Shown here: piece after piece, positions 1 through 64,000 of the stretch
How the letters are laid out: each line of letters opens with the position of its first letter
Position numbering within the stretch: position 1 is the first letter of the stretch
DNA from: Actinomycetota bacterium
GTDB taxonomy: Bacteria; Pseudomonadota; Alphaproteobacteria; Rhodospirillales; Magnetospirillaceae
Direction of reading: 5' to 3'
Assembly (NCBI GenBank): GCA_050260215.1
Contig: JBLNBU010000227.1
Span: 593-64,592, forward strand
DNA: 64,000 nucleotides
Program-made: the position numbers and the translations under genes
The notes under the pieces: generated by a model
Databases searched by the model: none
What the model was told of the DNA's origin: nothing
Seen by the model: the letters and a program-made list of their open reading frames with translations, nothing else

Positions 1-288
1 GGTGTCGCTGGACGAGGCGAAGGTCTCGCCCTTGGCCTCCAGTTCCGCCTTCAGTTCACGGTAGTTGTAGATCTCGCCGTTGAAGGCGACGACGAAGCGC
101 CCGCACGGGCTGGCCATGGGCTGGGCACCACCGGGGGAAAGGTCGATCACCGCCAACCGGGTATGCACCAGGCCGACGCCGTCGCCCGACCAGGTGCCGC
201 GGCCGTCGGGGCCGCGATGGGCCAGCCGCGCCGCCATGGCGTCGAGAAGGGCGGGATCGGCGGCGGTGGTTCCGGCGATGCCGCACAT
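1..288 (-). CDS. Asparagine synthase (glutamine-hydrolysing) family amidotransferase, N-terminal fragment; gene continues beyond the window edge
   Basis: My reverse-strand translation from ATG 288-286 reads MCGIAGTTAADPALLDAMAARLAHRGPDGRGTWSGDGVGLVHTRLAVIDLSPGGAQPMASPCGRFVVAFNGEIYNYRELKAELEAKGETFASSSDT. This has the Cys2 nucleophile and GEIYNY motif of the Ntn class-II glutamine amidotransferase domain. It is absent from the ORF track because there is no stop inside the window. Confidence 0.85.
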   Translation of the reverse strand, partial: MCGIAGTTAADPALLDAMAARLAHRGPDGRGTWSGDGVGLVHTRLAVIDLSPGGAQPMASPCGRFVVAFNGEIYNYRELKAELEAKGETFASSSDT

Positions 289-293
289 GGAGG

Positions 294-1199
294 TCAGGCC
301 CCGAAGCCGGCGGCGGCCTGCCCAAGCACCGTCACCACCCGCATGCCGAGCTGCAGGCTGGCCAGGTCGTGGGAGCCCGAGCGCACCTTGGCGGCGAATT
401 CGCGCACCGCCGTGGTCAGCGGCAGGTCGCCAGCCACGGGCACGGCGCGACCGTCCAGGGTCAGCTTGTCGGCGGCCAGGTCGTCGTACACCAGGGTGCC
501 GTCGGGGCAGGCCACGGTGAACCGGCGGGTCTTGGCGGCCAGGGTGCCGCAGGTGACGGTGGCCTCGATGGAGCCGAAGCCCAGGGTCAGGCGGAAGGTC
601 TCGCCATGGCCGCCGTCGGGCAGCGCCGGGCGGTCGACCAGGGCGGCGTCGATGCGGTCGGGCAGGGCGCCCAGCAGGTCCAGGCACAGGGCGACGTCGT
701 GGGCGCCCCAGTCCCACAGGATGGGGGCCGACAGCCGGCCGATCAGGTTGCCGGCCCGGCCCTCGACGGCCCGCGGGCCGCCCAGGGTGGGGACCAGCTG
801 CTTCAGGCGGCGGAAGGCCGGGCTGAACAGGTGGGTGTGCTCGACCATCACCAGGGCGCCGGCGTCCTGGGCGGCGGCGAACAGCCGGCCGGCCTCGTCG
901 GAGTCCAGGCACAGCGGCTTTTCCACCAGCACCGGCAGGCCGGCAGCGACGGCGGCAAGCGCGATGTCCACATGGGTCTCGGGCGGCGAGGCGACGATGA
1001 TCCCGTCCAGGTCGCCGGCCGCCACCAGGTCTTGCCAGTCGGCCGAGACGACGCAGCCGGCCGGGACCAGCGCGGCAGTCTCGGGGTTGCGGCTGGCGAC
1101 GCGGGCCAGATGGATGTCGGGGGCCAACTGGCCCAGGGTGCGGATGTAGATGCGGCCCCAGCGACCGACGCCCACCAGGCCGAGGCGCAGGCCGGCCAT
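294..1199 (-). CDS. Gfo/Idh/MocA family NAD(P)-dependent sugar oxidoreductase
   Basis: 301-aa ORF. N-terminal Rossmann motif LGLVGVGRWG and family EKP motif (PVLVEKPL). ATG at 1199. Confidence 0.85.
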   Translation of the reverse strand: MAGLRLGLVGVGRWGRIYIRTLGQLAPDIHLARVASRNPETAALVPAGCVVSADWQDLVAAGDLDGIIVASPPETHVDIALAAVAAGLPVLVEKPLCLDSDEAGRLFAAAQDAGALVMVEHTHLFSPAFRRLKQLVPTLGGPRAVEGRAGNLIGRLSAPILWDWGAHDVALCLDLLGALPDRIDAALVDRPALPDGGHGETFRLTLGFGSIEATVTCGTLAAKTRRFTVACPDGTLVYDDLAADKLTLDGRAVPVAGDLPLTTAVREFAAKVRSGSHDLASLQLGMRVVTVLGQAAAGFGA

Positions 1200-1207
1200 T
1201 CCCGGCC

Positions 1208-1909
1208 TCAGCCGAACAGGCGGGCCAGGCGGGCGCGGACGATCATGGCCAGCACGCCGACGATGTGCCAGGCCTTGATCTTCTTGCCTTCGCCGTACGA
1301 GCGGCCGTGGTAGCCGATGGGAACCTCGTAGAACACCCGGCCGTTGCCCACCGCCTTGGACAGGATCTCGGCATGCTGCTCCCAGCCGCTGGACTGCAGC
1401 GCCGCCCCGTCGACCAGGTCGCGCCGGTACATCAGGTAGCAGGAATAGATGTCGGTGAAGGTGGTGTTGTTCATCACGTTGAACAGCAGCGTGATGAAGC
1501 GGTTGCCCAACAGGTGCCAGAAATAGAACACCCGGGTGCAGTCGGGCGCCAGGAAGCGCGAGCCCATGACCACGTCGGCGCCGAAGTCCAGCACCGGGCG
1601 CATCATCTTGGCGTAGTCGGCGGGGTCGTATTCCAGGTCGGCGTCCTGGAACAGCACGTAGTCGCCGGTGGCCGCGGCCAGCGCGGTGCGCACCGCCGCG
1701 CCCTTGCCGCCGTTGGGCTGGCGGATCATGCGGTCGTAAAGCTGCGGGTTGGCTTCCAGCAGCCGGGGCGTGTCGTCCTTCGAGCCGTCGTCGACCACCA
1801 CGATCTCGATGTCGACGCCGTCGATCTTCTGGGCGCGCACGCGCGTCAGGATCTCGACGATCGTCTTCTGCTCGTTGTAGACGGGGACGACGACGCTCAG
1901 GCGGACCAC
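1208..1909 (-). CDS. Glycosyltransferase family 2 (GT-A fold)
   Basis: 233 aa. Motifs VVVPVYNE, VVVDDGSKDDT and QDADLEYDP (DxD). GTG start lies 1 nt after the upstream stop. Confidence 0.85.
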   Translation of the reverse strand: MVRLSVVVPVYNEQKTIVEILTRVRAQKIDGVDIEIVVVDDGSKDDTPRLLEANPQLYDRMIRQPNGGKGAAVRTALAAATGDYVLFQDADLEYDPADYAKMMRPVLDFGADVVMGSRFLAPDCTRVFYFWHLLGNRFITLLFNVMNNTTFTDIYSCYLMYRRDLVDGAALQSSGWEQHAEILSKAVGNGRVFYEVPIGYHGRSYGEGKKIKAWHIVGVLAMIVRARLARLFG

Positions 1910-1910
1910 G

Positions 1911-2972
1911 TCACATAACCCCGGTATAGACCCGGTCGGCCCAGCCCAGGAAGCGCTTCAGGCCCTCTTCGAGCTCGATGCGGGGCTCGAAGCCCAGCTG
2001 CAGGCGCGCCTTCTTGATGTCGGGGCAGCGGCGGTTGGGCTCGTCGGCGGGATAGCTGTCGGGGTATTCGATGACGTTGTGCTCGACCTTTTTCTTCAGC
2101 ACCTTCTCGATGCGGTGGACCAGGTCGACCATGGAGATCTCGGGCTTGGGATTGCCGATGTTGTAAGGCTCGCCGGGCACGCCCTTCAGCACCACCAGCA
2201 GGAAGCCGATCATGGCGTCGGTGATGTAGCAGAAGGTCCGCGTCTGGTTGCCCGAGCCGTAGACGTTGAGCGGCATGCCCGCCTTCAGCCGGTTGGCGAA
2301 GTTGGGCAGCACGCGGTAGTCGGTCTCCTGCATGCCCGGCCCATAGACGTTGAACGGGCGGATGGTGTTGGTGTGGGTGCCGAACTTCTCGTGGAAGATG
2401 TGGCACAGGGTCTCGCCGACGCGCTTGCTCTCGTCATAGCAGGCGCGCGGGCCCTGGCACGAGACGTTGCCGCGATAGCTTTCCTGGGTCGGCACGTGCT
2501 TGGGATCGGGGTCGCCGTAGATTTCGGACGACGAGAAGAAGGTGAAGCGGGCGTTGTGGGCCTCGGCCACCTCCAGCATGTTGCGGGTGCCGCGCGCCGC
2601 CACCTCGAGGGTCTCGAGCGGATAGGCGCGGTAGTAGAACGGGCTGGCGATGCCGGCGGCGTGGATGACGTAGTGGACGTCGTCTTCCCACTGCAGCGGC
2701 TGGATCACGTCGTGCTGGATGAAGGTAACGTTGGGCAGCTCGGGGATCTCGGCCCCTTCCTTGCCGGCGGTAATCAGGTTGTCCATGGCCACCAGGCGGC
2801 ACGGCTTGGCCAGCACGTGCTCGTTCAGGTGGGCGAAGATGTCCATGAAGTAGCGACCCAGGAAGCCGCGGCCGCCGGTCAGCAGCACGGTCTTGCCGGA
2901 GAAGCCATGGGCGGCCTCGCCCAGACCGGCCACGATCTCGGCGATGTCGGACTTGAGGAGGAATTCGGCCAT
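1911..2972 (-). CDS. Extended SDR NAD-dependent epimerase/dehydratase, UDP-glucuronate decarboxylase (UXS)-like
   Basis: 353 aa. Motifs LLTGGRGFLG, SSSEIYGDP and GPRACYDESKR (catalytic YxxxK). Confidence 0.8.
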   Translation of the reverse strand: MAEFLLKSDIAEIVAGLGEAAHGFSGKTVLLTGGRGFLGRYFMDIFAHLNEHVLAKPCRLVAMDNLITAGKEGAEIPELPNVTFIQHDVIQPLQWEDDVHYVIHAAGIASPFYYRAYPLETLEVAARGTRNMLEVAEAHNARFTFFSSSEIYGDPDPKHVPTQESYRGNVSCQGPRACYDESKRVGETLCHIFHEKFGTHTNTIRPFNVYGPGMQETDYRVLPNFANRLKAGMPLNVYGSGNQTRTFCYITDAMIGFLLVVLKGVPGEPYNIGNPKPEISMVDLVHRIEKVLKKKVEHNVIEYPDSYPADEPNRRCPDIKKARLQLGFEPRIELEEGLKRFLGWADRVYTGVM

Positions 2973-2976
2973 GGCG

Positions 2977-4221
2977 CTAGACTACCTCGACGCGGGGAAG
3001 GGGAACGATGAAACGACCGCCGGCCTGATGGAAGGCGGCGTTCTTGGCGATGATCGACGGCGCGAAGTTCCACGCCAGGATCACCAGGTGGTCGGGCTTC
3101 CTTTCGGCGATGGCCGAGGAAGGCAGGACGGGGATGTGCATGCCCGGGGTGAACAGCCCCTGCTTGAGCGGGCTGTCGTCGACGATGAAGTCGACCAGCT
3201 CCGGGCCGATGCCGAAATGGTACATCAAGGTGGTGGCCTTGGCCGGGGCGCCGAAGCCGGCGATGCGCTTGCCCTCGGCCTTCAGCCGGGTCAGCAGGCC
3301 CTTCAGCTCGGTCCCCACCTGGTTGATGTCGGTGGCGAAGCGGCGCAGCCTCTCGGGCCGGTCCAGGCCCAGGCGCTCCTCCTCGGCGACGGCGTCGGCG
3401 ACCGACTGGCCGACGTTGCGGGGGCCGCCCATGGGCTGGGCGACGGCGCGCAGGGAGCCGCCGTGCGAGTCGACCCGGATGGCCTCGATCAGCTCGAGCC
3501 CGTGGGACTTGAGGAAGCCGATCAGCGGCTTGACCGAGTGGTAGTCCAGGTGCTCGTGGTAGATGGTGTCGAACAGGGTCTTCTCGACCACGTCGACCAG
3601 GTAGGACACCTCGAAGACGAACACGCCGTCGTCGGCCAGCAGGGTGCGCACGCCGCGGGCGACGTCGGCCAGGTCGTCGATGTGGGCGAAGACGTTGTTG
3701 GCGGTGACTGCGGCGGCCTTGCCGTGGCTGGCGACGATCTGGGCGGCGGTGGCCGAGCCGAAGAAGCCGCACAGGGTTTCGATGCCGGCTTCCGTCGCGC
3801 GCCGGGCGATGTCGCGGGCCGGGTCGATGCCCAGCACGCGGGCGCCGCGATCCTTGAACTTGGACAGCAAGGTGCCGTCGTTGGAGCCGATGTCGACCAC
3901 CAGCCCACCGGCGGCGACGCCCAGCGGGCCCATGACCTGGGCGGCGTAGTCGTCGAAATGCTTCACGAACACCGGCGAGGTGCCCGAGACGTAGACGTAG
4001 TCCTCGAACAGAAGGCGCGGGTCGACCACGTCGAGCAGCTGCACATGGGCGCAGTCGTCGCAGAAGAATATGTCGAGCGGGAAGCGTTCCTGCGGCTGGC
4101 CCAGCTTGGCCGCCGGGACGAAGGCATTGGCCGGCGGGGTGGGCGCCAGCGACAGCACCGGCTCAAGCCGGGTGCTGCCGCACAGGCGGCAGGTGGAGCG
4201 GCGGCGGCAGGCGGCGCTCAT
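2977..4221 (-). CDS. NDP-hexose C-methyltransferase (TylC3-like): zinc-ribbon + class I SAM methyltransferase + C-methyltransferase C-terminal domain
   Basis: 414 aa. N-terminal CRLCG...CDDC four-Cys motif, SAM motif VVDIGSNDG, and a long C-terminal domain ending in ILAWNF. Confidence 0.75.
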   Translation of the reverse strand: MSAACRRRSTCRLCGSTRLEPVLSLAPTPPANAFVPAAKLGQPQERFPLDIFFCDDCAHVQLLDVVDPRLLFEDYVYVSGTSPVFVKHFDDYAAQVMGPLGVAAGGLVVDIGSNDGTLLSKFKDRGARVLGIDPARDIARRATEAGIETLCGFFGSATAAQIVASHGKAAAVTANNVFAHIDDLADVARGVRTLLADDGVFVFEVSYLVDVVEKTLFDTIYHEHLDYHSVKPLIGFLKSHGLELIEAIRVDSHGGSLRAVAQPMGGPRNVGQSVADAVAEEERLGLDRPERLRRFATDINQVGTELKGLLTRLKAEGKRIAGFGAPAKATTLMYHFGIGPELVDFIVDDSPLKQGLFTPGMHIPVLPSSAIAERKPDHLVILAWNFAPSIIAKNAAFHQAGGRFIVPLPRVEVV

Positions 4222-4223
4222 CC

Positions 4224-4742
4224 CTACTCCGGCTTCCAGGAGGTCAATCCCTCGGTGGCCAGCAGGTCGATGCGCACCACGTCCGCCTCATAGGCGGCCT
4301 GGTCGCGGGAATTGCGCGAGAGCGTGAGGAAGGTGCAGTCCTCGGGGAACACCATGCCGTGGTCGACCATGGGCGGGGTGAACACCATCTCGCCGGCCTT
4401 GACCAGCATCCGGGTGGGCGCCTCGGTCGAGCCGGTGGGGCGGTGCCAGTACTCGATGGTGCCCTTGATGACGTAGCAGTAGTGCCAATCGGTCTTGTGG
4501 TAGTGGTTGGCCCGCAAGGACCCGGCCTTGGACTCGATCAGCACGGCACTCTTCATCAGGCGGTCGACCAGCGGCTGGATCGAGCCGCGGGCGTCCACAT
4601 AGGCCTTGTCCAGCTTCACCACCCGGTCGAAAGGCGGCCAGCTGGCCTTCTCCTCTTCGGTGACCGGCTCGATGTCGTGGTAGTGGTCGTGCTTGTCGCA
4701 CATGCTGGGCATTCCTATGACGTTCATCAGGGTTCTAACCAT
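4224..4742 (-). CDS. Cupin-fold sugar epimerase/ketoisomerase (RmlC / WxcM-FdtA-like)
   Basis: ORF-track 4224-4760 starts at TTG. Internal ATGs lie at 4742, 4727, 4712 and 4703 (the last has AGGA 9 nt upstream). Cupin signature LRANHYHKTDWHYCYVIKGTIEYW. Start is uncertain. Confidence 0.6.
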   Translation of the reverse strand: MVRTLMNVIGMPSMCDKHDHYHDIEPVTEEEKASWPPFDRVVKLDKAYVDARGSIQPLVDRLMKSAVLIESKAGSLRANHYHKTDWHYCYVIKGTIEYWHRPTGSTEAPTRMLVKAGEMVFTPPMVDHGMVFPEDCTFLTLSRNSRDQAAYEADVVRIDLLATEGLTSWKPE

Positions 4743-4777
4743 CCCGCCTAGCCATTGCAAGCGCCAACGGGCTGTCG

Positions 4778-5500
4778 TCAGGGGCGACGGGCCAGGACGA
4801 CCACGTTCTTGCCGAACGGCGTCGGCAGCACCGATTCGATCATTTCGGTAACCGGGTGGACGAAGCGGTCGTAGAAGCGGATCATCCGCGGCTTGAACTC
4901 GGTCTGGCCCATCCAGGTGTTGAACACCAGCCAGGGCACCACCCCGATCATGTCGACGTAGCGGGCGTCGACCACCTCGAAGCCGGCACGACGGACCTGG
5001 GCCGCCAGTTCGTCGCGATGGTAGCGGCGGAAATGGCCGTGCTGGCGGTCCAGCTCGCTCATCAGGGCGCGCAGCGCCGGCACGAACAGCAGCAGGTGGC
5101 CGCCCGGCGCGGTGGCGCGGAACAGCCCTGCCAGCGCGTGGTCGTCGTCGCGGACGTGCTCCAGCACGTTGACCAGCACCTGGGCGTCGACCGAGGCGGG
5201 CGGCAACCCGTCGACGTACTGTTCCAAGAGGGCGTGTTGGACCGTGATGCGCGGCTCGTCGGCGAAGCGGGCGCGCAAAAGCTCGGCCAGGTTGGCGGCG
5301 GGCTCGACCAGGTCCAGGCGGTCGGCGAAGGGCAGCAGCCGCTCCGAGATCGAACCGGCGCCGGCACCGTATTCGATGACGTGGCCGCCGAGGTGCGGGC
5401 GGAAGAAGCGCACGATCCAGTCGTAGTAGCGCCGCATCTGCCCCAGGACTTCCAGGTCCGAGCCCTCGTAGGCGTGGCCGGCGGTGTGGTTGTCTGTCAT
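4778..5500 (-). CDS. Class I SAM-dependent methyltransferase
   Basis: SAM motif VIEYGAGAGS. ATG 5500 is preceded by GAAGGA and lies 8 nt after the upstream stop. The alternative ATG 5527 would overlap the upstream gene by 19 nt. Confidence 0.75.
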   Translation of the reverse strand: MTDNHTAGHAYEGSDLEVLGQMRRYYDWIVRFFRPHLGGHVIEYGAGAGSISERLLPFADRLDLVEPAANLAELLRARFADEPRITVQHALLEQYVDGLPPASVDAQVLVNVLEHVRDDDHALAGLFRATAPGGHLLLFVPALRALMSELDRQHGHFRRYHRDELAAQVRRAGFEVVDARYVDMIGVVPWLVFNTWMGQTEFKPRMIRFYDRFVHPVTEMIESVLPTPFGKNVVVLARRP

Positions 5501-5508
5501 GGGGTCCT

Positions 5509-7392
5509 TCACGGCTTCAGGTCGCATCGGGGGGACTGGGCAGTCAGGCGCGCCACGACCCAGCGCTGGGTGTCGGCCCCCATGGTCTGGATGGTGCGCG
5601 ACCGCGGCACCCGGCTTTCCAGCTGGGCCTCGGCCGCCGCGCAGCCATGGGCGACCAGCGCCAGGGTCAGCCGCTCGGCCATGTCGTCGGTCGAACCGGT
5701 GTCGGGCACCGCCGCGTGGGTGATGCCCAGGGCCTGCAGCTGGGCGAAAAAGCGCGGCTCGGTGGCGCCGAGGTCGAGGTCAACCTGCGACTGCAGCCAG
5801 TTGTGGGCGTAGAAATAGGGGACGTCCAGGTAATAATTGATCGTCCGCGTGGTGTTGAACAGCCGCTCGCCCGGGCCGAGATGGGCATTGGCCCACTCCG
5901 CCACCTGGTAGTCGGCGACGTTGCGGCGCAGCCAAGCCTCGCGCGATTCACCGGACGCCAGGTGGCGCAGCGGCTGCCAGGCGAACAGGCCCGCCGCGGC
6001 CATCTGCAGTGCCAGGGTCGCCGCCACCGCCACCCTGGCCGGACGACGCCAGCCGTCGGCGGCGACCGCTGCCAGCAGCGGCGCCAGGACCAGCGGATAC
6101 AGCGGCAGCAGGTGGCGCAGCCGTTGCGACGACGGGATGAAGAACCAAAGGCTGTAGGCCACCAAGGCCACCATGGCGGCTGCCGCCAGCGGACTGCCCG
6201 CCAGGCGCGCCCTGGCCCGCCAGGCGCCGGCAAGGGCGAACGGCGCCAGCAGCAGGCCGAGCGGGCCCAGCCCGGTGCGGGTCGACTGGAACTCGGCCGG
6301 CCCGCCCAGCGTCGCCACCACCGGATAGGACAGCCACCAGCGCAAGCTGGCCGGCACCGCCAACTCCGCGGCCATGCCGGACAAAAAGCGCGCGTGGGTG
6401 ACGTCGTCCCACAGGCCCGGCTTGTAGGGGACCTTGCCCCACAGCATGGGATAGAGCGGATCGCCGGTGTTGGCCCAGTTCCACAGGTACCACGGACACC
6501 CGGCCAGCGCGGCGACCGCCCCGAACGCCAGGGCGCGCCGCAGCCAGCCGCGCCGCGACAAGACGACCAGGCCGATGGACGCGGTGAAGATCAGCCCGGT
6601 GTATTTGGACGCGATGCAGAAGCCGGCGGCCAGGCCGGCGGCGGCGGCCCAGCCGAGGCGGCGGCTCTCGCCCAGCGCGCGCACGGCCAGCCACACCGCC
6701 GCGGCCATGAACATCGCCATGCGCACTTCGATCTGGCCGCTATAGGCGCCGTAAAGCCACGCCGGCGTCGTCGCCAGCAGCAGGCACAGCAGCAGGGCGC
6801 CCTGGCGACCCAGCGCCGGGCGGGCGGCCACTCCGATGGCGGCGACCGCTCCCCAGGCCGACAGCCACGTCCACAGGGTCATGGCACGCTCGCCGCCCAG
6901 GCCGAGGGCGGCCAGATAGGTCATCTGGTTGAGCAGCGGCACCGCACCGTCCAGGCCGCGGGCCTGGAACACCGGATGGCCGGCGGCCAGGAACAGCTTG
7001 GGCAGGGCGAAGTGATAGGCAAGCGAATCGGCGTCCGCCGGCGGCACCAGCACCACCGCCAGCCCCAGAGCCGCCGCCACCGCCAGTCCGGCGGCAAGCA
7101 CGCGCTCGCCCGGCGACAGGGGCGGTGCGGCCGGTCCCGGACCGGCGTCGCGCAGGAAGACCATGCCCGCCGAGAAGGCGGCCAGCAGCACCAGGATGGG
7201 CACGGCATGGAAGCCACCGGCCAGGCCCAGGGGGAAAATGGCCCAGCCGACCAGGCCGTAGCCCAGCGCGAAGGCCGAGGCCCAGCGTTCGGCGCGGTCA
7301 AGGTCGGCGGACAGGCCTAGCACCCGCAGCGCCGCGGCCCCGCCGCCCAGGCAGGCGGCGGCCAGCAGCAGGGTGGCCAAGGCCGCGGTCAT
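5509..7392 (-). CDS. Integral-membrane glycosyltransferase, GT-C fold (ArnT/PMT-like), predicted to depend on polyprenyl-phosphate-sugar
   Basis: Many hydrophobic spans in the N-terminal ~400 aa, an acidic first-loop motif PPADADSLAYH, and a soluble C-terminal domain. Paralog of 11093-13012. Start placed at ATG 7392, which forms an ATGA overlap with the stop of the 38-aa ORF. The ORF-track start 7473 is an upstream extension. Confidence 0.7.
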   Translation of the reverse strand: MTAALATLLLAAACLGGGAAALRVLGLSADLDRAERWASAFALGYGLVGWAIFPLGLAGGFHAVPILVLLAAFSAGMVFLRDAGPGPAAPPLSPGERVLAAGLAVAAALGLAVVLVPPADADSLAYHFALPKLFLAAGHPVFQARGLDGAVPLLNQMTYLAALGLGGERAMTLWTWLSAWGAVAAIGVAARPALGRQGALLLCLLLATTPAWLYGAYSGQIEVRMAMFMAAAVWLAVRALGESRRLGWAAAAGLAAGFCIASKYTGLIFTASIGLVVLSRRGWLRRALAFGAVAALAGCPWYLWNWANTGDPLYPMLWGKVPYKPGLWDDVTHARFLSGMAAELAVPASLRWWLSYPVVATLGGPAEFQSTRTGLGPLGLLLAPFALAGAWRARARLAGSPLAAAAMVALVAYSLWFFIPSSQRLRHLLPLYPLVLAPLLAAVAADGWRRPARVAVAATLALQMAAAGLFAWQPLRHLASGESREAWLRRNVADYQVAEWANAHLGPGERLFNTTRTINYYLDVPYFYAHNWLQSQVDLDLGATEPRFFAQLQALGITHAAVPDTGSTDDMAERLTLALVAHGCAAAEAQLESRVPRSRTIQTMGADTQRWVVARLTAQSPRCDLKP

Positions 7393-7505
7393 CCCACCAC
7401 CGCAAGGATCGGGGCCAGCAGCGGCCGAAATTGCGCCAGATAGAGGACCAGGATCACCGCCACCCAGCCCCATCCAAGCAACTCGGACAGGCGCGGGGAT
7501 TTCAT
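7389..7505 (-). CDS. 38-aa single-pass membrane micro-protein (hypothetical)
   Basis: Translation MKSPRLSELLGWGWVAVILVLYLAQFRPLLAPILAVVG. Its ATG overlaps the GT2 stop (ATGA at 7502-7505). Its TGA overlaps the ATG of the GT-C gene (ATGA at 7389-7392). Confidence 0.45.
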   Translation of the reverse strand: MKSPRLSELLGWGWVAVILVLYLAQFRPLLAPILAVVG

Positions 7506-8242
7506 CGCCGCCCGCCCATCAGCCGTTCCAGCCCCAGGCCGATGACGAAAATGGGGCTGATCATCTTCCACCAGTCGACCACGGGCCGCATCTTGGTGTT
7601 GCCGACCTTCTTGGGCGGATAGATCTTGCTGACCGGGACCTCGGTGGTGCGATAGCCCAGCTTCAAGAGCTTCATCAGCAGGTAGACTTCCAGCTGGTAG
7701 GCGTCCAGCCACGCCAGGTCCAACTCGAGGCGCGGATCGTCCAGCACCCGCACCTTCATGGCGCGGTAGCCGTTGGTGCTTTCCGTCACCCGGCGGCCGC
7801 AGAAGAAGCTGACCAGCAGGGGGTGCAGGCGGGTGGCCAGCTTGCGGTAGGCCGGCATGTCTCCGCCATAGGCGCCGCCGGCCAGATAGCGCGAGCCCAT
7901 GACGAAGTCGAAATCGGCGTCGCAGATGGGGTCGAGCAGCCGGGTGATTTCCTCGGGCGCGTCCTTGTTGTTGCCGGCGATGACCACGACGATGTCGATG
8001 TTGCGGCGCCTGGCCTCGGCAAAGCCGGTGCGGATGGCCGCGCCCACGCCCATGACGGCGCCCAGCGAGATGACCTCGGCGCCCTGGTCGCGGGCGGCCT
8101 GGGCGGTGCCGTCGGTCGAGCCGTCGTCAACCACCAGCACCACGTCGACGATGTCGCGGGGGACCCGCCGCACCACCTCGCGGATCTTGACCTCTTCGTT
8201 GTAGGCCGGTGCGATCAGCAGGACCGTGCGAGACTTGTACAT
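7502..8242 (-). CDS. Glycosyltransferase family 2, polyprenyl-phosphate glycosyltransferase-like (GtrB/DPM1-type) with C-terminal membrane anchor
   Basis: From MYKSRTVLLIAPAYNEE. Motifs VVDDGSTDGT and a C-terminal hydrophobic WWKMISPIFVIGLGL. ATG at 8242; the ORF-track start 8332 is an upstream extension. Confidence 0.8.
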   Translation of the reverse strand: MYKSRTVLLIAPAYNEEVKIREVVRRVPRDIVDVVLVVDDGSTDGTAQAARDQGAEVISLGAVMGVGAAIRTGFAEARRRNIDIVVVIAGNNKDAPEEITRLLDPICDADFDFVMGSRYLAGGAYGGDMPAYRKLATRLHPLLVSFFCGRRVTESTNGYRAMKVRVLDDPRLELDLAWLDAYQLEVYLLMKLLKLGYRTTEVPVSKIYPPKKVGNTKMRPVVDWWKMISPIFVIGLGLERLMGGRR

Positions 8243-8829
8243 CCGTCGCGGCTTTCCTCGTGGTAGGCCTCGCCGCAGGTCGGGCAGCGCCAATCCTTGC
8301 CGGCAGCATCCAGGCGCTGGCCGCAGCGGCACACCCAGCCGGCGAAGCGGGCCGGAACCCCCATGACGAGGGCATGGGCCGGCACGTCGGCGGTGACCAC
8401 CGCGCCGGCCGCGACCATGGCATAGGTGCCGACGGTGATGCCGGCGACGATGGTGGCGCGCGCCCCGATGCTGGCGCCCTTGTCCACCCGGGTGCGGGCC
8501 AGCCAGCCGTCGGGCGCATGGTAGCGCGCCGCCACCGCCGGATGATCCATGCGCGGGCTGCGGGGATTAAGGTCGTTGGTGAAGGCGCAGCCGGGGCCCA
8601 GGAAGACGTCGTCGCCGACCACCACCCCGTCCCACACCATCACCTGGTTCTTGACGGTGACCCGGTCGCCCAGGACCGCGCCCGACTCGATGAAGGCGTG
8701 GTCGCCGATGTTGCAGTCGCGCCCGATCTTGGCCGCCTTCATGACGTGGGCAAAGGCCCACACCCGGGTGCCTTCGCCGACATCGGGGCTTTCGCACAGG
8801 GCGTTGGCGTGGACGAAGACCCCGGCCAT
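8215..8829 (-). CDS. Left-handed beta-helix (hexapeptide) sugar N-acetyltransferase, WbpD/WlbB-like, with C-terminal four-Cys tail
   Basis: From MAGVFVHANALCESPDVGEG. Repeated hexapeptide pattern, then a tail CRCGQRLDAAGKDWRCPTCGEAY. The 3' end overlaps the GT2 start by 28 nt. It is the C-terminal part of the spurious 539-aa ORF-track entry. Confidence 0.8.
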   Translation of the reverse strand: MAGVFVHANALCESPDVGEGTRVWAFAHVMKAAKIGRDCNIGDHAFIESGAVLGDRVTVKNQVMVWDGVVVGDDVFLGPGCAFTNDLNPRSPRMDHPAVAARYHAPDGWLARTRVDKGASIGARATIVAGITVGTYAMVAAGAVVTADVPAHALVMGVPARFAGWVCRCGQRLDAAGKDWRCPTCGEAYHEESRDGCTSLARSC

Positions 8830-8834
8830 GGCGT

Positions 8835-9866
8835 CTAGCGCCCCAGCGGCGTGATGGGAACGGCGCGGCTGCCCTCGGCCATGCTGCGGCAGGCGGCCTC
8901 GATCACGTGGACGACGCGGGCGCCGGAAAAGCCGTCCGAGCGCGGCGTGGCGCCGCTGGCCAGGCAATCCAGGAAGTGGTCGATCTCGGCCAGCAGCGGC
9001 TCGTTGGTCTGGACCACCGGCACGGTGACGCCGCTGTCGAACACCATGGTCTTGTGCTCGAGGAACGAGCCGGTCAGGCTTTCCAGCGGCGGCAGGCCGA
9101 CGCGCTTGTCGAACAGGCGGATGGGCTGGCGCATGTCCAGGTCGTCCCACACCACCATCTTCTTCGAGCCGACCACGGTGATGTTGCGCACCTTGCGCGG
9201 GTTCAGCCAGCTGGCGTGGACGTGGGCGTTGACGCCGCCGTCGAAGGTGAAGGTGCCGAACACCACGTCCTCGACGCCCTTGTTCAGATAGGCGGCGCCG
9301 CGGGCGGTGACCTCGACCGGCTGGGCCTTCATGAAGTCGCACATGATCGACACGTCGTGGGTGGCCAGGTCCCACATGGCGTTGACGTCGGTGCGCACCG
9401 GACCGAGGTTGGTGCGCTCGAAGTGCATGTAGTAGACCTCGCCCAGCTCGCCCGAGTGGATCAGGTCGTGCACGGCGCGGATGGTGGCATTGTATTCGAA
9501 CACGTGGCCGACCATCAGGATCAGCTTCTTTTCGGCCGCCAGCCGCGACAGGGCCAGGGCCTCGTCGGCGAAGATGGTGATGGGCTTCTCGACCAGCACG
9601 TGCTTGCCGGCCTCGAGCGCCTGGCGCACCAGCACGTAGTGGCTGGTGGTCGGCGTGGCGATGAACACCGCGTCCACCGACGGGTCGGCGAACACCTCGG
9701 CCGCGCTGGTGGTGGTGCCGGCATGGGGATAGCGCTTGGCCAGCGCCGCCATGTTCTCGGGCCTGGCGTCGCACAGCCACTTCAGGCGGCCCTTGCCGGT
9801 GCGCTCGAGCGAATTGGCCATGTTGGGGCCCCAATAGCCCGTGCCGACCATGCCGATCTGGAACAT
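8835..9866 (-). CDS. Gfo/Idh/MocA oxidoreductase, WbpB-like (UDP-sugar 3-dehydrogenase type)
   Basis: 343 aa. Motifs IGMVGTGYWG and HVLVEKP. Sits between a DegT aminotransferase and a hexapeptide acetyltransferase. Confidence 0.85.
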   Translation of the reverse strand: MFQIGMVGTGYWGPNMANSLERTGKGRLKWLCDARPENMAALAKRYPHAGTTTSAAEVFADPSVDAVFIATPTTSHYVLVRQALEAGKHVLVEKPITIFADEALALSRLAAEKKLILMVGHVFEYNATIRAVHDLIHSGELGEVYYMHFERTNLGPVRTDVNAMWDLATHDVSIMCDFMKAQPVEVTARGAAYLNKGVEDVVFGTFTFDGGVNAHVHASWLNPRKVRNITVVGSKKMVVWDDLDMRQPIRLFDKRVGLPPLESLTGSFLEHKTMVFDSGVTVPVVQTNEPLLAEIDHFLDCLASGATPRSDGFSGARVVHVIEAACRSMAEGSRAVPITPLGR

Positions 9867-9890
9867 GCCCCGCTCCCCTTTACCAGTGTC

Positions 9891-11003
9891 TCAGACAGCC
9901 GCCTTCAGCGCCGCGGCGCAGCGTTCCACGTCCGCCTCGGCCAGCTCGGCGAACATGGGCAGGCTCAGGCAGCGCCGTCCCCAGTCCTCGGCCACCGGGA
10001 AGTCGCCGGGCTTGTAGCCCAGCCAGGCGTACGCCTTCAGCTCGTGCACCGCGAACGGATAATGGATGCCGGCGCCGATGCCCTGGTCGTTCAGCGCCTT
10101 GAGTACCCGGTCGCGCTCGGCGACGCGCACCACGTACAGGTGATAGATGCCGCCCGCGTCATAGCGGGTCATGTCGATGCCCGGGGTGCCGGCCAGCAGG
10201 CGGTCATAGGCGGCGGCGTGGCGGCGGCGCGCCTCGTTCCAGCCGTCCAGGCGGGCCAGCTTCACCCGCAAGATGGCGGCCTGCATGGTGTCCAGGCGCG
10301 AATTCAGGCCCACCTCGTCGTGGCGGTACTTGATCTTCGAACCCCAGTTGCGCAGCAGCACCAGCCGCTCGGCCACGTCGTCGCGGGTGGTGGTGACCAG
10401 GCCGCCGTCGCCATAGGCGCCCAGGTTCTTGCCCGGATAGAAGCTGAAGCAGCCGGCGTCGCCCAGCGACCCGGCGCGCTTGCCCTTGTAATAGGCGCCG
10501 TGGGCCTGGGCGGCGTCCTCGATCACCAGCAGCTTGTGCTTGGCGGCGATGGCGCGCACAGCGTCCATGTCGGCGCACTGGCCGTACAGGTGCACCGGCA
10601 GGATGGCCTTGGTCTTGGGCGTGATCGCCGCCTCGATCTTGGCCGGGTCGATCAGCGCGTCCTCGGGGCGCACGTCGACCAGCACCGGGCGGCCGCCGGC
10701 CTGGCTGATGCCCAGCGCGGTGGCGACGAAGGTCATCGCCGGCATGATCACCTCGTCGCCGTCGCCGATGCCCAGCGCCCGGCAGGCCAGGTGCAGCGCG
10801 TCAGTGCCGCTGGCGACGCCCAGCGCGTGGGGCACCTGGGAAAAGGCGGCGAATTCCTTTTCGAACTCGGCCAGGTCCGAGCCCAGCACGAAATCACAGC
10901 GGTCGAGCACCCGGCCCATCGCGGCTTCGACTTCAGCCCGGATGGAGTCCCGCTGGGCCTTGAGGTCGACCAGGGGAATATTGGTGCGCGCCGGTGCATT
11001 CAT
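9891..11003 (-). CDS. DegT/DnrJ/EryC1/StrS PLP-dependent sugar aminotransferase, WbpE-like
   Basis: 370 aa. Motifs [17 protein letters not shown], and [16 protein letters not shown] with the Schiff-base Lys. Confidence 0.9.
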
Positions 11004-11092
11004 GGATTTTCACCCGAAAATGGGGATGTCTTGCTGACCTTTTTTGTCCGCGCGACTGGTATAGCGGGCCAAAGGAAGGGGAACAAGAAGTT

Positions 11093-13012
11093 TCAGTGCC
11101 CGGCTTCGGCCGCTTTCAGCCGCGCCAGGATGGCGCCGGCATCGAAGACCACGGTGGTCGAATCGCGGGCCAGGACGGGAAGTTCGGACTGCCATCGGGC
11201 GAAGTGGCGACCATAGCGGTCGTCGGCCAGCGACATGGCCAGCTGTTGCGGCCGGCCGGCTTCGTTGACCCGGTTCTCGGAGGACAACTGCACCACCACG
11301 TAGCGGATGCGGTAGTCCTCGATCATGCGCGCCAGGTCGCGGGCCTCGATGGGGGGCAGCGGCTTGCCCTCGATGGCGAAGCGGCGCTCCTCGTCGAACA
11401 TGAACACCGCCTTGGCCGGCGGACAGTAGTAGAAGTGCGGCGCCATCATGGAAAGGTAGCGGTCGTCGGGGCCCAGATGCTCGGCGACCCAGGTACACGG
11501 CGTATAATGGGCGCCGCCCATGGTCGGCGTGCGGTTGTGGTAGTCCTCGGCCGACATCAGGCCCAGGGCGGACGGCAGGCGGATGGCGGCGTAGACGCCG
11601 ACGAACATGGCCTGGTTGGCGGCAAGGATCCCCGCCACCAGCAGGAAGCCTGCGGCCGCCGCGACCTGGCCTTGCACCCGCCGCCAGGCCTCCATGGCAC
11701 CCAGGCCGGCCAGGGCCGCCATCACCGGAAACACCGGCATCAGGAAGCGCACCTGCTGGGACAACAGGTAGAACCACTCGACGTAATAGACGGCGAGCAG
11801 GCCCAGGGCGGGCAGCGGATTGCGCATGCCGGCCCGCGCCAGGAAGGCCAGTGGCATCAGCGCCAGCAGGTAGGGCGCGCCCATGACCATGCCGTCGAAA
11901 TGCAGCGTCGGTGCGATGAACATCGACCACGGCGTGGTCACCAGGTCGACCAGGCCGCGGCCGGTGCCGCCCTCGTCGGCGAAATTGAGGATGTTGGGGC
12001 CGCCGGTGATCAGCGGATTGAACAGCGGAAAGACCGGATTGCCGGTGAACTGCCAGTCGCGAACCATATGCGGCACGGTCAGCACCATCGCCACCGCGGG
12101 GCCGGCCAGCAGCTGGCCGAACGGACGGCGGCGCACCGCCAGGTCCCACAGGATGGCGGGGGCGAAGCCGACCGCCAGCGGGAAGCCGTGGTACTTGGTG
12201 TTGATCGCCCCGGCGATGCCCAGGCCGAACAGCAGCGCCGGGCCCAGTCCGCCCTTGTCGCGCCACGCCATGTAGGCGACCACCGCGGCGGCGGCGTACG
12301 AGGCCAGCGCCACGTCGACCTCGCAGGTGGCCATTTCCCACACCACGGCGCGCACGGCGACGAACATCAGCGCCGCCAGCACCTGGGCGTGGCGACCGCC
12401 GCCCCAGCGCCTGGCCAGCCCGGCGGCGAACACGGCGGCCGAGATGCCGAACAGCCCGTGCAGCATCTGCACCGACTTCTCGCCGCCCAGCACCAGGCCG
12501 AAGCGGAACAGGTCCTCAGCCAGGGACGGATAGAAGGGATAGACCGTCCACTCCCAGCCCGGGGTCATGCGGCCGAGCTCGACGTCGCGGCGCGGCAGCG
12601 ACAGGTGGTACATCAGGCTGTCGTAGTCGTTGGGCGGGGCCATGCCCTGCAGCAGCACCGCCGCCACCGAGCCCGCCAGCGCCAGCCACATCAGCGCCAG
12701 CATCGGGTCGGCGCGCAGGCTGCCGAGCCCTCCCAGCCCGCCCCGCCAGCGCCGCCACGGCATGCCGGCCAGTCCCGGCAGCGCCAGCACGGCCATCGCC
12801 AGGGCCAGCCCGCCCATGCTGACGCCGTCCAGCCGCCACGGGCCGACGAAGAACACGCCGAAATGCACCGCCAGGGCGCCGATGCCAAACGCGGTGGCAA
12901 GCCGCTCGGCCTCGGACAGGGCGCCGTTGCGGTCCAGGCGGACGGTCGGCCACCAGCCCAGGCCGGTGGCGAACAGGGCGAAGGCGGCGGTAAAGAGCAG
13001 GGCGACGATCAT
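11093..13012 (-). CDS. Integral-membrane glycosyltransferase, GT-C fold (ArnT/PMT-like)
   Basis: 639 aa. Multiple hydrophobic spans, first-loop motif PPNDYDSLMYH, and a soluble C-terminal domain. ATG 13012 directly abuts the stop of the upstream GT2. Confidence 0.7.
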   Translation of the reverse strand: MIVALLFTAAFALFATGLGWWPTVRLDRNGALSEAERLATAFGIGALAVHFGVFFVGPWRLDGVSMGGLALAMAVLALPGLAGMPWRRWRGGLGGLGSLRADPMLALMWLALAGSVAAVLLQGMAPPNDYDSLMYHLSLPRRDVELGRMTPGWEWTVYPFYPSLAEDLFRFGLVLGGEKSVQMLHGLFGISAAVFAAGLARRWGGGRHAQVLAALMFVAVRAVVWEMATCEVDVALASYAAAAVVAYMAWRDKGGLGPALLFGLGIAGAINTKYHGFPLAVGFAPAILWDLAVRRRPFGQLLAGPAVAMVLTVPHMVRDWQFTGNPVFPLFNPLITGGPNILNFADEGGTGRGLVDLVTTPWSMFIAPTLHFDGMVMGAPYLLALMPLAFLARAGMRNPLPALGLLAVYYVEWFYLLSQQVRFLMPVFPVMAALAGLGAMEAWRRVQGQVAAAAGFLLVAGILAANQAMFVGVYAAIRLPSALGLMSAEDYHNRTPTMGGAHYTPCTWVAEHLGPDDRYLSMMAPHFYYCPPAKAVFMFDEERRFAIEGKPLPPIEARDLARMIEDYRIRYVVVQLSSENRVNEAGRPQQLAMSLADDRYGRHFARWQSELPVLARDSTTVVFDAGAILARLKAAEAGH

Positions 13013-13996
13013 TCAACCCCCGAACAGGAACCGGCCGAACGCGCCCAGCTTCTCGGCGTAATACGGCGCATTGGTGGCGTAGTAGGCGCCGATGACCGCC
13101 GTCATCCACGCCAATATGGCCAACCGGGTCATCCGCTCGCCTCCTGCCAGGGTCGTCGCCGCCGCCACCACCCACGGCGTGCGCAGCAGCTCGAAGGCCG
13201 CCCGCACCGGGTTGCCGCGCCCGCGCCAGGCGGCGAAGGCTTCGTACTGCACGATCAGCGCCCGTGTCCACAGCACCGGCAGGACCGGGCCGCGGCCCTC
13301 GAGCGCGTGGGCGTTGCGCTGCATCACCGCCAGCTCGCACGCACGCCGGCGCGCCACGTTGCCGGTGATGCCGGCCGGGGTCGGATAATAGCGCATCAGC
13401 GCGCCCCTGAAGGTCAGGAAGCGCCCGCGGGCCGCCAGCCGCAGCCACAGGTCGTGGTCTTGGGCGGCGCGCAAGCCGGGCTCGAACCCGCCCGCCGCCA
13501 GCACCGCCGCCCGGCGCGCCACCACGGTTGAGGTGCCGACGAAGCCGCGCTTGAACAGGGCGACGAAGGGATCGCCGTGGAAATGGCGGACGGTGTCGCG
13601 GATCGTTTCGGTTCCGTGTTCATCCACCGCCAGCACGTCGTGGGAGACGAAATCCAGGCCGGGGTCGGCGGCGAACTTTTCCAGGCTGCGTTCCAGCTTT
13701 TCCGGCATCCAGGCGTCGTCGGCGTCGAGGAAGGCGACGAACGTGCCGCGGGCCAGGGCCAGCGCCCGGTTGCGCGCCGCGCCCGCCCCGGCGTTGTCCT
13801 GGCGCACCACCACCAGCCCGATCGCGCCCATGGCCGGCCGGCAGGCCTCGGCGGCGGCAAAGGTGTCGTCGTCCGAGCCGTCGTCGACCACGATGGCTTC
13901 CAGCGGCGGCACCGTCTGGGCGGCGACGCTGGCCAGCGCCCGGGCGATGGTGCCGCCCGCCCGCCAGGCGGGGATGATGACCGACACCTCAGTCAT
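13013..13996 (-). CDS. Glycosyltransferase family 2 with C-terminal membrane segment
   Basis: 327 aa. Motifs VIIPAWRAG, IVVDDGSDDDT and FLDADDAW (DxD). Hydrophobic C-terminus LAILAWMTAVIGAYY. Confidence 0.8.
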   Translation of the reverse strand: MTEVSVIIPAWRAGGTIARALASVAAQTVPPLEAIVVDDGSDDDTFAAAEACRPAMGAIGLVVVRQDNAGAGAARNRALALARGTFVAFLDADDAWMPEKLERSLEKFAADPGLDFVSHDVLAVDEHGTETIRDTVRHFHGDPFVALFKRGFVGTSTVVARRAAVLAAGGFEPGLRAAQDHDLWLRLAARGRFLTFRGALMRYYPTPAGITGNVARRRACELAVMQRNAHALEGRGPVLPVLWTRALIVQYEAFAAWRGRGNPVRAAFELLRTPWVVAAATTLAGGERMTRLAILAWMTAVIGAYYATNAPYYAEKLGAFGRFLFGG

Positions 13997-15863
13997 CGAC
14001 GAAGGCCTCCAGGCCCTCGGACGGCGGTTCGCGCAACGATCGGCCGCCGTGCATGCGGATGGTCAGTTCCAGCATGGACAGCGCATAGATGCGGTGGGCG
14101 TGGCGGGCGGGGTCGGCGAACAGCGCCTCGATGCCGGCCTTGGTCCACCATTCCCGCCGGAGCGCGCGGCGGCTGGTCAGCAAATGGCGCAAGGGCTTGG
14201 CCAGCCCGCCGGCCAGCCAGGCTGTCACCGGCGAGGCGAAGCCCTGCTTGGGCGCATCCAGGATCTCGGGCGGCAGGAAGGGGGCGGCCATGGCCCGCTC
14301 CAGGGCCTTCTGGCGGCCGCCATGGGTCCTGACCGCGTGGGGCACCGCCAGCGCCGCCTCGACCAGCCGGTGGTCCAGGAACGGCACCCGGCCCTCGACC
14401 GAGGCGGCCATGCTGGTGCGGTCCAGCAGGGTCAGCAGGTCCTCGGGCAGGTAGGTGTTGATCTCGGCATACAGCGCCGCCGTGTCGGCCTCGCCCTGCC
14501 ACTCGGCGAAGTATGCGGCCTGGGCCGGCGGCGGTACCGGCATGGGGTTGCCGATCAGGGCGCGCACGGGGGCGGGGAAGAAAGTGGAATGGTCGTGCAG
14601 GTAGCCGCCGCGGTCGCCCGCCCATTTCTCGGCCCGTGCCAGCCGCCAGGCGGTCATCGGCTCGGCCAGCCTTTTCGCCAGCGCGCGCGCCGGCTTCGGC
14701 AGCATCAGGAAGCGGCGCTCGACCGCCAGCTGGAAATAGCGGCCATAGCCGGCGAACAGCTCGTCGCCGCCGGTGCCGTTCAATGCCACCCGCAGCTCGG
14801 CGCCCAGCACCCGCTCGATCAGCTGGTTGGGCAGCAGGCTGGCGTCCGACAGGGGTTCGTCGCAGAACCAGGCCAGCTTGGGCAGTTCGGCGGCGATGTC
14901 GGTCATGGACAGGTCGAACACGGTGTGGCGGGTGCCATAGCGGTCGGCCACCAGGGCGGCCAGCGGGCTTTCGTCGACGGCGGCGCCCTCGAAGCGCACG
15001 GTGTAGGTATTGAGCGGCCGGTCCAGCCGCCGGGCGGCCAGGGCCACCAGCAGCCCCGAATCGATGCCTCCCGACAACAGCGCGCCCAAGGGCACGTCCG
15101 AGCGCAGCTGCAGCCCGACCGCGTCGTCCAGCAGGCCGGTCAGGTAGTCGCGCGCACCGATCGGGTCGGTGGGCACGCCGCTGGCCGGCCGCGCCCGCCA
15201 GTAGCGGCGCTCGGCGATCGTTCCGTCTGCGGAAATTTCCACCAGCCCGCCCGGCGGCACCTTGCGCACCCCCTGCCACAGGGTGGCAGGGGCGGGGACG
15301 TAGCCGTGGGCCAGCCAGGAGGCGACCGCCGTCTCGTCCACCTGGGGCGCCACCAGGCCCGAGGCGAACAGCGCCTTGATCTCGGAGGCAAAGACGATGC
15401 CGCCGCCGAAGGCGTGCGCCCAGTACAACGGCTTGATGCCCATGCGGTCGCGCACCAGCAGAAGCGAGTGGGCGTCCCGGTCGTAAAGGGCCAGCCCGTA
15501 CATGCCGTTGAGCCGGTCGACGAAGCCGGTGCCGCCCTTGGCCGACAGCGCCAGCACCGTCTCCATGTCGCCCCTGGTGCGATAGGGGTAGTCGGCGGCT
15601 TCAGCGCGCAGTTCCAGGTAGTTGTAGATCTCGCCGTTGCCCATCAGCACGCGGGCGCCGCCGTTCTCGACCAGCGGCTGGTCGCCGGTGGCCAGGTCGA
15701 TGATGGCCAGGCGGGCGAAGCCGCACTGGTAGCGACCGTCAGGCGCCCGCCAGCGCCCCACCCCGTCGGGGCCGCGGTGGCGCATCACCGCCAGCATGGC
15801 GCCGATGTCGGCCTCGACGGGCGGGGCCCCCTTGGGCAGGAACAAACCGGCCAGGCCGCACAT
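13989..15863 (-). CDS. Asparagine synthase (glutamine-hydrolysing) family amidotransferase
   Basis: 624 aa. MCGLAGLF N-terminus, GEIYNY, and the PP-loop motif LLSGGIDS. Confidence 0.9.
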   Translation of the reverse strand: MCGLAGLFLPKGAPPVEADIGAMLAVMRHRGPDGVGRWRAPDGRYQCGFARLAIIDLATGDQPLVENGGARVLMGNGEIYNYLELRAEAADYPYRTRGDMETVLALSAKGGTGFVDRLNGMYGLALYDRDAHSLLLVRDRMGIKPLYWAHAFGGGIVFASEIKALFASGLVAPQVDETAVASWLAHGYVPAPATLWQGVRKVPPGGLVEISADGTIAERRYWRARPASGVPTDPIGARDYLTGLLDDAVGLQLRSDVPLGALLSGGIDSGLLVALAARRLDRPLNTYTVRFEGAAVDESPLAALVADRYGTRHTVFDLSMTDIAAELPKLAWFCDEPLSDASLLPNQLIERVLGAELRVALNGTGGDELFAGYGRYFQLAVERRFLMLPKPARALAKRLAEPMTAWRLARAEKWAGDRGGYLHDHSTFFPAPVRALIGNPMPVPPPAQAAYFAEWQGEADTAALYAEINTYLPEDLLTLLDRTSMAASVEGRVPFLDHRLVEAALAVPHAVRTHGGRQKALERAMAAPFLPPEILDAPKQGFASPVTAWLAGGLAKPLRHLLTSRRALRREWWTKAGIEALFADPARHAHRIYALSMLELTIRMHGGRSLREPPSEGLEAFVDD

Positions 15864-15869
15864 GCGCTT

Positions 15870-18800
15870 TCAGGCCTCCTCGACGACGGTTTCGCCGCGC
15901 CACGGTACCGCCGCGGCCAGCAGGTAGGAAACGGAGGTTGCCGGCCCGCCCTCGCCATAGGCGGTCCAGCGCACCAGCGGCCGCAGGGTGGGCGCGCCCT
16001 CTGCCCGCACCCGCAGCCTTCCCGCAGGGGTTTCCACCAAGACGGCGCCGTTGTCCAGCGCCACCGGCCACGGCGTCACCAGCCGGCGGGTCACGATGTG
16101 CTGGTAGGGGTGGCCGTCCAGCGCGTCGGCGATGACCAGGCCGCGGTCACCGAAGCGCCAGTCGCGCTCGGCCCGGTGCACCCGCTGGGCGGCGAAGCCG
16201 TGGTGGACCAGCACCACGCCGTCGGGCTTGGCGGCCAGCACCGGCGGCGCCCCGCCGATACGAGCGCGGAACGAATCGTCGTAGTAGGGCCGGTTGGGCG
16301 GGGTGGGGTCGGCGCCGTCCACCTGCAGCAGGCCGTGGACGGCCGCCGAGCGGTACAGTGCCGCCTGTCCGTCCTCGCCATAGGCGCCGCGGCCCGGGTC
16401 GACGAACACCGGCACGCCGCGCCAGTGCAGCTCGCACGATCCCAGGTCGTGGTGGCCGTGGCCGGGCATCGGCGGCCAGCCTTCTGGGCTGGCGTACCAC
16501 AGCCCCGCCCAGTCGCCGCCTTCCCAGCGCAGCCAGCCGTCGTCGCCGGCGGGCGCCGCGGCGCCGTCGCGCAAGGCCGCCAGCAGGGCGCGTTCGTCGT
16601 CGTCCAGCAGCCCGCACCAGCCGGCCCCCAGGTCGCCGCCGGGCAGCAGGCCGGCAAGGAACGACGGCGGGCAGTCGGGCGAGACGTCGCCCACCAGGGC
16701 CAGGCCGCCGGGCAGGGCCAGCCGGCGGGCGGCAGCCAGCATGCGCCCGGCCACCTCTTCCAGCGGGCCGGCCTCGGGGCGGCCGTGGCGCCTGGCGGCC
16801 AGCCAGCACTCGACGTAATTGCGGGCCACCAGCAGCTGGTAGTGGCTTGACCCTTCGCGCAGCATGCCGGTGGGCAGGACGATGCGGGCCGCCTCGGCCA
16901 GCAGGATGCTCCCGCCCATGGCCGCCGCCTCGGCCAGTCCCAGCTCGAGGCCCAGCAGATAAAGGCCGCGGCCGTTGTTGGCCAGGTGGTTGCCGGTGTA
17001 GTGCTCGCCGAAATACTCGAGCCTGGCGGCGATGGCCGGCGCGTGGGCGGCCAGCACGGCGCGGGTGTCGGCGTGGTCGCCGGGAAGGCCGTGGCGGCGG
17101 GCGAAGCGCAGCACGTTCACCGCCCGCTCGGCGGCGGTATAGGGGTGCCAGGCCCAGCCGTCGTCGGGGGTGCCGAAGCGCACCCGCCAGCTGGCCCACA
17201 GGGCATCGACGGCGGCCGGTTCCGTCCCGCCCAGCGGCAGCCAGGCGAAGCGATGGGCCGACAATGTCGTTTCGATATCGGAAAAAGCTTCGGCGAACGG
17301 GTCGGTGCCGGTCCACCTTCCGCCGGCCAGGGCCAGGGTGACCCGCGGTGGCTGCACCGCGACGCGCGGCGGCGGCGGCGGCGGCACCGGGGCCAGAGTG
17401 GCGCTGCCGAGATAGGGCGGGCGGTATGGGGTGAACGGTGGCGGCGTCGGCCGGCGGCCCAGGGCGCGGCCGATCAGCCAGCGGCGCAGGGCGGGGTCGT
17501 CGGCCAACTGCCGCAGGCGGCGCGCCAGCGAGGATCGCGCCGGTGCCGCGGCCCGGCCCGGCCGGCCCAGCAGGCCGTGCCACAGGGCCAGGTCGGGCTC
17601 GGCCCACACCGACGACCACGACAGGGGCGCGGCGGGTGCGGCGTTCTGCAGTGCCTGGGCCAGGCCGGCCGCGTCGGCCCCGGCCACCGCCACCCCCGGC
17701 GGCAGGACGTCGACGGCGACCTTGGCGGCGGGCTTGAAGCGGATCACCGGCAGGCCGGCCAGCAGGGCCTCCAGCCCGACCGAGGTCAGGCAGTAGAGCA
17801 CCGCGGCAACCCCCGGCCGCACCCCCAGCGGCCCGTCGGCGCGGGCGATGTTGGCGTCGGTGCCGAAGCTGAACGGAGCCAGCGGGTGGTCGCGCACCAC
17901 GAAGCGCGTTCCGGCCGCGGCCAATGGGCGGATGGCCGCCATCATCTCGGCGGCGATTGCCGCGTCGAAGGGCAGGGCGACGAACACCGGCGCCGCCGGG
18001 TCGTGTGCGACCGCCGAAGCCTGGGCAAAGCGCAGTGCGCCGGCCACTGCCAGGCGCCCGGCCGGACAGCCGTAGTCGGCCAGCCGCTGCCGCCCGGCCG
18101 GGCCCGAGCACAGGATGCGGTCGGGCAGGCTGTCCTCGCCGTCGGGGTTGGAGCCGGGGCCGTAGTTCCACTCGCGCCAGCCGACGGTGGCGTGCTGGTA
18201 TCCCACCGTCTCGGTGCCGACCGCCCGGGCGGCGCGGACGAAATCGCGTTCCCAGGCGTGGTTCTCCCACGGCCAGGCGACCACGGCGGGACGGCAGGCG
18301 GCCAGCCAGCGGCGCTGGCAGTGCATCTGCCAGGCGATCATCGCCGCGGTGCCGGTGGAGCCTTCCAGGGCGCCGGCGCGGCGCACCAGCCAGCCGCCGC
18401 CGTTCGGGCGCCAGCGGCGCATCCACAGGGTAAGTGCCGCCAGGGGCGAGCCGAAGCCGTGCAGCGCCGCGGCGCGGCCGTGGGCGGCCAATTGGGTCGC
18501 GCGCTCGGGCGGACAGTCCACGTGCAGCAGGCGGGCCAGCCGCGGCAGGCCCTTCATCAACTCGCCGAAATAGGCGTCGCCGCCCTCGGGCGTCGAGGTC
18601 GGATGGCCATAGACCAGCAGCGCCGCCTCGCCGGGATTGGCCAAGGCGTGCTGGCCCTTCAGGCGCAGCGCCGCCCACGCCATGCGCAGCGACACCGCCG
18701 CCCGCGCCGCCAGGCCGCGCAGGGCCAGCTTCAGCTCCGGCACCAGCAAGGGCGGCGGCGGTCCGGCCTCGACGCCGGGCAGCCCGGCCAGGTGGCGGAA

Positions 18801-19073
18801 CAGCCAGGGATCGGAACAGGCGATGCGGGTGGTCTCGGGGGCGGCCGCCAGCTGGGCGACCAGACGGGACAGGGCCAGCATGTGGCCGAAATCCGAGATG
18901 TTGGCCGCCTGGGCCAGGGTGTGCGACAGCCCGGCACCAGGGTCGGCGGCGTGGCGGCGGCAGAGTTCCGCCCAGTCGTGGCGGACGGCGTCGTAGGCCT
19001 CCTCCAGGCCCGGGAGGCCGGCGGCGAGGTCGATGGCGTCCGCCCCGGCGGCGGCTGTCAGGATGACCGGCAC
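15870..19073 (-). CDS. Large two-part protein: N-terminal ~550 aa uncharacterised (GT-B-like C-lobe features) fused to a C-terminal heparinase II/III-like domain
   Basis: 1067 aa with a GTG start. The C-terminal half carries PGHGHHDLGSCELHWRGVPVFVDPGRGAYG, which resembles the heparinase II/III family signature. The N-terminal half contains LYCLTSVGLEALLAGLPVI. No signal peptide is visible. Confidence 0.7.
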   Translation of the reverse strand: MPVILTAAAGADAIDLAAGLPGLEEAYDAVRHDWAELCRRHAADPGAGLSHTLAQAANISDFGHMLALSRLVAQLAAAPETTRIACSDPWLFRHLAGLPGVEAGPPPPLLVPELKLALRGLAARAAVSLRMAWAALRLKGQHALANPGEAALLVYGHPTSTPEGGDAYFGELMKGLPRLARLLHVDCPPERATQLAAHGRAAALHGFGSPLAALTLWMRRWRPNGGGWLVRRAGALEGSTGTAAMIAWQMHCQRRWLAACRPAVVAWPWENHAWERDFVRAARAVGTETVGYQHATVGWREWNYGPGSNPDGEDSLPDRILCSGPAGRQRLADYGCPAGRLAVAGALRFAQASAVAHDPAAPVFVALPFDAAIAAEMMAAIRPLAAAGTRFVVRDHPLAPFSFGTDANIARADGPLGVRPGVAAVLYCLTSVGLEALLAGLPVIRFKPAAKVAVDVLPPGVAVAGADAAGLAQALQNAAPAAPLSWSSVWAEPDLALWHGLLGRPGRAAAPARSSLARRLRQLADDPALRRWLIGRALGRRPTPPPFTPYRPPYLGSATLAPVPPPPPPRVAVQPPRVTLALAGGRWTGTDPFAEAFSDIETTLSAHRFAWLPLGGTEPAAVDALWASWRVRFGTPDDGWAWHPYTAAERAVNVLRFARRHGLPGDHADTRAVLAAHAPAIAARLEYFGEHYTGNHLANNGRGLYLLGLELGLAEAAAMGGSILLAEAARIVLPTGMLREGSSHYQLLVARNYVECWLAARRHGRPEAGPLEEVAGRMLAAARRLALPGGLALVGDVSPDCPPSFLAGLLPGGDLGAGWCGLLDDDERALLAALRDGAAAPAGDDGWLRWEGGDWAGLWYASPEGWPPMPGHGHHDLGSCELHWRGVPVFVDPGRGAYGEDGQAALYRSAAVHGLLQVDGADPTPPNRPYYDDSFRARIGGAPPVLAAKPDGVVLVHHGFAAQRVHRAERDWRFGDRGLVIADALDGHPYQHIVTRRLVTPWPVALDNGAVLVETPAGRLRVRAEGAPTLRPLVRWTAYGEGGPATSVSYLLAAAVPWRGETVVEEA

Positions 19074-19077
19074 CGGC

Positions 19078-19743
19078 CTAGCGCTCGACGCACCAGACGT
19101 TGGCCATCACCTCGGCCACCGGGGTGTCGGCCGAGGCCGACACCGGGTGCAGGTAGCCGTAGTGGCTGGTCCGCCGCGCCCCGGGGGTCAGCCGGCGCAC
19201 GGTGGCCAGGGCCTCGGCCGAATTGACGATCACATAGGGCAGCCGCGCCGCGCCACTGCCGCCGCCAAAATCCATGCGGAACGACGACACCGCCCGGTCC
19301 TCGACGGTTGCCCCCTCGTGCTCGCGCAGGTCCATCAGCAGGCAGCCGCCGGCATGCTCCCACGCCGCGGCCACGGTGTTCCGCCAGCCCTCGTGCAGAT
19401 GAAGGATTCCCAGCACCAGTACGAGATCGAAACGTTCGCCGGCCAGCTCCGGCCAATCGCTTTCCGCCACCTGGAGGAAGCGGTGGCGCGGGTGGCGGGC
19501 ACGGGCGCGGGCGACCATCTCGGCGCTGATGTCGATGCCGGTATAGGAAAAGTCGGTCAGGTGCTCTCCCAGCACTCCGGCGAAGCCGCCCTGGGCGCAG
19601 CCCACGTCCAGCACGCTCATGCCCTCGCGCAGCCGGTCCTTCAGGAAGAACCACTCGGAGGCGTAGACCTGGGCGGTGGTGGCGCGCTCGGCATCGAAGA
19701 ACCCGGCAACCTCGGTCCAGGCCTGGCCGTAGTTTTGGGTCAT
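19078..19743 (-). CDS. Class I SAM-dependent methyltransferase
   Basis: From MTQNYGQAW. SAM motif VLDVGCAQGGF. ATG 19743 forms an ATGA overlap with the upstream stop. It is the C-terminal part of a spurious 550-aa ORF-track entry. Confidence 0.75.
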   Translation of the reverse strand: MTQNYGQAWTEVAGFFDAERATTAQVYASEWFFLKDRLREGMSVLDVGCAQGGFAGVLGEHLTDFSYTGIDISAEMVARARARHPRHRFLQVAESDWPELAGERFDLVLVLGILHLHEGWRNTVAAAWEHAGGCLLMDLREHEGATVEDRAVSSFRMDFGGGSGAARLPYVIVNSAEALATVRRLTPGARRTSHYGYLHPVSASADTPVAEVMANVWCVER

Positions 19744-20696
19744 CCCCCTTGTCCCACAAAAGCCAGCGGGTCGCGGGCGTTGTCCAGGCCGGAAATGGCG
19801 GCGCGGCCCATGGCCAGCACCGCTTCCTCGGCCGAGCCGCCGATATGGGGCAGGGCCAGCATGGCGGGCAGGCGCAGCAGTTCCAGGTCTTCGGGCGGTT
19901 CGTGGGCGAAGACGTCGAAGGCCGCACCCGCCAGGCGGCCGTCCTTCAGCATGGCCTTCAGCGCAGCCTCGTCGACCAGGCCGCCGCGGGCCATGTTGAT
20001 CAGGATGGCGTCGGAGCGCATCAGCGCCAGGCGCTCGGCCGTCAGGATGTTGCGGGTCGACTCGTCGTAGGGCAGGTGCAGGGTGACCACGTCGGAAGCG
20101 CGCAGCAGCTCGTCCAGGCCCACCGGCTCGACACCGTGGGCGGCGTAGAAGTCGGGGAAGTCCTTGATGTCGTGGGCCAGCACCCGGCAGCCGAAGGCTT
20201 TCAGCAGCACCGACAGGTCCTTGCCGATATGGCCGCAGCCGACGATGCCGATGGTGCGCCCGCTGATCTGGCGGCCCATCAGCTGGCGCCAGCCGCCCTC
20301 GCGCACCATGTCGCGGCCGGCCGGCACGTGGCGCAGCAGCGCGATGGCGGCCGAGATCACCAGTTCCGACACCGAGCGCTTGTTGACCCCGCCGGTCCAG
20401 CCCAGCCGCTTGCCCAGCCGGCTCATGGCCGCCAGGTCGATCATGTCCAGCCCCACCCCGTACTTGCCCACCACCTTGAGGTCGGGCAGCCGTTCGAGGG
20501 TGGGGGCGTCCAGGCGTTCGAGCGCGGTGATGGCCTTGTCGTGGCCGGCCAGGAACTCGACCAGCGCGTCGCCCTTCAGCGACAGGCCCTCGTCGTTGAA
20601 GGTAACGCTTGCGTAACGTTGAAGCAGCTCGGCGCGCAGCACGGGATGCTTCGAGAACGAGCGCGAGGCGACGGCTATTCGGGTGGTCTGGTCCAC
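19740..20696 (-). CDS. D-isomer-specific 2-hydroxyacid dehydrogenase (phosphoglycerate dehydrogenase-like)
   Basis: NAD motif GIVGCGHIGKDL and MARGGLVDEAAL. The ORF-track start 20732 is TTG. I prefer GTG 20696 (VDQTTRIAVAS) with GAGG upstream. Start is uncertain. Confidence 0.75.
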   Translation of the reverse strand: MDQTTRIAVASRSFSKHPVLRAELLQRYASVTFNDEGLSLKGDALVEFLAGHDKAITALERLDAPTLERLPDLKVVGKYGVGLDMIDLAAMSRLGKRLGWTGGVNKRSVSELVISAAIALLRHVPAGRDMVREGGWRQLMGRQISGRTIGIVGCGHIGKDLSVLLKAFGCRVLAHDIKDFPDFYAAHGVEPVGLDELLRASDVVTLHLPYDESTRNILTAERLALMRSDAILINMARGGLVDEAALKAMLKDGRLAGAAFDVFAHEPPEDLELLRLPAMLALPHIGGSAEEAVLAMGRAAISGLDNARDPLAFVGQGG

Positions 20697-20914
20697 GGGC
20701 GTTGCATGCCTCGACGGCGAGTGGCCGCACAACAGAAGAAGACGGAGACTTGATCGTCCTTTTACGGCGATTCTGTCAATAGCGCCATTCCCAACGGATG
20801 GTGCGTCGTTGAAAGACCCTTGCCGCTCTGATAAGAGAGGTCCGGCACATCAGGCGTCCCCTGCATTCCCCGGCAATGTGGCGGCCCCGGGGTCTTCCCG
20901 AGGAAAGATCATCC
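20697..20914. promoter_or_regulatory. Divergent intergenic region, likely promoters for the 19-gene minus-strand run and the GT2-GMC-rSAM-SDR operon
   Basis: Largest non-coding gap in the first third of the window and visibly more AT-rich (ttttacggcgattctgtcaatagcg). It separates divergently transcribed genes. GGAAAG lies 8 nt before ATG 20915. Confidence 0.35.
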
Positions 20915-21784
20915 ATGGTTTCTGTCATCGTCCCCGCCTACAACGAGGAAGCCGCGATTGAGCGAACCATCGCCGAACTCAATTCGGTGTTGCTTCCCCG
21001 GGGAACCGATGTGGAGATCATCGTCGTCGACGACGGCTCGACCGACCGCACCGCCGAACTGGCCGCCGCCGCCGGCGCCAAGGTGCTGAAGAAGCTTGAA
21101 AACGTCGGCTACGGGCATTCGCTGAAGCTGGGTATTGCCGCGGCCAGCCACGACACGGTGGTCATCACCGACGCCGACTGCACCTATCCCGCCGAGGCCA
21201 TTCCCGGGCTGCTGGACCACTTCGCTGCCGGCTACGACATGGTGGTGGGCGCCCGCACCGGCCAGAACTACCGCGAATCGTTCATCAAGTCGCCGCTGCG
21301 CAAGGTCCTGGGCTGGCTGGTCGAGTTCACCGTCGGCCGGCTGGTTCCCGACGTCAATTCGGGCATGCGCGTGTTCTCGCGCAAGGGCGTGATGCCCCAC
21401 TTCACCAACCTGTCCGACAGCTTCAGCTTCACCACCTCGGTGACGCTGGCCTATCTGCTGGACAAGAAGTACGTCAAGTACGTCCCCATCGACTACCACA
21501 AGCGGGTGGGACGGACCAAGGTGCGCCTGTTGCGCGATTCCTTGCGCACCGTGCAGTACATCGTCCACGCCATCTTGCGCTACAACCCGCTGAAGCTGTT
21601 CTTGCTGCTGGCCCTGCTGCTGGCCGTGCCGGGAGCGCTGCTGGCCGTCGTCGGCCTGGTGGCCGGCTGCCGCGACGCGGCGCTGTTCGGAGGCCAGGCC
21701 GTCCTGGCCGCGGTGCTGGTCTTCGCCATTGGACTGCGGGCCGAGCAGACGCGATCCGGGACGCACCTTGTCGCGGACGAATAG
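20915..21784 (+). CDS. Glycosyltransferase family 2, polyprenyl-phosphate glycosyltransferase-like with C-terminal transmembrane segments
   Basis: From MVSVIVPAYNEE. Motifs IIVVDDGSTDRT, ITDADCTYP, and a hydrophobic C-terminus LFLLLALLLAVPGALLAVVGLVAG. Confidence 0.85.
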   Translation: MVSVIVPAYNEEAAIERTIAELNSVLLPRGTDVEIIVVDDGSTDRTAELAAAAGAKVLKKLENVGYGHSLKLGIAAASHDTVVITDADCTYPAEAIPGLLDHFAAGYDMVVGARTGQNYRESFIKSPLRKVLGWLVEFTVGRLVPDVNSGMRVFSRKGVMPHFTNLSDSFSFTTSVTLAYLLDKKYVKYVPIDYHKRVGRTKVRLLRDSLRTVQYIVHAILRYNPLKLFLLLALLLAVPGALLAVVGLVAGCRDAALFGGQAVLAAVLVFAIGLRAEQTRSGTHLVADE

Positions 21785-21796
21785 GGCAACACGGCC

Positions 21797-23395
21797 ATGA
21801 GCGAGTCGTTCGGGACGGCCGTCATCGGATCGGGTCCCAGCGGCTGGGCCTGCGCCCGGGCACTGGTGGCGCGCGGGGTGCGGGTGACCGTGCTCGACGT
21901 CGGCGAGAAACTGCCCGCAGAGCGCCAGGCTGCGGTCGAGGCCTTGAAGTGGCGCAAGCCGGCCGAGTGGGACGCCGACATCGTCCGGCTGGTGCGCGAA
22001 AACCCCACCGTCCACACCCGCCCCATCCCGCGCAAGCTGTCCTTCGGTTCCGACTACGTCTACGGCCAGGGCCGGGCCTTTGCGCCCACCGCCGGCCCGG
22101 TCGACGAGATGTCGTTCACCTTCGCCTGCGGCGGCCTGTCGACCGTGTGGGGTGGGGCCATGCTGCCGACCGCCGAGGGCGACATGGTCGAGTGGCCGTT
22201 CGGCCGTGCCGCGTTGGACGACGCCTATGCGGCGGTGCTGAACGCCCTGCCGCTGTCAGCGGCCCATGACGGCCTGGAAGCGGCCTTTCCCCTTTATCGC
22301 GAGCCGGGCTGCACGGTGCCGCTCAGTCCGCCGTCGCGGCGCATGATGGACCGCTTCCGCCGCAATTCCGACCGCCTGGCCGCCAAGGGCATCGTCGCCG
22401 GCATGGCCCGCCTGGCGGTGACGGCCGAGGCCCAGGGCGACGTTGCCGGCTGCGACGGGTGCGGGCTGTGCCTGTCGGGCTGTCCGCGCGGGGCCATCTG
22501 GAACAGCGGCGTCGACATCGAGGCGATGCACCGCGCCGGCACGCTTCGCTACCGCTCCGGCGTGGTCGTCACCCGCTTCAGCGAAGACGAGGGCGGCGCC
22601 GAGCTGGCCTTGCTCGATCCCGCCAGCGGCGAGGTGCGCAGCGAGCGCTTCGACCGCGTCTTCGTCGCCTGCGGCTCCATCAACACGGCGCGGCTGACCT
22701 TGGCCTCGCTGAACCTGTTCGGCCAGCCGCGGCGCATGCACGAAAGCCAGAAATTCCTGGTGCCCATGCTGCGCCCCGACGGCGATCCCGGCCTGTTCAC
22801 CGAGACCGCCTTCACCCTGCCCAACGCCGTCCTTGTGGTGCGCGACGACGAGGACGGCCACTGGTCCCAGGTGCAGATTTCGCCCATCAACGATCTGGCG
22901 TTGCAGAAGCTGGGCATCCGTCCGTCCGCCCCCGCCGCGCTCAAGGCACTGGTGCGGCCGTTCCTGGGGCGGATGGTGTTCGGCTGGGGCTCGATCCATT
23001 CCCGCTACTCGGCCGGCATCGACCTCACCCTCGAGCCCGGCAACGGCGCGGCGCCGGTGTTGCGGGTGCAGCCGCGCGACAACCCGGCCTTCCCGCTGGC
23101 CTACCGTCGGGTGGTCCGCCGGCTGCTGGCCAACGCGGCCCCCTTGGGACTGCTTGCGTTGCCGCCGTTGGCTCGTCTATCGTCGCCCGGCAGCGGCAAC
23201 CACTACGGCAGCGTCTTTCCCATGCGGGCCGATCCGCGGCAGATCTGGGAGACGGACCTGCTCGGCCGCCCCGGGGGAATGCAGCGGGTCCACCTGGTGG
23301 ACGCGACGGTGCTGCCCAGCATTCCCGGAACCACGCTCGCCCTGCCCACCATGGCCAATGCCTGGCGGATCGGGACCGAGGCACCCACCCAATGA
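21797..23395 (+). CDS. GMC-family FAD-dependent oxidoreductase
   Basis: 532 aa. Motifs AVIGSGPSGWACARAL (GxGxxG), GCDGCGLCLSGCPRGA, and C-terminal VHLVDATVLPSIPG. Confidence 0.75.
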   Translation: MSESFGTAVIGSGPSGWACARALVARGVRVTVLDVGEKLPAERQAAVEALKWRKPAEWDADIVRLVRENPTVHTRPIPRKLSFGSDYVYGQGRAFAPTAGPVDEMSFTFACGGLSTVWGGAMLPTAEGDMVEWPFGRAALDDAYAAVLNALPLSAAHDGLEAAFPLYREPGCTVPLSPPSRRMMDRFRRNSDRLAAKGIVAGMARLAVTAEAQGDVAGCDGCGLCLSGCPRGAIWNSGVDIEAMHRAGTLRYRSGVVVTRFSEDEGGAELALLDPASGEVRSERFDRVFVACGSINTARLTLASLNLFGQPRRMHESQKFLVPMLRPDGDPGLFTETAFTLPNAVLVVRDDEDGHWSQVQISPINDLALQKLGIRPSAPAALKALVRPFLGRMVFGWGSIHSRYSAGIDLTLEPGNGAAPVLRVQPRDNPAFPLAYRRVVRRLLANAAPLGLLALPPLARLSSPGSGNHYGSVFPMRADPRQIWETDLLGRPGGMQRVHLVDATVLPSIPGTTLALPTMANAWRIGTEAPTQ

Positions 23396-23420
23396 CGCGT
23401 ATGGCAAGGCATCGGCGGCT

Positions 23421-24965
23421 ATGACACGCATCTTGTTGATCAATCCTTCGCACCACGCCACCTACGGCGGTGCCAAGGCCAGCGTCGCCAATCCGGTCCA
23501 CCCGGCGCTCAGCCTGGCCTGCCTGGCCGGCGAGGCGCGCCGCGCCGGCCACCACGTCGAAATCCTCGACCTGTCGTGGCGGGAATACGACGCCGACCTC
23601 GTCGCCGAGCGGGTGCGGTCGTCCCGGCCCGACGTGGTGGGCATTACCGCCACCACGCCGCTGATGAACCAGCTGCGCGACATCAGCGTGCTGGTCAAGG
23701 ACATCTCGCCCTCCATCAAGGTGGTGGGCGGCGGGGCCCATCCCTCGGCCATGCCGGTGGCGACCATGCGCGAGTCGCTGCTCGATGCCGTGTTCGCCGG
23801 CGAGGCGGACTTGTCCTTCCCCGAATACTGCACCGGCGGCGACTTCTCGGCGGTGCGCGGCATCTATTGGCGCGACGGCGACGAGATCCGCTACACCGGC
23901 GCCCGCCCGCCCATCGAGGACCTGGACTCGTTGGCGATGCCGGCCTGGGACCTCTACAACATCGACGACTATCGCAAGGTGTCGCGCCTGCTGACCCGGC
24001 GGCCGCCGGTGGCCATGGCCGAGTTCTCGCGCGGGTGCGTGTTCACCTGCGACTTCTGCGCCAGCAAGATCACCATGGCCCAGGGCTACCGCAAGAAGTC
24101 GCCGGAGCGCTGCGCCGCCGAGGCCGAGCATCTCTACCGCCTGGGCTACCGCGAATTTCTGCTTGCCGACGACATCTTCACCTCCGACCAGAAGTGGGCG
24201 GTGGCGGTGTGCGAGGCCATCGAGCGGCGCAACGTCGACATGGCGTGGTCGTGCCTGAACGGCATCCGCGTCGAATCGGCCGACGACAACCTGTTCCGCG
24301 CCCTGCGTAGCGCCGGCTGCTACCGCGTGTCCTTCGGTTTCGAATCGGGCAGCGACGCGGTGCTGAAGCAGTTCGGCAAGGGCGGGCGCGCCTCCATCGA
24401 GCAGGGCAAGGCGGCGGTGCGCATGGCGCGCAAGGCCGGCATCGAGACTTCGGGCTTCTTCCTGCTGGGCTTAAGCCCCGACACCGAGGACACCATCCGC
24501 GAAACCATCGAGTTCGCGCGCGAACTGCCGCTCGACATGATGAAGTTCGGCGTCGCCATTGCCTTTCCGGGCACCAAGATGTTCCACAACTACGCCCAGA
24601 AGGGCCTGGTGCGCACGTGGAACTGGGACGCCTATTTCGTCTATACCGACGAGCCGCTGTTCATGCACGAGAACCTGGACTACGACACCATCCGTCGTTA
24701 CATGTCCATGGCCTACAAGCGCGCCATCCTGTTCAATCCGAAATTCATCATGCGCCGGCTTCTGCGCGGCTTCCGCACGGGCGAGTTCTTCTGGGACGTG
24801 TACTACGCCGCCAAGTTCTTCCTCATGCCGGCCACCAGCAAATCGGAGGGCACCAGGTATCGTGCCCGTGACCGCTGGCCGGTCTACGACTTCGCCAATG
24901 CCGGCATCGAGGCGCCGGTCTATCCGGTGGTGAAGAAGTCGACCCCCGTTCCGCCCGTGGGCTGA
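23421..24965 (+). CDS. B12-binding-domain radical SAM enzyme (class B-type)
   Basis: From MTRILLINPS. B12-type Rossmann features VVGITATTP and VVGGGAHPS, then the radical SAM cluster motif RGCVFTCDFCAS (CxxxCxxC). The ORF-track start 22833 is a spurious extension. Confidence 0.85.
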   Translation: MTRILLINPSHHATYGGAKASVANPVHPALSLACLAGEARRAGHHVEILDLSWREYDADLVAERVRSSRPDVVGITATTPLMNQLRDISVLVKDISPSIKVVGGGAHPSAMPVATMRESLLDAVFAGEADLSFPEYCTGGDFSAVRGIYWRDGDEIRYTGARPPIEDLDSLAMPAWDLYNIDDYRKVSRLLTRRPPVAMAEFSRGCVFTCDFCASKITMAQGYRKKSPERCAAEAEHLYRLGYREFLLADDIFTSDQKWAVAVCEAIERRNVDMAWSCLNGIRVESADDNLFRALRSAGCYRVSFGFESGSDAVLKQFGKGGRASIEQGKAAVRMARKAGIETSGFFLLGLSPDTEDTIRETIEFARELPLDMMKFGVAIAFPGTKMFHNYAQKGLVRTWNWDAYFVYTDEPLFMHENLDYDTIRRYMSMAYKRAILFNPKFIMRRLLRGFRTGEFFWDVYYAAKFFLMPATSKSEGTRYRARDRWPVYDFANAGIEAPVYPVVKKSTPVPPVG

Positions 24966-24984
24966 CGCCTCGTAGGGAGACCCC

Positions 24985-25854
24985 ATGTCCAATCTGCTCA
25001 TCACCGGCGCCACCGGCTATATCGGCGACCGCCTGGTCGAGATGGCGCTCGCCGCCGGCCATTCGGTGACGGTGCTGGGTCGTCGCCCGTCGGCCCGCCC
25101 CGTGCGCAACGTGCCTTGGGACCTGGACCGGCCGGTGCCGGACGACGCCTTTGCCGGGGTCGACGCCGTCATCCACCTGGCCCACCAGTGGCAGAAGGGC
25201 GACGAGCCCGAGGGCGAGGACGCCAATACCACCGGCACCCGCGCCCTGCTGGACGCGGCGCGGCGGCACGGCGTGGCGCGCTTCGTCTTCGGGTCGACCA
25301 TCGTCGCCCGGCCGGACGCCCTCAACAAGTACGGCCGCAACAAGGCGCTGACCGAGGGCCTGCTGCAGCGCCCGGGCGAGGTCGCCGCCCGCATCGGCCT
25401 GGTCTACGGCGGAGCGTTGCAAGCGCTGTGGGGCACCATGTGCCGGGTTGCCGGCCTGGGGCCCGTGCTGCCCATGCTGGGCGTCGACCAGCCGGTGCAG
25501 CCCATTCACCGCGACGAGGTGTGCGAGGGCCTGCTGCGCCTTGCCACCTTGCCGACCCTGTCGCAGACGGTCTATGTGCTGGCCGGGTCGCAGCCGATGA
25601 CTTTCGGCGCCTTCCTCAAGCTGATTGCCCGCCAGCGCCTGGGGCGGCGGCTGTGGCTGCTGCCCATCCCGCTGAAGCTGGCACTGGCCGCCGTCGACCT
25701 CCTGGCGCTGGTCCCCGGGTTGCCCAAGGTGGGGCGCGAGCGGGTGCTGGGGCTTGCCGGCATGCGCACCCTTGCCAGCGCCGCGGACCTGGCCGCCATC
25801 GGCCTGACCCTGCGTTCCCCCGCCGAAGCGCTGAAGGCGGAGCGACCGGTCTAG
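24985..25854 (+). CDS. NAD-dependent epimerase/dehydratase family (SDR) protein
   Basis: 289 aa. Motif LLITGATGYIGDRL. GGGAGA lies upstream of the ATG. Confidence 0.75.
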   Translation: MSNLLITGATGYIGDRLVEMALAAGHSVTVLGRRPSARPVRNVPWDLDRPVPDDAFAGVDAVIHLAHQWQKGDEPEGEDANTTGTRALLDAARRHGVARFVFGSTIVARPDALNKYGRNKALTEGLLQRPGEVAARIGLVYGGALQALWGTMCRVAGLGPVLPMLGVDQPVQPIHRDEVCEGLLRLATLPTLSQTVYVLAGSQPMTFGAFLKLIARQRLGRRLWLLPIPLKLALAAVDLLALVPGLPKVGRERVLGLAGMRTLASAADLAAIGLTLRSPAEALKAERPV

Positions 25855-25879
25855 GCCGCGTCACCTCCGGGGCCAGGGC

Positions 25880-27679
25880 TCACTTCAATGGCTCGCCCGC
25901 GGTCTTCAGGCGCAGGTAGCGGCGGCAGCGGTCCTCGAAGGGGGCGTGGCGCAGCCGCGCCAGGGCGTCGGCCAGGTCGCCGGGAAGGGTTGCCGCCATC
26001 GCCGCGGTCTCGCCGCCCAGGCGCGCCAGCCAGCCGAGATTGGCAAGCCCGACGTCGTGCACGCCCACCCGGCTGGGCGCCGGCGCATCGAAGCGGGGCA
26101 GCGTCTCCCGCCACAGGTCGTTGCGCACCTTGATCACATAGGGAAAGGCCCCGCCCGTGGTGGCGACCGTCCGGTAGTTGGCGGCGATGGCCGCGGTGAT
26201 GGACTGCGCCCACGGCTCCTGGTCCAGGTTCTTGTCGTCGACCAGGACCGCGATCGTGCCGGCGCGCAGCCGTGCGGCAAGGGTGTCGGCCGAAACCAGC
26301 CGATAGCGGGCGGCGGTGGCCTCGTCGAGGCCCGGCATCCACGCCAGCTGCGCGGTGGCGTTGTTGTATTCCATGCCGTCGGGCAGGCGCCGGTCCGCAT
26401 AGACGGCAGGCAGCGCGGCGAACGACATGATGGTGTCGCCGGCGGCGGTATTCTCCTCGACCCAGCAGCCGACCTGGGCGGCGACCTGGGGCCGGGCGCT
26501 GCTGGGTTCGTTGCGGCGCAAGGCGTGGACCGTGGTCCAGCCCAGGAACACCGCCACATAGGGCACCAGCGACACCGCCAGCACCGCCCGCATCCAGGCG
26601 GGAACGCGGGCCTCGGGCGCGGCGGGCAGCAGGCCGGCGTGGTAGAGGGCGGCGCAGACCGTCAACGCCATCAGCGGCAGCACGGCCTGGATGTAGTAGG
26701 GAAGGATGATGGTGGCGAAATGGGCAAGCACCACCACCGCGGCCAGCACCGCGGAGTGGCGCACCACCGGATCGGCAAGGAAGGCGCGCCGGGGTGCGGA
26801 GGTGGGTGCGCGGGCGAAGCCCACGGCCGCGGCGGCGCCCAGCACCAGGAAGGCGATGTTGATGTATTGGGCCTTCAACGTGGTGTCGAACCAGAAGAAG
26901 AAGCCCCACAGCACCCCCAGGTGGCTGGACAGGAAATCGACGACCATCTTCACGCCGGTGGGCGAGCCCATGTGGCCCTCGTATTCCAGCCGCGCGCGGG
27001 CGCGCAGCAGGTCGAACACGGTGGCCTGGGGATCGGCGGCCAGGACTGCCAGCAGGGGAAGCGCCGCGATCAGCCCGCCCAGGCAGAAGACCATGGCGGC
27101 CCCGATGGCCTGGCGGCGCCCGGCGGGTTGGGCGCGGATCACCGCCACGGCCAGCAGCGCCACCGCGGCCGGCCCCAGGACCAGGCGCGTCGCTCCCAGC
27201 CAGCCGGCGGCGAAGCCGGCCAGGAACAGGTCGCGACGGTCGGGCCGCCGCCGCTCGACCAGGTAGAAGGCGCCGACCAGGCAGAAGTTGGCCACCGGAT
27301 AGTGGATGACCTGGACGTTCCAGTAGAACCAGACATGGGACAGGCCGATCAGGACGAAGGCCAGCAGTCCCGCCCGGCTGCCGTAGCGCTGGTGCGCCAG
27401 GGCGGCGACCATGGCGGTCACCGCGACGATGGAGGCGACCGAGACCAGCCGCATGGCTTCGAGCGAGGGAGAAAGCCAGCGTGCCACCGCCGCGAACGGG
27501 ATGTAGAAGTCGGGCGGCTGCAGGATGAACATGTCCAGCACCGGCAGCTTGCCCCGCGCGATGGCCAGCATCGAATAGGCATAGCCGGCCTCGTCGCCGC
27601 CGACCGGATAGAACATGGCGGCGACGATCAGCCAGGCCACCCACAGGGCGGCGACAGCGGTCAGGACGATACGGCGCAT
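25880..27679 (-). CDS. Integral-membrane glycosyltransferase, GT-C fold (ArnT/GT39-83-like)
   Basis: From MRRIVLTAVAALWVAWLIVAAMFYPVGGDEAGYAY (TM1 followed by a DE loop). Many hydrophobic spans, then a soluble C-terminal domain. ATG 27679 overlaps the end of the AsnB-like gene by 19 nt. Confidence 0.7.
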   Translation of the reverse strand: MRRIVLTAVAALWVAWLIVAAMFYPVGGDEAGYAYSMLAIARGKLPVLDMFILQPPDFYIPFAAVARWLSPSLEAMRLVSVASIVAVTAMVAALAHQRYGSRAGLLAFVLIGLSHVWFYWNVQVIHYPVANFCLVGAFYLVERRRPDRRDLFLAGFAAGWLGATRLVLGPAAVALLAVAVIRAQPAGRRQAIGAAMVFCLGGLIAALPLLAVLAADPQATVFDLLRARARLEYEGHMGSPTGVKMVVDFLSSHLGVLWGFFFWFDTTLKAQYINIAFLVLGAAAAVGFARAPTSAPRRAFLADPVVRHSAVLAAVVVLAHFATIILPYYIQAVLPLMALTVCAALYHAGLLPAAPEARVPAWMRAVLAVSLVPYVAVFLGWTTVHALRRNEPSSARPQVAAQVGCWVEENTAAGDTIMSFAALPAVYADRRLPDGMEYNNATAQLAWMPGLDEATAARYRLVSADTLAARLRAGTIAVLVDDKNLDQEPWAQSITAAIAANYRTVATTGGAFPYVIKVRNDLWRETLPRFDAPAPSRVGVHDVGLANLGWLARLGGETAAMAATLPGDLADALARLRHAPFEDRCRRYLRLKTAGEPLK

Positions 27680-29577
27680 GCGGACTCCACGTCTGCGGCC
27701 TGCCCCAGCCACAAACCCAGGCAGGTCAGGGCGAAAAGGCGGAAACCATGGTCGGCGCGCCGGGTCCGGTGCTCGTGCCACAGCCGCTCGACGGCGGCCT
27801 TGTCGCACCAGTCGAGCAAGGGCCCGGCGGTGGTGACGTCGCGGCCCAGTTCCATCAGTTCCCCGTTCAGCCAATGGCCCACCGGCGAGCCGAAGCCCGA
27901 TTTCGGACGGTCGACCACGGCCCGCGGCAACCGGCGGACGGCGGCGTCCTTGAGGATCTTCTTGGTGGTCAGCCCCGACAGCTTCCAGTCGGCGGGCAAG
28001 GCCGCTGCGAACTCGACGATGCGGTGGTCGAGCAGCGGGGCACGGGCCTCCAGCGCATGGGCCATGGTCATGCGGTCGACCTTGACCAGGATGTCGTCGA
28101 CCAGCCAGGTCTTGATGTCCACATACATGGCCTGGTCGATGTAGTGGCAGCCGCGCACCGCCTCGAAATGGTGGGCCAGGGCGTCGAAAGGGTCCGGTCC
28201 CAGGACCGCGGCATGGCGGTCGGCGCGGACCACCGCCGCGCGCTCGGGCCCGTGGAACAGGGTGCGCCAGAACACATGGGCCCGCTCGAAGGGCAGGGCG
28301 TGGCCGGCCAGGAACTGGCGCGCCTTGTAGTCCCAGCTCACCTTGCCCCGCCCTGGCGGCACCCAACGGTCGAGGAACCCCGAGGCCGCCCGCGTCGACC
28401 AGCGCGGCAGCCACGAGGTCAGGTGGTGGATGCGGTCGGCGGCATAGGTGACATAGCCGCCGAACGCCTCGTCGCCGCCGTCGCCCGACAGGCAGACGGT
28501 GACGTGCCGGCGGGCGAACTGGGCCAGGAACCATACCGGGATCATGGACGTGTCGGCGAAGGGTTCGTCGGCGGCGTGAACGATGGCGGGCAGGCTGGCG
28601 GCCATGGCGGCGTCGACCGTCTCGCCGCGGTTGTGCACCCCCAGGCAGCCGGCGGTGTGGGCGGCGGCCTCGGCCTCGCTGAAGCCCTGCTCGGCAAAGC
28701 CGATGGTGAAGGTTTCCACCCTTTCGGCCGACCCGGCGCGGGCCATGGACTCGACCACCGTGGCGGAATCGATGCCGCCGCTGAGGAACGCCCCCAGCGG
28801 CACGTCGCTGACCAGCCGCGCGGCGACCGCCTCGTCGATCAGCGCGCCCAGCTCCTCGGTTGCCGCCCGGCGGTTGGCGAATTTGCGCTTGGCCCGGAAA
28901 TGGGCGGCCAGGTCCCAATAGCTGCCGCGGGTGGAGCGGCCGTCGGCGGTGACGGTCAGGGTCTCGCCCGGGCCCAGCTTGGCGACGCCGTCCAGGATGC
29001 AATCGTCGCCCAGCACGTAGCCGAACGACAGGAACTGGCCCAGGGCGCGCGCCGATATCTCGGCGCCGGCCAAGGGATGGCGCCGCAGCGCCTTGAGTTC
29101 CGAGGCGAACGCCAAGCCCTGGGGCCTAAGCGCAAAGAACAACGGCTTCTTGCCCAGCCGGTCGCGCGCCAGGGTCAGGGTGCCGTCGCGGCCGTTCCAG
29201 ACCGCGAAGGCGAACATGCCCACCAGGCGGGCCAGGCAGTCGGCTCCCCAGGTGGCCCAGGCGGCCAGCAGCACCTCGGTGTCGCTGGCGGTGTGGAAGC
29301 GGTGCCCCCTGGCCTCGAGGTCGCGGCGCAGGTCGCGGTAGTTGTAGATCTCGCCGTTGAAGACGATGGCCAGCCCCGCCTCCTCGAGTGCCATCGGCTG
29401 GTTGGCGGCGGTTGCGGTGTCGATGACGGACAGGCGACGGTGGGCCAGCAGCGCCGGGCCGAAGCGGGCCAGCCCTTCGGCGTCGGGGCCGCGATGGGCC
29501 AGGGCATCGGCCATGCGCCGCACCGCCAAGGCGTCGTCGAGACCATCGAAGCGCAGGGAACCGGCAATGCCGCACAT
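27661..29577 (-). CDS. Asparagine synthase (glutamine-hydrolysing) family amidotransferase
   Basis: From MCGIAGSLRF. Motifs GEIYNY and FLSGGIDS. ATG at 29577; the ORF-track start 29634 is an extension. Confidence 0.9.
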   Translation of the reverse strand: MCGIAGSLRFDGLDDALAVRRMADALAHRGPDAEGLARFGPALLAHRRLSVIDTATAANQPMALEEAGLAIVFNGEIYNYRDLRRDLEARGHRFHTASDTEVLLAAWATWGADCLARLVGMFAFAVWNGRDGTLTLARDRLGKKPLFFALRPQGLAFASELKALRRHPLAGAEISARALGQFLSFGYVLGDDCILDGVAKLGPGETLTVTADGRSTRGSYWDLAAHFRAKRKFANRRAATEELGALIDEAVAARLVSDVPLGAFLSGGIDSATVVESMARAGSAERVETFTIGFAEQGFSEAEAAAHTAGCLGVHNRGETVDAAMAASLPAIVHAADEPFADTSMIPVWFLAQFARRHVTVCLSGDGGDEAFGGYVTYAADRIHHLTSWLPRWSTRAASGFLDRWVPPGRGKVSWDYKARQFLAGHALPFERAHVFWRTLFHGPERAAVVRADRHAAVLGPDPFDALAHHFEAVRGCHYIDQAMYVDIKTWLVDDILVKVDRMTMAHALEARAPLLDHRIVEFAAALPADWKLSGLTTKKILKDAAVRRLPRAVVDRPKSGFGSPVGHWLNGELMELGRDVTTAGPLLDWCDKAAVERLWHEHRTRRADHGFRLFALTCLGLWLGQAADVESACAVSS

Positions 29578-29654
29578 GGCAGGCGCTAGTCCTCGGCGCC
29601 GACGTTGAGGTCGCGCGCAATGCTCATGGTCCACCCCCGTTGGCGCAGGGTGCC

Positions 29655-29683
29655 ATTACCGTGCCGAGCCCGGCCAAAGTCAA
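29655..29683 (-). promoter_or_regulatory. Putative sigma70-like promoter (TTGACT-N17-GGTAAT) for the AsnB/GT-C operon, embedded in a conserved 12-nt motif
   Basis: The reverse complement reads GTTGACTTTGGCCGGGCTCGGCACGGTAAT. The 12-mer GCCAAAGTCAAC (29673-29684) recurs at 34152-34163 in the same orientation, also upstream of a minus-strand operon. Confidence 0.3.
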
Positions 29684-29743
29684 CGGCCGAATGCGGGCCA
29701 TGGCGCTTGACACGGTCGCAGGCGTCCGCCGATTCTCTCGGCC

Positions 29744-31552
29744 ATGATGTTTTCGGCCATCTCGCGGGCGATCGGCCTGCTTTCCCCCGACCAGCGAAAG
29801 CGCTTCATCCTCTTGTGCGCCGCGACGGTCGTGGCATCGCTGGCCGAGATGCTCAGTCTCGGCATGCTGTTCCCGCTGATCAAGGTGGTGGCCGACCCGG
29901 GCGTGGTCAAAGGCGTGCCCGGGCTGGGCCCGCTGGTGGCGCTGGCCGGCGGCGACGACCATCGGCTGGTGCTGGTGTTCGCCGGCGCCTTCGCCGCCAT
30001 CTTCGTGGTCAAAAGCGTCTATGTGTACCTGGTCGGCCTGGCCCAGGTGCGCTTCATCCAGTCCAATCACGCCGCGGTCGCCCGCCGGCTGCTGGGCGCC
30101 TATATCGACGCGCCGTTCTCGTTCCACCTGGGGCGCAATTCCGCCGACCTGGTGCGCAACATCCACGACGGCCTCTACAGCGTGTTCGCCGGAATGCTGA
30201 CCCACGCCGTGCGCGCTTTCACCGAGGCGTCCACCGGCCTGGCCATGCTGGTGCTCTTGTTCGTCGCCAACCCGCAGGTGGCGCTGCTGTGCTTCGGCAG
30301 CGCCGGCACGGTGTTCGTGGCCGGCTACCTTCTGGTGCACGGCCGCTTCGACAAGCTGGGCAAGCAGAAATACGCGCAGCTCGCCAACCGGCTGAAGCTG
30401 CTCAACCAGTGCCTGGGCAGCATCAAGGAAATCAAGGTCATCGGGCGCCAGGACTACTTCTCGGCCCAGTACCACGCCGCCGACCACGAGATCAATTCGG
30501 TGATGTACCGCATGGCGGCGCTGTCGGATGCGCCGCGCTATGCGCTGGAGGCGTCCATGGTGGTGATCATCTCGGTGGTCATCATGCTGAAGGCCGGCGA
30601 TTCCGCCGCCGACCTGGTCGCCACCCTTGGCGTGTACGCCGCCGCGGCCTTCCGGCTGATGCCGTCGGCCAACCGGCTGACCATCGCCATGGCCCAGGTC
30701 CGCCACAACGCCGCCGCCGTCGACCAGGTCGCGCGGGACTTCGACGAGATCGCCGCCGAGCTGGCGAAACTGCCGCCCCGCGCCAACGCCACCGGGCCGG
30801 CCGAGTTCACCACCCTGCAGCTGCGCGGCCTGGGCTATCACTATCCGCAAGGCGCGCGGCCGGCGCTGACCGGCATCGACCTGGACATCCGGCGGGGCGA
30901 GTGGGTGGCCCTGGTGGGGCGCTCGGGGGCGGGCAAGTCGACCCTGGCCGAGATCCTGCTGCGCCTGCTCGAACCGTCCGAGGGCGGGCTGCTGGTCGAT
31001 GGCCGCCCGGTTGGCCCGGACGGGAGCGGGTGGCCGCAGACCGGCTACGTGCCGCAGACCATCTATATCTTCGACGACACCATCCGCAACAACGTCACCC
31101 TGGGCATGCCCGCCTCTGATGGGGCCATCGAGCGGCTGCTGGCCGAGGTCAAGCTGACCGAGTTCATCGCCGACCTGCCCGGCGGCCTCGAATCACTGGC
31201 GGGTGAACGGGGCGTGCGCATGTCGGGAGGGCAGCGCCAGCGCCTGGGCATCGCCCGCGCGCTGTTCCCCGATCCCCAGCTCTTGGTCCTGGACGAGGCG
31301 ACCTCGGCCCTGGATTCCGAGACCGAGCGGGCGTTCATCGACGCCCTCGAGCAGATGCGCGGCGAGCGCACCATCATCATGATCGCTCATCGTCTCAGCA
31401 CGGTGCGGCACTGCGACCGCATCGTCTTCGTCGACGGCGGCCGCATCGACGACCACGGCAGCTTCGCCGAGCTCATGGACCGCAACCCGCGCTTCCGCGC
31501 CCTGGTGCGCGCCTCGGGCGACGAGCACGAGGCCGAGCCCGCGCCTCTATGA
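29744..31552 (+). CDS. ABC exporter, fused permease + ATPase (MsbA/PglK/Wzk-like)
   Basis: 602 aa. N-terminal transmembrane domain, Walker A GRSGAGKST, signature MSGGQRQR, Walker B LLVLDEATSALD. Confidence 0.9.
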   Translation: MMFSAISRAIGLLSPDQRKRFILLCAATVVASLAEMLSLGMLFPLIKVVADPGVVKGVPGLGPLVALAGGDDHRLVLVFAGAFAAIFVVKSVYVYLVGLAQVRFIQSNHAAVARRLLGAYIDAPFSFHLGRNSADLVRNIHDGLYSVFAGMLTHAVRAFTEASTGLAMLVLLFVANPQVALLCFGSAGTVFVAGYLLVHGRFDKLGKQKYAQLANRLKLLNQCLGSIKEIKVIGRQDYFSAQYHAADHEINSVMYRMAALSDAPRYALEASMVVIISVVIMLKAGDSAADLVATLGVYAAAAFRLMPSANRLTIAMAQVRHNAAAVDQVARDFDEIAAELAKLPPRANATGPAEFTTLQLRGLGYHYPQGARPALTGIDLDIRRGEWVALVGRSGAGKSTLAEILLRLLEPSEGGLLVDGRPVGPDGSGWPQTGYVPQTIYIFDDTIRNNVTLGMPASDGAIERLLAEVKLTEFIADLPGGLESLAGERGVRMSGGQRQRLGIARALFPDPQLLVLDEATSALDSETERAFIDALEQMRGERTIIMIAHRLSTVRHCDRIVFVDGGRIDDHGSFAELMDRNPRFRALVRASGDEHEAEPAPL

Positions 31553-31562
31553 GCCCGCGCCC

Positions 31563-33080
31563 CTATGAGGTGGTGTCGGTGGCCGCGGTGGCGATCGACG
31601 CCGAGCGGCGCCGGCGCTTCTTGGCCTGGCCGCTGAGGAAGTAATAGTTCACCGCCCGCCAGGCATTGCGGATCCAGCTGACCGGGTCGTTGGGGCGGGC
31701 GCCGCGGAAGATGCGGAAGCTCAGCAGGTACGTATTGAAGATCGAGCCGACGAAATTATACAGGCTCGGCAACGGCAGGCTGGCCAGCGGCTTCAACATC
31801 GGCTGCATGAAGTCGGGCAGGTTGCAGAAGATCGGCCCGAGATAGCTGAGGTTCAGCTGGATCCGGCGTTCCATCGCCGTGTAGTTGGTCAGCACCGACT
31901 CGTTGCGATAGGTGTTGTTGTAGTCGAAATTGTCGGGCAGCACGCCTCTCATCTTGGCGTACTCGGTCAGCTCGGTGCGCGGGAACGGGCAGAACACGCT
32001 GAACGTCGCCGCGGTGGGGGCCGCCTTGCGGGCGAAGGCGATGGACTGGAAGTCCTGGTCCAGGGTGGTCCCCGGCAGCCCCAGCATGGTGTTCGAGTGG
32101 GTGTAGATGCCGTACTTGCGCGCGACCGCATAGGCGTTCAGCAGCACCTCGTCGGGCATGTTGCGCTTGAGCACCGCGTTGCGGGCCTCGAGCACGCCGG
32201 TCTCGATGGACATGGAGACCGACTGGCAGCCGGCCTTCTTCAGCAGCCGGCCGACATCGTCGACCAGCCCGTCGGCGCGGATCAGGCAATAGAACGGCAG
32301 GCCGACCTCGCGCGGGTAGCGCTCGGCGAATTCCTCGAGCCAGGCGTCGGCGCGGATGGCGAAGACGTCGTCGGAAAACCGCAGGAAGCGCATTTCCGGG
32401 AAGGTCTCGCGCACGTACTTGATCTCGGCCAGGAGATGGTCGACCGAACGGCGCACGAACAGCTTGCGGCCCTCGCCCTTGAACATCCGGTTGTAGGCGT
32501 GGTTGAAGCAGTAGGTGCACTTGTAGGGGCAGCCGCGCTGGGTCTGGAACGACCGGATGCCGACCTGCTGCAGGTTGGGGTCGAAGTCGTAGATCAGCGA
32601 GCGGTCGAGGAACGGCAGGGCGTCCAGGTCCTCGACGACCTCCTTGATCAGGGTGTCCGATGTGCTGGCCAGCACGTTGGGAATGCCCGAGAAGTCGCGG
32701 CCGGCCTCGATGCGGTCCAAGATGGCGGGCAGGGCGTTGTCGCCATGGCCGACGACGATGGCGTCCAGGCCCATCTTGTCGAGCACTTCGGGGAAGTAGG
32801 TGGCGTGCGGCCCGCCCATGATGCGCCAGACCTTGCGGCCGGTCGCATGCATGTACTCCTTCACCTGGTTGTCGCCCTCGACGAAGATGTGCTCGTTGGC
32901 GGTGATGGTCGAATAGCCGACCAGGTCGGGTTCGAACTCGCGCAGGGCCTCTTCCATGGGCTGGCGGGTCAGCACGCACAGCCGGGTCTGGTGGCCCTTC
33001 TTCTTGGCGATGGCCGACAGCAGCATCACCCCGAGGGGTTCGGAAAAGAACAGGTGGGAGGTGACGAACAGGATCTTCAT
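31563..33080 (-). CDS. B12-binding-domain radical SAM enzyme
   Basis: From MKILFVTSHLF. Motifs DLVGYSTITANE, IMGGPHATYFP, and the cluster motif QRGCPYKCTYCFN. The alternative GTG start at 33101 would overlap the upstream gene. Confidence 0.85.
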   Translation of the reverse strand: MKILFVTSHLFFSEPLGVMLLSAIAKKKGHQTRLCVLTRQPMEEALREFEPDLVGYSTITANEHIFVEGDNQVKEYMHATGRKVWRIMGGPHATYFPEVLDKMGLDAIVVGHGDNALPAILDRIEAGRDFSGIPNVLASTSDTLIKEVVEDLDALPFLDRSLIYDFDPNLQQVGIRSFQTQRGCPYKCTYCFNHAYNRMFKGEGRKLFVRRSVDHLLAEIKYVRETFPEMRFLRFSDDVFAIRADAWLEEFAERYPREVGLPFYCLIRADGLVDDVGRLLKKAGCQSVSMSIETGVLEARNAVLKRNMPDEVLLNAYAVARKYGIYTHSNTMLGLPGTTLDQDFQSIAFARKAAPTAATFSVFCPFPRTELTEYAKMRGVLPDNFDYNNTYRNESVLTNYTAMERRIQLNLSYLGPIFCNLPDFMQPMLKPLASLPLPSLYNFVGSIFNTYLLSFRIFRGARPNDPVSWIRNAWRAVNYYFLSGQAKKRRRRSASIATAATDTTS

Positions 33081-33090
33081 GGACGGCCGA

Positions 33091-34092
33091 TCATGGCTCA
33101 CGGAACGGGACGGGTTCGGGATGGGCGGCCACCTCGGCCACGAGCTTGTCGTGGTCGATGGGGTCGCCCTTGGCGGTGATCAGCTCGGCCAGCATGCCGA
33201 AGCAGAACAGCTGGACCGAGATCACCCCGGTCATCACCCCGAAACTGAGCAATGGGCGGTGCCCGATGCTTTCGCTGGTGAACATCCAGATGCCGGTCAG
33301 GTACAGCAGGGTCACCAGGCTGACGAACCCCAGCGCCACGCCGACGCCGCCGAACAGGTGGCCCGGGCGGGTGGCATAGCGGGTCAGCGCCACCACCGTC
33401 ATCAGGTCGAGCAGCCCGCGCACGTACCGCTCCCACCCGTATTTCGACACACCGTGGCGGCGGGGGTGGTGTTCGACGGGGATCTCGGCGATGCGGAAGC
33501 CCTGGGCGTGGGCCAGCGCCGGTATATAACGGTGCAGCTCGCCGTAGAGGCGGATGTTGCGCAGCACCTCGGCCCGATAGGCCTTGAAGCCGCAGTTGAA
33601 GTCGCGCAGCGCCAGCCCGGTGACGCGTGCGGTCACCATGTTGAACAGCTTGGACGGCAGGGTCTTGTCCAGCGGGTCCTGGCGGCGTTCCTTCCAGCCC
33701 GACACCAGGTCGTAGCCTTCCTCCAGCTTGGCCAGGAAGCGCGGGATCTCCTTGGGATCGTCCTGCAGGTCGGCATCCATGGTGACGATCGCCGCGCCGC
33801 GGGCGCAGCGGAAGCCGGCCATCAGCGCGTCGGCCTTGCCGAAATTGCGCCGAAGCCTGAGCGCGCGGACGACGCGCGGGAACTGCGCCGCCAGGCGCGC
33901 CATTTCCGCCCAGCTGCCGTCGGTGCTGCCATCGTCGACGAGAATGAGTTCGTAGGGAATGTTGCCTGCGGTGGCCATGGCGGCGGCGACGCCTTGGACC
34001 AGTGCGGCCAGTGTCGAGCACTCGTTGAGCGCCGGAACCACCACGCTGACCTTTGGCACGGACAAGTCGGCGCTGATGTTCATAAGCTCCAT
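33091..34092 (-). CDS. Glycosyltransferase family 2, polyprenyl-phosphate glycosyltransferase (ArnC/GtrB/CsbB-like) with two C-terminal transmembrane helices
   Basis: From MELMNISADLSVPKVSVVVPALNE. Motifs LILVDDGSTDGS, MDADLQDDP and SGWKERRQDP. Hydrophobic segments are LFGGVGVALGFVSLVTLLYL and VMTGVISVQLFCFGMLAELI. Confidence 0.85.
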   Translation of the reverse strand: MELMNISADLSVPKVSVVVPALNECSTLAALVQGVAAAMATAGNIPYELILVDDGSTDGSWAEMARLAAQFPRVVRALRLRRNFGKADALMAGFRCARGAAIVTMDADLQDDPKEIPRFLAKLEEGYDLVSGWKERRQDPLDKTLPSKLFNMVTARVTGLALRDFNCGFKAYRAEVLRNIRLYGELHRYIPALAHAQGFRIAEIPVEHHPRRHGVSKYGWERYVRGLLDLMTVVALTRYATRPGHLFGGVGVALGFVSLVTLLYLTGIWMFTSESIGHRPLLSFGVMTGVISVQLFCFGMLAELITAKGDPIDHDKLVAEVAAHPEPVPFREP

Positions 34093-34133
34093 CTGGCGCC
34101 GCTTGTCTTCAAGGTCGGGGCGCAACGCGGCAA

Positions 34134-34162
34134 AGCTAGTGGATGTCGCCCGCCAAAGTCAA
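34134..34162 (-). promoter_or_regulatory. Putative sigma70-like promoter (TTGACT-N17/18-CTAGCT/TAGCTT) for the GT2/rSAM operon, with the same conserved 12-nt motif
   Basis: The reverse complement reads GTTGACTTTGGCGGGCGACATCCACTAGCTT. It shares GCCAAAGTCAAC with 29673-29684. Confidence 0.3.
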
Positions 34163-34303
34163 CACGACTGCCATTTTCGCGGGGCCGCCCGAGGGGCCCG
34201 CGGGGGGCCGAGCTAGTGCTTCAATTTCAGTTCGATCCGTCGTACAAGGAGCCTGGCCCATGGGGGAGTGCCACTCCCGGAACCGCCCCGAGAAAACTGT
34301 GAA

Positions 34304-35950
34304 ATGACCGTCGCTCCCAATACAAACGCGCCCGCCGTCGACCACGAAATGCGCGCCAAGGCCGGTCCGGTCAATTCGCTGACGGTTGCCGACGCCCTGG
34401 CCGCGTTCGCCCCGCCGGACCCGGCCCGCAGCCGCATCCAGTTGCTGCGCCCGTTCATCGTCATGTCGAAGACGTCCTACAGCACCCCCATCGTGCTGCC
34501 CATCGGTGCCGCCTATATCGGCGGGCTGATGGAGAAGGCGGGGTACGGCGTCGACATCATCGACGCGGTGGGCGAAGCGGTCGGCCAGATCGACCTGACC
34601 GAGGACGGCCGCAAGAAGCGCCAGGGCCTGTCGCCCGCGGCGATTCTTGACCGCATCGACCCCAAGGCGGCGGTGCTGGGCGTGTCGTTGATGTTCTCGC
34701 AGGAATGGATCGAGCATCGCGACCTCATCACCGAGATCCGCGCCCGCCATCCCGACATGATCATCGTCGCCGGCGGCGAGCACGTCACCGCCATGCCCCA
34801 GTTCGTGCTCGAGACCTGCCCCGCCATCGACTACCTGGTGATGGGCGAAGGCGAGCTGACCTTCCTCGAGCTGGTCCACCGCCTGCTGGCGGGCAAGCCG
34901 GTCGACGGCATGACCGGCATCGCCTATCGCGGGGCCGACGGCAAGGTGGTCCACACCGGGGTCGGCCGGCGCATCGTCGACTTCCAGAACCTGCCGCGTC
35001 CGGCCTGGCACCTGTGCCCGGTCGACAGCTATTTCGGCAAGGCGTTCGCCTTCGGCGTCTCGTTCGGCCGCAACATGCCGATCCTGGCCACCCGCGGCTG
35101 CCCGTACCAGTGCACCTTCTGCTCGAACCCGACCATGTGGACGACGCGCTACACCATGCGCGATCCGGCCGACGTGGTCGACGAGATCGAGCACCTGATC
35201 GCCACCTACGGCTGCAACAGCATCGACTTCGCCGACCTGACCGCCATCGTCAAGAAGCAGTGGATCCTGGACTTCTGCGTCGAACTGAAGCGGCGCAACG
35301 TCCGCATCGTCTGGCAGCTGCCCACCGGTACCCGTGCCGAGGCGCTGGACCACGAGACCCTGTCGGCCATTTACGACGCCGGCTGCCGGCTGGTGGTCTA
35401 TGCCCCCGAAAGCGGCTCGGAAGAGACGCTGAAGCTGATCAACAAGCGGCTCAAGCTGCAGAACGTGCTGGCCAGCGCGGCAGTGGCGGCCGAGATCGGC
35501 CACATGACCAAGGTGAACTTCATCCTGGGCTTTCCCGGCGAAACCCGCCGCTCCATGCTCGAGACCATCTGGTGCTGCCTCAAGATGGCGACCAAGGGGG
35601 TGGGGGACTGCAACGTCGCGGTGTTCTCGCCCTATCCGGGCTCGCTGCTGTTCAAGCAGCTGGTCGATGCGGGCAAGATCGACATCAACAGCGATGAATA
35701 CTTCCACGACCTGATCACGTTCTTCGATTTCACCCACTTGCGGGCCTATAACGAGAACGTCCCGGCGTGGGAGATCGGCATCTACCGGTTCATCGGCCTG
35801 GCCGGCTTCTACTCGGCCTCGTACCTGCTCTATCCCAAGCGCCTGTGGCGCCTGCTCAAGGGCGTGCTGGGCCACGAGTTCAAGCCGCAGTCGCTGTTCG
35901 AGCAGCGGGTCTACGACGCGATCGTGCGGTCGCGGCGGGCGGCCGACTGA
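34304..35950 (+). CDS. B12-binding-domain radical SAM enzyme
   Basis: From MTVAPNTNAP. Motifs VLGVSLMFSQEW, IIVAGGEHVTAMP, and the cluster motif TRGCPYQCTFCSNP. Confidence 0.85.
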   Translation: MTVAPNTNAPAVDHEMRAKAGPVNSLTVADALAAFAPPDPARSRIQLLRPFIVMSKTSYSTPIVLPIGAAYIGGLMEKAGYGVDIIDAVGEAVGQIDLTEDGRKKRQGLSPAAILDRIDPKAAVLGVSLMFSQEWIEHRDLITEIRARHPDMIIVAGGEHVTAMPQFVLETCPAIDYLVMGEGELTFLELVHRLLAGKPVDGMTGIAYRGADGKVVHTGVGRRIVDFQNLPRPAWHLCPVDSYFGKAFAFGVSFGRNMPILATRGCPYQCTFCSNPTMWTTRYTMRDPADVVDEIEHLIATYGCNSIDFADLTAIVKKQWILDFCVELKRRNVRIVWQLPTGTRAEALDHETLSAIYDAGCRLVVYAPESGSEETLKLINKRLKLQNVLASAAVAAEIGHMTKVNFILGFPGETRRSMLETIWCCLKMATKGVGDCNVAVFSPYPGSLLFKQLVDAGKIDINSDEYFHDLITFFDFTHLRAYNENVPAWEIGIYRFIGLAGFYSASYLLYPKRLWRLLKGVLGHEFKPQSLFEQRVYDAIVRSRRAAD

Positions 35951-35951
35951 A

Positions 35952-38057
35952 ATGCTCGACATACCGGCGCTGGCCCGCATCGCCCTGGTATCGGTGCTGC
36001 TGCTGGGAACCGTGTCGTTGATGCCGCGCCGGCGCGCCGGCCTGTTCGCCGCCGAGGTCGAGGCCAGGACCATCCTGCTGCTGGGCATCGCCTGGGTGCT
36101 GGCGGTGACGCTGGAATTCTGGATCCTGGGGCCGGCCTCGTTCGTCAATTTCGGCGACGAAGGCGCCCAGGCGCTTCCCTATTACATCCACCTCGCCGAA
36201 CACGCTCCGCCGGGCCGCTACGATTTCCGCGTCATGGGCGGCGTCGACGCCCTGGCGATCTTTTCGTCCGGCTATCAGCTGGCCTCGATCGAGCGCCTGC
36301 TGTTCGCATGGCTGTCGCCGTGGCTGGCCACCGCCGTCCACAAGGTGGCCGCCGAGGGTCTGGCGCTGGCCGGGGCGTACCTGCTCGCCCGTGCCGCGGC
36401 CCCGGTCAACCGGCCGGCGGCGCTGGGCATTGCCGCCGTCTACACCCTGGCGACCCAGTACGTCATCGAGGTGACGCTGGCCCACGGCTTCGGCTACCAC
36501 GTCCAAGCGCTGGCCGTGTTGGTGCTGTGCTATCGCACCCAGGCCCGCACCTATTTGCTCGAGGCCGCCGCCATGGCGGTGGCGGTGGCGGTGTCGATCC
36601 TGCCGGTGCAGGGCGGCATGGGCTTCTATACGGCCGTCGGCTTGACCGCCCTGCTGGGCGGTGCCTGGCGCCGGCCGCGCTTCTACGCCGCCCTGGCGCT
36701 GATGCTGCCGCTCCATGTGCTGAACTGGGCGGGGATCATGGCGGCCATGGCGGGGATTGCGCCGCTGACCTCGCGGGTGCAGCTGTTCGCGCCGCCGCTC
36801 GACATCGGGGGCGAGCTCACTCTGTCCCAGTTGCTGGTCCCGGCCGTCGCCATCGCCGTGTCGCTGGGCATCGCCGTCTTCCGGCGCCAGCCGGCCTCCA
36901 TCGCCCGCCAGGCGGCGTTGCTGCTGGGGCCGGCGCTGGTGGCCGTCGTGCTGGACACCGCGCCGTGGGACCGCATCGGCCTGGGCTTCGTCAAGGGGGT
37001 CAATCCCAGCTACGTCCTGTTCGCCTGGCTGCCGCTGGCGGTGGTGTCGCTGGCCGAGGCGGTGGCCGGGCTCAAGCCCGCCCTCGAGCGGGGCGCGCCG
37101 GCCGCGCGCCTGCTGGCGGCGGCCTTGTGCTGCGGGCTGCCGCTGGGGCTGGCGGCCCACTACAAGGTCTACAACGGCCTGTACTGGCTGGGGTTCGGCG
37201 GCCATTCGGCGCTGCACGGCATTCCCAACCTGGTCCGGCCGACCTGGCTGCCCGACGAGCCGGTGCGCGCGGTCGCGGTGGCGCATCATCTGTCCGACAA
37301 CAACCTGCTGGCCTACGGCATTGAAACGGCCGGCGGCTATTTCATGCTGTTCGACGCCCGCAAGAACGCCTTCTGGCAACAGGCGGGCCGTGTCATGGCC
37401 GCCGGCCGGCTGGGCCTGAAGGTGCCGGAACGGTCCTGCCCCGGGGTGCAGAAGCTGGCCGACCTGGGCAATGCCCGGCTGCTGCGCATCGCCAACATCC
37501 GCTATCTCGTCAGCACGCTTCCGGTGGAAGGGGCCGGCCTGACCCAGGTCAGCGGGCCCGACCCGGCCAAGTTCCGCCCGTCCTGCACCATGGCCGCCGG
37601 CGAGAAGCTGGCCAGCTATTGGCGGCGCCTGCTGGCGCCCGAGGACGCCTATGTCTACGACCTGGGTGCGGCGGTGCCGCGAGTGTATTTTGCCCGCAGC
37701 GTCGCGCAGCCTCAGCGCTTCGGCACGCCCGAGTACTGGCGGGCGGTCGAAGAGGTCGGCGAGGCCCAGGGTATCGTTCCCGAAACCGGCGCCGAGTTGA
37801 ACGGTGCCAGCGCCGCAACCGCGCGGGTGACCAAGGCCAGCGTCGCCGGCGACGGCATGGAGATCGAGGTCGATGCTCCGGCCGGGGGCGTGCTGGTGAT
37901 CAATTCGTCGTGGCTGCCGTTCTTCCGGGCCACGGCGGATGGCGTGCCGGTGACGCTGGTCCCCGTCAACGGGGTGCAAATGGCGGCGGCCCTGCCGGCC
38001 GGGGCTCGATCCGTCAAGGTCGAGTATGTTCGCCGGCTGCCGGTACCGGCGGGATGA
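35952..38057 (+). CDS. YfhO-like integral-membrane glycosyltransferase (GT-C fold)
   Basis: 701 aa and polytopic. The C-terminal beta-rich tail WLPFFRATADGVPVTLVPVNGVQMAAALPAGARSVKVEY matches the characteristic YfhO-family end (W.A.VDG....VN......VP.G.H.V...Y). Paralog of 42029-44161. Confidence 0.65.
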   Translation: MLDIPALARIALVSVLLLGTVSLMPRRRAGLFAAEVEARTILLLGIAWVLAVTLEFWILGPASFVNFGDEGAQALPYYIHLAEHAPPGRYDFRVMGGVDALAIFSSGYQLASIERLLFAWLSPWLATAVHKVAAEGLALAGAYLLARAAAPVNRPAALGIAAVYTLATQYVIEVTLAHGFGYHVQALAVLVLCYRTQARTYLLEAAAMAVAVAVSILPVQGGMGFYTAVGLTALLGGAWRRPRFYAALALMLPLHVLNWAGIMAAMAGIAPLTSRVQLFAPPLDIGGELTLSQLLVPAVAIAVSLGIAVFRRQPASIARQAALLLGPALVAVVLDTAPWDRIGLGFVKGVNPSYVLFAWLPLAVVSLAEAVAGLKPALERGAPAARLLAAALCCGLPLGLAAHYKVYNGLYWLGFGGHSALHGIPNLVRPTWLPDEPVRAVAVAHHLSDNNLLAYGIETAGGYFMLFDARKNAFWQQAGRVMAAGRLGLKVPERSCPGVQKLADLGNARLLRIANIRYLVSTLPVEGAGLTQVSGPDPAKFRPSCTMAAGEKLASYWRRLLAPEDAYVYDLGAAVPRVYFARSVAQPQRFGTPEYWRAVEEVGEAQGIVPETGAELNGASAATARVTKASVAGDGMEIEVDAPAGGVLVINSSWLPFFRATADGVPVTLVPVNGVQMAAALPAGARSVKVEYVRRLPVPAG

Positions 38058-39022
38058 CCCGCGGCCAGGTGGTCAAGCTGACCCTGGCCGCGCTGATGAG
38101 CGCGGCGGTGGTCGCGTTCCTGGTCGGCCGGGTGGACGTCGAGTTCCTGGCCGCCGAGTTCAAGGGCGCCAAGATCCCCTGGCTGGTGGCCGCCGGGGCC
38201 ACCTTGGTGCCCATCACCGGATTGCGGGCGTGGCGGTTCTCGCTGCTGCTGTGGCGCCGGCGTTCGGCCCCGCCCATGGGGATGTGCCGCATCGTCGCCT
38301 TCATGCTGTTCTTCAACCTGATCCTGCCGTTCAAGACCGGGGAACTCAGCTTCCCCATCCTGGCGCGCCGGGCCTATGACATACCCCTGGGGACCAGCCT
38401 GGGGGCCCTGGTGCTGGTGCGCGTGCTCGACCTGTTGTCGGTGGTGGCCATCGGCGGGCTGGCGACCCTGGCGCTGTCCCAGCCGATGCCGCCATGGGTC
38501 GACGGGGCGGCGGTGCTGGGCGCGGTGTGCGTGCCGCTGCTGCTTGCCATGCCGTTCGCCGACCGGCTGGGATCGGCGGTCGGCCGCGGGCTCACCGGCC
38601 TGCCGCCGCGCCTGCTGAACATCGCCAAGGAGCTGCATGCCGGCCTGCGGGCGGTGAGGGAATGGCCGGACTACGCCCTGTTGCTGGGGCTGACATTGGC
38701 GATCTGGCTGATGCAGTTCGTGGTGGCCTGGATGACGCTGCAGGCGATCGGCGCCCATCCGTTCATCCACGCGGTGCTGGCCAGCTGTGCCGCCTCGGTG
38801 GCATTCGCCTTCCCGGTCAACGGGGTCGCCAGTGTCGGCCCCTTGCAGGCGGCGTGGTCGGCGGCCCTGTCCATCGTAGGAACCAATTGGGAGCAGGCGG
38901 TGGCCTCCGCCTTCCTGTGGCACGCGGTGATGCTGGTCGAGACCAGCCTGTTTGCCGGTCTGGCCGCCCTGTTTCCCGGTCGTCCCGCCAAGGGGCTTGA
39001 GCAGGACAAGGGGCCGGCGTAG
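38054..39022 (+). CDS. Flippase-like membrane protein, UPF0104 / lysyl-phosphatidylglycerol-synthase TM-region family
   Basis: From MTRGQVVKLTLAALMSAAVVAFLVGRVD...LRAWRFSLLL. About 8 hydrophobic spans. Its ATG forms an ATGA overlap with the YfhO-like stop. Confidence 0.7.
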   Translation: MTRGQVVKLTLAALMSAAVVAFLVGRVDVEFLAAEFKGAKIPWLVAAGATLVPITGLRAWRFSLLLWRRRSAPPMGMCRIVAFMLFFNLILPFKTGELSFPILARRAYDIPLGTSLGALVLVRVLDLLSVVAIGGLATLALSQPMPPWVDGAAVLGAVCVPLLLAMPFADRLGSAVGRGLTGLPPRLLNIAKELHAGLRAVREWPDYALLLGLTLAIWLMQFVVAWMTLQAIGAHPFIHAVLASCAASVAFAFPVNGVASVGPLQAAWSAALSIVGTNWEQAVASAFLWHAVMLVETSLFAGLAALFPGRPAKGLEQDKGPA

Positions 39023-39038
39023 CTTGTCCCGCGCGACG

Positions 39039-39788
39039 ATGCATGGATCGAGGGTTATGGGGATTTCGGCAGAGCTGTTGATGAAGCGCGTTTACGTCTG
39101 CGGCATCCGCGGACTGTCGCGCGGGCTGACCAGCGTCGGAGTGCGCGGCTGGCTGGAGCGCCGCCGCAGCAACCGGGCGGCGCTGTTCCTGCGCAGCCTC
39201 ATGTCGATCTACGACTTCCAGGACATGATCCGCCTCGACATCCCGTGGTGGACCTTCGGTGCCGCCGCCGAGGTCGAGGCGTTCCTGAAGGCCAAGGGCG
39301 GCCGGGCGCGGGTGTTCGAATACGGCCCCGGCGCCAGCACCGCCTGGCTTGCCGCCCGCGCCGGCAGCGTCTCCTACGTCGAGCACGACCCCGACTTCCA
39401 CGGTGCGCTGGCGGCCGAAATGGCCCGGTTGCCCAACGTGTCGGGACAGCTGGTCGAGCCGGTGGCTCCGCCCGCCGGCCAGGCGCCGCGCTGCTCGTCG
39501 CAGCGCGCCGGCTACCAGGGCCTGGAATTCGCCGCCTATGTCGCCGCCATCGGCGACGCCGGCGGTCCCTTCGACCTGATCATCGTCGACGGCCGCGCCC
39601 GCCCGCACTGCCTGGCCGAGGCGGTGAAGCACCTGGCCAAGGGCGGCATGATCCTGTTCGACGACACCCAGCGGGCGCGCTACGGCGGGGCGCTTGCCGC
39701 GGCCGGCTTGCCGGTCGAGCGCTACCGCGGCCTGCGCCCGGCGCTTCCCTACGTCACCGAGACGTCGCTGCTGCGCGGCGCAGCCTGA
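39039..39788 (+). CDS. Class I SAM-dependent methyltransferase (Methyltransf_24/CmcI-like)
   Basis: Motifs VFEYGPGASTAWLA and FDLIIVDGRARPHC...GGMILFDD. Start is uncertain (ATG 39039, with later candidates). Confidence 0.65.
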   Translation: MHGSRVMGISAELLMKRVYVCGIRGLSRGLTSVGVRGWLERRRSNRAALFLRSLMSIYDFQDMIRLDIPWWTFGAAAEVEAFLKAKGGRARVFEYGPGASTAWLAARAGSVSYVEHDPDFHGALAAEMARLPNVSGQLVEPVAPPAGQAPRCSSQRAGYQGLEFAAYVAAIGDAGGPFDLIIVDGRARPHCLAEAVKHLAKGGMILFDDTQRARYGGALAAAGLPVERYRGLRPALPYVTETSLLRGAA

Positions 39789-40698
39789 TCAGGGCGATTT
39801 CGGGCCGGCAGTTGAAGCGGAGCGGCGGCGACCCCGATCCCACCCCGGTGGTGGTGTAGCCCTGCATGCCCATCCATCGCCACGCGCCGGTCGCCAGCGC
39901 GCGGTGGCTGTCCAGGAAGGTCACGATGGGCCGTCCGCCCGGCAGGCAGATCTGCCCGCCGTGGGTATGGCCGGCCAGGTACAGGCGGAACCCCGCCTCG
40001 GCCGCATTGGTGGCCAGCTCAGGCGTATGGACCAGGGCGATGCGGAAGCCGTCGCGATGCTCGTGCAGGGCGCGCGTCGCCGCCGGGGTGAAGAAGCTGT
40101 GGACGTCGTCCAGCCCCAGCAGGCGCAAGACGGCGCCGCCCCTGGTCACCGACGCCCATTCGTTGACCAGGACCCGGGCGCCCAGGCCTTCCAACTCGTC
40201 GGCAACCTCGTGGGAGTCGTGGTTGCCCAGCAGGGCCAGCACGCCGTCCGGCGGCGCCAGGGCGCCAAGCAGCGGCGCCAGGGCGGTGCCGACCTGGGCG
40301 GGCGTGGGCCGGCCGAAGGTCTGGTAGTCGCCGCCCAGCACCGCAAGGTCGGGCGCCATCGACCGGACCAGGTCGGCGGCGGCGGCGACGGCCTTGGGCG
40401 TCTGCGCCACATGCAGGTCCGACATGAACAAGATGGTGTAGCCGTCGAAGGCCTGGGGCAGGTCCTCGAACGCCATCTCGCGCACCGCCACGTGCAGGTC
40501 GTGGGCGTTGGCGCTGCCGCGTCGGGTGGCGAACAGGGCGGCGAAGGCCAGCCGGGTGGGCAGCGAGACGTGGTTGGCCCGCCGGCGCTCGCCCTCGACC
40601 GACGCCCGCACTCCCTGCTGAGCCAGTTTTTGTTCCAGCTGCATGCGTGCCTGGCGCCACTGGGCACGTCTCGAATGGCTGCGTGTATCCTCGGGCAT
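39754..40698 (-). CDS. Calcineurin-like metallophosphoesterase
   Basis: 314 aa. Motifs FMSDLHV, LGGDY, LLGNHD and LAGHTHGGQ. Convergent with the methyltransferase, with a 35-nt 3' overlap. Confidence 0.85.
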   Translation of the reverse strand: MPEDTRSHSRRAQWRQARMQLEQKLAQQGVRASVEGERRRANHVSLPTRLAFAALFATRRGSANAHDLHVAVREMAFEDLPQAFDGYTILFMSDLHVAQTPKAVAAAADLVRSMAPDLAVLGGDYQTFGRPTPAQVGTALAPLLGALAPPDGVLALLGNHDSHEVADELEGLGARVLVNEWASVTRGGAVLRLLGLDDVHSFFTPAATRALHEHRDGFRIALVHTPELATNAAEAGFRLYLAGHTHGGQICLPGGRPIVTFLDSHRALATGAWRWMGMQGYTTTGVGSGSPPLRFNCRPEIALIRLRRAAATSR

Positions 40699-40725
40699 GG
40701 CGGCCCCGTCATATCACGGGGCCGC
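40699..40725. promoter_or_regulatory. Inverted repeat (9-bp GC stem, 8-nt loop) directly abutting the phosphoesterase start codon
   Basis: Sequence GCGGCCCCG-tcatatca-CGGGGCCGC at 40700-40725. It lies in the 122-nt divergent intergenic region. Confidence 0.35.
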
Positions 40726-40820
40726 TGGTGCCGGCAGTCGAAAAGGCACGCCGATGATCCTTGACCGCGACGGCGGCACTCGCGACAATCCGCTCCTCCT
40801 CCAATATTTGCCCGGTGTCC

Positions 40821-42032
40821 ATGGCGTCGTTCAGCGTCGTCTACCTGATGCAGGTCCCGTTCACTGCGGCATATCGCGCCCGCTGGGCGGTGGACTGGTT
40901 CATCTCCCTTGGCGCCGCGGTGACGGTGGTCGATGTCGGCGACCTGATGGTGCCGCAGCTCAAGCACGACCGTGCCCATTACGGTGCGGTCGAGGGCGTG
41001 CGGCTGGTGGTGGCGACCCCGCGCACCGGCCTGGCCGAGGCGGAATGCGCCCTGGACGGCGCCGATGTGGTCTTCGTCATGGCCGGCACCGGCCACCCCG
41101 AGCCCCGCGGCCTGGGGGTGTTGCGCATGCTGTCGCGGGCCCGCGCGCCGAAGGTGATGTTCTCGACCAACGTGCACCCGTCGGCCAGCGAGCCGCCGCC
41201 CACCCTGCTGGCCAGGCTGCGCCGCGCCGACCCGTTGCGCTCGCTGGTCGGGCGCCTGCCGCTGGGCCTGCTGGGCATCCGTCCGTTCGAGGCGGTGGTG
41301 ATCGGCGGCCGCAAGAGCGAGCCGTGCGTCCCCCTGGTCGGCCCGCAGACGCACCGCATCCTCGCCCATGCCGCCGACTGGGACGTCTACCGCGACGAGG
41401 CGGCCAAGCCGCTTGCGGCCGACGAGGGGCGCACCGCCCTTTATATCGACACCTGGCTGGGGTACCACCCCGACTCGGTGGCCGAGGGTCACGGCCAGCC
41501 GGTGGATCCGGCCGAATTCTATCCGCGGCTGCGCCGCCTGTTCGACCGCGTCGAGGCCGAACTCGGCCTCGAGGTGGTGATCGCCGCCCATCCGCGCGCC
41601 GACTATTACGCCGCGCCGGGGCTGTTCGGCGCCCGGCGCATCGTCAAGGGCGGCACCGCCGCACTGGTCCGCAGCTGCCGGCTCGGCATCGGCTGCCACA
41701 GCACGGCGTCCAGCTTCGCCGTGCTGTTCGGCAAGCCGCTGATGATCATCGCCACCCGCTCGCTCGATGCCCATCCGACGGTGGGCCACAAGATGCGCTG
41801 CACCGCCGCCGCGCTCGGCACCAAGCCGGTGTTCATCGACGATCCCGACGCCGTCGACCTGACGCGGGCCTACGAGGTCGACCAGGCCGCCTACCGCGCC
41901 TATGTCGAGGACTACATCATGCGGGCCGGCTCGTCCGAGGACCCGTACTGGGTGAAGGTGATGACCGGGCTGGCTGGGGCGGGGCTGCTGCGCCCGGACC
42001 TGGCGGCGCGGTTCGCGGGTCACCGGGCATGA
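40821..42032 (+). CDS. Hypothetical protein, possible GT-B / capsule-synthesis (KpsS-TagF-like) transferase
   Basis: From MASFSVVYLMQ. The C-terminal part VVIAAHPRADYY...GGTAALVRSCRLGIGCHSTASSFAVLFGKPLMII resembles a GT-B C-lobe. No confident family assignment by eye, and the start is uncertain. Confidence 0.4.
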   Translation: MASFSVVYLMQVPFTAAYRARWAVDWFISLGAAVTVVDVGDLMVPQLKHDRAHYGAVEGVRLVVATPRTGLAEAECALDGADVVFVMAGTGHPEPRGLGVLRMLSRARAPKVMFSTNVHPSASEPPPTLLARLRRADPLRSLVGRLPLGLLGIRPFEAVVIGGRKSEPCVPLVGPQTHRILAHAADWDVYRDEAAKPLAADEGRTALYIDTWLGYHPDSVAEGHGQPVDPAEFYPRLRRLFDRVEAELGLEVVIAAHPRADYYAAPGLFGARRIVKGGTAALVRSCRLGIGCHSTASSFAVLFGKPLMIIATRSLDAHPTVGHKMRCTAAALGTKPVFIDDPDAVDLTRAYEVDQAAYRAYVEDYIMRAGSSEDPYWVKVMTGLAGAGLLRPDLAARFAGHRA

Positions 42033-44161
42033 GCACCTACGACGTCGTGCTGGCGGCGTTGACCGCGGTGGCCTTCCTGTCGGCTGCCGGTTTCACTTGG
42101 GTCCACGGGCCCGTCGCCCTATCGCGCCGCCAGGCCGTGGCGGTGGGGGCGACCTGGGTGGCCGTGGTCAGCGCCGAATTCGTCTTCTTCGGGCCCTATT
42201 CGTATCTGGGCACCTTCGCCGAGATGGATTTCACCGTGCTGGTCCAGCAGTACCTGGTCGAGCACCATGGCGGCGGCCAGTTCGCCCATGCCTTCGCCGG
42301 CGGCAACGACGTCGATGCGCTGGGCGTGTTCACCGGGCAGTTCCTGGCGCTCGACCGCGTGCTGCTGTCGGTCCTGCCGATGTGGGCGGTGACCGGCGCC
42401 ATCCGGGTGGCCCAGGAGGCGCTGGCGCTGGCCGGGGTGTACCTGCTGTGCCGGCGCCTGTGGCAGTCCGACCGCTTCCTGGCCCTGTGCCTGGGCGCCA
42501 TCTATTCGCTCAGCAACCATTATTTCTTCAAGCTGACCATGGCCCATGGGCTGGCCTTTGCCCTGATGCCGGTCCTGGTCCTGGTGTTCGTCGCCCGGGT
42601 GGGGCGGCCCCATTACTGGTGGTGGGTGGTGGGGCTGTCGGCCCTGCACGCCATCTCGTGCACGCCGACCCACTCGGGTCCGCCGGTGTTCGCCGCCCTG
42701 GCCTTCGCCATCTTGCTGATCGCCCCCAAGCCGGCGTGGAAGCCGATGGCGGCGATCGCCATCCTGCTGGTGGCGGTGCTGCTGAACTGGCACGAAAGCC
42801 TGTGGGGCAAGATGCAGCTGGCCCCCTGGGCCTTCCGCTCCAGCCAGATCGACCTGACCCGGTCGCTGTCCGGCATAGGCGCCCGGCTGGTCCAGGACGT
42901 CACCGACGTCGAGGAGCACCGCAACTACACCCTGTGGCTGGCGCTGGCTCTGCTGTGGTGGACCGGCCATCCGTTGCGCCGCCGCATTGCTGCCGTCACC
43001 CTGGGCACCGCGCTCGGCGGCACCGTGGTGCAGAACCTGCCCTGGGCCGCCATCGGCCTGAAGGCGGTGGCCGCGGTGGACTGGGAGAGGGTGGCCTTCT
43101 CCATGGACCTGTTCGTGCTGCTGGCCATGGCGGCCGCCCACCAGCGCAAGGTCCTTGCCCGGCCGGCGCCGCGTGTCGGCATGGCCGCCATGGCGGGACT
43201 GGCCGCGGCCGCGCTGGTGGCCACCAAGGTCCAGGAACTGGGCAGCTGGGTCAGCCTGGGCGGTCTGCCCGTCATCGAGCAGGGCCGCGTCAACATCGCC
43301 CGCGCCGGCATTCCGGCGGACAAACCGGTCAGGGTGGTGTCCATGCCCTACCGGCTGCCGGCCGACCTGGCGGTGGTGGCCGGGCTGGACACCCTTGACG
43401 GCACCTTCAACCTGAACCTGTCGTCGCTGTCCTATTTCTGGCTGGACGCGGTCTTGAAGCATCCGTCGGACGCGGCATCCAGCTACCTCTCCCTTGCCAC
43501 CAGCGCCTTCGACGACAAGTGCTGCGCCAGCTACGACCTGGGCCAGCATGCCGACCTCGCCATGCTGCGGCTGATGAACGTGGGCTATGTGCTGAGCGTG
43601 CTGCCGCTGACCGGCGAGGGCGTCACCCAGGTGTCGGGCCCCGGCCCGGAAGAGATGATGCCGACCCGCCGCGTCGACCAGTTGTCCGCGCGCCTTGCCG
43701 GCTATCTGCGGGAAATGGTGCGCACGCCGCCGGTGCGCGTCTATTCCATCGGCGAGCCGTTGCCGCGGGTCTATGCGGCGACCGCGGTGGTGGCGACCGA
43801 GCTTGACCCGACGACGCCCGAGTTCTTCGACCTGCTCCGGCGCGAAGGGCCCGCCCGCAAGGTCCTGGTGGCCGCCGGCCGCGCCGGCGCCCTGCCCGCG
43901 TCCGCGGCCATGACGGTGCGCCGCTACGCCCTGCCGGCCGACGCGGTCACCGCCGAGGTCGAGGCACCGTCCGGCGGCACGCTGGTGGTCGCCATTCCGT
44001 TCACGCCGTGGTGGACGGCGACCGTCGACGGCCGGCCGGTGGACATCGTGCCGGTCAACGCCGCCCAGATGGCGGTGTCGGTGCCCGCCGGCGGCCGCTC
44101 GGTCGAGCTGCGCTACCACCGCCCCACCTTGCGCGAGAAGCTGGTGGGCGGGCGGCGCTAG
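42029..44161 (+). CDS. YfhO-like integral-membrane glycosyltransferase (GT-C fold), paralog of 35952-38057
   Basis: From MSTYDVVLAALTAVAFLSAAGF. Polytopic, with the C-terminal tail TPWWTATVDGRPVDIVPVNAAQMAVSVPAGGRSVELRY. Its ATG forms an ATGA overlap with the upstream stop. Confidence 0.65.
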   Translation: MSTYDVVLAALTAVAFLSAAGFTWVHGPVALSRRQAVAVGATWVAVVSAEFVFFGPYSYLGTFAEMDFTVLVQQYLVEHHGGGQFAHAFAGGNDVDALGVFTGQFLALDRVLLSVLPMWAVTGAIRVAQEALALAGVYLLCRRLWQSDRFLALCLGAIYSLSNHYFFKLTMAHGLAFALMPVLVLVFVARVGRPHYWWWVVGLSALHAISCTPTHSGPPVFAALAFAILLIAPKPAWKPMAAIAILLVAVLLNWHESLWGKMQLAPWAFRSSQIDLTRSLSGIGARLVQDVTDVEEHRNYTLWLALALLWWTGHPLRRRIAAVTLGTALGGTVVQNLPWAAIGLKAVAAVDWERVAFSMDLFVLLAMAAAHQRKVLARPAPRVGMAAMAGLAAAALVATKVQELGSWVSLGGLPVIEQGRVNIARAGIPADKPVRVVSMPYRLPADLAVVAGLDTLDGTFNLNLSSLSYFWLDAVLKHPSDAASSYLSLATSAFDDKCCASYDLGQHADLAMLRLMNVGYVLSVLPLTGEGVTQVSGPGPEEMMPTRRVDQLSARLAGYLREMVRTPPVRVYSIGEPLPRVYAATAVVATELDPTTPEFFDLLRREGPARKVLVAAGRAGALPASAAMTVRRYALPADAVTAEVEAPSGGTLVVAIPFTPWWTATVDGRPVDIVPVNAAQMAVSVPAGGRSVELRYHRPTLREKLVGGRR

Positions 44162-44242
44162 GGCCGCATTTCCTTACGGTCGGACCATTGCCTATGATAT
44201 ATGGGCAGATGGGCCGGTGGGCCGTTTTCTCGAGGAAGCAGC

Positions 44243-45325
44243 ATGTATGACATTGAGTTCTTTCGTCGCGTCGAACCGCTGAGAAAGAAGATCGTCGAGC
44301 GCCAGTTCACCAAGGCCGACGTGCCCGCGCTCATCGAGGAGCTCGAGGCGCTGGTGAGCGCGCAGCCCTATGTGTTCAACATCGAGACCACCAACTACTG
44401 CAACATGAAGTGCGTCATGTGCCCGCGCACGACGCTGATGACGCGCAAGAACATGTGGATCGACGGCGACGACTTCGCCAAGGTGATCTCGCAGATCAAG
44501 CCCCACGATCCCGAGCGTCTGGCGGAATTCCACAACTACGTGGCCGAGCGTTACAACGTCAGCTACGACCGCCCCGACGAGAATGCCTTCTATTTCCACG
44601 TCTCGTCGCGCTGCCTGACCCTGCACGGCTATGGCGAGCCGATGCTGGACAAGCACATCCTCGAGCGCGTGCGGGTGTGCCGCGAGCATGGGGTGCCGAC
44701 CTATTTCTCCTGCGTGCCCGCCAACGCCACCGTGGCCAGGGTCGAGGAACTGATGCAGGCCGGCCTGGACGTGCTGAAGTTCTCGGTGGATGCGCTCGAC
44801 GACGAGCAGCAGAAGAAGGTGCGCGGCGCCCGCAACAACTTCGACGCCGCCTTCCAGACCATCCTCGACATCCTCGAGCTGAAGAAGGCCAAGGGCTACC
44901 AGACGCTGATCGTGGTCACCATGATCGAGCTGTCCACCGACGCCGAGGCCCAGGCCATGCACCAGCGCTTCCTCGACCTGTGGAAGGGCCGCGACGTGTT
45001 CGCCTACATCAAGAGCCAGGACAACCGCTGGTACTTCGAGGCCGACGAGAACCTTGAGAACCGCTCCCACTACGAGCAGCAGTACTGCGAGTATCCGTGG
45101 ACCTCGTTCACGGTGATGGCCGACGGGTCGGTGGTGCCGTGCACCCAGGACTACGACGTCGAAATGGTGCTGGGCAATGTCCGCGAGCAGACCCTCGAGG
45201 AGATCTGGAACGGCGAGCGCTATCGCACCTTCCGCAGCTGGCACGTCAGCGGGAATTTCCCCAAGGGCCACAAGTGCGCCGAGCGTTGCGACCAGAAGAA
45301 ACTGTGCGGCTACCTGAAGCCGTGA
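44243..45325 (+). CDS. Radical SAM enzyme with C-terminal SPASM/twitch-type Cys-rich domain
   Basis: From MYDIEFFRRV. Cluster motif TTNYCNMKCVMCPR. C-terminal cysteines CEYPW...VVPCTQDY...HKCAERCDQKKLCGY. GAGGAA lies 6 nt upstream of the ATG. Confidence 0.8.
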   Translation: MYDIEFFRRVEPLRKKIVERQFTKADVPALIEELEALVSAQPYVFNIETTNYCNMKCVMCPRTTLMTRKNMWIDGDDFAKVISQIKPHDPERLAEFHNYVAERYNVSYDRPDENAFYFHVSSRCLTLHGYGEPMLDKHILERVRVCREHGVPTYFSCVPANATVARVEELMQAGLDVLKFSVDALDDEQQKKVRGARNNFDAAFQTILDILELKKAKGYQTLIVVTMIELSTDAEAQAMHQRFLDLWKGRDVFAYIKSQDNRWYFEADENLENRSHYEQQYCEYPWTSFTVMADGSVVPCTQDYDVEMVLGNVREQTLEEIWNGERYRTFRSWHVSGNFPKGHKCAERCDQKKLCGYLKP

Positions 45326-45389
45326 AGCCCCGCCCCGCGTTGCCGCGTCCCAGCGAATAGGCTATTTTCTGGACCTCGAAAGGGTGGAC

Positions 45390-46115
45390 ATGGCAACCGT
45401 ACTCGCATTGGTCCCCGCTCGCGGCGGCTCGAAGGGCATTCCCGGCAAGAACCTTCGCATGCTGGGCGGGCATCCCATGCTCGCCTACGCCATCGCCGCG
45501 GCGCGCCAGGCCGGCCTGGTCACCCGCGTCATCTGCTCGACCGACTCGCCCGAGATCGCCGAGGTGGCGCTGCGCTACGGCGCCGAGGTGCCGTTCATGC
45601 GCCCGTCCGAATTCGCCCAGGACCACAGTACCGACATCGAAGTGTTCCGCCATGCCCTGGAATGGCTGGACACCAACGACGGCTGGCGGCCCGACCTGGT
45701 CGCCAACGTGCGCTGCACCTCGCCGTTGCGCCGGGCAGGCGAGCTGGACCGCGCCATCGCCATGCTGCGCGACCGCCCCGAAGCCACCTCGATCCGCTCG
45801 GTCTGCCCGGCCGACCATACGCCCTACAAGATGTGGCGGGTGGGCGAGGACGGGGTGATGCACCAGTTGCTGGACGTCCCCGGGCTGTTCGAGCCGTTCA
45901 ACCAGCCGCGCCAGAAGCTGCCGCCGACCTGGTGGCAGACAGGACAGATCGATATCGCCCGGCGCACGGTGATGACCGAACTGGGGGGCATGTCCGGCCC
46001 GGTGATCCTGAGCTTTCCGGTCGAGCGGCGCCTGGCGGTGGATATCGACGGCGAGCACGACTTCCTCCGCGCCGAGGACCTGCTGGCCGCCATCCCCGAC
46101 TGCGTGCGTCCATGA
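45390..46115 (+). CDS. Acylneuraminate (nonulosonate) cytidylyltransferase family, NeuA/LegF/PseF-like
   Basis: Motifs LVPARGGSKGIPGKNL and VICSTDS. ATG 45390 is preceded by AAGGGTGG; the ORF-track GTG 45384 is 2 codons earlier. Confidence 0.85.
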   Translation: MATVLALVPARGGSKGIPGKNLRMLGGHPMLAYAIAAARQAGLVTRVICSTDSPEIAEVALRYGAEVPFMRPSEFAQDHSTDIEVFRHALEWLDTNDGWRPDLVANVRCTSPLRRAGELDRAIAMLRDRPEATSIRSVCPADHTPYKMWRVGEDGVMHQLLDVPGLFEPFNQPRQKLPPTWWQTGQIDIARRTVMTELGGMSGPVILSFPVERRLAVDIDGEHDFLRAEDLLAAIPDCVRP

Positions 46116-47101
46116 GCCTGCGGCACCTCATTTGCGGCGTGGGCTCCATCGGCGAGCGCCACATCCGCAACCTGCTGGCCCTGGGACACGAGGACATCAT
46201 CCTGCTGCGCCGTGCCGACGGGCCGTTGCGCACCATCGACCAAGGCTTCCCCTCGGTGTCCACCCTGGCCGAGGCGCTGGATGCCCGGCCCGACACCGCC
46301 TTCGTCTGCAATCCCACCCACCTGCACCTGGAAACCGCCACGGCCTGCGCCGAGGCCGGCTGCCACCTGTTCGTGGAAAAGCCCATCGCCCACGGGCTTG
46401 ACGGCCTGGACCGTTTGCGTGCTGCGGTCGCCGCCAGCGGCAAGGCATGCATGGTGGGCTACATGCTGCGCTTCCATCCCTGCCTGCGGCAGGTCAAGCG
46501 GTGGCTGGACCAGGGCCGCATCGGCACGCCCGCCTTCGCCCTGTCCGAGTGGGGCGAGTACCTGCCCGACTGGCATCCGTGGGAGGACTACCGCGCCTCG
46601 TACTCGGCCCGTCGCGACATGGGCGGCGGCCCCGTGCTGACGCTCAGCCACGATATCGACATGCTGCTGTGGCTGCTGGGCGGCGTGTCCGCGGTCAAGG
46701 CCATGACCGGCAGCAATTCGCCGCTCGAACTCGGATGCGAGCACTGGGCGCAGCTTCTGCTGTCCTTCGAAACCGGCGCCACCGCCGCGGTGCACCTGGA
46801 CTATCTCCAGCGCCCGCCCCGGCGCAGCCTGGCGATCACCGGCTCGGACGGCCGCATCGCGTTCGACTATTACCGGGGCGTGGCGACCCTGACGCCCGCG
46901 GGTGCCGCCGAACCGGCGGAAATCGCGGATGCGGGCGCCGGCTTCGACCGCAACGACATGTTCGTCGCCGAGTTGCGGGCATTTCTCGACGCCGTGGCGG
47001 GACGGGCCCCGGTGTCCCCTGATCTGGAAGACGGCGTACGGGCGCTCTCGGTCGCACTGGCCGGGCTGCGCTCCGCCGAAGCCGCCGGCACGGCGCCATG
47101 A
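46112..47101 (+). CDS. Gfo/Idh/MocA family oxidoreductase
   Basis: From MSLRHLICGVGSIGERH. Motif HLFVEKP. Its ATG forms an ATGA overlap with the upstream stop. Confidence 0.8.
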   Translation: MSLRHLICGVGSIGERHIRNLLALGHEDIILLRRADGPLRTIDQGFPSVSTLAEALDARPDTAFVCNPTHLHLETATACAEAGCHLFVEKPIAHGLDGLDRLRAAVAASGKACMVGYMLRFHPCLRQVKRWLDQGRIGTPAFALSEWGEYLPDWHPWEDYRASYSARRDMGGGPVLTLSHDIDMLLWLLGGVSAVKAMTGSNSPLELGCEHWAQLLLSFETGATAAVHLDYLQRPPRRSLAITGSDGRIAFDYYRGVATLTPAGAAEPAEIADAGAGFDRNDMFVAELRAFLDAVAGRAPVSPDLEDGVRALSVALAGLRSAEAAGTAP

Positions 47102-47116
47102 GGACACAGGCTTGGG

Positions 47117-49372
47117 ATGACCATGAACATCGAGCATAACCTCGCCCGCTACGTAGTCTTCGCCGAGGCGCCCATCCTGGACGCGCTGGCCAAGATGACC
47201 CAGCAGAAGCAACGCTTCATCTTCTCGGTGACGGCGTCGGGGCACCTGGAAGGCGTGGTGACCGACGGCGACATCCGCCGCTGGCTGGTCGAGCAGGAGC
47301 ACATCGACCTGACCCTGCCCATCGCGCGGGTCTCCAACAAGAAGTTCGTCAGCGCCTCGGTCGACGAAGACCCCGAGACCGTCGCCCAGATGTTCAGCGA
47401 GGTCATCGAGTTCGTCCCCCTGCTCGACGGCTGGGGCCATCTGGTCGCCGTCGCCCACCGCAAGCCGCGGGCGCTGGTGCTGGGCGGCTTCACCATCGGG
47501 TCCGATTCGCCGGCCTTCCTGATTTCCGAGATCGGCAACAACCACAACGGCGATGTCGAACTGGCCCACCGCCTGGTCGACCTGGCCGCCGACGCCGGGG
47601 CCCAGTGCGTCAAGTTCCAGATGCGCTCGATGTCGTCGCTGTACCGCAACCGGGGCCGCGCCGACAGCAGCGGCGAAGACCTGGGGGCCGAATACACCCT
47701 GGACCTGCTGGCGCGCTTCAACCTGCCTGCCGAGCAGCTGTACCGCGTCTTCGACCATTGCCGCAGCCGGGGCGTGGTGCCGCTGTGCACCCCGTGGGAC
47801 CTGGAAAGCGTCGCCAACCTGGAACGCTACGGCATCGAGGGCTACAAGATCGCCTCGGCCGACCTGACCAACCACGATCTGCTGGAAGCGGTCGCGGCCA
47901 CCCGCAAGCCGCTCCTGCTGTCGACCGGCATGTCGCGCGAAACCGAGATCATCGAAAGCGTCAAGCTGCTGCAGCGCCGCGGCGCGCCGTTCATGCTGCT
48001 GCACTGCAACTCGACCTATCCCACGCCCTTCAAGGATGTCAACCTGGCCTACATGGACCGGCTGCGCGACATCGGCCAGGGTCCGGTGGGCTATTCGGGG
48101 CACGAACGCGGCTTCGCCGTGTGCATCGCCGCCGTCGCCCGCGGCGCCAAGGTGATCGAAAAGCACTTCACCATCGACCGCGACTTCGAGGGCAGCGACC
48201 ACAAGATCAGCCTGTTGCCCGGCGAGTTCGCCGACATGGTCGCCGCCATCCGCGCCACCGAGGAAGCCATGGGCAGCTCGCGCCGGCGCGAGATCACCCA
48301 GGGCGAGCTGATGAACCGCGAAAACCTGGCCAAGAGCCTGGTCGCCGCCTGCGACATCCCCGAGGGCGAGGTCATCGCTGCGCCCATGCTGGCGGTGAAA
48401 AGCCCGGGCCGCGGCCTGCAGCCCAACCGCCGCCACGAGCTGATCGGCCGCCGGCTGCGGCGCCCCGTGGCCGCCGGCGACTTCTTCTATCCCAGCGACC
48501 TCGAAGACCAGCAGATCCAGCCGCGCGCCTACCGGTTCGGCCGCCCGTGGGGCGTGCCGGTGCGCTATCACGACAGCCGCGCCATCCGGGCCCTGGTCTC
48601 GCCCGACTTCCTCGAATACCACCTGTCCTACAAGGACATGGACCTGAAGCTGGAAGACTGGTTCGACGCCCCCGTGGACATGGACTTTACCGTCCACTGC
48701 CCCGAGCTGTTCGCCGGCGACCATGTGGTCAACCTGTGTTCCGACGACCAGGCCTATCGCCAGCGCTCCATCGACGAGCTCAACCGCGTCTGCGACGTGG
48801 CGCGTGCGCTGCGTCCCTGGCACGCCAAGGCGGCGGCGCGCACCTTGATCGTCACCAACATGGGCGGCTTCAGCGAGTACAAGCCCATCGACCCGGCCGA
48901 CCGGGCGCGACTTTACGACATGGTGCTGGAAAGCCTGCGCTCGGTCGACACCAGCGACGTCGAAATCATTCCGCAGACCATGCCGCCGTTCCCCTGGCAT
49001 TTCGGCGGGCAGCGCTTCCACAACCTGTTCGTCGACCCCCAGGAGATCGCCGACATCTGCCACGCCAACGGCATGCGGATCTGCCTGGACGTCTCCCATT
49101 CCCAGCTGGCCTGCAACCACTTCGGCTGGTCCATGTCCGACTTCGTCCGGCTGACCGGGCCGGTCACCGCCCATCTGCACATCGCCGATGCCGCCGGCGT
49201 CGACGGCGAGGGGCTGCAGATCGGCGAGGGCACCATGGACTTCCGCGCCCTGGGCGACGAGCTCAATCGGGATGCGCCCGCCGCCTCGTTCATCCCGGAA
49301 GTGTGGCAGGGCCACAAGAACAACGGCGAAGGGTTCTGGATCGCGCTCGATCGCCTCGAGGGCAAGATCTAG
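47117..49372 (+). CDS. Multi-domain CBS + NeuB-type nonulosonate/sialic-acid synthase + SAF + xylose-isomerase-like TIM-barrel protein
   Basis: 751 aa. The first ~115 aa are CBS-like (GVVTDGDIRRWL). The NeuB core has PAFLISEIGNNHNGD and CVKFQMR. The SAF region is LVAACDIPEGEVIAAPMLAVKSPGRGL. The last ~280 aa look like a sugar-phosphate isomerase/epimerase TIM barrel. Boundaries are by eye. Confidence 0.75.
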   Translation: MTMNIEHNLARYVVFAEAPILDALAKMTQQKQRFIFSVTASGHLEGVVTDGDIRRWLVEQEHIDLTLPIARVSNKKFVSASVDEDPETVAQMFSEVIEFVPLLDGWGHLVAVAHRKPRALVLGGFTIGSDSPAFLISEIGNNHNGDVELAHRLVDLAADAGAQCVKFQMRSMSSLYRNRGRADSSGEDLGAEYTLDLLARFNLPAEQLYRVFDHCRSRGVVPLCTPWDLESVANLERYGIEGYKIASADLTNHDLLEAVAATRKPLLLSTGMSRETEIIESVKLLQRRGAPFMLLHCNSTYPTPFKDVNLAYMDRLRDIGQGPVGYSGHERGFAVCIAAVARGAKVIEKHFTIDRDFEGSDHKISLLPGEFADMVAAIRATEEAMGSSRRREITQGELMNRENLAKSLVAACDIPEGEVIAAPMLAVKSPGRGLQPNRRHELIGRRLRRPVAAGDFFYPSDLEDQQIQPRAYRFGRPWGVPVRYHDSRAIRALVSPDFLEYHLSYKDMDLKLEDWFDAPVDMDFTVHCPELFAGDHVVNLCSDDQAYRQRSIDELNRVCDVARALRPWHAKAAARTLIVTNMGGFSEYKPIDPADRARLYDMVLESLRSVDTSDVEIIPQTMPPFPWHFGGQRFHNLFVDPQEIADICHANGMRICLDVSHSQLACNHFGWSMSDFVRLTGPVTAHLHIADAAGVDGEGLQIGEGTMDFRALGDELNRDAPAASFIPEVWQGHKNNGEGFWIALDRLEGKI

Positions 49373-49953
49373 GGGCGGCCGGCCAGCCAGTCGTCGCCGA
49401 GTGCGCCCATGGCCGCCAGGTGGCGCAGGCCCGCGGCGACGGCGCGGGCGTCGGCGACCGCGTTGTGCGCGGGTCCAACCATCTCGAGCCCGAGGGCCGA
49501 GGGCAAGTCGCCGCTGGCGGTGTGCCGATCGCGCCCGAGATGGGAGCGGAACACGCCCGAGACATTGTGCAGGCGGCCGGGGGCGAAGGCGGGCAGGCCG
49601 GCCAGCGCGCAGTTCTCGGCGATGACCACGGCGTCGGTGCCGTTGGCGATCAGGGGCAGGTCCGGTGCCGCCATTGCGACCAGCCGGTCGAGCGCCTCGG
49701 CAAGGCCCAGGCCCTCGGCATCCACGTGGGCCTGGGTGATGCCGGTGAGTGCGACGATATAGTCGCTGAGCACCGGGTTGACGCGGGGCCGCACCAGCAC
49801 GTCCAGCGCCGCGACTTCGCTGAAGTCGGCCGCCAGCGCCACGGCGCCCACCTGGATGATCTCGCGGTGCTCGCCCGGCCCGCTCCAGCCCCGCTGGACC
49901 GAGCCCGGCCAGGCGGTGAACTCCAGGTCGTAGACGACGTATGCCGGCTTCAT
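49369..49953 (-). CDS. DEDDh 3'-5' exonuclease (DnaQ/KapD-like)
   Basis: From MKPAYVVYDLEFTAW (ExoI DxE) and HNAVADARA (ExoIII H-x4-D). Its stop overlaps the convergent NeuB-fusion stop (CTAG). Confidence 0.75.
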   Translation of the reverse strand: MKPAYVVYDLEFTAWPGSVQRGWSGPGEHREIIQVGAVALAADFSEVAALDVLVRPRVNPVLSDYIVALTGITQAHVDAEGLGLAEALDRLVAMAAPDLPLIANGTDAVVIAENCALAGLPAFAPGRLHNVSGVFRSHLGRDRHTASGDLPSALGLEMVGPAHNAVADARAVAAGLRHLAAMGALGDDWLAGRP

Positions 49954-49990
49954 CCGCACCTCTCCGGCTCTGACAAGGCGGCCGCCGGAC

Positions 49991-51391
49991 CTAGCAGTCG
50001 GTGCGGCCGTAGACGTCTTCGATGCGGACGATGTCGTCCTCACCCACATACTCGCCCGACTGCACCTCGATCATTCTCAGCGGCACCCGCCCGGGGTTCT
50101 CGACCCGGTGCACGGTGCCGGCGGGGATGAAGGTGGATTCGTTCTCGCGCAGCTGGAAGGTCTCGTCGCCGCGGGTGACCAGGGCGGTACCGGTGACCAC
50201 CACCCAGTGTTCCGACCGGTGCCAGTGCTTCTGCAACGACAGCTTGGCGCCGGGATCGACCTGGATGTGCTTGACCCGGAAGCGCGGGCCCTCGTCGATG
50301 GTCTGGAACCAGCCCCAGGGGCGCCAGCCGCGGGTGCCGGCGACCGCTTCCGGCCGGCTTTGGGACTTCAAGACCTCGACCACCTTCTTGACGTCCTGGT
50401 CATGGGCCTTGTCGGCCACCAGCACGGCGTCGTCGGTGGCCACCACCACCAGGTCCTTCAGCCCCACCGCGGCGACCAGGCGGCCCTCGCTGCGCAGGTA
50501 GCAGTCGCTGCTCCCGGTGGCGATGACGTCGCCCAGGCAGACGTTGCCGTCGCCGTCCTGCGGGCTTTCCTGCCACAGTGCCGACCACGAGCCGATGTCG
50601 GACCAGCCCATCTCGACCGGCACCACGGCGGCGCGCGTGGTGTGCTCCATCACCGCATAGTCGATGCTTTCGCCCTTGATGGCGCCGAAGGCCTCGTCGT
50701 CGAGGCGGAAGAAGAACAGGTCCGAGTGCCCGGCGGCCAGGGCCTTGCGGCAGCCCTCGACCATGGCCGGGTGGCGGGCGGCCAGCTCGTCGAGATAGAG
50801 GGCGGCCGGGAACAGGAAGATGCCGCTGTTCCAGAAATAGTCGCCCGAGGCGACGTAGCCTTCAGCGGTGGGCAGGTCGGGCTTCTCGACGAAGCGCTCG
50901 ACCACGTGGCCGCCGCCCAGGGCCTCGCCGCGCTTGATGTAGCCGTAGCCGGTGTTGGGCCCCGACGGCACGATGCCGAAGGTCACCAGCCGGCCGGCCT
51001 CGGCCAGCGGCACCGCCGCCTCGACCGCGCGGGTGAACGCCACCGGGTCGCGCACCATGTGGTCGGACGGCATCACCAGCATCAGCGCGTCTGGCCGGTC
51101 GGCCAGCAGCAGCGCCGAGACCGCCGCCGCCGGGGCGGTGTTGCGGCCCATGGGCTCGATGACCACGGCGCGGGGCTCGACGCCCAGCTCGCGCAGCTGT
51201 TCGGCGACGATGAAGCGGTGTTCGTGGTTGCACACCACCACCGGGGCCGAGGGCACCCGGAGCGCGGTGGCCTGCAGCAGCGTCTGCGGCGAATAAAGCG
51301 GCAGCAGCTGCTTGGGCCTCAGCTCGCGCGACAGCGGCCACAGGCGGGTGCCGGCGCCGCCGGACAGGATGATGGGAACCAGTTCAGCCAT
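49991..51391 (-). CDS. manC: Mannose-1-phosphate guanylyltransferase / mannose-6-phosphate isomerase (bifunctional, type II PMI)
   Basis: 466 aa. Motif IILSGGAGTRLWPLSR, and a C-terminal cupin HRSEHWVVVTGTALV...VHRVENPG. Confidence 0.9.
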   Translation of the reverse strand: MAELVPIILSGGAGTRLWPLSRELRPKQLLPLYSPQTLLQATALRVPSAPVVVCNHEHRFIVAEQLRELGVEPRAVVIEPMGRNTAPAAAVSALLLADRPDALMLVMPSDHMVRDPVAFTRAVEAAVPLAEAGRLVTFGIVPSGPNTGYGYIKRGEALGGGHVVERFVEKPDLPTAEGYVASGDYFWNSGIFLFPAALYLDELAARHPAMVEGCRKALAAGHSDLFFFRLDDEAFGAIKGESIDYAVMEHTTRAAVVPVEMGWSDIGSWSALWQESPQDGDGNVCLGDVIATGSSDCYLRSEGRLVAAVGLKDLVVVATDDAVLVADKAHDQDVKKVVEVLKSQSRPEAVAGTRGWRPWGWFQTIDEGPRFRVKHIQVDPGAKLSLQKHWHRSEHWVVVTGTALVTRGDETFQLRENESTFIPAGTVHRVENPGRVPLRMIEVQSGEYVGEDDIVRIEDVYGRTDC

Positions 51392-52340
51392 GGGAGGTCG
51401 CCACGTTGTCGAGGTACCAGCGATAAGCCTGCTTGAGGCCGTCGCGCAGGTCGGTGCCGGCCCGCCAGCCGAGTGCGGCGATGCGGGCGTTGTCCATGAC
51501 CTTGCGCGGCGCCCCGTCGGGCTTGGACGTGTCGAAGACGAAGCGGCCGGTCCATCCCACCGCCTCGGCCACCCGCTCGGCGAAGGCGCGGATGGTGATC
51601 TCCGAGCCGGTGCCGATGTTGACGTGCGGTTCGCCCGAATAATGCTTCATCAGGAACACCAGCCCGTCGGCCAGGTCCTCGGAGAACAGGAACTCGCGCA
51701 TGGGCGCGCCGGTGCCCCAGATCTCGACGGTGTCGGCGCCCGCGGCCTTGGCGGCGTGGATCTTCATGATCAGCGCCGCCGCCACGTGGCCCTGGGTCAG
51801 GTCGTAGCGGTCGCCCAGCCCGTACAGGTTGGTCGGCATGGCGGCGATGAAGTCGCAACCGTACTGGCGCCGATAGGCCTGGCACAGCTTGATGCCGGCG
51901 ATCTTGGCCACGGCGTACCACTCGTTGGTGGGCTCCAGCGGGCCGGTCAGCAGCGCGTCCTCGCGCATGGGCTGCGGGGCGAGCCGGGGATAGATGCAAG
52001 ACGAGCCCAGGAACAGGAGCTTCTCGACCCCGGCCTTCCAGGCGGCGTGCACCAGGTTGGTCTCGATGGCCAGGTTGTCGTAGAGGAACTCGGCCGGACG
52101 CGTCGAATTGGCCAGGATGCCGCCGACGGTGGCGGCGGCGACGAACACCGCCTGCGGGCGGTTGGCCTCCATCCACGCCTCGACCTCGGCCTGGCGGCGC
52201 AGGTCGACCTCGGCACGGGTGGCGGTCAGGACGGTACAATCCTCGGCGGCCAGGCGGCGGACGACGGCCGAGCCCGCCATGCCGCGATGGCCGGCGACGA
52301 ACACCCGCTTGCCGGTCAGCGAATAGACCGCTTCGGCCAT
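51384..52340 (-). CDS. fcl: GDP-L-fucose synthase (GDP-4-keto-6-deoxymannose 3,5-epimerase/4-reductase)
   Basis: 318 aa. Motifs VFVAGHRGMAGSAVVRRL and LEPTNEWYAVAKIAG. Confidence 0.9.
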   Translation of the reverse strand: MAEAVYSLTGKRVFVAGHRGMAGSAVVRRLAAEDCTVLTATRAEVDLRRQAEVEAWMEANRPQAVFVAAATVGGILANSTRPAEFLYDNLAIETNLVHAAWKAGVEKLLFLGSSCIYPRLAPQPMREDALLTGPLEPTNEWYAVAKIAGIKLCQAYRRQYGCDFIAAMPTNLYGLGDRYDLTQGHVAAALIMKIHAAKAAGADTVEIWGTGAPMREFLFSEDLADGLVFLMKHYSGEPHVNIGTGSEITIRAFAERVAEAVGWTGRFVFDTSKPDGAPRKVMDNARIAALGWRAGTDLRDGLKQAYRWYLDNVATSHG

Positions 52341-52391
52341 GTCACCTCTCCTGTCGTCCCTCCCGGTGGGTAGAGGAAGGGCCCCATGCTG

Positions 52392-53351
52392 TCAAGCGCC
52401 GGCCCGTGCCCGCCAGGCTGCGGCCATGGCGCTCAGACCTTCGTCCAGGCCGATGCGGGGCTGCCAGCCCAGGACCTCGCGGGTGGCGGCATCGTCCACC
52501 GTCAGCGAGCCCAGCAGGCGCTCGACGGTGGTTTGCCGGCCCAGCAGCCGGCCGGCCGCCGTCAGCAGGGCGGGCGGCACCGGCACCAGCAAGGGGCGCC
52601 GTCCCATGGCGCCGGCCAGCCGGCGGATCAGGCCGGGGGTGGACACGTCCTCGCTGTCGCGGACCAGGAAGCTGCGCCCGGCGGCGGCCGGATGCTCCAG
52701 GCAGACGCGGACCAGGTCGGCCAGGTTGTCGACGCCGACCAGGCTGCGCCGGTTGTCGATGGCGCCCAGCGGCAGGGGCATGCGTCGCGCGATGGCGGTC
52801 ATCAGCGAGGCCAGGTTGCCCTTGGCGCGCGGACCGTGGACCAGGGGCGGGCGGATCACCACCAGCTCCATGCCGGTGCGCGCCGCGATGTCGGCCAGCG
52901 CCGCCTCGGCCTCGGCCTTGGCCAGCCCGTAGCCGTCCTCGGGCGCCGGCGGGTCTTCGGGGCGGAACGGCCGGCCGGGCGGCGTCGCTTCGCCGTGTAC
53001 CTTGATGGTGCTGACGAACACCAGCCGCTTCACCCCGGCGGCCACGGCCTGTTCGGCCAGGCGCACGGTGCCGTCGCGGTTGACCCGGCGGAACACCGCC
53101 AACGGGTCGGGATCGGGATCGTTGAGGACGTGGGCGCGGGCGGCCAGGTGGACCACCGCCTCGGCGCCGGCCAGGGCCTCGGTCCAGTCGGTGTGCGGGC
53201 CCAGCTCGCCCACGCGGACCGGGCAGACGGCGGCGGGCAGGGCATGGTCGGCGCGGCGCACCGCCGCCACCGCCTCGTGGCCGTTGGTCGCCAGGGCGCG
53301 GAGGACTGCGCCGCCGACGAACCCGGTCGCACCCGTGACCAGAACCTTCAT
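52392..53351 (-). CDS. NAD-dependent epimerase/dehydratase (UDP-hexose/HexNAc 4-epimerase-like SDR)
   Basis: From MKVLVTGATGFVGGAV. Catalytic YGLAKAEAE (YxxxK). It is the C-terminal part of a spurious 728-aa ORF-track entry. Confidence 0.8.
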   Translation of the reverse strand: MKVLVTGATGFVGGAVLRALATNGHEAVAAVRRADHALPAAVCPVRVGELGPHTDWTEALAGAEAVVHLAARAHVLNDPDPDPLAVFRRVNRDGTVRLAEQAVAAGVKRLVFVSTIKVHGEATPPGRPFRPEDPPAPEDGYGLAKAEAEAALADIAARTGMELVVIRPPLVHGPRAKGNLASLMTAIARRMPLPLGAIDNRRSLVGVDNLADLVRVCLEHPAAAGRSFLVRDSEDVSTPGLIRRLAGAMGRRPLLVPVPPALLTAAGRLLGRQTTVERLLGSLTVDDAATREVLGWQPRIGLDEGLSAMAAAWRARAGA

Positions 53352-53365
53352 CGCTCCCTCCCCCT

Positions 53366-55246
53366 TCAGCGCCCCCGGCGCAGCGGCACCATGGCCGGGT
53401 CGTCGACCAGGGCGCCGGCCATGTCCTCGGTGACGATCTTGCGCAAGGACCGGTACTGGTCGAGCTTGGCCGTCGCCCGCCGTCCCGACACCAGCCAGCG
53501 CGCCCACTCGGCCACCAGGGACGCCGCATAGCCGATGCCGCCGGCGCGGCCCGCCTTCAGCAGCACCAGCAGCGGCAGCAGCGCACGCAGGCGATAGGCC
53601 AGCAGCGGATAGCAGATCAGCGCCATGCCAAGGTTGCCTGATCGCAGCAGCCCCCACAGCGGCGGCAGGCGCGGGGTGTCGTCGACTTCCAGGGCGTCCT
53701 TGGTGTCGTGCAGCGAATCGGTGGTCAGGCTGCGGTCGACCAGGCGCTTGGGGTTGGCGAAGAAGCCGTCGGTCGGCCGCTTGCGCTTGAAGTAGTTGGT
53801 GTCGTTGAGCAGCACCCGGTGATAGTGGTCCAGCCCGAACTGGGCCACATAGGCGGCGTTGACCTCGATCTGGATGCGCGGGCGCCACATCTGGCAGACC
53901 AGGCGGGGCTGGTCGGTGAAGTTGAGCGTGGTCACCTCGTCGTGGGCGTCCTTGTCGGACACCCGCAACAGATAGGCCTCCTCGCCGTCGACGCCGCCGC
54001 CGATCAGGCCGCGGGCGCGGGCGAAGTCGTAGAGCGGCGTGCCGGGCAGCGCCTGGGCATAGTTGATGGACAGGTCGTTGGGGTTCTGGCGGGCGTCCAG
54101 CGTCATGGCGAACTTGCAGAACTCGATGGTCTCGGCGACGGTGTCCGAGGTCTCGCCCGGCATGCCCAGCACCAGCTGCACCACGGTGTACAGCCCGGCG
54201 CCGATGGTCCACTCCATGGCGTTGTAGTTGTCGGCCAGCTGGACCTTCTTCTCCATCACCTGCAGCATGCGCTCGGACCCGGTCTCCATGCCGAAGAACA
54301 GGGTGACGCAGCCGGCGTCGCGCATCATGGCGATCTGCTCGGGGGTGACGCAGTTGACCCGCATCCCCGACACCCGCCACAAAAGGTCCAGCGGCTTGAC
54401 CTTTTCGCAGAACTCGGCCAGCCAGCGCCGGTCGGTGCCGAAGTTCTCGTCGCCGACGGCGAAGAAGCCGACCTCGTGCCTTTCCTTGAGCAGGGTCAGG
54501 CGCTCGACCAGCAGGTCGACCGGGATGTAGCGGATGCCCTTGTCGAAGCGGTGGCAGAAGGTGCAGCGCGCCACGCACCCCTTCGAGCAGCGGATGGTCA
54601 CCAGCTTCTTGCCGCGCCGGTGAGGCTGGAAGGTCCGGGGATCGCCCTGCAGCCAGTACTCGACCTCGTCGTCGCGGACGGGATCGTTGATGTAGGTGTC
54701 GGCCGGCGCCGAGGCGAACAACTCGTCCCAGTCGATGTCGAAGACCTGCGAGGCCGGCAGCGAGGGGGCGAAGCCGGTATTGAGCAGCGACCCGTCGCGG
54801 CCCAGCACCGCCAGTCCGGGAATGTCGGCGAACTCGGCCGCCACCCGGGTTTCCTTGGCCCGGCGCACGATGGCCAGGAATGCCTCCTCGCCCTCGCCGG
54901 TGCAGCAGATGTCGGTGCCGGTGCGATTGAGCAGCACCTCGGCGCTGGCGGCCAGGTTGCCGCCCACCACCACCAGGCAGTCGGGCAGCAGGCGCTTGAC
55001 GTCCAGCGACAGGCGCTTGGTGAAGGCGTAGGCGGTCGACACCACCGCGCTGATGCCCAGCACGTCGGGACGCGCCTCGACGATGCGCTTCAGCGCCTCG
55101 TCATAGGGCGGGCGGTTGCCGTCGATGTTATAGAACTCGGCCTGCTCGCCGTGGCGGCGCAGGTAGTTCAGCAGCGCCAGGCTGCCGAACGGTGGCGTGC
55201 TGGTCGGCCGCGGCCGGATGGGGGTGTTGACGATCAGGACCTTCAT
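53366..55246 (-). CDS. B12-binding-domain radical SAM enzyme
   Basis: 626 aa. Motifs MKVLIVNTP, VLGISAVVSTAY, VVVGGNLAAS, and the cluster motif SKGCVARCTFCHR. Its ATG forms an ATGA overlap with the WbpL-like stop. Confidence 0.85.
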   Translation of the reverse strand: MKVLIVNTPIRPRPTSTPPFGSLALLNYLRRHGEQAEFYNIDGNRPPYDEALKRIVEARPDVLGISAVVSTAYAFTKRLSLDVKRLLPDCLVVVGGNLAASAEVLLNRTGTDICCTGEGEEAFLAIVRRAKETRVAAEFADIPGLAVLGRDGSLLNTGFAPSLPASQVFDIDWDELFASAPADTYINDPVRDDEVEYWLQGDPRTFQPHRRGKKLVTIRCSKGCVARCTFCHRFDKGIRYIPVDLLVERLTLLKERHEVGFFAVGDENFGTDRRWLAEFCEKVKPLDLLWRVSGMRVNCVTPEQIAMMRDAGCVTLFFGMETGSERMLQVMEKKVQLADNYNAMEWTIGAGLYTVVQLVLGMPGETSDTVAETIEFCKFAMTLDARQNPNDLSINYAQALPGTPLYDFARARGLIGGGVDGEEAYLLRVSDKDAHDEVTTLNFTDQPRLVCQMWRPRIQIEVNAAYVAQFGLDHYHRVLLNDTNYFKRKRPTDGFFANPKRLVDRSLTTDSLHDTKDALEVDDTPRLPPLWGLLRSGNLGMALICYPLLAYRLRALLPLLVLLKAGRAGGIGYAASLVAEWARWLVSGRRATAKLDQYRSLRKIVTEDMAGALVDDPAMVPLRRGR

Positions 55247-56247
55247 GCGTGCTCGTACCCTTCCTCCCGTGCCCGCCCCCAGCGGGACAACACCCCCAGC
55301 AGAACCGCCACCGTCGCCGCCGCAACCACAGCGGCGACAAGATCATGGCCCAGCGCGGCCGCGCCGGCCAGCGCCACCAGCACCGCGTCGGCGGCCAGGA
55401 TGGCCAGCACCACCCGGTCGTGGCGACCGGCCCCGGCCAGGGCGCGCTGGTAGAAGTGCCGGCGGTGGGCCTGCCACACCTTCTCGCCGGCCAGGGCGCG
55501 CCGGCCCAGGGTGATGGTGGCGTCGGCCAGATAATAGGCCGGCAGGATCAACGCCGCCGCCAGCTGCCCGGCGGCGGCCAGCTGGACCAATAGCCCGCCC
55601 AGCAGGAAGCCCAGCGGCACGCTGCCGACGTCGCCCAGGAAGATGCGCGCCGGGTGCCAGTTCCACACCAGGAAGCCCAGCGCCGCGCCGGCGCAGGCCA
55701 GGCCCAACGGGGCCAGCGCGGTGGCGCTGCCGGCCAGCAGGGCGACCACGGCGACGCCGGTGCCGATGGAGGCGGTCTCGACGCCGGTGATGCCGTCGAT
55801 GCCGTCCATGAAGTTGTACAGGTTGACGAACCACAGCCAGCCCAGCCCCGCCACCAGCCGGTCGGCCCCCAGCGGCAGCCAGCCCTGGAACACCAGCTGC
55901 TCGGGCCCCATCAGCATCAGGGCTCCGGCAACCACCCCGGCATGGGCGAGCAGGCGCGGGGCCGGCGGCAGATCGTGGCGGTCGTCGGCCCACGAGGTCA
56001 GCATCAGCAGCGCCGCCCCCAGCACGGCGACCCAGCTCCAGCCCGGCGCGTCGGCGGACGCCGCCATCCACGCCACCAGCACGGCGGGCGTCACCGCCAG
56101 CCCGCCGCCGCGCGGCGTCGGCGTCTTGTGGCTTGAGCGCTCGTTGGGATGATCGAGGAAACGCCGGTGCCGCAGCCACGCCAGCACGCCCCGCGTGCCG
56201 GCAAGCGCCAGCGCGAAGGCGAGCAGGGCGGGAACGAGGATGGTCAC
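55243..56247 (-). CDS. Polyprenyl-phosphate N-acetylhexosamine-1-phosphate transferase (GT4 family, WbpL/WecA/MraY-like initiating enzyme)
   Basis: From VTILVPALLAF (GTG start in a GTGA overlap with the upstream stop). Polytopic. Motifs FVNLYNFMDGIDG and IFLGDVGS. Confidence 0.85.
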   Translation of the reverse strand: MTILVPALLAFALALAGTRGVLAWLRHRRFLDHPNERSSHKTPTPRGGGLAVTPAVLVAWMAASADAPGWSWVAVLGAALLMLTSWADDRHDLPPAPRLLAHAGVVAGALMLMGPEQLVFQGWLPLGADRLVAGLGWLWFVNLYNFMDGIDGITGVETASIGTGVAVVALLAGSATALAPLGLACAGAALGFLVWNWHPARIFLGDVGSVPLGFLLGGLLVQLAAAGQLAAALILPAYYLADATITLGRRALAGEKVWQAHRRHFYQRALAGAGRHDRVVLAILAADAVLVALAGAAALGHDLVAAVVAAATVAVLLGVLSRWGRAREEGYEHA

Positions 56248-58400
56248 GGAACGTCGTCCAGCCGCACCCGCCGGCCCTCGCGCAAGGAGTCGAGCACGGC
56301 AATGGTGGCCAGGCTGGTCTCGACCAGCTCGGCCTCGTCGACCGGGGCCGGGCCGCCGGCCGCCACCGCGGCGACGAAGGCTTCCAGCTGGGCGCGGTGT
56401 CCCTTGTCCTGGGCCAGCGCCTTCTCGGTACGGGTCCGGCCGTTCTCGGTCACCGACAGGGTGAGGAAATTGTCGAGCGCGACGACCGTTCCGCCGGCGA
56501 AACACTCGAACCGCTCCTTCGAGAAGGACGAATCGCCCAGCGCCGTGTAGACGATGGTCGCCAGCGAGCCGTCGGCAAAGGTCAGCGTCACCGTCAGGTC
56601 GTCGCAGCCGCCATGGGTGGCCTGCGCCGCATCGGCCTGCACGGTGGCGATGGGGCTGCCGACCAGCGAGCGGGCCAGGTCGACGAAGTGGCACACCTCG
56701 CCCAGGATGCGCCCGCCGCCTTCCTCGGCGGCGTTGACCCAGCTTTCCGCCGGCAGGGCGCCGGCGTTGACGCGCAGCACCAGCATCTTGGGGCCGGGGT
56801 GGCGGGCCAGCAAGGCGCGGGCCTTGGCGACCATGGGGGCGAAGCGGCGGTTGAAGCCGACCAGGAAGAAGCCATTCGATCCCTGGCGCGCCTGGATCAC
56901 CCGGTTCAGCTGGTCGCGGTCGAGCGCCAACGGCTTTTCGACGATCACCGACTTGCCGGCGGTGAGCGCACGCGCGGTCAGCTCGGCGTGGTTGGAATGC
57001 CGGGTGGCCACCAGCACCCCGTTGATGGCCGGGTCGGCCAGCAGAGAGTCCAGCTCGGTGGTTGCGTTGGCGAAACCGAAGGCGCCCTGCGCATGCTCGG
57101 CGGTCTGGCCGCGGGTGGTGCAGACGGTGCGCAAGGTGACCGCCGGCAGGCGCTTCAGTTCGGGCAGCAGGACGGTGCGGGCGAAGGCGCCGGCCCCGAC
57201 CACGCCCATGACGCAGGCGCCGGCCGGCGCGCCGGCCGCCGGGAATGACGGCCGCAGCGGCTTCGTTTCGCCATCGTAACGCAGTACTACGCCCAGGCAG
57301 CGCTCGCCGCCGGTGACCAGGCCGTAGGCGGCCTCGGCCTCGGCGAAGGGGAAGCGGTGGGTGATCAGCGCGCCCACGTCCAGGCGCCGCGGCAGCCCGG
57401 GATCCATCAGGCGCACGCACTCGCGCAGGTTCTCGGCCTCGGTCCAGCGCACCCAGCCGGCGGGATACTTGACCCCGCGGCCCTCGAAGTCCTCGTCGTA
57501 GCGCCCCGGCCCATAGGAGCGCGACACCATCAGCTGCAGCTCCTTCTTCATGAAGGCGGCGTAGGGGAATTCGGTGCCGGTCTTGCCCACCATCACCACC
57601 CGGGCGCGGTCGCGGGCCAGCTCGGCCGCCATCTCCAGCGGCGCGCTGGAGTCGGTGGCCGCCGCAATCAGGATGCCGTCGCAGCCCAGCCCGCCGGTCA
57701 TCTGCGCCACCGCCTCGGCCAGGCCGGGGTCGCTTAAGGTCCAGGCCAGCTCGGCCCCGGTGCGTCGCGCCAGCTCGAGGCGGCCGGGATCGACGTCGAC
57801 CGCCACCACGCGGACGCCGGCCAGGGCCAGCAGCTGCTGGGCGATCTGGCCGACCAGGCCGACGCCGAGGACCGCCACCACGTCGCCCAACTGGGGAGAC
57901 AGATTGCGCACACCCGCCATGGCGATGGCGGCCAGGGTGCCGAAGCAGGCCTCGTCGTCGGCGACGCCGTCGGGAATGGGGGCGCACAGGTTCTTGGGTA
58001 CCACGTTGAGTTCGGCGTGGTTGGCCAGGCCGGCGCCGGCCACCGCCACCCTTTGCCCGACGGCGAACGCGCCTTCCAGCCCGGCGCCGACCGCGACCAC
58101 CTCGGCCGCGGCGGAATAACCCAGGGGCAGCGGCTCGTCGAGGCGGGCCATCACCGCCTTGAAGGTGGCCACCAGTCCGTCGCGGCGGGCCTTGTCGACC
58201 ACCTTGCGCACCAGGTCGGGGCGTTCCTTGGCCTTGCCTGCCAGGCTCTTCTTGGCGAAGTCGATGACCATGCGCTCGGTGCCGGCCGAGATCAGCGAGG
58301 CGCGCGTGCGCACCAGGAGGCACCCCGACCGCACCTTGGGCTCGGGGACATCGCGCAGGCTCAGCTTGCCGGTGCGCGCGCTCTGGATGACTTGCTTCAT
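56244..58400 (-). CDS. Bi-domain oxidoreductase: N-terminal zinc-type alcohol dehydrogenase (MDR) fused to C-terminal Gfo/Idh/MocA domain
   Basis: 718 aa. The N-terminal half has GYSAAAEVVAVG...VAVLGVGLVGQIAQQL. The C-terminal half has VMGVVGAGAFAR...SVIVEKP. Confidence 0.8.
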   Translation of the reverse strand: MKQVIQSARTGKLSLRDVPEPKVRSGCLLVRTRASLISAGTERMVIDFAKKSLAGKAKERPDLVRKVVDKARRDGLVATFKAVMARLDEPLPLGYSAAAEVVAVGAGLEGAFAVGQRVAVAGAGLANHAELNVVPKNLCAPIPDGVADDEACFGTLAAIAMAGVRNLSPQLGDVVAVLGVGLVGQIAQQLLALAGVRVVAVDVDPGRLELARRTGAELAWTLSDPGLAEAVAQMTGGLGCDGILIAAATDSSAPLEMAAELARDRARVVMVGKTGTEFPYAAFMKKELQLMVSRSYGPGRYDEDFEGRGVKYPAGWVRWTEAENLRECVRLMDPGLPRRLDVGALITHRFPFAEAEAAYGLVTGGERCLGVVLRYDGETKPLRPSFPAAGAPAGACVMGVVGAGAFARTVLLPELKRLPAVTLRTVCTTRGQTAEHAQGAFGFANATTELDSLLADPAINGVLVATRHSNHAELTARALTAGKSVIVEKPLALDRDQLNRVIQARQGSNGFFLVGFNRRFAPMVAKARALLARHPGPKMLVLRVNAGALPAESWVNAAEEGGGRILGEVCHFVDLARSLVGSPIATVQADAAQATHGGCDDLTVTLTFADGSLATIVYTALGDSSFSKERFECFAGGTVVALDNFLTLSVTENGRTRTEKALAQDKGHRAQLEAFVAAVAAGGPAPVDEAELVETSLATIAVLDSLREGRRVRLDDVP

Positions 58401-58499
58401 TATTCTCGCCTAGCCGGGGCGTACGACCACCGGCTATATACGGTGAACTTTCGCCGGGGGGAAAGCCTATTCATCCCGGCGTCGACGTTTTCGGCCGGC

Positions 58500-58529
58500 T
58501 CGACATCCGGCATGGCGGGCTGTTATCTT
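58500..58529 (+). promoter_or_regulatory. Putative sigma70-like promoter TCGACA-N18-TATCTT for the aminotransferase/acetyltransferase/amidotransferase operon
   Basis: Lies in the 178-nt divergent intergenic region 58401-58578, about 50 nt upstream of ATG 58579. Confidence 0.3.
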
Positions 58530-58578
58530 CAAGGAGCGCCCCGCTGCCCTGTCTGAAATGAAGGACTGCTAGGTTTCG

Positions 58579-59736
58579 ATGGCCAGCTTGCCACAAGCAA
58601 TCGTTTCGGCAATACAAGACGGGATCGGGTCTGGCGGCGCTCGATTACATGAGCCTGAAATGGCCGGCAACGAATGGCGCTACGTCAAGGATTGCCTGGA
58701 CAGCAATTTCGTCTCGTCGGTGGGCTCGTATGTCGACCGCCTTGAACGCGACCTGGCCGCCATCTGCGGCGCCGCGCGCGCCATTGCCTGCGTCAACGGC
58801 ACCGCGGCCCTGCACATGGCGCTAGTCCTGGCCGATGTTCGCCCCGGTGACGAAGTGCTGGTCCCGACGTTCACGTTCGTCGCCACCGCCAACGCCGTCC
58901 GGTACTGCGGCGCCGTGCCGCACTTCTTCGACTGCGAGCCGCAGGCCCTGGGCGTCGACATTCCCAAGCTGGCCGCACACCTGGACGCGGTGGCCGTGCG
59001 CCGCGACGGCCGGGTGGTCAACCGCAAGACCGGGCGGACCATCCGGGCCCTGGTGTGCATGCACACCTTCGGGCACCCGGTCGACCTCGCCCCCCTGATG
59101 GAACTGTGCGCCAGCTGGGGCCTGCCCCTGGTCGAGGACGCCGCCGAATCGCTGGGTAGCTTCTACAAGGGACGGCACACCGGGAACTTCGGGCTGGTTT
59201 CGGCACTGTCCTTCAACGGCAACAAGATCGTCACCACCGGCGGCGGCGGCGCCGTTCTGTGCAACGACGAGGCGCTGGCCGACCGGGCCAAGCACCTGAC
59301 CACCACCGCCAAGCTGCCCCACCGCTGGGACTTCGTCCACGACGAGGTGGGCTACAATTACCGGATGCCCAACCTGAACGCCGCCCTGGGCTGCGCCCAG
59401 GTGGAACAGCTTGCTTCCAAGGTCGAGCGCAAGCGTCGGCTGGCCGAGCGATATGCCGGCGCCTTCGCCGGCCTGCCCGGCGTGCGTTTCGTCACGGAGC
59501 CCGAGTTCGCCACCAGCAATTACTGGCTGCACGCCATCGTGCTGGACGACCCCAGCCTGCTCGAACCGGTGCTTGAGGCGACCTCGGCCGCCGACATCCA
59601 GACCCGCCCGGCGTGGCGGCCCATGCACTTGCTTTCCATGAATGCCGACTGCCCGCGCATGGACCTGGCCTGTGCCGAGGCCATGGCCGCCCGCATCGTC
59701 AACATTCCGTCCAGCCCGCAACTGGTGACGCCATGA
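58579..59736 (+). CDS. DegT-family PLP-dependent aminotransferase, LegC/PglE/PseC-like
   Basis: 385 aa. Motifs VNGTAALHMAL and LSFNGNKIVTTGGGGAV with the Schiff-base Lys. Confidence 0.85.
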   Translation: MASLPQAIVSAIQDGIGSGGARLHEPEMAGNEWRYVKDCLDSNFVSSVGSYVDRLERDLAAICGAARAIACVNGTAALHMALVLADVRPGDEVLVPTFTFVATANAVRYCGAVPHFFDCEPQALGVDIPKLAAHLDAVAVRRDGRVVNRKTGRTIRALVCMHTFGHPVDLAPLMELCASWGLPLVEDAAESLGSFYKGRHTGNFGLVSALSFNGNKIVTTGGGGAVLCNDEALADRAKHLTTTAKLPHRWDFVHDEVGYNYRMPNLNAALGCAQVEQLASKVERKRRLAERYAGAFAGLPGVRFVTEPEFATSNYWLHAIVLDDPSLLEPVLEATSAADIQTRPAWRPMHLLSMNADCPRMDLACAEAMAARIVNIPSSPQLVTP

Positions 59737-60374
59737 GCGCCCGCCCGGTGGTGGTCATCGGCGCAGGGGGGCACGCCAAGGTGGTGATCGAGACCCTTCG
59801 CGCCGCCGGCCAACAGGTGACGGCCGCGCTCGATGCCGACCCCGCCCGCCACGGCACCCTGGTCCACGGGGTTCCCATCGCCGGCGGCGACGAATGGCTC
59901 GATGGCCGCGACGCGGCCTCGGTCCTGCTTGCCAACGGCATCGGCTCGACCGGAAAGCCCGGTCCCCGCGCCCGGGTCTTCGACGCGCTCAAGGGCAAGG
60001 GCTTTGCCTTCGTCACCGTCGTCCATCCGGCCGCCGTGCTTGCCTCGGACGTCGTCCTTGAGGAAGGCGCCCAGGTGATGGCGGGCGCCGTGCTGCAGGT
60101 GGGCTGCCGCATCGGTGCCAATGCCGTCGTCAACACCGGGGCCGTGGTCGATCACGACTGCCTGATCGGCCGCCACGCCCATGTGGCGCCGGGGGCGGTC
60201 CTGTCCGGTTCCGTGGTGGTGGGCGAGGGGGCGCACATCGGCACCGGCGCGGCGGTCATCCAGGGCGTGTCCATCGGCGCCGGCGCCGTTGTCGGCGCGG
60301 GCGCGGCCGTGGTCGCCGACGTTCCCGCGCAGGCGCTCGCCGTCGGCGTGCCGGCCAGGGCAAGGTGTCGATGA
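59733..60374 (+). CDS. NeuD/PglD/VioB-family hexapeptide sugar N-acetyltransferase
   Basis: From MSARPVVVIGAGGHAKVVIE, an N-terminal Rossmann-like domain followed by a hexapeptide beta-helix. Its ATG forms an ATGA overlap with the upstream stop. Confidence 0.8.
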   Translation: MSARPVVVIGAGGHAKVVIETLRAAGQQVTAALDADPARHGTLVHGVPIAGGDEWLDGRDAASVLLANGIGSTGKPGPRARVFDALKGKGFAFVTVVHPAAVLASDVVLEEGAQVMAGAVLQVGCRIGANAVVNTGAVVDHDCLIGRHAHVAPGAVLSGSVVVGEGAHIGTGAAVIQGVSIGAGAVVGAGAAVVADVPAQALAVGVPARARCR

Positions 60375-60375
60375 G

Positions 60376-62121
60376 ATGTGCGGGCTTGTCGCCATTTTCG
60401 CGGGGACGCAGGCCGCCGCGCCCGTCAATGCCGACGAACTGGCCCGCATGCGCGACCGCATGGCGGCGCGCGGCCCCGACGGCGCCGGCTTGTGGCGTGC
60501 CGACGACGGACGCATCGGCCTAGCCCACCGCCGCCTGGCCATCATCGGGCTCGACGCGTCGGGCGCCCAGCCCATGGCCACCAACGACGGCGCGTTGCGC
60601 ATCGTCTTCAACGGCGAGATCTACAACTGGCGGGCCTTGCGGGCCGAGCTGGAGGCCAAGGGCGCCACCTTCCGCTCGCGCACCGACACCGAGGTGATCC
60701 TCGAACTGTACCGGCAAGACGGCATCGCCGCCCTGGGTCGGCTGCGCGGCATGTTCGCCCTGGCCCTGTGGGACGAACGCCGCCGTGGCCTGCTGCTGGC
60801 GCGCGACCCCTTCGGCATCAAGCCGCTTTACGTGGCCGACGACGGCAGGACCTTGCGGGCCGCCTCGCAGGTCAAGGCGCTGCTGGCCGGCGGCGGCGTC
60901 GACACCGCCCCCGACCCGGCCGGGCACGCCGGCTTCTTCCTGTGGGGCCATGTGCCCGAGCCGCACACACTCTACCGCGCCATCCGCCCGCTGCCGGCCG
61001 GTTCGTGGCTGTGGGCCGGCGAGGACGGCGGACGCGCCGAAGGCCGCTTCTTCGACCTGCGCGCCGAACTGGCAGCGCCTGCCGCTCCCGTGGCGAGCGA
61101 CCTGGGCCGGGCCCTGCGCGACAGCGTCGGCGCCCATCTGGAAGCCGACGTGCCGGTGGGGGTATTCCTGTCCTCGGGGCTGGATTCGACCACGCTGTGC
61201 GCGCTTGCCGCCCAATCGGGGACGCGACCGCGCACCGTCACCCTGGGTTTTGCTGAGTTCGCCGGCAGCCCGCAGGACGAAGTGCCGCTGGCCGAGGTAG
61301 CGGCGCGCGCCTATGGCGCCGACCACGCCACGGTGCGCATTACCGCCGGCGATTTCGCCGCCAGCCGCGAGCGGATCCTTGCCGACATGGACCAGCCGTC
61401 CATCGACGGCGTCAACACCTGGTTCGTCGCCCGCGCCGCGGCGGCGCGCGGCCTGAAGGTGGCGCTGTCGGGCCTGGGCGGCGACGAGCTGTTCGCCGGC
61501 TACGACAGCTTCGTCCGCATTCCGCGCCAGCTGAGGGCGGTGGCGCCGCTGCGCCCGCTGGTGGGGGTGCTGGGACCGCTGACGCGGATGCTGGCCGCCG
61601 GCTGGATCAGGCCGCCCAAGGCGGCCGGGCTGTTGGAATACGGCGGCAGCACCGGCGACGCCTATCTGCTGCGCCGCAGCCTGACCATGCCCTGGCACCT
61701 GGACCGGGTGCTCGACCCCGACATGGCCCGCGACGGCTGGCGGCAACTGGCGCCGCGGCTGGCCCTGGCCGACGCGGTGGACGGCATCGGCCCCGAGCGG
61801 CTGCGGATATCGGCGCTGGAAACCGCCTTCTACATGCGCAACCAGCTGCTGCGCGACGCCGATTGGGCGGGCATGGCCCACTCGCTGGAAATCCGTACCC
61901 CGCTGGTCGACGTCGATCTTTTTCGCGCGGTGCTGCCGCTGATCAAGGGCAGCCGTCCGCCCGGCAAGCTCGACATGGCGGGGGTGGCCAATCCGGCCTT
62001 GCCGGCCGCCATTCTCGAGCGACGGAAGAGCGGTTTCTTCGTTCCCATTGCCCAATGGCTGGGCGAGAGCAGCTTGCACGGCTGGGCGCGCACCGTATAT
62101 TCCGCCTGCGCGACCGCTTGA
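60376..62121 (+). CDS. Asparagine synthase family amidotransferase (WbpG/PseA-like context)
   Basis: From MCGLVAIFAG. Motifs GEIYNW and FLSSGLDS (PP-loop). The start lies 1 nt after the upstream stop. Confidence 0.85.
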   Translation: MCGLVAIFAGTQAAAPVNADELARMRDRMAARGPDGAGLWRADDGRIGLAHRRLAIIGLDASGAQPMATNDGALRIVFNGEIYNWRALRAELEAKGATFRSRTDTEVILELYRQDGIAALGRLRGMFALALWDERRRGLLLARDPFGIKPLYVADDGRTLRAASQVKALLAGGGVDTAPDPAGHAGFFLWGHVPEPHTLYRAIRPLPAGSWLWAGEDGGRAEGRFFDLRAELAAPAAPVASDLGRALRDSVGAHLEADVPVGVFLSSGLDSTTLCALAAQSGTRPRTVTLGFAEFAGSPQDEVPLAEVAARAYGADHATVRITAGDFAASRERILADMDQPSIDGVNTWFVARAAAARGLKVALSGLGGDELFAGYDSFVRIPRQLRAVAPLRPLVGVLGPLTRMLAAGWIRPPKAAGLLEYGGSTGDAYLLRRSLTMPWHLDRVLDPDMARDGWRQLAPRLALADAVDGIGPERLRISALETAFYMRNQLLRDADWAGMAHSLEIRTPLVDVDLFRAVLPLIKGSRPPGKLDMAGVANPALPAAILERRKSGFFVPIAQWLGESSLHGWARTVYSACATA

Positions 62122-62133
62122 AGGACCCTGTCA

Positions 62134-62912
62134 TGCCGCTGCCTTCGGACATCATGCTGAGCTTGGTCGCCCTGGCCGACGCCGCCGGCGCCGAGATCAT
62201 GCGGGTGCGGGCGGGCGGCGTCGAGGTGTCGGCCAAGTCCGACGGCTCGCCGGTGACGCTGGCCGACCAGGCGGCGGAGGCAGTCATCCTGGCCGGCCTG
62301 CCCGCCCTGGCACCCGGCATCCCGGTGGTCGCCGAGGAGCAGGCCGCGGCCGGCAACATCCCCACCCCGGCGCCGGTGTTCTTCCTGATCGACCCGCTGG
62401 ACGGCACCAAGGAATTCGTCCGCGGCAGCGAGGAGTTCACCGTCAACATCGGCCTGGTCGAGAACGGCGTTCCCACCGCAGGCGTCGTGGTCCTGCCCGC
62501 CAGCGGAATCGCCTATTGGACGGGCGGCGACGGCGTCGCCTGGCGCCGGCTGGCCCCGGGTGCCGATGCCCAGCGCATTTGCTGCCGCCCGGCCCCGGCC
62601 GCCGGCGCCACCGTCGTCGCCAGCAAGTCGCACCGGACCCCGGAAACCGATGCCTTCATCGCCACGCTGGCCAATGCCCGGGTGATCTCCGCCGGCTCGT
62701 CGGCCAAGTTCTGCCGGGTGGCGGAGGGGGTGGCCGACGTCTATCCGCGCTTCGGCCCGACCATGGAATGGGATACCGCGGCCGGCGACGCGGTGGTGCG
62801 GGCCGCCGGCGGCCTGGTGACCACCGTCGACGGGGCGGCGCTGACCTACGGCAAGGCGGGCTACCGCAACCCGGATTTCATCTGCCGCGGGCCCGGCCGA
62901 GGCGCGGGCTAA
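62134..62912 (+). CDS. cysQ: 3'(2'),5'-bisphosphate nucleotidase (PAP phosphatase), inositol monophosphatase family
   Basis: From MPLPSDIMLSLV. Motifs FFLIDPLDGTKEF and EWDTAAGDAVV. Confidence 0.8.
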
Positions 62913-64000
62913 TCCAGCTCGAAGGCGTTCTTGTAGTCGAGCTTCAGCGCCGGATCCTGGTCTTCCTTGGCCAGGAAGCAGTTGCCCACCACCAGCACCT
63001 CGATCTCGCTGCCCATGAAGCAGCGGAAGGCGTCCTCGGGCGTGCAGACGATGGGCTCGCCGCGCACGTTGAAGCTGGTGTTGACCACCACGCCGCAGCC
63101 CGTCAGCCCCTTGAACGCCGAAATCAGCGCGTGGTAGCGCGGGTTGGTGTCGGCATGCACCGTCTGCACCCGGGCCGAATAGTCCACATGGGTCACCGCC
63201 GGGATGGCCGAGCGCGGTACGTTCAGCTTTTCGATGCCGAACAGGGCCTGCTCCTCGGCGGTCATGGCGCGGCGGTGCCTCTCGGCCACCGGGGCGACCA
63301 GCAGCATGTAGGGCGAATCGCCGTCCAGCGCGAACCAGTCGGCCACGTCCTCGCGCAGCACCGACGGCGCGAAGGGGCGGAAGCTCTCGCGGTACTTGAC
63401 CTTGAGGTTCAGCACCTTCTGCATGGTGGGCGAGCGCGGGTCGCCCAGGATCGAGCGGCCACCCAGGGCGCGCGGCCCGAATTCCATGCGGCCCTGCATC
63501 CAGCCCACCGCCTTTTCGGCAGCCAGGGCCTCGGCCGTCTTGGCGATGACCGCGTCGTCGTCCAGCACGGTGAACTTCGCCCCCGCCGCGGTCAGCCGGC
63601 GCTCGATGTCGTCCTGGGCGTAGACGGGGCCCAGATACGAGCCCTGCATGGCGTCGCGTCCCGGCTCGACCACGCGGTCGCGGCCCTTGAACAGGTAATA
63701 TCCGGCCAGCGCCGCGCCCAGCGCGCCGCCGGCGTCGCCGGCCGCCGGCTGGATCCAGATGTCGTCGAAGATGCCGGCGCGCAAAAGGTGGCCGTTGGCG
63801 ACGCAGTTCAGCGCCACGCCACCGGCCAGGCACAGGTTGCGCGCGCCGGTCTCGGCCCGGATCGAGCGGCCCAGGCGCAGCACCACCTCCTCGGTCACCG
63901 CCTGGATCGAGGCGGCGATGTCCATGTGGAACTGGGTCAGCGGGTCCTTGTCGGCCTTGCGCGCCGGCTGGCCGAACAGCGCGTCGAAGCGCCGGTTGGT
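62909..64000 (-). CDS. NodU/CmcH-family carbamoyltransferase, C-terminal part (gene continues beyond the window end)
   Basis: Motifs NLCLAGGVALNCVANG, IWIQPAAGDAGGALGAA and VVNTSFNVRGEPIVCTPEDA. The frame stays open from 63925 to 64000 (TNRRFDALFGQPARKADKDPLTQFH-MDIAAS), so the ORF-track M at 63925 is internal. Confidence 0.85.
   Translation of the reverse strand, partial: TNRRFDALFGQPARKADKDPLTQFHMDIAASIQAVTEEVVLRLGRSIRAETGARNLCLAGGVALNCVANGHLLRAGIFDDIWIQPAAGDAGGALGAALAGYYLFKGRDRVVEPGRDAMQGSYLGPVYAQDDIERRLTAAGAKFTVLDDDAVIAKTAEALAAEKAVGWMQGRMEFGPRALGGRSILGDPRSPTMQKVLNLKVKYRESFRPFAPSVLREDVADWFALDGDSPYMLLVAPVAERHRRAMTAEEQALFGIEKLNVPRSAIPAVTHVDYSARVQTVHADTNPRYHALISAFKGLTGCGVVVNTSFNVRGEPIVCTPEDAFRCFMGSEIEVLVVGNCFLAKEDQDPALKLDYKNAFELD

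Follow-up and report, generated by a model that had tools for sequence, protein, structure and literature searches.

ArnD and NaxD alter a sugar that is already attached to undecaprenyl phosphate (deformylation, deacetylation), and DprE1, the flavoenzyme of the DprE1/DprE2 pair, has a vanillyl-alcohol-oxidase-type fold. In three-component glycosylation systems, undecaprenyl-P-pentofuranose is edited at the carrier level by SDR or DprE1/E2 epimerases (PMC11127046). Glycosides are also modified in aminoglycoside tailoring, where GenK (a B12-radical SAM C-6' methylase), GenQ (a flavin dehydrogenase) and GenB1 (an aminotransferase) act at one glycoside carbon (PMC4039129), where AprD4, AprD3 and AprQ likewise work on glycosides (PMC5461906), and where the flavin dehydrogenase makes a carbonyl for an aminotransferase or a reductase (PMC4039129, PMC5461906).

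The operon described here lies in a 64,000-nt stretch of DNA (the window) and encodes a GT2, a flavoprotein, a radical SAM enzyme (rSAM) and an SDR. We tentatively read it, at somewhat less than an even chance, as part of a three-component periplasmic glycosylation system with oxidation and reduction at the carrier level plus a separate radical step. As in the epimerisation of decaprenyl-P-ribose by DprE1/DprE2, editing of the sugar would fall between its transfer to polyprenyl phosphate and its use by a GT-C, through flavoenzyme oxidation and a nicotinamide-dependent reduction to an epimer, by cytoplasmic proteins without signal peptides. In contrast to that pair, the oxidase is a GMC-fold protein carrying a predicted 3Fe-4S site, the sugar would be supplied by a GT2 (hexose type) and not by PRPP, a B12-radical SAM enzyme is present in addition, and in sister loci an aminotransferase replaces the SDR as partner of the flavoprotein. 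Compared to carrier-level editing by ArnD/NaxD, the chemistry would be redox and radical instead of hydrolysis. The likeness to aminoglycoside tailoring is at the level of enzyme class, with successive action on one position of a glycoside and not of a nucleotide sugar; however, the substrates there are soluble pseudo-oligosaccharides of secondary metabolism and not polyprenyl-P-sugars, and the GT2/GT-C context is absent. The first-pass annotation stated that no described system of such composition was known, a statement that needs tempering because GenK/GenQ/GenB1 and AprD4/AprD3/AprQ are the same enzyme classes acting on glycosides. What is new is the 3Fe-4S motif of membrane-bound sugar dehydrogenases in the flavoprotein, its large unnamed family and the recurrence of the four genes.

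Operon layout and predicted enzymes

We confirmed from the ORF coordinates that the four genes lie back to back on the + strand (Table 1), and because the gaps between them are only 12, 25 and 19 nt, exactly as first described, we consider them a single operon. A ribosome-binding site (GAGGAAAG) is found 7 nt upstream of the GT2 ATG. Domain searches and structure comparison also upheld the four identities of the first-pass annotation (GT2, GMC flavoprotein, B12 radical SAM enzyme, SDR).

Table 1 Coordinates of the operon genes and of two neighbouring genes on the opposite strand.
Feature	Position	Strand	Length	Basis
Polyprenyl-phosphate GT2 (predicted)	20915-21784	+	289 aa	PF00535, ArnC alignment, TM helices, RBS
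GMC-fold FAD dehydrogenase, predicted 3Fe-4S site	21797-23395	+	532 aa	AlphaFold, Foldseek, Cys triad
Class-B (B12-binding domain) radical SAM enzyme	23421-24965	+	514 aa	PF02310 + PF04055
Extended-type SDR	24985-25854	+	289 aa	PF01370, 17-orthologue alignment
GT-C-type (PMT_2/ArnT-like) polytopic membrane protein	25880-27679	-		PF13231, hydrophobic segments
AsnB-type glutamine amidotransferase	27661-29577	-		PF00733, GATase_7, TIGR01536

The GT2 matched its Pfam family at 9e-31, and its top NCBIfam models (AglJ, Dol-P-hexose transferase, ArnC, PpgS) all remained below the equivalog cutoff. Residues 2-268 aligned with solved ArnC (9hwj/9bhc/8vxh; 3e-22), further structural matches were DPMS (5mlz) and GtrB (5ekp), DDG and DAD motifs are present in the GT-A domain, and the C-terminal part contains two TM helices, at about 231-249 and 256-274. 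Judged by these matches and helices, the protein is an ArnC/GtrB-type polyprenyl-phosphate glycosyltransferase, in agreement with its initial description as membrane-anchored and of polyprenyl-phosphate type.

The flavoprotein has a dinucleotide-binding motif at its N-terminus and matched GMC_oxred_N only weakly (18.8 bits versus a cutoff of 23). In a Foldseek comparison to the PDB, its AlphaFold model (pLDDT 93, pTM 0.94) best matched fructose dehydrogenase (8jej) and the alpha subunit of B. cepacia FAD-GDH (8grj/6a2u; TM 0.74), with pyranose 2-oxidases and C-glycoside 3-oxidases (7qva/7dve/8qve) also among the top matches; the GMC assignment is weak by sequence and secure by predicted structure. 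A Cx5Cx3C motif (C219, C225, C229) aligned with the 3Fe-4S ligands of BcGDH, Cys212/218/222 (PMC6719666), and was invariant in 27 homologues, among which H469 and N521 were near-invariant. The flavoprotein thus shares with FAD-GDH alpha and Gluconobacter fructose dehydrogenase the GMC fold (TM 0.69-0.74), the position of the triad and a sugar-oxidising active-site architecture, but its identity to them is only 14-16%. Tentatively, by eye from the sequence, the FAD-binding histidine of the covalent type seems to be substituted, with STVW in its place. A sequence scan found neither signal peptide nor TM helix, suggesting that, unlike those enzymes, the flavoprotein is cytoplasmic and not periplasmic, and its loci are glycan-biosynthetic and not catabolic. 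Neither a Tat hitch-hiker small subunit nor a multihaem or other cytochrome is encoded near its gene, in contrast to the FAD-GDH and fructose dehydrogenase complexes, which counts against the carrier-level reading. The family is large and unnamed; clustered at 50% identity, it comprises at least 2,161 clusters (cluster representatives at E<=1e-30).

The rSAM combines PF02310 (4e-21) with PF04055 (4e-20), carries CxxxCxxC at C206/C210/C213 and contains the motif quoted initially, RGCVFTCDFCAS. Its best NCBIfam models (BchE, 184 bits; HpnJ, 159; ApyD, 153) were all far under their cutoffs, and the failure to pass any curated family cutoff counts against carrier-level editing. By sequence and fold its nearest solved structure was AprD4 (6fd2), followed by TsrM, MgmA, CysS, OxsB and TokK. 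The family is highly conserved (60-69% identity across phyla, more than 881 matches). The SDR matched PF01370 at 6e-17 and contains the LLITGATGYIG motif noted before; TGxxGxxG occurs as TGATGYIG and YxxxK as YGRNK, YGRxK was invariant across the 17 aligned orthologues, the Arg after strand beta-2 is of NADP(H) type, and a hydrophobic helix (225-243) is conserved. Like the flavoprotein, neither the rSAM nor the SDR showed a TM helix.

The GT-C gene is convergent with the operon, the two stop codons being 25 nt apart, and its start and the 3' end of the upstream AsnB gene share 19 nt. Its product has at least eight hydrophobic segments and matched PF13231 (PMT_2) at 7e-5, which is under the Pfam GA cutoff and counts against the carrier-level reading. 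GT-C genes had been expected near the operon; one is the convergent gene, and in 30/37 loci a large polytopic membrane protein was found no more than 5 kb from the rSAM. Five GT-C proteins had been counted in the island, of which three of PMT_2 type and one of YfhO type stand, while the fifth is only a 9-TM protein with no family assigned. The GT2 family and architecture and the adjacent PMT_2- and YfhO-type proteins resemble Gtr-type systems (GtrA, GtrB/ArnC/CsbB, GtrC/ArnT/YfhO), but the window differs in lacking a flippase (GtrA or another small polytopic protein), which also counts against carrier-level editing. The AsnB protein (PF00733 at 9e-89, plus GATase_7; TIGR01536 at 446 bits, over its cutoff) is a recurrent companion of the module: seven loci (L025, L026, L030, L080, L082, L083, L091) have an orthologue with 40-54% identity no more than 5 kb from the module, as do 12/38 flavoprotein loci. 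It may possibly amidate a sugar carboxylate.

Neighbourhoods of the flavoprotein and recurrence of the set

Among 38 distinct flavoprotein loci, 24 had a carrier-type GT2 within 5 kb. The next partner of the flavoprotein was an SDR in 16/38 and a DegT aminotransferase in 17/38, and with the sole exception of L004 the two excluded each other. Such pairing is characteristic of a keto-sugar intermediate and strongly suggests that the flavoprotein yields a keto-sugar, as proposed in the first-pass annotation. The flavoprotein tree divides according to partner; the window flavoprotein is closer to the DegT-associated clade than to the SDR-associated clades, which counts against the carrier-level reading. 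At L107 a bare GT2-flavoprotein pair stands amid housekeeping genes, and at L002 and L003 GtrA follows immediately downstream.

The synteny survey that had been suggested found all four genes in at least eight independent loci, whose carriers include an Alphaproteobacteria MAG and several metagenome loci. In a Nitrospirae MAG (L025) the order GT2-GMC-rSAM-SDR is identical to that of the window, and seven loci have other orders (L024, L026, L030, L082, L088, L101, L106). A search seeded with the rSAM alone (flank of at least 6 kb) found both the flavoprotein and SDR families in 11/36 loci, showing that the arrangement goes beyond chance. However, only 13/41 loci placed a GT2 no more than 300 nt from the rSAM, which counts against carrier-level editing.

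An alternative is a linear pathway in which the polyprenyl-P-sugar made by the GT2 is turned into a keto-sugar by the GMC enzyme, and the carbon skeleton of this keto form is alkylated or rearranged by the rSAM before a stereospecific reduction by the SDR. TylC3-type logic (keto, then alpha-C-methylation, then ketoreduction) is a parallel, a radical on the carbon beside a ketone is known to be stabilised, and the complete sets with the conserved order in L025 are consistent with it. However, the order was shuffled at most loci, and flavoprotein and SDR occurred without a B12-rSAM within 10 kb or on the contig (L017, L021, the P0022 contig, Azospirillum pAB510f). The rSAM and GT2 in turn occurred with neither flavoprotein nor SDR (L034, L061, L080, L091), suggesting that the rSAM is independent of a keto intermediate. 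We consider this pathway unlikely, and the strict order of oxidation, radical step and reduction given in the first-pass annotation was not borne out.

Alternative substrates and the proposed pathway

Editing could also come before the GT2, since nucleotide sugars are the classical substrates of DegT aminotransferases and extended SDRs. The flavoprotein, rSAM and SDR would then modify a cytoplasmic UDP- or GDP-sugar, consistent with their lack of TM helices, and the GT2 would load the finished sugar, much as redox and transamination (ArnA, ArnB) precede the carrier step (ArnC) in the Arn pathway. Four observations, none of them decisive, argue against this explanation, which we regard as improbable. 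The closest structures to the flavoprotein by Foldseek all oxidise pyranose rings or glycosides, including free pyranoses, and none uses nucleotide sugars; an NAD-type nucleotide-sugar oxidoreductase (GFO/IDH/MocA, 8835-9866) already adjoins a DegT gene in the island, which would make a second, Fe-S flavoenzyme redundant; the flavoprotein is flanked by GtrA and carrier-type GT2 genes; and the hydrophobic helix of the SDR is conserved.

The GT2 product might otherwise not be a donor at all, the module building or tailoring a glycolipid as HpnI/HpnK/HpnJ or Cds do, or the rSAM altering the lipid tail. HpnI, HpnK and HpnJ act on hopanoids and Cds on archaeal lipids, and lipids are frequent B12-rSAM substrates. 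HpnJ was the second-best NCBIfam model for the rSAM and HpnA the best for the SDR, but both scored far under their cutoffs (159 versus 578 and 53 versus 368 bits), and hopanoid genes were absent from the window. The surrounding glycan island contains four or five GT-C proteins together with an ABC exporter and genes for nonulosonic acid, and most rSAM loci also have GT-C-like proteins, making this reading very unlikely even though a contraction of lipid-linked hexoses to cyclitols has been proposed for HpnJ and Cds (PMC13459092). Least probable, and hardly to be expected, is a deoxygenation in which the rSAM dehydrates a vicinal diol to a deoxy-keto sugar that the SDR then reduces, with a separate role for the flavoprotein: AprD4 is the nearest solved protein (sequence 3.5e-20, fold TM 0.74-0.75) and acts on a glycoside together with an NADPH reductase (PMC5461906), but its model covers only the rSAM core (residues 163-399) while the B12 domain matches Pfam, the SDR follows the flavoprotein and not the rSAM (co-occurring in 12/12 rSAM-seeded loci, and adjoining it where the rSAM is absent, as in L009, L017 and L021), and rSAM with SDR but no flavoprotein was seen only in L035, a locus ending 973 nt past the rSAM.

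For carrier-level editing, we infer all chemical steps and the identity of the substrate from the observed gene structure, folds, motifs and co-occurrence statistics. By its family membership, the GT2 would act at the cytoplasmic face, taking a hexose from a nucleotide sugar and attaching it to polyprenyl phosphate. Fold, motif and partner pattern suggest that the FAD/3Fe-4S dehydrogenase would oxidise one hydroxyl of this lipid-linked glycoside to a carbonyl, its electrons leaving via the Fe-S cluster to an acceptor, and the NADP(H)-type SDR, its proposed ketoreductase partner, would reduce the carbonyl to give an epimer. Division of oxidation and reduction between two enzymes would follow DprE1/DprE2 logic with an unrelated oxidase fold. 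The rSAM would modify the same carrier-bound sugar in a separate radical step that does not need the keto form, most likely a C-methylation by analogy to GenK beside the flavin dehydrogenase GenQ; that its closest solved relative, AprD4, is a dehydratase and not a methylase counts against this. The edited product would be flipped, and a GT-C, most simply the product of the convergent PMT_2 gene, whose position makes it a candidate periplasmic transferase, would then attach the sugar to a surface glycan. Such remodelling of a carrier-bound sugar would be a previously uncharacterised route to unusual cell-surface sugars, encoded by a set of genes shared by distant bacteria.

The enzymes of the operon

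The four co-directional genes are separated by gaps of exactly 12, 25 and 19 nt, as the first-pass annotation had described, and a ribosome-binding site (GAGGAAAG) lies 7 nt before the first ATG. Upstream, a lower-GC spacer of ~180 nt is followed by a divergent 2-hydroxyacid dehydrogenase gene. A promoter and terminator scan was uninformative, returning 0 promoter-like sites and one terminator-like site, within the third gene, which is fewer than expected by chance. Pfam and NCBIfam searches confirmed outright the earlier assignments of the GT2, the B12-domain radical SAM enzyme (rSAM) and the SDR. The GT2 (PF00535, 9e-31) has a GT-A domain with acidic DxD-type motifs (VVDDGSTD and ITDADC are legible in the translation) and ends in two hydrophobic helices. 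Its residues 2-268 align to the solved ArnC structures 9hwj, 9bhc and 8vxh at 3e-22, with further matches to DPMS (5mlz) and GtrB (5ekp), so that similarity to this type is full-length; it scored below every NCBIfam equivalog cutoff (best AglJ, 112 vs 325 bits). This architecture is that of polyprenyl-phosphate glycosyltransferases, and the enzyme is predicted to transfer a sugar from a nucleotide donor to polyprenyl phosphate. The SDR (PF01370, 6e-17) is of the extended type; LLITGATGYIG is present, all 17 aligned orthologues keep the cofactor motif TGATGYIG and the catalytic YxxxK (YGRNK) unchanged, and past an IPxP motif there is a conserved hydrophobic helix. The basic residue (Arg) after strand beta-2 suggests, as a general rule for SDRs, NADP(H) as the cofactor.

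The flavoprotein remained below the Pfam cutoffs (GMC_oxred_N, 18.8 vs 23 bits; GMC_oxred_C, no match), while precomputed PF05199 matches exist for some of its homologues. Because the gathering scores are not reached, membership of the GMC superfamily rests on the fold, and here the earlier assignment held. An AlphaFold model built from 27 homologues (pLDDT 93, pTM 0.94) matched GMC enzymes in Foldseek with probability 1.0 and TM up to 0.74 and displays the two-domain GMC architecture; going by this model, the protein is GMC-fold, which settles its class. Each of the top PDB matches is a sugar oxidoreductase of this fold, among them the Gluconobacter fructose dehydrogenase large subunit, the alpha subunit of B. 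cepacia FAD-glucose dehydrogenase (BcGDH), bacterial pyranose 2-oxidases and C-glycoside 3-oxidases. GSGPSG at residues 11-16 is the N-terminal GxGxxG FAD-binding motif, and H469 and N521 are near-invariant in the 27-sequence alignment, within motifs resembling HxxG...M and NP/NA, which makes them candidates for the C-terminal catalytic pair (His plus His/Asn) of GMC enzymes.

The flavoprotein also carries GCDGCGLCLSGCP, in which HMMER aligns C219, C225 and C229 to Cys212, Cys218 and Cys222 of BcGDH alpha, the ligands of a 3Fe-4S cluster that takes electrons from FAD (PMC6719666). The three cysteines are invariant in the 27 homologues, and Cx5Cx3C occurs in 35 of 39 flavoprotein-family ORFs of related loci. 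With this cysteine triad of the BcGDH/FDH type, the protein is predicted to hold a 3Fe-4S cluster. BcGDH and FDH complexes combine Tat export, a hitch-hiker small subunit and a multihaem cytochrome c, and this arrangement was not found for the flavoprotein: it has neither signal peptide nor TM segment, its N-terminus beginning directly with the FAD-binding motif, and no cytochrome or hitch-hiker gene was seen among the Pfam-scanned neighbours in the window or the annotated genes of related loci. The family first appeared rare, with 28 matches in a word-indexed search; this was rejected after an exhaustive profile search returned, at E<=1e-30, at least 2,161 representatives of clusters formed at 50% identity, of which the best 150 are all full-length and score above 550 bits. 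The family is thus large, and it has no name of its own.

The rSAM combines an N-terminal B12-binding Rossmann domain (PF02310, 4e-21, residues 23-135) with a radical SAM core (PF04055, 4e-20, residues 201-366) that contains an invariant CxxxCxxC (C206, C210, C213); the motif RGCVFTCDFCAS quoted in the first-pass annotation is present. Its fold is like that of TsrM, OxsB, TokK, CysS and MgmA. By sequence as well as by fold, the closest solved relative is AprD4, a sugar 1,2-diol dehydratase, with these five cobalamin enzymes next. AprD4 has a B12-binding domain yet is not known to use cobalamin, so the domain alone need not mean that the rSAM binds cobalamin and transfers a methyl group. All curated equivalog scores were under their cutoffs (BchE 184 vs 481 bits, HpnJ 159 vs 578, AprD4 92 vs 500). 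An identity as BchE was rejected since the photosynthesis context is absent, as was a hopanoid Hpn locus, given the scores far under cutoff and the absence of hopanoid genes. The family is unusually conserved: the best 120 of more than 881 matches are 60-69% identical and include proteins labelled by NCBI as Magnetospirillum, Magnetovibrio, Nitrospirae and Bacteroidetes, as well as marine metagenome proteins. Homologues are known from Magnetospirillum moscoviense and Paramagnetospirillum kuznetsovii; a search of a plasmid collection gave no close rSAM homologue.

The surrounding glycan island

The window is a large glycan island. Besides the genes in the table, it encodes two additional PMT_2 proteins, two additional AsnB paralogues, two DegT aminotransferases and one ABC exporter. 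A carrier-type GT2 and a GT-C, the components of three-component periplasmic glycosylation, are both present, the convergent PMT_2-type protein being joined by further PMT_2 and YfhO proteins. We found no small flippase of the GtrA/GtcA/SMR kind, as no ORF of 90-220 aa with at least three TM segments exists within the window, and GtrA from two related loci (L002 and L003) had no tblastn match there. Three B12-radical SAM proteins are encoded in addition to the rSAM, and none of them attained a curated family cutoff. The segment from the YfhO-type gene to the NeuB fusion (42029-49372) is a nonulosonic-acid branch of the island.

Features of the operon and of the surrounding glycan island (window coordinates)
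Feature	Coordinates	Orientation	Remarks
GT2	20915-21784	co-directional	operon
Flavoprotein	21797-23395	co-directional	operon
rSAM	23421-24965	co-directional	operon
SDR	24985-25854	co-directional	operon
PMT_2-type GT-C	25880-27679	convergent with operon	start overlaps AsnB-type gene
AsnB-type amidotransferase	27661-29577		overlapped by start of PMT_2-type GT-C gene
Second B12-radical SAM gene	31563-33101		overlaps ArnC-like GT2 gene
Second carrier-type GT2, ArnC-like	33091-34125	minus	two C-terminal TM helices; 184 bits to ArnC
Third B12-radical SAM gene	34268-35950	opposite to ArnC-like GT2	
701-aa 9-TM protein			starts 2 nt after third B12-radical SAM gene; no Pfam family
YfhO-type GT-C	42029-44161		
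SPASM radical SAM enzyme	44201-45325		after YfhO-type GT-C
CMP-sugar cytidylyltransferase	45384-46115		
NeuB fused to CBS and xylose-isomerase-like TIM domains	47117-49372		
Fourth B12-radical SAM gene	53366-55246		

Several further features of the island were observed. Carrier-type GT2 and B12-radical SAM genes recur in a paralogous arrangement at 31563-38057. A TylCIII-type NDP-hexose C-methyltransferase (2977-4221; Methyltransf_14, 8e-55) is grouped with an SDR (1911-2972) and a TM-less GT2 (1208-1909), and in a related locus (L034, 7275-12279) an rSAM orthologue lies between homologues of this methyltransferase and this GT2. A 1067-aa protein (15870-19073), which has a heparinase II/III-like domain at its C-terminus and matches the surface-carbohydrate family TIGR04326 weakly, is followed by AsnB, GT2 and GT-C genes, a block that is kept in L034 and in another related locus, L065. 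The closest relatives of the island genes are found in Rhodospirillales and Alphaproteobacteria MAGs (L004, L106), as against the label ‘MAG: Actinomycetota bacterium’ of the public record with the identical rSAM protein, and the bin may have been mis-assigned.

Recurrence and separability of the gene set

The first-pass annotation called for a survey of synteny, and the four-gene set does recur elsewhere. In a Nitrospirae MAG (L025) the four genes keep the order of the window, with AsnB in front (AsnB-GT2-GMC-rSAM-SDR); behind them come another B12-rSAM, a methyltransferase and YfhO, and finally a third B12-rSAM. An Alphaproteobacteria MAG (L106) has GT2-SDR-flavoprotein-rSAM-methyltransferase. 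A metagenome scan seeded with the rSAM only gave 80 loci, onto which the window proteins were then mapped. All four genes were found within ~7 kb of the rSAM in L026, L030 (near-identical to L029 and L031), L082, L088 and L101, and likewise in L024 and L025, with gene orders and strands shuffled among the metagenome loci; three more (L032, L033, L037) have flavoprotein, rSAM and SDR with no GT2 (GT2a) detected. A constant gene content in varying order classically marks a functional module. Of the 36 rSAM loci whose flank spans 6 kb or more, 11 have both flavoprotein and SDR, and among the rSAM-seeded loci that have one of the two, 12 of 12 have the other as well; the sole SDR-only rSAM locus (L035) ends 973 nt past the rSAM. 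Either family is much too infrequent in the background for their co-occurrence to be due to chance. Of 37 rSAM loci, 30 encode a large polytopic membrane protein no more than 5 kb from the rSAM, and a NodS-like methyltransferase and AsnB are frequent nearby.

The NodS-like class I SAM methyltransferase (~265 aa) stands beside an rSAM orthologue and a GT2 in L025, L026, L028, L080, L091 and L106, and has no homologue within the window. In four low-GC marine loci (L084, L085, L087, L070), the gene two positions from the rSAM orthologue encodes another kind of GMC oxidoreductase (469 aa; GMC_oxred_C, 4e-17), and these loci also carry genes for a methyltransferase and for a membrane protein with DUF6311. 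The Cys-rich motif was not seen in this enzyme, and it represents a second, non-orthologous pairing of a GMC protein with the rSAM. Adjoining the module in L026 (11488-13464) is a gene for a 658-aa B12-radical SAM protein with fused N-terminal pentapeptide repeats.

Partners of the flavoprotein were compared in 38 distinct loci, pooled from a genome scan with it (8 closer sequences) and all other loci. Of these, 24 have a carrier-type GT2, with a TM helix at its C-terminus, no farther than 5 kb away. Sixteen loci have the SDR as partner and 17 have a DegT-type aminotransferase, the two being mutually exclusive except in L004, and the flavoprotein tree divides according to partner. Within the DegT class, which includes the cultured Pandoraea terrigena LMG 31013 and P. 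communis LMG 31110 (L015, L016), the aminotransferase gene abuts that of the flavoprotein, commonly alongside GT2, AsnB, GNAT and GtrA (L002, L003, L108), and GtrA adjoins the flavoprotein itself in L002 and L003. These loci look like a lipid-linked amino-sugar pathway. A distinct DegT-type aminotransferase directly precedes or follows the flavoprotein in the majority of genomes (L002, L003, L005-L008, L010-L016, L018-L020, L022 and L108). The smallest arrangement is a minimal pair in L107 (9115-11482), in which a 291-aa GT2 gene and the flavoprotein gene, 10 nt apart, sit among the housekeeping genes msrAB, dsbD, mutS and mutL with no other glycan genes at the locus.

Flavoprotein and SDR also occur without any B12-rSAM, in L017, L021, a further contig (P0022) and the Azospirillum sp. 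B510 plasmid pAB510f, which holds the one flavoprotein homologue of the plasmid collection. Conversely, an rSAM orthologue adjoins a GT2 with neither flavoprotein nor SDR in the available flank in L034, L061, L080 and L091. The strict order of oxidation, radical modification and reduction proposed earlier is therefore unsupported, because these units occur independently. Editing at the level of the carrier, also part of that proposal, is plausible and now has comparative support. The idea that the flavoprotein is the electron donor of the rSAM was rejected, as the rSAM is absent from 24 of the 38 flavoprotein loci. On pAB510f (L109; NC_013860.1, 140637-143238), the homologue WP_012978654.1, annotated as ‘GMC oxidoreductase’, scores 464 bits to the family profile and carries CTSCGLCMHGCP; its gene is convergent with that of an NAD(P)-dependent SDR in this cultured strain, and GT2, GT4, GT9 and DUF2142 genes are near.

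A proposed model of editing on the lipid carrier

The overall model of carrier-level editing infers all its chemical steps from the observed folds, motifs and co-occurrence, and we put it forward tentatively, at somewhat under an even chance. In the simplest reading, the flavoprotein would introduce a carbonyl on the sugar, because it is a dehydrogenase partnered by either a reductase or an aminotransferase. The SDR would convert this carbonyl into an epimer, whereas DegT (and GNAT) would yield an (N-acetyl)amino sugar. The substrate would be the product of the GT2, and several observations suggest that this is a polyprenyl-P-hexose: carrier-type GT2s are constantly associated, including in the minimal pair of L107; GtrA is adjacent in some loci; the structural relatives of the flavoprotein all use pyranoses or glycosides, not nucleotide sugars; and the island already has ordinary NAD-type nucleotide-sugar oxidoreductases. 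The rSAM would provide an additional, separable tailoring of the same carrier-bound sugar.

For the rSAM, C-methylation is favoured by analogy, because most class-B radical SAM enzymes are methylases and GenK and GenQ set a precedent. In gentamicin biosynthesis, the C-6' carbon of a glycoside is first methylated by the rSAM GenK and subsequently oxidised by the flavin dehydrogenase GenQ for GenB1, an exact precedent (PMC4039129). Aminoglycoside tailoring thus already uses this combination of enzyme classes, for which the first-pass annotation knew of no described system. An alternative explanation is that the rSAM dehydrates the sugar in the manner of AprD4, its closest solved relative, which is possible. 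A rearrangement of the sugar, similar to those proposed for HpnJ or Cds (PMC13459092), is also possible. A pairing of rSAM and SDR in the style of AprD4/AprD3 is unlikely because the SDR tracks the flavoprotein rather than the rSAM.

Three-component glycosylation with auxiliary enzymes that edit a lipid-linked donor is already known; the catalysts and the hexose scope are new, and the case made here is entirely computational. To our knowledge, redox edits of lipid-linked donors have so far been limited to pentofuranoses (DprE1/E2, and an SDR epimerase described in 2024). DprE1/DprE2 follow the same logic, but the oxidase of the operon is GMC-fold and unrelated, with no Pfam or NCBIfam match to a DprE1-type oxidase, so the operon does not encode such a pair and the analogy is one of logic alone. 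Epimerases were recently shown for undecaprenyl-P-pentofuranose three-component systems (PMC11127046), which have the same editing logic as the model put forward here. Neither the module itself nor either of the two enzyme families, flavoprotein and rSAM, turned up as described in the literature searched.

A broader proposal, which we consider less likely than not, is that oxidation of polyprenyl-P-hexoses is the dedicated task of a whole cytoplasmic GMC-fold FAD/3Fe-4S family, which numbers at least 2,000 clusters at 50% identity. The resulting keto-lipid would be a branch point leading through the SDR to an epimer or through DegT to an amino sugar. Loci like that of the window would add carbon modification by the B12-rSAM and supply new branched or higher-carbon donors for GT-C enzymes, together forming a widespread, undescribed route to unusual surface sugars.

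Periplasmic glycosylation by GT2 and GT-C enzymes drives antigenic diversity in O antigens, teichoic acids and glycoproteins, and DprE1/E2 is a drug target. If the model is true, carrier-level editing would be widened to GT2-derived hexoses and would gain two new types of catalyst, namely a GMC dehydrogenase with an Fe-S cluster and a radical SAM enzyme of the B12 type. Two families, the large unnamed one of the flavoprotein and that of the radical SAM enzyme, 60-69% identical across phyla, would acquire a role, and new sugars would be expected in marine bacteria and in uncultured Alphaproteobacteria and Nitrospirae. Glycoengineers would also obtain enzymes with which to diversify donors past the committed step.

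What the first reader, a model, noticed from the sequence alone, without database searches (positions are those of the whole stretch)
31563..39788. GT2 + flippase-like + YfhO three-component glycosylation module flanked by two cobalamin radical SAM enzymes
Seen in sequence:
- A 211-nt divergent promoter region (34093-34303) drives two units.
- On the minus strand these are an ArnC/GtrB/CsbB-like GT2 (MDADLQDDP, two C-terminal TM helices) followed by a B12-binding radical SAM enzyme.
- On the plus strand these are another B12-binding radical SAM enzyme, a YfhO-type GT-C, a UPF0104 flippase-like membrane protein (ATGA-coupled) and a SAM methyltransferase.

Established knowledge:
- GT2 + flippase + GT-C trios (GtrA/B/C, ArnC/ArnEF/ArnT, CsbB/GtcA/YfhO) make a polyprenyl-phosphate sugar, flip it, and transfer it outside the cytoplasm.
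- Radical SAM enzymes are not part of any of these described systems.
- The closest precedent for a GT2 paired with a B12-domain radical SAM is the hopanoid HpnI/HpnJ pair, where the radical enzyme rearranges the sugar already attached to the lipid.

Inference: this unit is a candidate undescribed variant in which the lipid-linked monosaccharide is radically C-methylated or rearranged (two paralogous rSAMs plus one conventional methyltransferase) before or after flipping. YfhO would then transfer it to an unknown periplasmic acceptor.
Basis: partly seen in the sequence, partly recalled or inferred. Interest (0 to 1): 0.78.

Follow-up and report, generated by a model that had tools for sequence, protein, structure and literature searches.

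The report
Radical-SAM-linked periplasmic sugar-adding gene module
A Magnetospirillum-like bacterium carries an otherwise standard gene set for adding a side sugar to a surface polysaccharide outside the cytoplasm, but vitamin-B12-type radical enzymes sit inside it here and in related genomes, which suggests an undescribed way of chemically altering that sugar.

Summary
All six genes are at the stated coordinates, around a 211-nt divergent gap, with ATGA coupling between the GT-C and UPF0104 genes.

- **GT2:** a full-length relative of ArnC and GtrB.
- **Radical SAM genes:** both have B12-binding and radical SAM domains.
- **UPF0104 protein:** matches PF03706.
- **701-aa protein:** no direct Pfam hit. 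Its family hits YfhO/DUF6044, and a pLDDT 93 model matches only GT-C glycosyltransferases.

The whole 64-kb window is one glycan island from a Magnetospirillum-like alphaproteobacterium (labelled Actinomycetota at NCBI). It holds five GT-C-type proteins, four mutually distant B12 radical SAM enzymes and one SPASM radical SAM enzyme. One GT-C is a second YfhO paralogue at 42029-44161.

The neighbourhood is conserved:
- rSAM2 orthologues sit next to, or one gene from, this GT-C family in four other contigs, in shuffled gene order.
- The rSAM1, GT2 and UPF0104 genes recur with the GT-C paralogue's orthologue in M. moscoviense.

The link is not universal. M. gryphiswaldense and most distant rSAM1 relatives lack it.

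The substrate (lipid-linked sugar, nucleotide sugar or nonulosonic acid) and the chemistry remain untested. Verdict: a new variant of a known kind; interest 0.6.

The parts
31563..33080 (-). rSAM1: B12-binding-domain radical SAM enzyme (505 aa; the ORF is open to 33101). It lies 10 nt downstream of the GT2 gene.
   Evidence: Pfam B12-binding 4.5e-13 and Radical_SAM 1.8e-17. No NCBIfam equivalog reaches its cut-off (best: HpnJ, 92 bits vs 577.6). The external gene call agrees. Orthologues are 86% identical in M. moscoviense and 56% on a JGI contig, each near a GT2, a UPF0104 gene and a ~700-aa membrane protein.
33091..34092 (-). ArnC/GtrB/DPMS-type GT2: predicted polyprenyl-phosphate sugar synthase with two C-terminal TM helices.
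   Evidence: Glycos_transf_2 3e-31. ArnC model NF007986 at 2.6e-54 but below its cut-off. Full-length phmmer match to ArnC structures 9e-51, GtrB 5e-25, DPMS 2e-18. TM helices and the DADLQDDP motif. Homologues of 38-73% identity in L002, L003, L004, L010, L012, L013 and L015.
34093..34303 (.). 211-nt divergent intergenic region between the two units.
   Evidence: Coordinates from the ORFs and the external gene calls. No sigma-70-like site and no Rfam family.
34304..35950 (+). rSAM2: B12-binding-domain radical SAM enzyme (548 aa). Its stop codon is 1 nt before the GT-C start.
   Evidence: Pfam B12-binding 5.9e-17 and Radical_SAM 3.8e-18. All NCBIfam hits are far below their cut-offs. The closest solved relative is AprD4 at 3e-19, followed by TokK. 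Orthologues sit next to the GT-C family in L002 (74%), L011 (66%) and L063 (42%), and one gene away (after the GT2) in L012 (68%).
35952..38057 (+). GT-C1: YfhO-related GT-C-fold membrane glycosyltransferase (701 aa) with a polytopic N-terminal half and a beta-rich C-terminal domain.
   Evidence: No direct Pfam hit. The family has 282 representatives at E<=1e-30. 46 of 64 members hit YfhO and 40 hit DUF6044. AF2 pLDDT is 93.3. The Foldseek top 15 are all GT-C enzymes (AftD 1.8e-7, AglB, STT3, AftA, ArnT, PglB). Acidic E70 (80/83) and D99 (79/83) and invariant R439 are conserved.
38054..39022 (+). UPF0104 / LPG_synthase_TM membrane protein (322 aa, ~8 TM), a candidate flippase. Its start overlaps the GT-C1 stop (ATGA).
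   Evidence: PF03706 7e-28, 98.4 bits vs a cut-off of 33.4, covering the full profile. TM prediction. GC3 0.93. UPF0104 genes also sit in the rSAM1 loci L013 and the JGI contig. The flippase role comes from the literature, not from a test here (PMC5898192; PMC12713373).
39057..39788 (+). Probable class I SAM methyltransferase (243 aa).
   Evidence: Methyltransf_24 1.9e-5, 25.9 bits vs a cut-off of 26.3. PDB relatives are weak: 3cvo at 4.7e-4 and a putative O-methyltransferase, 8c9s, at 2.9e-3. No homologue in the related loci.
39754..40698 (-). Calcineurin-like metallophosphoesterase; role unknown.
   Evidence: Metallophos 1.4e-9. A 40% homologue lies next to the rSAM2 homologue and the ArnC-like GT2 in L010.
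40761..42032 (+). Unknown 423-aa protein. Its stop overlaps the GT-C2 start (ATGA).
   Evidence: GC3 0.92. No Pfam hit. Overlap read from the sequence.
42029..44161 (+).
   Evidence: Reading frame fixed by a GC3 scan. 31% identical to GT-C1 over 675 aa, 3e-68. Pfam YfhO 42.7 bits vs a cut-off of 28.5. A 53% orthologue sits beside the rSAM1 orthologue in M. moscoviense.
44201..45325 (+). Radical SAM / SPASM-domain enzyme, 39 nt downstream of GT-C2 and upstream of the CMP-sugar synthetase and NeuB genes.
   Evidence: Radical_SAM 1.6e-12 and SPASM 1.6e-18.
29744..31552 (+). Fused ABC exporter (TMD + NBD) flanking the module; a candidate exporter of the acceptor glycan.
   Evidence: ABC_membrane and ABC_tran. 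Homologues in L004, L010 and the JGI contig.
20813..25854 (+). Second analogous unit: ArnC-like GT2 with C-terminal TM helices (20813-21784), FAD oxidoreductase (21785-23395), B12 radical SAM rSAM3 (23400-24965) and SDR epimerase/reductase (24985-25854).
   Evidence: Pfam and TM prediction. The rSAM3 orthologue (64%) sits directly upstream of the GT-C1 homologue in L003. The SDR is 47-50% identical in L002, L003 and L011, and the FAD enzyme 45% in L011. The L011 FAD homologue has a weak GMC_oxred_C hit.

Best explanation
The region is a three-component extracytoplasmic glycosylation module. It sits inside a very large surface-polysaccharide island (O-antigen- or capsule-like, containing a nonulosonic acid) of a Magnetospirillum-like Gram-negative bacterium. 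Proposed sequence of events:

1. The ArnC/GtrB-type GT2 loads a sugar from a nucleotide donor onto undecaprenyl phosphate at the cytoplasmic face. This is inferred from full-length homology.
2. The cytoplasmic B12-domain radical SAM enzymes, possibly with the conventional methyltransferase, alter that sugar. Each defines the donor used by its own GT-C: rSAM2 with GT-C1, rSAM1 with GT-C2. The most likely chemistry is C-methylation. A HpnJ-like rearrangement or an AprD4-like dehydration remains possible. Whether they act on the lipid-linked sugar or on its nucleotide precursor is unresolved. This step is inferred from conserved synteny only.
3. The UPF0104 protein moves the lipid-linked donor across the membrane. 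This is inferred by analogy with the MprF flippase domain.
4. The YfhO-related GT-C enzymes transfer the sugar in the periplasm onto the glycan built by the rest of the island, which is exported by the adjacent ABC transporter. The fold is shown; the acceptor is inferred.
For: **Parts**
- GT2: ArnC 9e-51 over the full length, GtrB 5e-25, DPMS 2e-18.
- GT-C fold: pLDDT 93.3, and the top 15 PDB hits are all GT-C enzymes. Acidic residues E70 and D99 are conserved in the loop after the first core TM helix.
- UPF0104: PF03706 at 7e-28.
- Radical SAM domains and motifs.

**Operon structure**
- 10-nt, 1-nt and overlapping junctions between neighbouring genes.

**Conservation with rearranged gene order**
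- Window: rSAM2 then GT-C.
- L002, L011 and L063: GT-C then rSAM2.
- L012: GT-C, GT2, then rSAM2.
- Across these loci the GT-C is only 35-47% identical, while rSAM2 is 42-74% identical.
- L003 instead pairs the GT-C with an rSAM3 orthologue.
- M. moscoviense has GT2 (73%), UPF0104, rSAM1 (86%) and the GT-C2 orthologue (53%) together.
- A JGI contig has GT2, UPF0104, rSAM1 (56%) and a 681-aa protein.
- The ArnC-like GT2 accompanies the GT-C in 7 of the 8 contexts examined. The exception is the Azospirillum locus L007.

**Within-window test**
- Adjacency by chance has P=0.045, or 0.008 with the GT2 included.

**Precedents**
- Cytoplasmic tailoring of a lipid-linked donor before export: the C. 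youngae ORF13 epimerase and DprE1/E2 (PMC11127046).
- A predicted archaeal neighbourhood of AglD-type GT2, UPF0104 and PMT/STT3-like GT-C (PMC5898192).
Against: - No experiment or computation here shows what the radical SAM enzymes act on.
- The rSAM2 homologue of M. gryphiswaldense (52%) has no GT2 or GT-C within 10 kb.
- Among 80 metagenomic loci of the wider rSAM1 family (31-59% identity), only 3 carry a hit to this GT-C family and about 4 carry a clear ArnC-like GT2. Many of these contigs are short.
- P0004 (32% identical GT-C) has no B12 radical SAM gene within 10 kb.
- The island is so dense in radical SAM and GT-C genes that some adjacency is expected by chance.
- UPF0104, the methyltransferase and rSAM1 are missing from the GT-C1/rSAM2 loci.
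- None of the radical SAM enzymes reaches any curated family threshold, so methylation is only a prior. Their best solved relative, AprD4, is a sugar dehydratase rather than a methylase.
Confidence: 0.5

Rival explanations
1. The trio is an ordinary Gtr-like side-branch glycosylation system. The radical SAM enzymes are general tailoring enzymes of the island that act on nucleotide-activated sugars, for example by C-methylating or chain-extending a legionaminic- or pseudaminic-type nonulosonic acid or another NDP-sugar. Their position next to the GT2 and GT-C genes is incidental.
For: - The window holds four B12 radical SAM enzymes and one SPASM radical SAM enzyme, alongside NeuB, a CMP-sugar synthetase, aminotransferases, a TylC3-type C-methyltransferase and three AsnB genes.
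- The 52% rSAM2 homologue in M. gryphiswaldense sits with a second B12 radical SAM gene, methyltransferases and AsnB, with no GT2 or GT-C within 10 kb.
- M. gryphiswaldense makes CMP-linked ulosonic acids with an extended C10 backbone and a +CH2 mass series. The enzymes responsible are unassigned (bioRxiv 10.64898/2026.04.20.719630).
- The most frequent neighbours of the wider rSAM1 family are DegT aminotransferases and assorted GT2s, not this GT-C family.
Against: - The GT-C/radical SAM pairing survives gene-order rearrangement and 35-47% GT-C divergence in at least six independent contigs, and involves three different radical SAM subfamilies.
- Intergenic distances are tight or overlapping.
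Confidence: 0.3
2. The YfhO-type GT-Cs do not decorate the island's polysaccharide. Instead they modify a different periplasmic acceptor, such as proteins (PMT-like O-glycosylation), lipid A/core or peptidoglycan, using the donor made by the GT2 and the radical SAM enzymes.
For: - GT-C enzymes of the same structural class glycosylate proteins (PMT, PglB, AglB), lipid A (ArnT) and teichoic acids (YfhO). The structural matches do not discriminate between these.
- The acceptor cannot be read from the sequence.
Against: All homologues examined lie inside polysaccharide clusters with AsnB, epimerases, Leloir glycosyltransferases and ABC exporters.
Confidence: 0.1
3. The GT2 and the UPF0104 protein make and flip an end-product membrane glycolipid, as GpgSDF and HexSDF do. 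The radical SAM enzymes modify that lipid, as HpnJ or the ladderane-type lipid radical SAM enzymes do, and the product is not a glycosyl donor.
For: - Bacterial UPF0104 proteins placed in studied operons (GpgF, HexF) are linked to glycolipids (PMC12713373).
- The second-best NCBIfam hit of rSAM1 is the 'lipid biosynthesis B12-binding/radical SAM protein' model, and the best is HpnJ.
Against: - The GT2 is a full-length ArnC/GtrB homologue, whereas GpgS is a GT4.
- A GT-C transferase that needs a lipid-phosphate donor is the most conserved partner of the GT2.
- UPF0104 is absent from most GT-C1 loci.
Confidence: 0.07

Closest known systems
Gtr-type three-component systems (GtrA/GtrB/GtrC of Salmonella and Shigella; CsbB/GtcA/YfhO of Bacillus and Listeria)
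   Same: Both have a GtrB/CsbB-type GT2 with C-terminal TM helices and a GT-C transferase related to YfhO. Both sit in or beside a surface-glycan locus. As in Gtr systems, the donor-making GT2 is conserved (73% identical in M. moscoviense) while the GT-C partner is divergent (31-53%).
   Different: There is no GtrA/GtcA-family flippase; a UPF0104/PF03706 protein stands in its place. B12 radical SAM genes and a methyltransferase are embedded in the operons. One GT2 appears to serve two YfhO paralogues.
Arn pathway (ArnC, ArnD, ArnE/F, ArnT)
   Same: ArnC is the closest solved relative of the GT2 (9e-51, full length). In the Arn pathway the lipid-linked sugar is chemically modified (deformylated by ArnD) before flipping and GT-C transfer. 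That statement about ArnD rests on established knowledge.
   Different: The GT2 scores 184 bits against the ArnC equivalog cut-off of 529. The window has no ArnA, ArnB or ArnD homologues, no SMR flippase, and a YfhO-like rather than ArnT-type GT-C. The modifying enzymes are radical SAM enzymes.
Pentofuranose three-component systems (C. youngae O1/O2 ORF15/14/13/12) and mycobacterial DprE1/DprE2 (PMC11127046)
   Same: Both involve periplasmic side-chain addition to a glycan exported by an ABC transporter, with an auxiliary cytoplasmic enzyme converting the lipid-linked donor before export. A conserved SDR (24985-25854) and an FAD oxidoreductase accompany the module here.
   Different: In those systems the donor synthase is a phosphoribosyltransferase, the flippase is MATE or SMR, the GT-C is GT136 and the tailoring is redox epimerisation. 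No radical SAM enzyme is involved ('radical' occurs 0 times in the paper).
Hopanoid HpnI / HpnK / HpnJ
   Same: A GT2 is paired with a B12-domain radical SAM enzyme that rearranges a sugar already attached to a lipid. HpnJ is the top NCBIfam hit of rSAM1 and a high hit of rSAM2.
   Different: The HpnJ scores are 92 and 139 bits against a cut-off of 577.6, so neither is HpnJ. The lipid here is predicted to be a polyprenyl-phosphate carrier rather than a hopanoid, and a GT-C transferase follows.
Archaeal neighbourhood of AglD-like GT2, UPF0104 and PMT/STT3-like GT-C (Makarova et al. 2015, PMC5898192)
   Same: It has the same three protein classes, including UPF0104 as the predicted flippase.
   Different: It is archaeal, concerns N-glycosylation, is only predicted, and has no radical SAM component.
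Sugar-modifying radical SAM enzymes of aminoglycoside pathways (AprD4/AprD3 dehydratase-reductase; GenK-type class B C-methylases)
   Same: AprD4 is the best solved relative of both rSAM1 (1e-24) and rSAM2 (3e-19). An SDR partner is conserved near the module.
   Different: The similarity covers the radical SAM core only. The AprD4 NCBIfam scores are 59 and 79 bits against a cut-off of 500. The substrates there are soluble pseudo-oligosaccharides.

Membership tests
Three-component (Gtr/Csb-type) extracytoplasmic glycosylation system | Polyprenyl-phosphate glycosyltransferase of the GT2 GtrB/ArnC/DPMS type with C-terminal TM helices | tested here: met
   Full-length phmmer matches to ArnC 9e-51, GtrB 5e-25 and DPMS 2e-18. 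Two C-terminal TM helices. DxD-type motif DADLQDD.
Three-component (Gtr/Csb-type) extracytoplasmic glycosylation system | GT-C-fold integral membrane transferase with conserved acidic residues in the first extracytoplasmic loop | tested here: met
   AF2 pLDDT 93.3. Foldseek top 15 hits are all GT-C, probability 1.00 for ranks 1-14 and 0.97 for rank 15. E70 is acidic in 80/83 and D99 in 79/83 family members. The loop's sidedness is inferred from the positive-inside rule, not tested.
Three-component (Gtr/Csb-type) extracytoplasmic glycosylation system | Small GtrA/GtcA-family, SMR (ArnE/F) or MATE flippase | tested here: not met
   No such family was found among the Pfam scans of the region. A UPF0104/PF03706 protein occupies the position instead.
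Three-component (Gtr/Csb-type) extracytoplasmic glycosylation system | Lipid-phosphate monosaccharide is the donor, and transfer occurs outside the cytoplasm | not testable with these tools
   Requires lipid LC-MS and genetics.
YfhO family (Pfam PF09586) | Score at or above the Pfam gathering threshold (28.5 bits) | tested here: not met
   GT-C1 (35952-38057) has no YfhO hit; its only hit is DUF6044 at E=0.023. The paralogue GT-C2 (42029-44161) scores 42.7 bits, and 46 of 64 GT-C1 homologues hit YfhO at E<=1 (best 3.5e-11). GT-C1 is therefore a distant relative rather than a model-level member.
Cobalamin-dependent (class B type) radical SAM enzymes | N-terminal B12-binding domain plus a radical SAM core with CxxxCxxC | tested here: met
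   PF02310 and PF04055 are above their thresholds in both proteins. The motifs are CPYKCTYC and CPYQCTFC.
Cobalamin-dependent (class B type) radical SAM enzymes | Actual cobalamin binding and methyl transfer | not testable with these tools
   The closest solved relative, AprD4, has the same domain but is annotated in NCBIfam as a diol-dehydratase, not a methylase. Cofactor use is therefore open.
HpnJ (TIGR03471) | Equivalog score of at least 577.6 bits | tested here: not met
   rSAM1 scores 92.3 bits and rSAM2 138.6 bits.
ArnC (NF007986) | Equivalog score of at least 529 bits | tested here: not met
   184.4 bits. The protein has the same architecture but is not ArnC itself, so the sugar is unknown.
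UPF0104 / LPG_synthase_TM (PF03706) | Score above the gathering threshold over the full profile | tested here: met
   98.4 bits against 33.4, covering profile positions 3-296 of 302. No PDB sequence match.
UPF0104 / LPG_synthase_TM (PF03706) | Lipid flippase activity | not testable with these tools
   According to the papers read, translocation has been attributed experimentally only to the MprF flippase domain. GpgF and the AglD C-terminal domain are predictions.
Methyltransf_24 (PF13578) | Score of at least 26.3 bits | tested here: inconclusive
   25.9 bits, E=1.9e-5. Weak PDB relatives are methyltransferase-like proteins.

The most novel reading that the evidence does not exclude
B12-domain radical SAM enzymes act directly on undecaprenyl-phosphate-linked monosaccharides at the cytoplasmic membrane face. 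Each converts a common GT2 product into a distinct donor, C-methylated or otherwise rearranged. A co-evolving YfhO-type GT-C then installs that donor on the cell-surface glycan. This would be a previously unknown, radical-chemistry layer of surface-antigen diversification, and a new substrate class for radical SAM enzymes.
Probability: 0.22. Interest if true: 0.82.

Novelty: new variant of a known kind. Interest (0 to 1): 0.6.

Why it matters
Three-component periplasmic glycosylation is a major route to O-antigen and teichoic-acid diversity, phage resistance and serotype conversion. The known auxiliary enzymes in these systems are deformylases and redox epimerases. A recurrent genetic link to B12-type radical SAM enzymes would add C-C bond-forming or rearranging chemistry to this toolbox. 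It would also predict unusual (C-branched, deoxy or carbocyclic) side-chain sugars in magnetotactic and related alphaproteobacteria.

The finding gives radical SAM enzymologists a family with a tractable genetic context, because an orthologous module exists in the cultivable M. moscoviense. Independently, the radical SAM genes identified here and in M. gryphiswaldense are obvious candidates for the unexplained chain-extended ulosonic acids recently reported in that organism.

Tried and rejected
- **First structure model:** AF2 on a 4-sequence alignment gave pLDDT 46.7 and was discarded.
- **PDB profile search for the GT-C family:** only chance hits.
- **The search for related loci with broad GT-C alignments (A3, A4, A5):** The 4-sequence alignment found only two genomes, a Rhodospirillales MAG and an Azospirillum MAG.
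- **tblastn of GT-C1, GT-C2 and rSAM2 against plasmids:** no match.
- **Rfam scan of the window:** nothing, so no cobalamin riboswitch.
- **Promoter scan:** no sigma-70-like site in the divergent gap.
- **Two of my own ORF choices were wrong frames.** These were 25880-27644(-) and 42097-43398(+), and their empty Pfam results should be ignored. GC3 frame analysis corrected them. The true genes are a PMT_2-like GT-C at 25880-27679(-) and the YfhO paralogue at 42029-44161(+).
- **NCBI label 'Actinomycetota bacterium':** rejected. Seven window proteins are 60-86% identical to Magnetospirillum proteins, with conserved gene order.
- **'It is HpnI/HpnJ' or 'it is ArnC/ArnT':** rejected. All equivalog scores are far below their thresholds.
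- **Polytopic proteins beside distant rSAM1 homologues:** they mostly could not be assigned to a family. One is a clear PMT_2, one a weak PMT_2 and one a weak Wzy_C.

Full report
**1. What is in the sequence**

The window is about 70% G+C, so most long ORFs are spurious. I used third-position GC to pick the real frames. An independent public gene call of an identical contig agrees with them.

The finding's six genes are real:

| Gene | Coordinates | Note |
|---|---|---|
| rSAM1 | 31563-33080 (-) | ORF open to 33101 |
| GT2 | 33091-34092 (-) | |
| Divergent gap | 34093-34303 | 211 nt |
| rSAM2 | 34304-35950 (+) | |
| 701-aa membrane protein | 35952-38057 (+) | starts 1 nt after the rSAM2 stop |
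| UPF0104 protein | 38054-39022 (+) | ATGA overlap |
| Methyltransferase-like gene | 39057-39788 (+) | |

No Rfam family occurs anywhere in the window. No sigma-70-like promoter lies in the gap. 'Divergent promoter region' is therefore inferred from gene orientation alone.

**2. Family assignments**

*Radical SAM proteins.* Both carry B12-binding and Radical_SAM domains above the Pfam thresholds, with CxxxCxxC motifs. Against NCBIfam they hit many class B-type models (HpnJ, ladderane-lipid radical SAM, PhpK, BchE, the Sden_1168 P-methylase, AprD4), all far below the curated cut-offs. The closest solved structure for both is the sugar diol-dehydratase AprD4, followed by TokK, CysS and TsrM. They are only about 25% identical to each other and to two further B12 radical SAM proteins in the window. 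'Paralogous' is therefore a loose description, and their chemistry is open.

*GT2.* It is a full-length homologue of solved ArnC (9e-51), GtrB (5e-25) and DPMS (2e-18), and it includes the two C-terminal TM helices. It scores 184 bits against ArnC's cut-off of 529, so the sugar is unknown.

*UPF0104 protein.* It matches PF03706 over the whole profile (98 bits).

*Methyltransferase.* It is marginal: 25.9 bits against a cut-off of 26.3, with only weak PDB relatives.

*The 701-aa protein.* It has no direct Pfam or NCBIfam hit, and a word-indexed search found only three homologues. An exhaustive profile search found a real family: 282 representatives at E<=1e-30, nearly all about 700 aa long.
- Of 64 members scanned, 46 hit YfhO (best 3.5e-11), 40 hit DUF6044 and 2 hit GT-C_AftD.
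- With 83 sequences, AlphaFold gave pLDDT 93.3. The 15 best PDB matches are all GT-C glycosyltransferases: AftD, AglB, STT3, AftA, ArnT and PglB.
- E70 (acidic in 80/83) and D99 (79/83) lie in the loop after the first core TM helix. Several basic residues, including invariant R439, are conserved.
- 'YfhO-type GT-C' is therefore right at the fold and superfamily level, but the protein is not a model-level PF09586 member.

**3.

The whole window is one glycan island. It contains:
- **GT-C-type proteins (five).** PMT_2-like at 5509-7518, 11093-13012 and 25880-27679; YfhO-like at 35952-38057 and 42029-44161.
- **Radical SAM enzymes (five).** Four B12 type (rSAM1, rSAM2, rSAM3 at 23400-24965, rSAM4 at 53366-55342) and one SPASM type (44201-45325).
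- **Other sugar genes.** Three AsnB amidotransferases, two DegT aminotransferases, a TylC3-type C-methyltransferase, a carbamoyltransferase, ManC, a CMP-sugar synthetase, a NeuB fusion and an ABC exporter (29744-31552).

The second YfhO paralogue (GT-C2, 710 aa) came to light only after I corrected a wrong reading frame. It is 31% identical to GT-C1 (3e-68) and passes the YfhO threshold. It is ATGA-coupled to an unknown 423-aa gene and is followed by the SPASM radical SAM gene.

A second unit at 20813-25854 (+) encodes another ArnC-like GT2 with C-terminal TM helices, an FAD oxidoreductase, rSAM3 and an SDR. This is a DprE1/DprE2-like arrangement with a radical SAM enzyme inserted.

*Organism.* NCBI labels the MAG 'Actinomycetota bacterium'. 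However, the window's proteins are 74-80% (ManC, ADH/GFO) and 60% (AsnB3) identical to M. gryphiswaldense, and 69-86% (ADH/GFO, AsnB3, GT2, rSAM1) identical to M. moscoviense, with shared gene order. The relatives found in genomes are Rhodospirillales and Azospirillum MAGs. The host is a Magnetospirillum-like Gram-negative bacterium, which fits an LPS- or capsule-type acceptor.

**4. Is the neighbourhood conserved?**

Yes, within a clade.

*GT-C1 homologues:*

| Locus | GT-C identity | Arrangement |
|---|---|---|
| L002 | 47% | ArnC-like GT2, SDR, GT-C, rSAM2 orthologue (74%) |
| L011 | 42% | GT-C, rSAM2 (66%), PMT_2 GT-C, FAD enzyme, SDR, GT2 fragment |
| L012 | 35% | GT-C, GT2, rSAM2 (68%) |
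| L063 | GT-C fragment | followed by an rSAM2-like gene (42%) |
| L003 | 45% | rSAM3 orthologue (64%), GT-C, GT2 |
| P0010 (6-kb contig) | 38% | GT-C plus GT2 only |
| P0004 (L004) | 32% | GT-C plus GT2; no B12 radical SAM gene within 10 kb |
| L007 (Azospirillum MAG) | 30% | GT-C only; no homologue of the other window proteins in the 12 kb held |

*rSAM1 homologues:*
- M. moscoviense carries GT2 (73%), MBOAT, UPF0104, an SGNH/GDSL protein, rSAM1 (86%) and the GT-C2 orthologue (53%), next to legionaminic-acid-type genes.
- A JGI contig carries GT2, UPF0104, rSAM1 (56%) and a 681-aa protein.
- A Magnetococcales MAG carries rSAM1 (53%), a methyltransferase and a 666-aa protein.

Gene order differs between these loci and the GT-C sequences are highly diverged. 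That argues for selection on the association rather than recent common descent. Within the window, random gene orders give P=0.045 that both YfhO-type GT-Cs touch a radical SAM gene, and P=0.008 if the GT2 is included.

*Limits of the association:*
- The M. gryphiswaldense rSAM2 homologue (52%) has no GT2 or GT-C within 10 kb.
- In L010 (57%) it lies with an ABC exporter, a metallophosphoesterase, an ArnC-like GT2 and an unassigned 9-TM protein.
- Of 80 metagenomic loci of the wider rSAM1 family (31-59% identity), only 3 carry a hit to this GT-C family and about 4 carry a clear ArnC-like GT2. Many have other polytopic membrane proteins beside them, and many contigs are short.
- UPF0104, the methyltransferase and rSAM1 have no counterparts in the GT-C1/rSAM2 loci.

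**5. Most likely mechanism**

- **Shown:** domain and fold identities, operon-like spacing, and conserved co-location.
- **Inferred from homology:** the GT2 charges undecaprenyl phosphate with a sugar in the cytoplasm, and the GT-Cs transfer it in the periplasm.
- **Inferred by analogy:** UPF0104 flips the donor. The MprF flippase domain is the experimental precedent. Makarova et al. predicted an AglD-GT2/UPF0104/PMT-like trio in archaea (PMC5898192). GpgF is a further predicted case (PMC12713373).
- **Inferred from synteny only:** the radical SAM enzymes tailor the donor sugar. The data fit one shared GT2 and flippase feeding two GT-C paralogues, with each GT-C paired with its own radical SAM enzyme that defines its donor.

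Radical SAM enzymes need cytoplasmic reductant and SAM, so they must act before export, either on the Und-P-sugar or on its nucleotide precursor. There is a published precedent for cytoplasmic remodelling of a lipid-linked donor in O-antigen side-chain systems: the ORF13 epimerase, and DprE1/E2 (PMC11127046).

The chemistry could be C-methylation (my own-knowledge expectation for this class, not tested here), an HpnJ-type rearrangement, or an AprD4-type dehydration followed by reduction by the conserved SDR.

**6. Rivals**

The strongest rival is that the radical SAM enzymes are island-wide nucleotide-sugar tailoring enzymes. A 2026 preprint reports CMP-linked ulosonic acids with an extended C10 backbone and a +CH2 mass series in M. 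gryphiswaldense, with no enzymes assigned. The clustered B12 radical SAM genes there, one of them 52% identical to rSAM2, are obvious candidates.

Lesser rivals are a different periplasmic acceptor and an end-product glycolipid.

**7. Comparison with known systems, and novelty**

The GT2 + flippase + GT-C logic is well known (Gtr, Csb/YfhO, Arn, the pentofuranose systems). A UPF0104 protein in the flippase position has been predicted before, but only in archaea. Radical SAM enzymes embedded in such modules were not found in any paper of the held library.

I classify this as a new variant of a known kind. The conserved gene association is well supported; the chemistry is unproven.

Noticed in passing
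window 42029-44161 (+), with 40761-42032 and 44201-45325: A second YfhO-type GT-C paralogue (710 aa). It is 31% identical to the one in the finding and passes the Pfam YfhO threshold. It is ATGA-coupled to an unknown 423-aa gene and is followed after 39 nt by a radical SAM/SPASM gene. Its 53% orthologue is the GT-C beside the rSAM1 orthologue in M. moscoviense.
   Followed up: yes
window 20813-25854 (+): A tightly packed four-gene unit: ArnC-like GT2 with C-terminal TM helices, FAD oxidoreductase (its homologue in L011 has a weak GMC_oxred_C hit), B12 radical SAM enzyme (rSAM3) and SDR epimerase/reductase. This is DprE1/DprE2-like oxidise-reduce logic on a probable lipid-linked sugar, with a radical SAM enzyme in between. 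Parts of it travel with the GT-C1 family in L002, L003 and L011.
   Followed up: partly
whole window; compare L008 (M. gryphiswaldense CP027527) and L013 (M. moscoviense LWQU01000104): The source MAG is labelled 'Actinomycetota bacterium' at NCBI. However, seven window proteins are 60-86% identical to Magnetospirillum proteins, with shared gene order (RNase T, ManC, epimerase ... ADH/GFO fusion, AsnB). The taxonomic label or the binning is probably wrong.
   Followed up: partly
window 5509-7518 (-), 11093-13012 (-), 25880-27679 (-): Three further PMT_2/ArnT-like GT-C membrane proteins. One lies next to a GT2 at 7502-8566. Another carries a 'GGDEAGYAY' first-loop motif. The island therefore appears to use at least five periplasmic GT-C transferases, which is unusually many for one glycan locus.
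   Followed up: partly
L008 8416-11653 (M. gryphiswaldense), related to window 34304-35950: Two adjacent B12 radical SAM genes flanked by methyltransferases and AsnB in the M. gryphiswaldense glycan locus. A 2026 preprint reports unexplained chain-extended (C10) CMP-ulosonic acids with a +CH2 mass series in this organism. These genes are natural candidates, but the preprint does not propose them.
   Followed up: no
window 47117-49372 (+): An unusual 751-aa fusion protein: a CBS domain, NeuB (nonulosonic acid synthase), SAF and a xylose-isomerase-like TIM barrel (AP_endonuc_2). It lies downstream of a CMP-sugar synthetase, a GFO/IDH/MocA oxidoreductase and the SPASM radical SAM gene.
   Followed up: no
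window 15870-19106 (-): A 1078-aa protein with a C-terminal heparinase II/III-like domain inside a biosynthetic cluster. A 44% homologue occurs in L004, and an ulvan-lyase-N-like protein sits at the equivalent place in L014. It may be a polysaccharide-modifying enzyme (epimerase- or lyase-fold) rather than a degradative one.
   Followed up: no
window 53366-55342 (-): A fourth B12-binding radical SAM protein (658 aa), about 25% identical to the other three. It lies between the ManC/epimerase genes and the ADH/GFO fusion gene, at a position where M. gryphiswaldense has a Glycos_transf_4 gene instead.
   Followed up: no
window 39754-40698 (-) and L010 11649-12584: A calcineurin-like metallophosphoesterase is conserved (40%) next to the rSAM2 homologue and an ArnC-like GT2 in an otherwise different locus. 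This suggests a role in the same pathway, for example pyrophosphate or phosphodiester cleavage of a sugar carrier.
   Followed up: no
L013 5185-9920 (M. moscoviense): In the orthologous M. moscoviense module, an MBOAT protein, an unknown 308-aa protein and an SGNH/GDSL protein are inserted between the GT2, the UPF0104 gene and rSAM1. That is the usual pairing for extracytoplasmic O-acylation of glycans, so the module there probably also O-acylates its product.
   Followed up: no

Follow-up and report, generated by a model that had tools for sequence, protein, structure and literature searches.

The locus examined here raises the question of what a radical SAM enzyme does directly upstream of genes for making and activating a nonulosonic acid. 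Nonulosonic acids, among them the sialic, legionaminic and pseudaminic acids and their epimers, are displayed on flagella, capsules and lipopolysaccharides and influence recognition by phages and by the immune system. To our knowledge, the described routes to these sugars all rely on NAD(P), PLP, acetyl-CoA and PEP chemistry, with no radical SAM enzyme in any of them. A full-text literature search likewise found no published account of a radical SAM enzyme in nonulosonic acid synthesis.

The radical SAM gene lies on the forward strand of the window (the whole 64,000-nucleotide stretch of DNA that was analyzed) at positions 44243–45325, and encodes a 360-residue protein, termed P0001, whose translation includes TTNYCNMKCVMCPR. 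The stop codon of an upstream YfhO-like gene is at 44161, which makes the radical SAM gene the first ORF after an 81-nucleotide gap (44162–44242 on the forward strand, by sequence reading), as a sequence-only reading of the window had noted. We place the start codon at 44243 because all 19 of 19 aligned homologs open with M[YF]D[IV] and because a Shine-Dalgarno-like GAGGAAG occupies positions 44232–44238, 4 nucleotides 5′ of that ATG; an in-frame ATG at 44201 was ruled out by the homolog N-termini and the spacing of the same GAGGAAG. Downstream, 64 nucleotides (previously estimated at about 60) separate the gene from the ATG of a NeuA-like gene at 45390. Neither gap contains a free-standing small ORF, the only candidates being out-of-frame ORFs that overlap genes, and the earlier statement that these gaps hold no precursor peptide ORF is therefore upheld.

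The same reading had placed the gene at the head of a cassette, and had pointed to a TATGAT hexamer in the upstream gap as a possible −10 element. The hexamer is present (at 44193–44198, not 44194–44199), but it is a weak hint of a promoter, with no acceptable −35 hexamer at a spacing of 16–18 nucleotides. Because a sigma-70 consensus scan of positions 43900–45500 detected no promoter, its sole match being a weak terminator-like hairpin (44152–44167) that overlaps the upstream stop codon, the claim that the gene heads the cassette was not borne out.

P0001 carries both a CX3CX2C motif and a match to the Pfam Radical_SAM profile (PF04055; 48.5 bits, E 1.4e-12, cut-off 29.5), which together establish its membership of the radical SAM superfamily. 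The cysteines of this [4Fe-4S] motif (C53-X3-C57-X2-C60, encoded at 44399–44422 on the forward strand) are invariant in 20 of 20 family members and in all 112 aligned superfamily representatives. A second Pfam profile, SPASM (PF13186; 67.2 bits, E 1.5e-18, cut-off 21.5), matches residues 282–349, and the protein has no PqqD/RRE or any further Pfam domain. Placement by HMM was informative to this extent: both Pfam profiles exceed their cut-offs, whereas no NCBIfam model attains its own (the top match, a tungsten-cofactor maturase, scores 75 bits against a cut-off of 380). Homologs of P0001 number 585, the best 120 of which are 53–68% identical to it. In the AlphaFold model of the protein (pLDDT 84, pTM 0.86), the N-terminal 40 residues form three short helices.

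The C-terminal region (C282-X17-C300, including G295-X4-C300, and C345-X3-C349; 45086–45289 on the forward strand) contains the only invariant C-terminal cysteines of the family. These four residues are found in 99–100% of the 112 superfamily representatives and align with the C...C...CxxC pattern of BtrN (PDB 4M7S/4M7T), while C355 varies even within the family. The Twitch subclass is a truncated SPASM domain with one auxiliary cluster, whereas anSME, PqqE and SuiB contain two auxiliary clusters (PMC9012708). P0001 lacks the 7 or 8 conserved cysteines and two [4Fe-4S] clusters of a full SPASM domain, and on sequence it has the single cluster-binding cysteine set of a Twitch domain. Because only four C-terminal cysteines are invariant, its C-terminal domain is classified on sequence as a Twitch domain with one predicted cluster, rather than a two-cluster SPASM domain. 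Of the earlier description of a cysteine-rich ‘SPASM/twitch-like’ C-terminus, the second half thus stands and the first does not; the auxiliary-cluster cysteines for which an alignment check had been proposed are present.

A profile search of the PDB with P0001 returned BtrN, the 2-deoxy-scyllo-inosamine dehydrogenase of butirosin, as the top match (E 9e-15). Structural comparison with Foldseek ranked BtrN, DesII and BlsE, in that order, above peptide maturases, with EpeE well below these three. The substrates of all three are sugars or cyclitols. The auxiliary cluster of BtrN is ligated by four cysteines, and the enzyme carries out the two-electron oxidation of a secondary alcohol on a sugar-like ring to a ketone (PMC9012708). 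P0001 shares with BtrN (PDB 4M7T/4M7S) the combination of a radical SAM core and a four-cysteine Twitch domain, but the identity between the two is only about 15% and the fold matches are moderate, with TM-scores of 0.46–0.65. P0001 is also roughly 90 residues longer (360 versus 269–270 amino acids), with a 40-residue N-terminal helical extension and a longer spacing from the cluster loop to the GxGEP strand; its last cysteine pair is CX3C rather than the CX2C of BtrN; and its gene is found among NeuB and NeuA genes, not 2-deoxystreptamine genes. An assignment as a BtrN ortholog (a DOIA dehydrogenase) is ruled out by the low identity and by the NeuA, Gfo and NeuB neighbors, leaving P0001 as BtrN-like at most. 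DesII and BlsE, the second and third best structural neighbors (PDB 8HZY/8HZV and 7VOB), take as substrates sugars linked to a nucleotide or nucleoside; they are 12–15% identical to P0001 and give no significant sequence-profile match. By analogy with these two enzymes an activated sugar is a plausible substrate, although the reactions themselves (deamination or dehydrogenation by DesII, decarboxylation by BlsE) differ from the one that we propose below.

Pfam analysis confirmed the order and identities previously assigned to the genes that follow. A NeuA/PseF/LegF-like CMP-sugar cytidylyltransferase (45390–46115; CTP_transf_3, PF02348, E 3e-24) is succeeded by a Gfo/Idh/MocA NAD(P) sugar oxidoreductase (46112–47101), the start of which overlaps the preceding stop codon as ATGA, and then by a 751-residue fusion of CBS, NeuB, SAF and AP_endonuc_2 domains, the last a xylose-isomerase-like TIM barrel (47117–49372); all are on the forward strand. 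The co-location of a NeuB synthase and a CMP-sugar cytidylyltransferase, here and across genomes, marks this as a nonulosonic acid cassette. It does not correspond to a canonical Neu5Ac, legionaminic or pseudaminic acid pathway: the NeuA-like protein scores 144.8 bits against its top NCBIfam match, PseF (cut-off 205.7), the NeuB fusion reaches 313 bits against NeuB_NnaB (cut-off 399.65) and 228 against PseI (cut-off 340.25), and a tblastn search of the window found no Epimerase_2 homolog for a NeuC/LegG/PseG-type step, NeuB being fused instead to the TIM-barrel domain. The TIM-barrel domain gave only a weak match, to MJ1311 (E 0.007), in a sequence search of the PDB. The Gfo protein is closest to reductases of keto-sugars and to inositol dehydrogenases, its best solved matches being 1,5-anhydro-D-fructose reductase, inositol dehydrogenases and DgpA.

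We compared 66 homologous loci (dereplicated at 85% identity), 32 of which have at least 3 kb of sequence on both sides. The family is found in Rhodospirillales, SAR11, Nitrospina, Pirellulaceae, Magnetococcales and Deltaproteobacteria. Co-occurrence with NeuA and NeuB genes, suggested earlier as a check, holds across several phyla: of the 32 well-flanked loci, 29 have NeuB and 27 have a CTP_transf_3 gene within 7.5 kb of the radical SAM gene, and among all 66 loci a CTP_transf_3 gene is less than 200 nucleotides away in 21. Compact operons have the order NeuB-NeuC-Gfo-NeuA-rSAM (G078) or NeuB-NeuC-rSAM-Gfo-NeuA (L094 and L086), where rSAM denotes the radical SAM gene. The CBS-NeuB-SAF-TIM-barrel architecture also adjoins the radical SAM gene in L018 and L089, and in L046 and L048 matches to the NeuB and TIM query segments (matches only, not a domain architecture) lie close together beside it. 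In L089 the radical SAM gene is directly upstream of a flagellin gene. No small gene of less than 60 amino acids adjoining the radical SAM gene is called in nine annotated close-family loci, save in L037, where a 52-residue ORF on the opposite strand overlaps the radical SAM stop codon. A distant member of the family (42% identity) has a ROK kinase and a glucoamylase as neighbors and not NeuB.

A further regularity concerns the enzyme encoded beside the radical SAM protein. Exactly one class of partner is present in 46 of the 66 loci, and no locus has two: a PtmA-like SDR directly downstream (18 loci), a Gfo protein (17, with its gene less than 2 kb away), a class-III aminotransferase (8), a DegT aminotransferase (2) or an extended SDR (1). 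The PtmA-like SDR gene starts 3–74 nucleotides past the radical SAM stop codon in its 18 loci, in two of which (L024 and L036) the available sequence shows neither NeuA nor NeuB; this SDR scores 328 bits against NF006619 (cut-off 255) and 219 bits against the PtmA model, below its equivalog cut-off of 350. Five of the 32 well-flanked loci show no partner. On the starred branches of the radical SAM tree, the SDR and Gfo labels each require at least nine gains or losses, and these switches amount to repeated non-orthologous replacement among the partners. That partner class might track the radical SAM clade, which would suggest different reactions, was rejected, since the labels switch many times on the tree.

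Several described systems resemble this arrangement. The ketone product of BtrN is used by an aminotransferase, an order that recalls the SAR11 loci, where the radical SAM gene is paired with a class-III aminotransferase gene alongside NeuC, NeuB and NeuA (a 4,6-dehydratase was not seen in the flanks of these loci). AprD4 and AprD3 of apramycin synthesis, a radical SAM dehydratase and its dedicated NADPH reductase, form a two-gene unit like the closely spaced radical SAM–SDR pairs; the comparison concerns gene arrangement, and AprD4 differs from P0001 in domain make-up. In Shewanella, Kdo is oxidized by KdnB and KdnA and then transaminated to Kdo8N, so that an already assembled ulosonic acid is modified in this manner, although the oxidant KdnB is a metal-dependent alcohol dehydrogenase and not a radical SAM enzyme. 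Finally, the account of the Plesiomonas legionaminic acid cluster places ptmA, legF and the 326-residue oxidoreductase gene ptmF side by side, and, as far as that account shows, its gene table includes no radical SAM enzyme (PMC4481668). The set comprises the same neighbors that surround the radical SAM gene, with the difference that the radical SAM loci usually carry only one of the two types of oxidoreductase, plus the radical SAM enzyme.

Taken with the domain anatomy, cysteine conservation, solved relatives, gene neighborhood and exclusive, swapped partners, these observations underlie the explanation that we consider best, and to which we assign about an even chance: that P0001 is a predicted BtrN-like Twitch dehydrogenase acting on a sugar of the nonulosonic acid pathway and not on a peptide. 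The family would then probably represent an undescribed oxidative step added to that pathway. The broader proposal made from sequence, that a radical SAM enzyme acts on a carbohydrate on the way to a nine-carbon keto-sugar acid, is supported by the ranking of BtrN, DesII and BlsE, the lack of peptide-related features and the 29 of 32 NeuB-containing loci. Among dehydrogenation, epimerization and deoxygenation, the choice is one that we infer; the swappable partners favor a keto intermediate, because they are interchangeable reductases or aminotransferases.

In the corresponding scheme, we infer the oxidation itself, what the partners do and the sequence in which the reactions occur. The CX3CX2C cluster would cleave SAM, the resulting 5′-deoxyadenosyl radical would abstract the hydrogen at one of the sugar's carbinol carbons, and the four-cysteine auxiliary [4Fe-4S] cluster would accept the second electron to leave a ketone. 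A dedicated partner would consume the keto-sugar. In the window this would be the Gfo protein encoded two genes downstream, which might reduce the ketone from the opposite face (a net irreversible epimerization) or feed the TIM-barrel domain; in relatives it would be the PtmA-like or extended SDR or the class-III or DegT aminotransferase, the aminotransferases yielding an amino sugar. NeuB and the NeuA-like cytidylyltransferase would make and then activate the nine-carbon acid. Candidate substrates are a hexosamine precursor, the free nonulosonic acid or its CMP ester. We lean toward a radical step after condensation, because the minimal operons have NeuC, NeuB and NeuA in full and, beyond these, just the radical SAM and Gfo genes.

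Several observations count against the BtrN-like reading. The low identity and TM-scores to BtrN are among them, oxidation followed by reduction is a costly route to an epimer, and genes for oxidoreductases and aminotransferases are in any case abundant in sugar clusters. The linkage between the radical SAM gene and its partner may run partly through NeuA, because PtmA-like and PtmF-like genes adjoin a CMP-synthetase gene in a cluster whose gene table lists no radical SAM enzyme (PMC4481668); in the window itself the NeuA gene sits between the radical SAM and Gfo genes. The partnerless well-flanked loci and the distant member beside the ROK kinase and glucoamylase genes also weigh against it, and the invariant, subfamily-specific C157 and C146 could point to other chemistry.

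The exclusive partners would be explained equally by a radical 1,2-diol dehydratase, which we regard as unlikely. Such an enzyme would remove hydrogen beside a vicinal hydroxyl (for example, in the C7–C9 glycerol side chain) and lose water to give a keto-deoxy sugar, which a tightly linked, mutually exclusive reductase or aminotransferase would then consume, on the pattern of the AprD4/AprD3 pair. Deoxygenation at an unactivated carbon needs radical chemistry, whereas epimerization does not, and the structural match ranked second, DesII, is an elimination enzyme with a nucleotide sugar as its substrate. The alignment of the four auxiliary-cluster cysteines with those of BtrN argues otherwise, this arrangement being tied to net two-electron oxidation.

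The two additional cysteines bear on a direct radical epimerase, in which a protein cysteine would return hydrogen to the opposite face of a sugar C–H and the neighboring oxidoreductases would be unrelated. C157 and C146 are both invariant in the tight family; C157, which is replaced by threonine in most of the wider superfamily, is located at the C-terminal end of strand β3 in the predicted model, and active-site residues of the radical SAM fold are usually found at the C-terminal ends of such strands. Nonulosonic acids differ mainly by stereochemistry, NeoN and HygY are Twitch radical epimerases with which P0001 may be compared, and the peptide epimerase EpeE is among the fold matches. We nonetheless judge this explanation quite improbable: EpeE ranks well below BtrN, DesII and BlsE, and epimerization by P0001 alone leaves unexplained both the close SDR coupling in 18 loci and the exclusive swapping of reductases and aminotransferases.

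Other sugar or nucleotide chemistry appears very unlikely. It might take the form of a BlsE-like decarboxylation, of carbon–carbon bond formation or a rearrangement involving a keto-sugar that the SDR or Gfo protein has produced, or of a viperin-like dehydration of the cytidine nucleotide that the adjacent cytidylyltransferase uses. BlsE is among the top fold matches, the NCBIfam prokaryotic viperin model matches weakly over the radical SAM core (E 3.8e-8, far below cut-off) and the CTP_transf_3 gene is often close by, but no feature picks out any one such reaction. Viperin has no auxiliary cluster, and the viperin-like variant was rejected because the similarity is confined to the common core.

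A classical SPASM role, the maturation of a small precursor peptide, of a sulfatase or of some other protein (flagellin, for instance), is highly improbable: the general fold and SPASM profile shared with anSME, PqqE and SuiB, the partial NCBIfam matches to maturases including PqqE and that of the tungsten cofactor (each far short of its cut-off) and the flagellin gene of L089 speak for it, but P0001 has a single auxiliary-cluster motif, short helices where RiPP maturases usually have an RRE domain, and neighbors conserved across phyla that are sugar enzymes, and the flagellin gene fits a flagellin glycosylation island. Its two specific forms were both rejected, the RiPP maturase for want of an RRE/PqqD-like domain and an adjacent precursor gene, and the anaerobic sulfatase-maturing enzyme for want of a sulfatase among the scanned window genes and of any NCBIfam model at cut-off; the checks once proposed for a sulfatase partner or a small precursor gene thus found neither, in the scanned window genes and in both gaps.

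Returning to the BtrN-like dehydrogenase, we tentatively suggest, as a possibility that we hold to be somewhat doubtful, that the enzyme is the NAD-free oxidant of a ‘keto hub’. Its substrate would be the completed nonulosonic acid or the corresponding CMP ester, in which it would oxidize an unactivated carbinol of the side chain or ring; the interchangeable SDR or Gfo protein, or the class-III or DegT aminotransferase, would convert the ketone to epimeric or amino sugars of the sialic-acid-like type. If this is true, the SAR11 combination of radical SAM enzyme, class-III aminotransferase, NeuC, NeuB and NeuA would be a novel way of making amino-nonulosonic acids with the C9 hydroxyl retained, an undescribed class of sugars borne by cells that rank among the most abundant in the ocean. 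Radical SAM enzymology would gain a tractable, non-peptide Twitch family encoded in compact five-gene operons, and a conserved radical step would imply an undiscovered class of, or route to, nonulosonic acids.

The gene under study (window 44243–45325, forward strand) gives a stop-free translation of 360 aa, P0001, which contains TTNYCNMKCVMCPR and scores above cut-off against two Pfam profiles: Radical_SAM (PF04055; 48.5 bits, residues 47–236) and SPASM (PF13186; 67.2 bits, residues 282–349). These matches bear out the sequence-only reading, which had described a radical SAM protein with a SPASM-type C-terminus at this position. The ATG at 44243 is the true start, because 19 of 19 aligned homologues open with M[YF]D[IV] and a GAGGAAG sequence lies 4 nt 5' of it. 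The YfhO-like gene on the 5' side stops at 44161, leaving the 81-nt gap reported in that reading. A TATGAT hexamer is present there as claimed, but at 44193–44198, one base away from its assigned position. A sigma-70 consensus scan around the start found no promoter, its only find being a weak hairpin overlapping the upstream stop codon.

An alignment of 20 family members (52–68% identity) revealed invariant cysteines at C53, C57 and C60 (the SAM cluster), C146, C157, C282, C300, C345 and C349, with C124 almost invariant and C355 variable. Among 112 more distant representatives, C53, C57, C60, C282, C300 and C345 are always retained and C349 is missing from a single one, whereas C124, C146 and C157 are confined to the tight family. 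The auxiliary-cluster cysteines on which the sequence-only reading depended are conserved (C282, C300, C345 and C349). Four C-terminal cysteines allow one auxiliary cluster and not two, so that by published definitions (PMC9012708) the domain is predicted to be a Twitch domain; the SPASM assignment stands as a Pfam match, but not as a two-cluster domain. When the family profile was compared with solved proteins, BtrN was the top match (E 9e-15), its C...C...CxxC motif lining up with C282...C300...C345xxxC349. The AlphaFold model (pLDDT 84, pTM 0.86), in which residues 1–40 form three short helices, matched BtrN, then DesII and BlsE in the PDB (all three being sugar- or cyclitol-acting enzymes), with SuiB, PqqE and MoaA ranked lower. 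No NCBIfam model matched the protein at cut-off.

Downstream, in the claimed order, lie family matches on the forward strand to a NeuA-like CTP_transf_3 cytidylyltransferase (45390–46115), a Gfo/Idh/MocA (‘Gfo’) oxidoreductase (46112–47101) and a 751-aa fusion of CBS, NeuB, SAF and xylose-isomerase-like TIM barrel domains (47117–49372). The stop codon of the first and the start codon of the second share ATGA (46112–46115), an overlap that suggests translational coupling. The nearest solved relatives of the Gfo protein, which is the likely partner of the radical SAM enzyme in the window, are 1,5-anhydro-D-fructose reductase, inositol dehydrogenases and DgpA. Because NeuB and NeuA score below the NCBIfam equivalog cut-offs, and no NeuC (Epimerase_2) was found in the window (the TIM barrel being fused to NeuB instead), the cassette is non-canonical, representing neither a Neu5Ac, legionaminic acid nor pseudaminic acid set.

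Dereplication of 106 orthologue-bearing loci at 85% radical SAM protein identity gave 66 clusters, 32 of which are well flanked (at least 3 kb on both sides); neighbours were typed from tblastn matches to a small set of queries, at fixed thresholds, on metagenomic contigs that are often short. The expected co-occurrence with NeuA and NeuB in other genomes was observed: among well-flanked loci, NeuB lies within 7.5 kb in 29 of 32 and a CTP_transf_3 gene in 27 of 32. The cytidylyltransferase is within 200 nt in 21/66 loci, and NeuB within 100 nt in 13/66. Compact operons read NeuB-NeuC-Gfo-NeuA-radical SAM (genome G078) and NeuB-NeuC-radical SAM-Gfo-NeuA (loci L094 and L086); the L094 operon extends further, to a methyltransferase and another Radical_SAM/SPASM protein of shorter length (296 aa; 10558–11448). 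NeuC occurs in 14 of the 66 loci. The TIM barrel, as a separate protein or as part of a CBS-NeuB-SAF-TIM fusion, is present in 7 (the window, L018, L046, L048, L051, L055 and L089), and none of the 66 has both it and NeuC. From this distribution, the barrel, whose sole PDB sequence match (MJ1311) is weak, may replace NeuC as the source of the aldose condensed by NeuB. An unannotated 532-aa protein 3' of the NeuB fusion in L018 has a 50%-identical homologue at window 17568–19010 (reverse strand), 25 kb away, within a 1078-aa ORF whose C-terminal domain is heparinase II/III-like; the L018 cassette is partly dispersed in the window.

At least some cassettes appear to serve flagellin glycosylation. 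Locus L089 (7001–12626) has a flagellin gene (Flagellin_N) directly 3' of the radical SAM gene plus a 721-aa TPR protein, and L001 (Roseospira) has a TPR-GT41 protein ∼2.5 kb downstream (11571–13898), contexts that resemble flagellin glycosylation islands. Large B12-binding-domain radical SAM genes also recur in these glycan islands, within 7.5 kb in 12/66 loci (e.g. L005, L022, L023 and L037), and the window holds three (31563–33101, 34268–35950 and 53366–55246). In L037, a 429-aa HAD-phosphatase/CTP_transf_3 fusion (8267–9556) adjoins the radical SAM gene, with DegT and a short NeuB coming next, which hints at a synthase acting on a phosphorylated sugar.

The strongest pattern among the neighbours is an oxidoreductase or aminotransferase partner gene. 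A PtmA-like SDR (NF006619, 328 bits against a cut-off of 255; PtmA model, 219 against 350) starts 3–74 nt past the radical SAM stop codon in 18/66 loci; a Gfo partner lies at most 2 kb away (often 50 nt or less) in 17; a class-III aminotransferase within 4.5 kb in 8, all in the SAR11-holding clade; a DegT aminotransferase within 2 kb in 2; and an extended SDR (Roseospira/Rhodospira) 255 nt downstream in 1 (L001). A single partner class was assigned in 46 loci and two in none; in 15 of the 20 partnerless loci, the available sequence extends less than 2.5 kb to one side or both. In a maximum-likelihood tree of the 66 proteins, the starred branches force at least nine gains or losses each of the SDR and Gfo labels, indicating that unrelated oxidoreductase folds were swapped repeatedly beside close relatives. 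In a legionaminic acid cluster, a PtmA-like SDR, LegF and the 326-aa PtmF oxidoreductase are contiguous, and the published gene table includes no radical SAM gene (PMC4481668). Going by that table, part of the SDR and Gfo linkage could be owed to this block. Two observations count against that: L024 and L036 pair the radical SAM and SDR genes with no NeuA or NeuB seen in the available sequence, and SDR and Gfo genes occur together only in L048, where they flank NeuA 3.8–5.3 kb upstream of the radical SAM gene.

The BtrN-aligned four-cysteine cluster, the sugar-acting structural neighbours and the tightly linked, interchangeable partner are best explained if the radical SAM enzyme makes a keto-sugar that the partner then uses. 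The enzyme would oxidize a sugar to a keto-sugar, which a reductase-type partner would reduce to an epimer and an aminotransferase would convert to an amino sugar. These lines of evidence support the carbohydrate-directed step proposed in the sequence-only reading. In butirosin synthesis, an aminotransferase acts after BtrN. BtrN removes two electrons from a secondary alcohol, and its auxiliary cluster is the proposed electron acceptor (PMC9012708); this reaction corresponds to the first half of the scheme. At ∼15% identity, P0001 departs from BtrN in carrying additional segments at the N-terminus and internally, in having CX3C as its last cysteine pair where BtrN has CX2C, and in belonging to another pathway; by analogy, it would work like BtrN, but it is not a BtrN orthologue.

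Deoxygenation by a radical diol dehydratase with subsequent reduction shares all the genomic evidence with the keto-sugar reading and differs in the radical step alone; we consider it unlikely. Somewhat less probable still is a direct radical epimerase to which C157 or C146, both specific to the family, donates the hydrogen; such an enzyme would need no partner and so fits the partner linkage poorly, and other sugar or nucleotide chemistry is improbable. A peptide or protein maturase is very unlikely given the single auxiliary motif, the lack of an RRE/PqqD domain by Pfam, the conserved sugar-gene neighbours, no sulfatase among the window genes scanned and, as previously claimed, no free-standing small ORF in either flanking gap. 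For the keto-sugar reading, we lean towards tailoring of the condensed product, as free acid or CMP ester, over action on a hexosamine precursor, because minimal operons hold full NeuC/NeuB/NeuA and only the radical SAM and Gfo genes besides.

A word-indexed search returned 585 homologues (the best 120 of 585 being full length at 53–68% identity), with source labels that include Roseospira, Rhodospirillales, Nitrospina, Acidiferrobacteraceae, Pirellulaceae, Magnetococcales and Deltaproteobacteria; an exhaustive search gave 51 clusters (50% identity) at E < 1e-30, within a superfamily of ∼3,500 at E < 1e-10. A species-genome pattern scan found the gene in 2 Rhodospirillaceae and 14 Pelagibacteraceae. 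Sampling of 400 other genomes from the phylum turned it up in 1, and the family of L011 (Candidatus Pelagibacter) has it in 7 of 301 genomes (seed included), a rarity consistent with a strain-variable glycan island. With five NeuB-family genes spread over five contigs, the window's own genome has an unusually large nonulosonic acid repertoire; it also has a second Twitch-like radical SAM gene on contig C200 (33% identity over residues 124–341; contigs cited for these genes are C279, C20, C227, C211, C44 and C200). A distant member at 42% identity (L035, 6021–8101) lies outside any NeuB cluster, 2 nt 3' of a ROK-family gene with a glucoamylase nearby, and enzymes of the wider family may have other sugar substrates. 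A full-text literature search returned no paper linking radical SAM enzymes with nonulosonic acids, and we rate as the new element here what would be, by analogy, a BtrN-type radical step taken into sialic-acid-like sugar synthesis.
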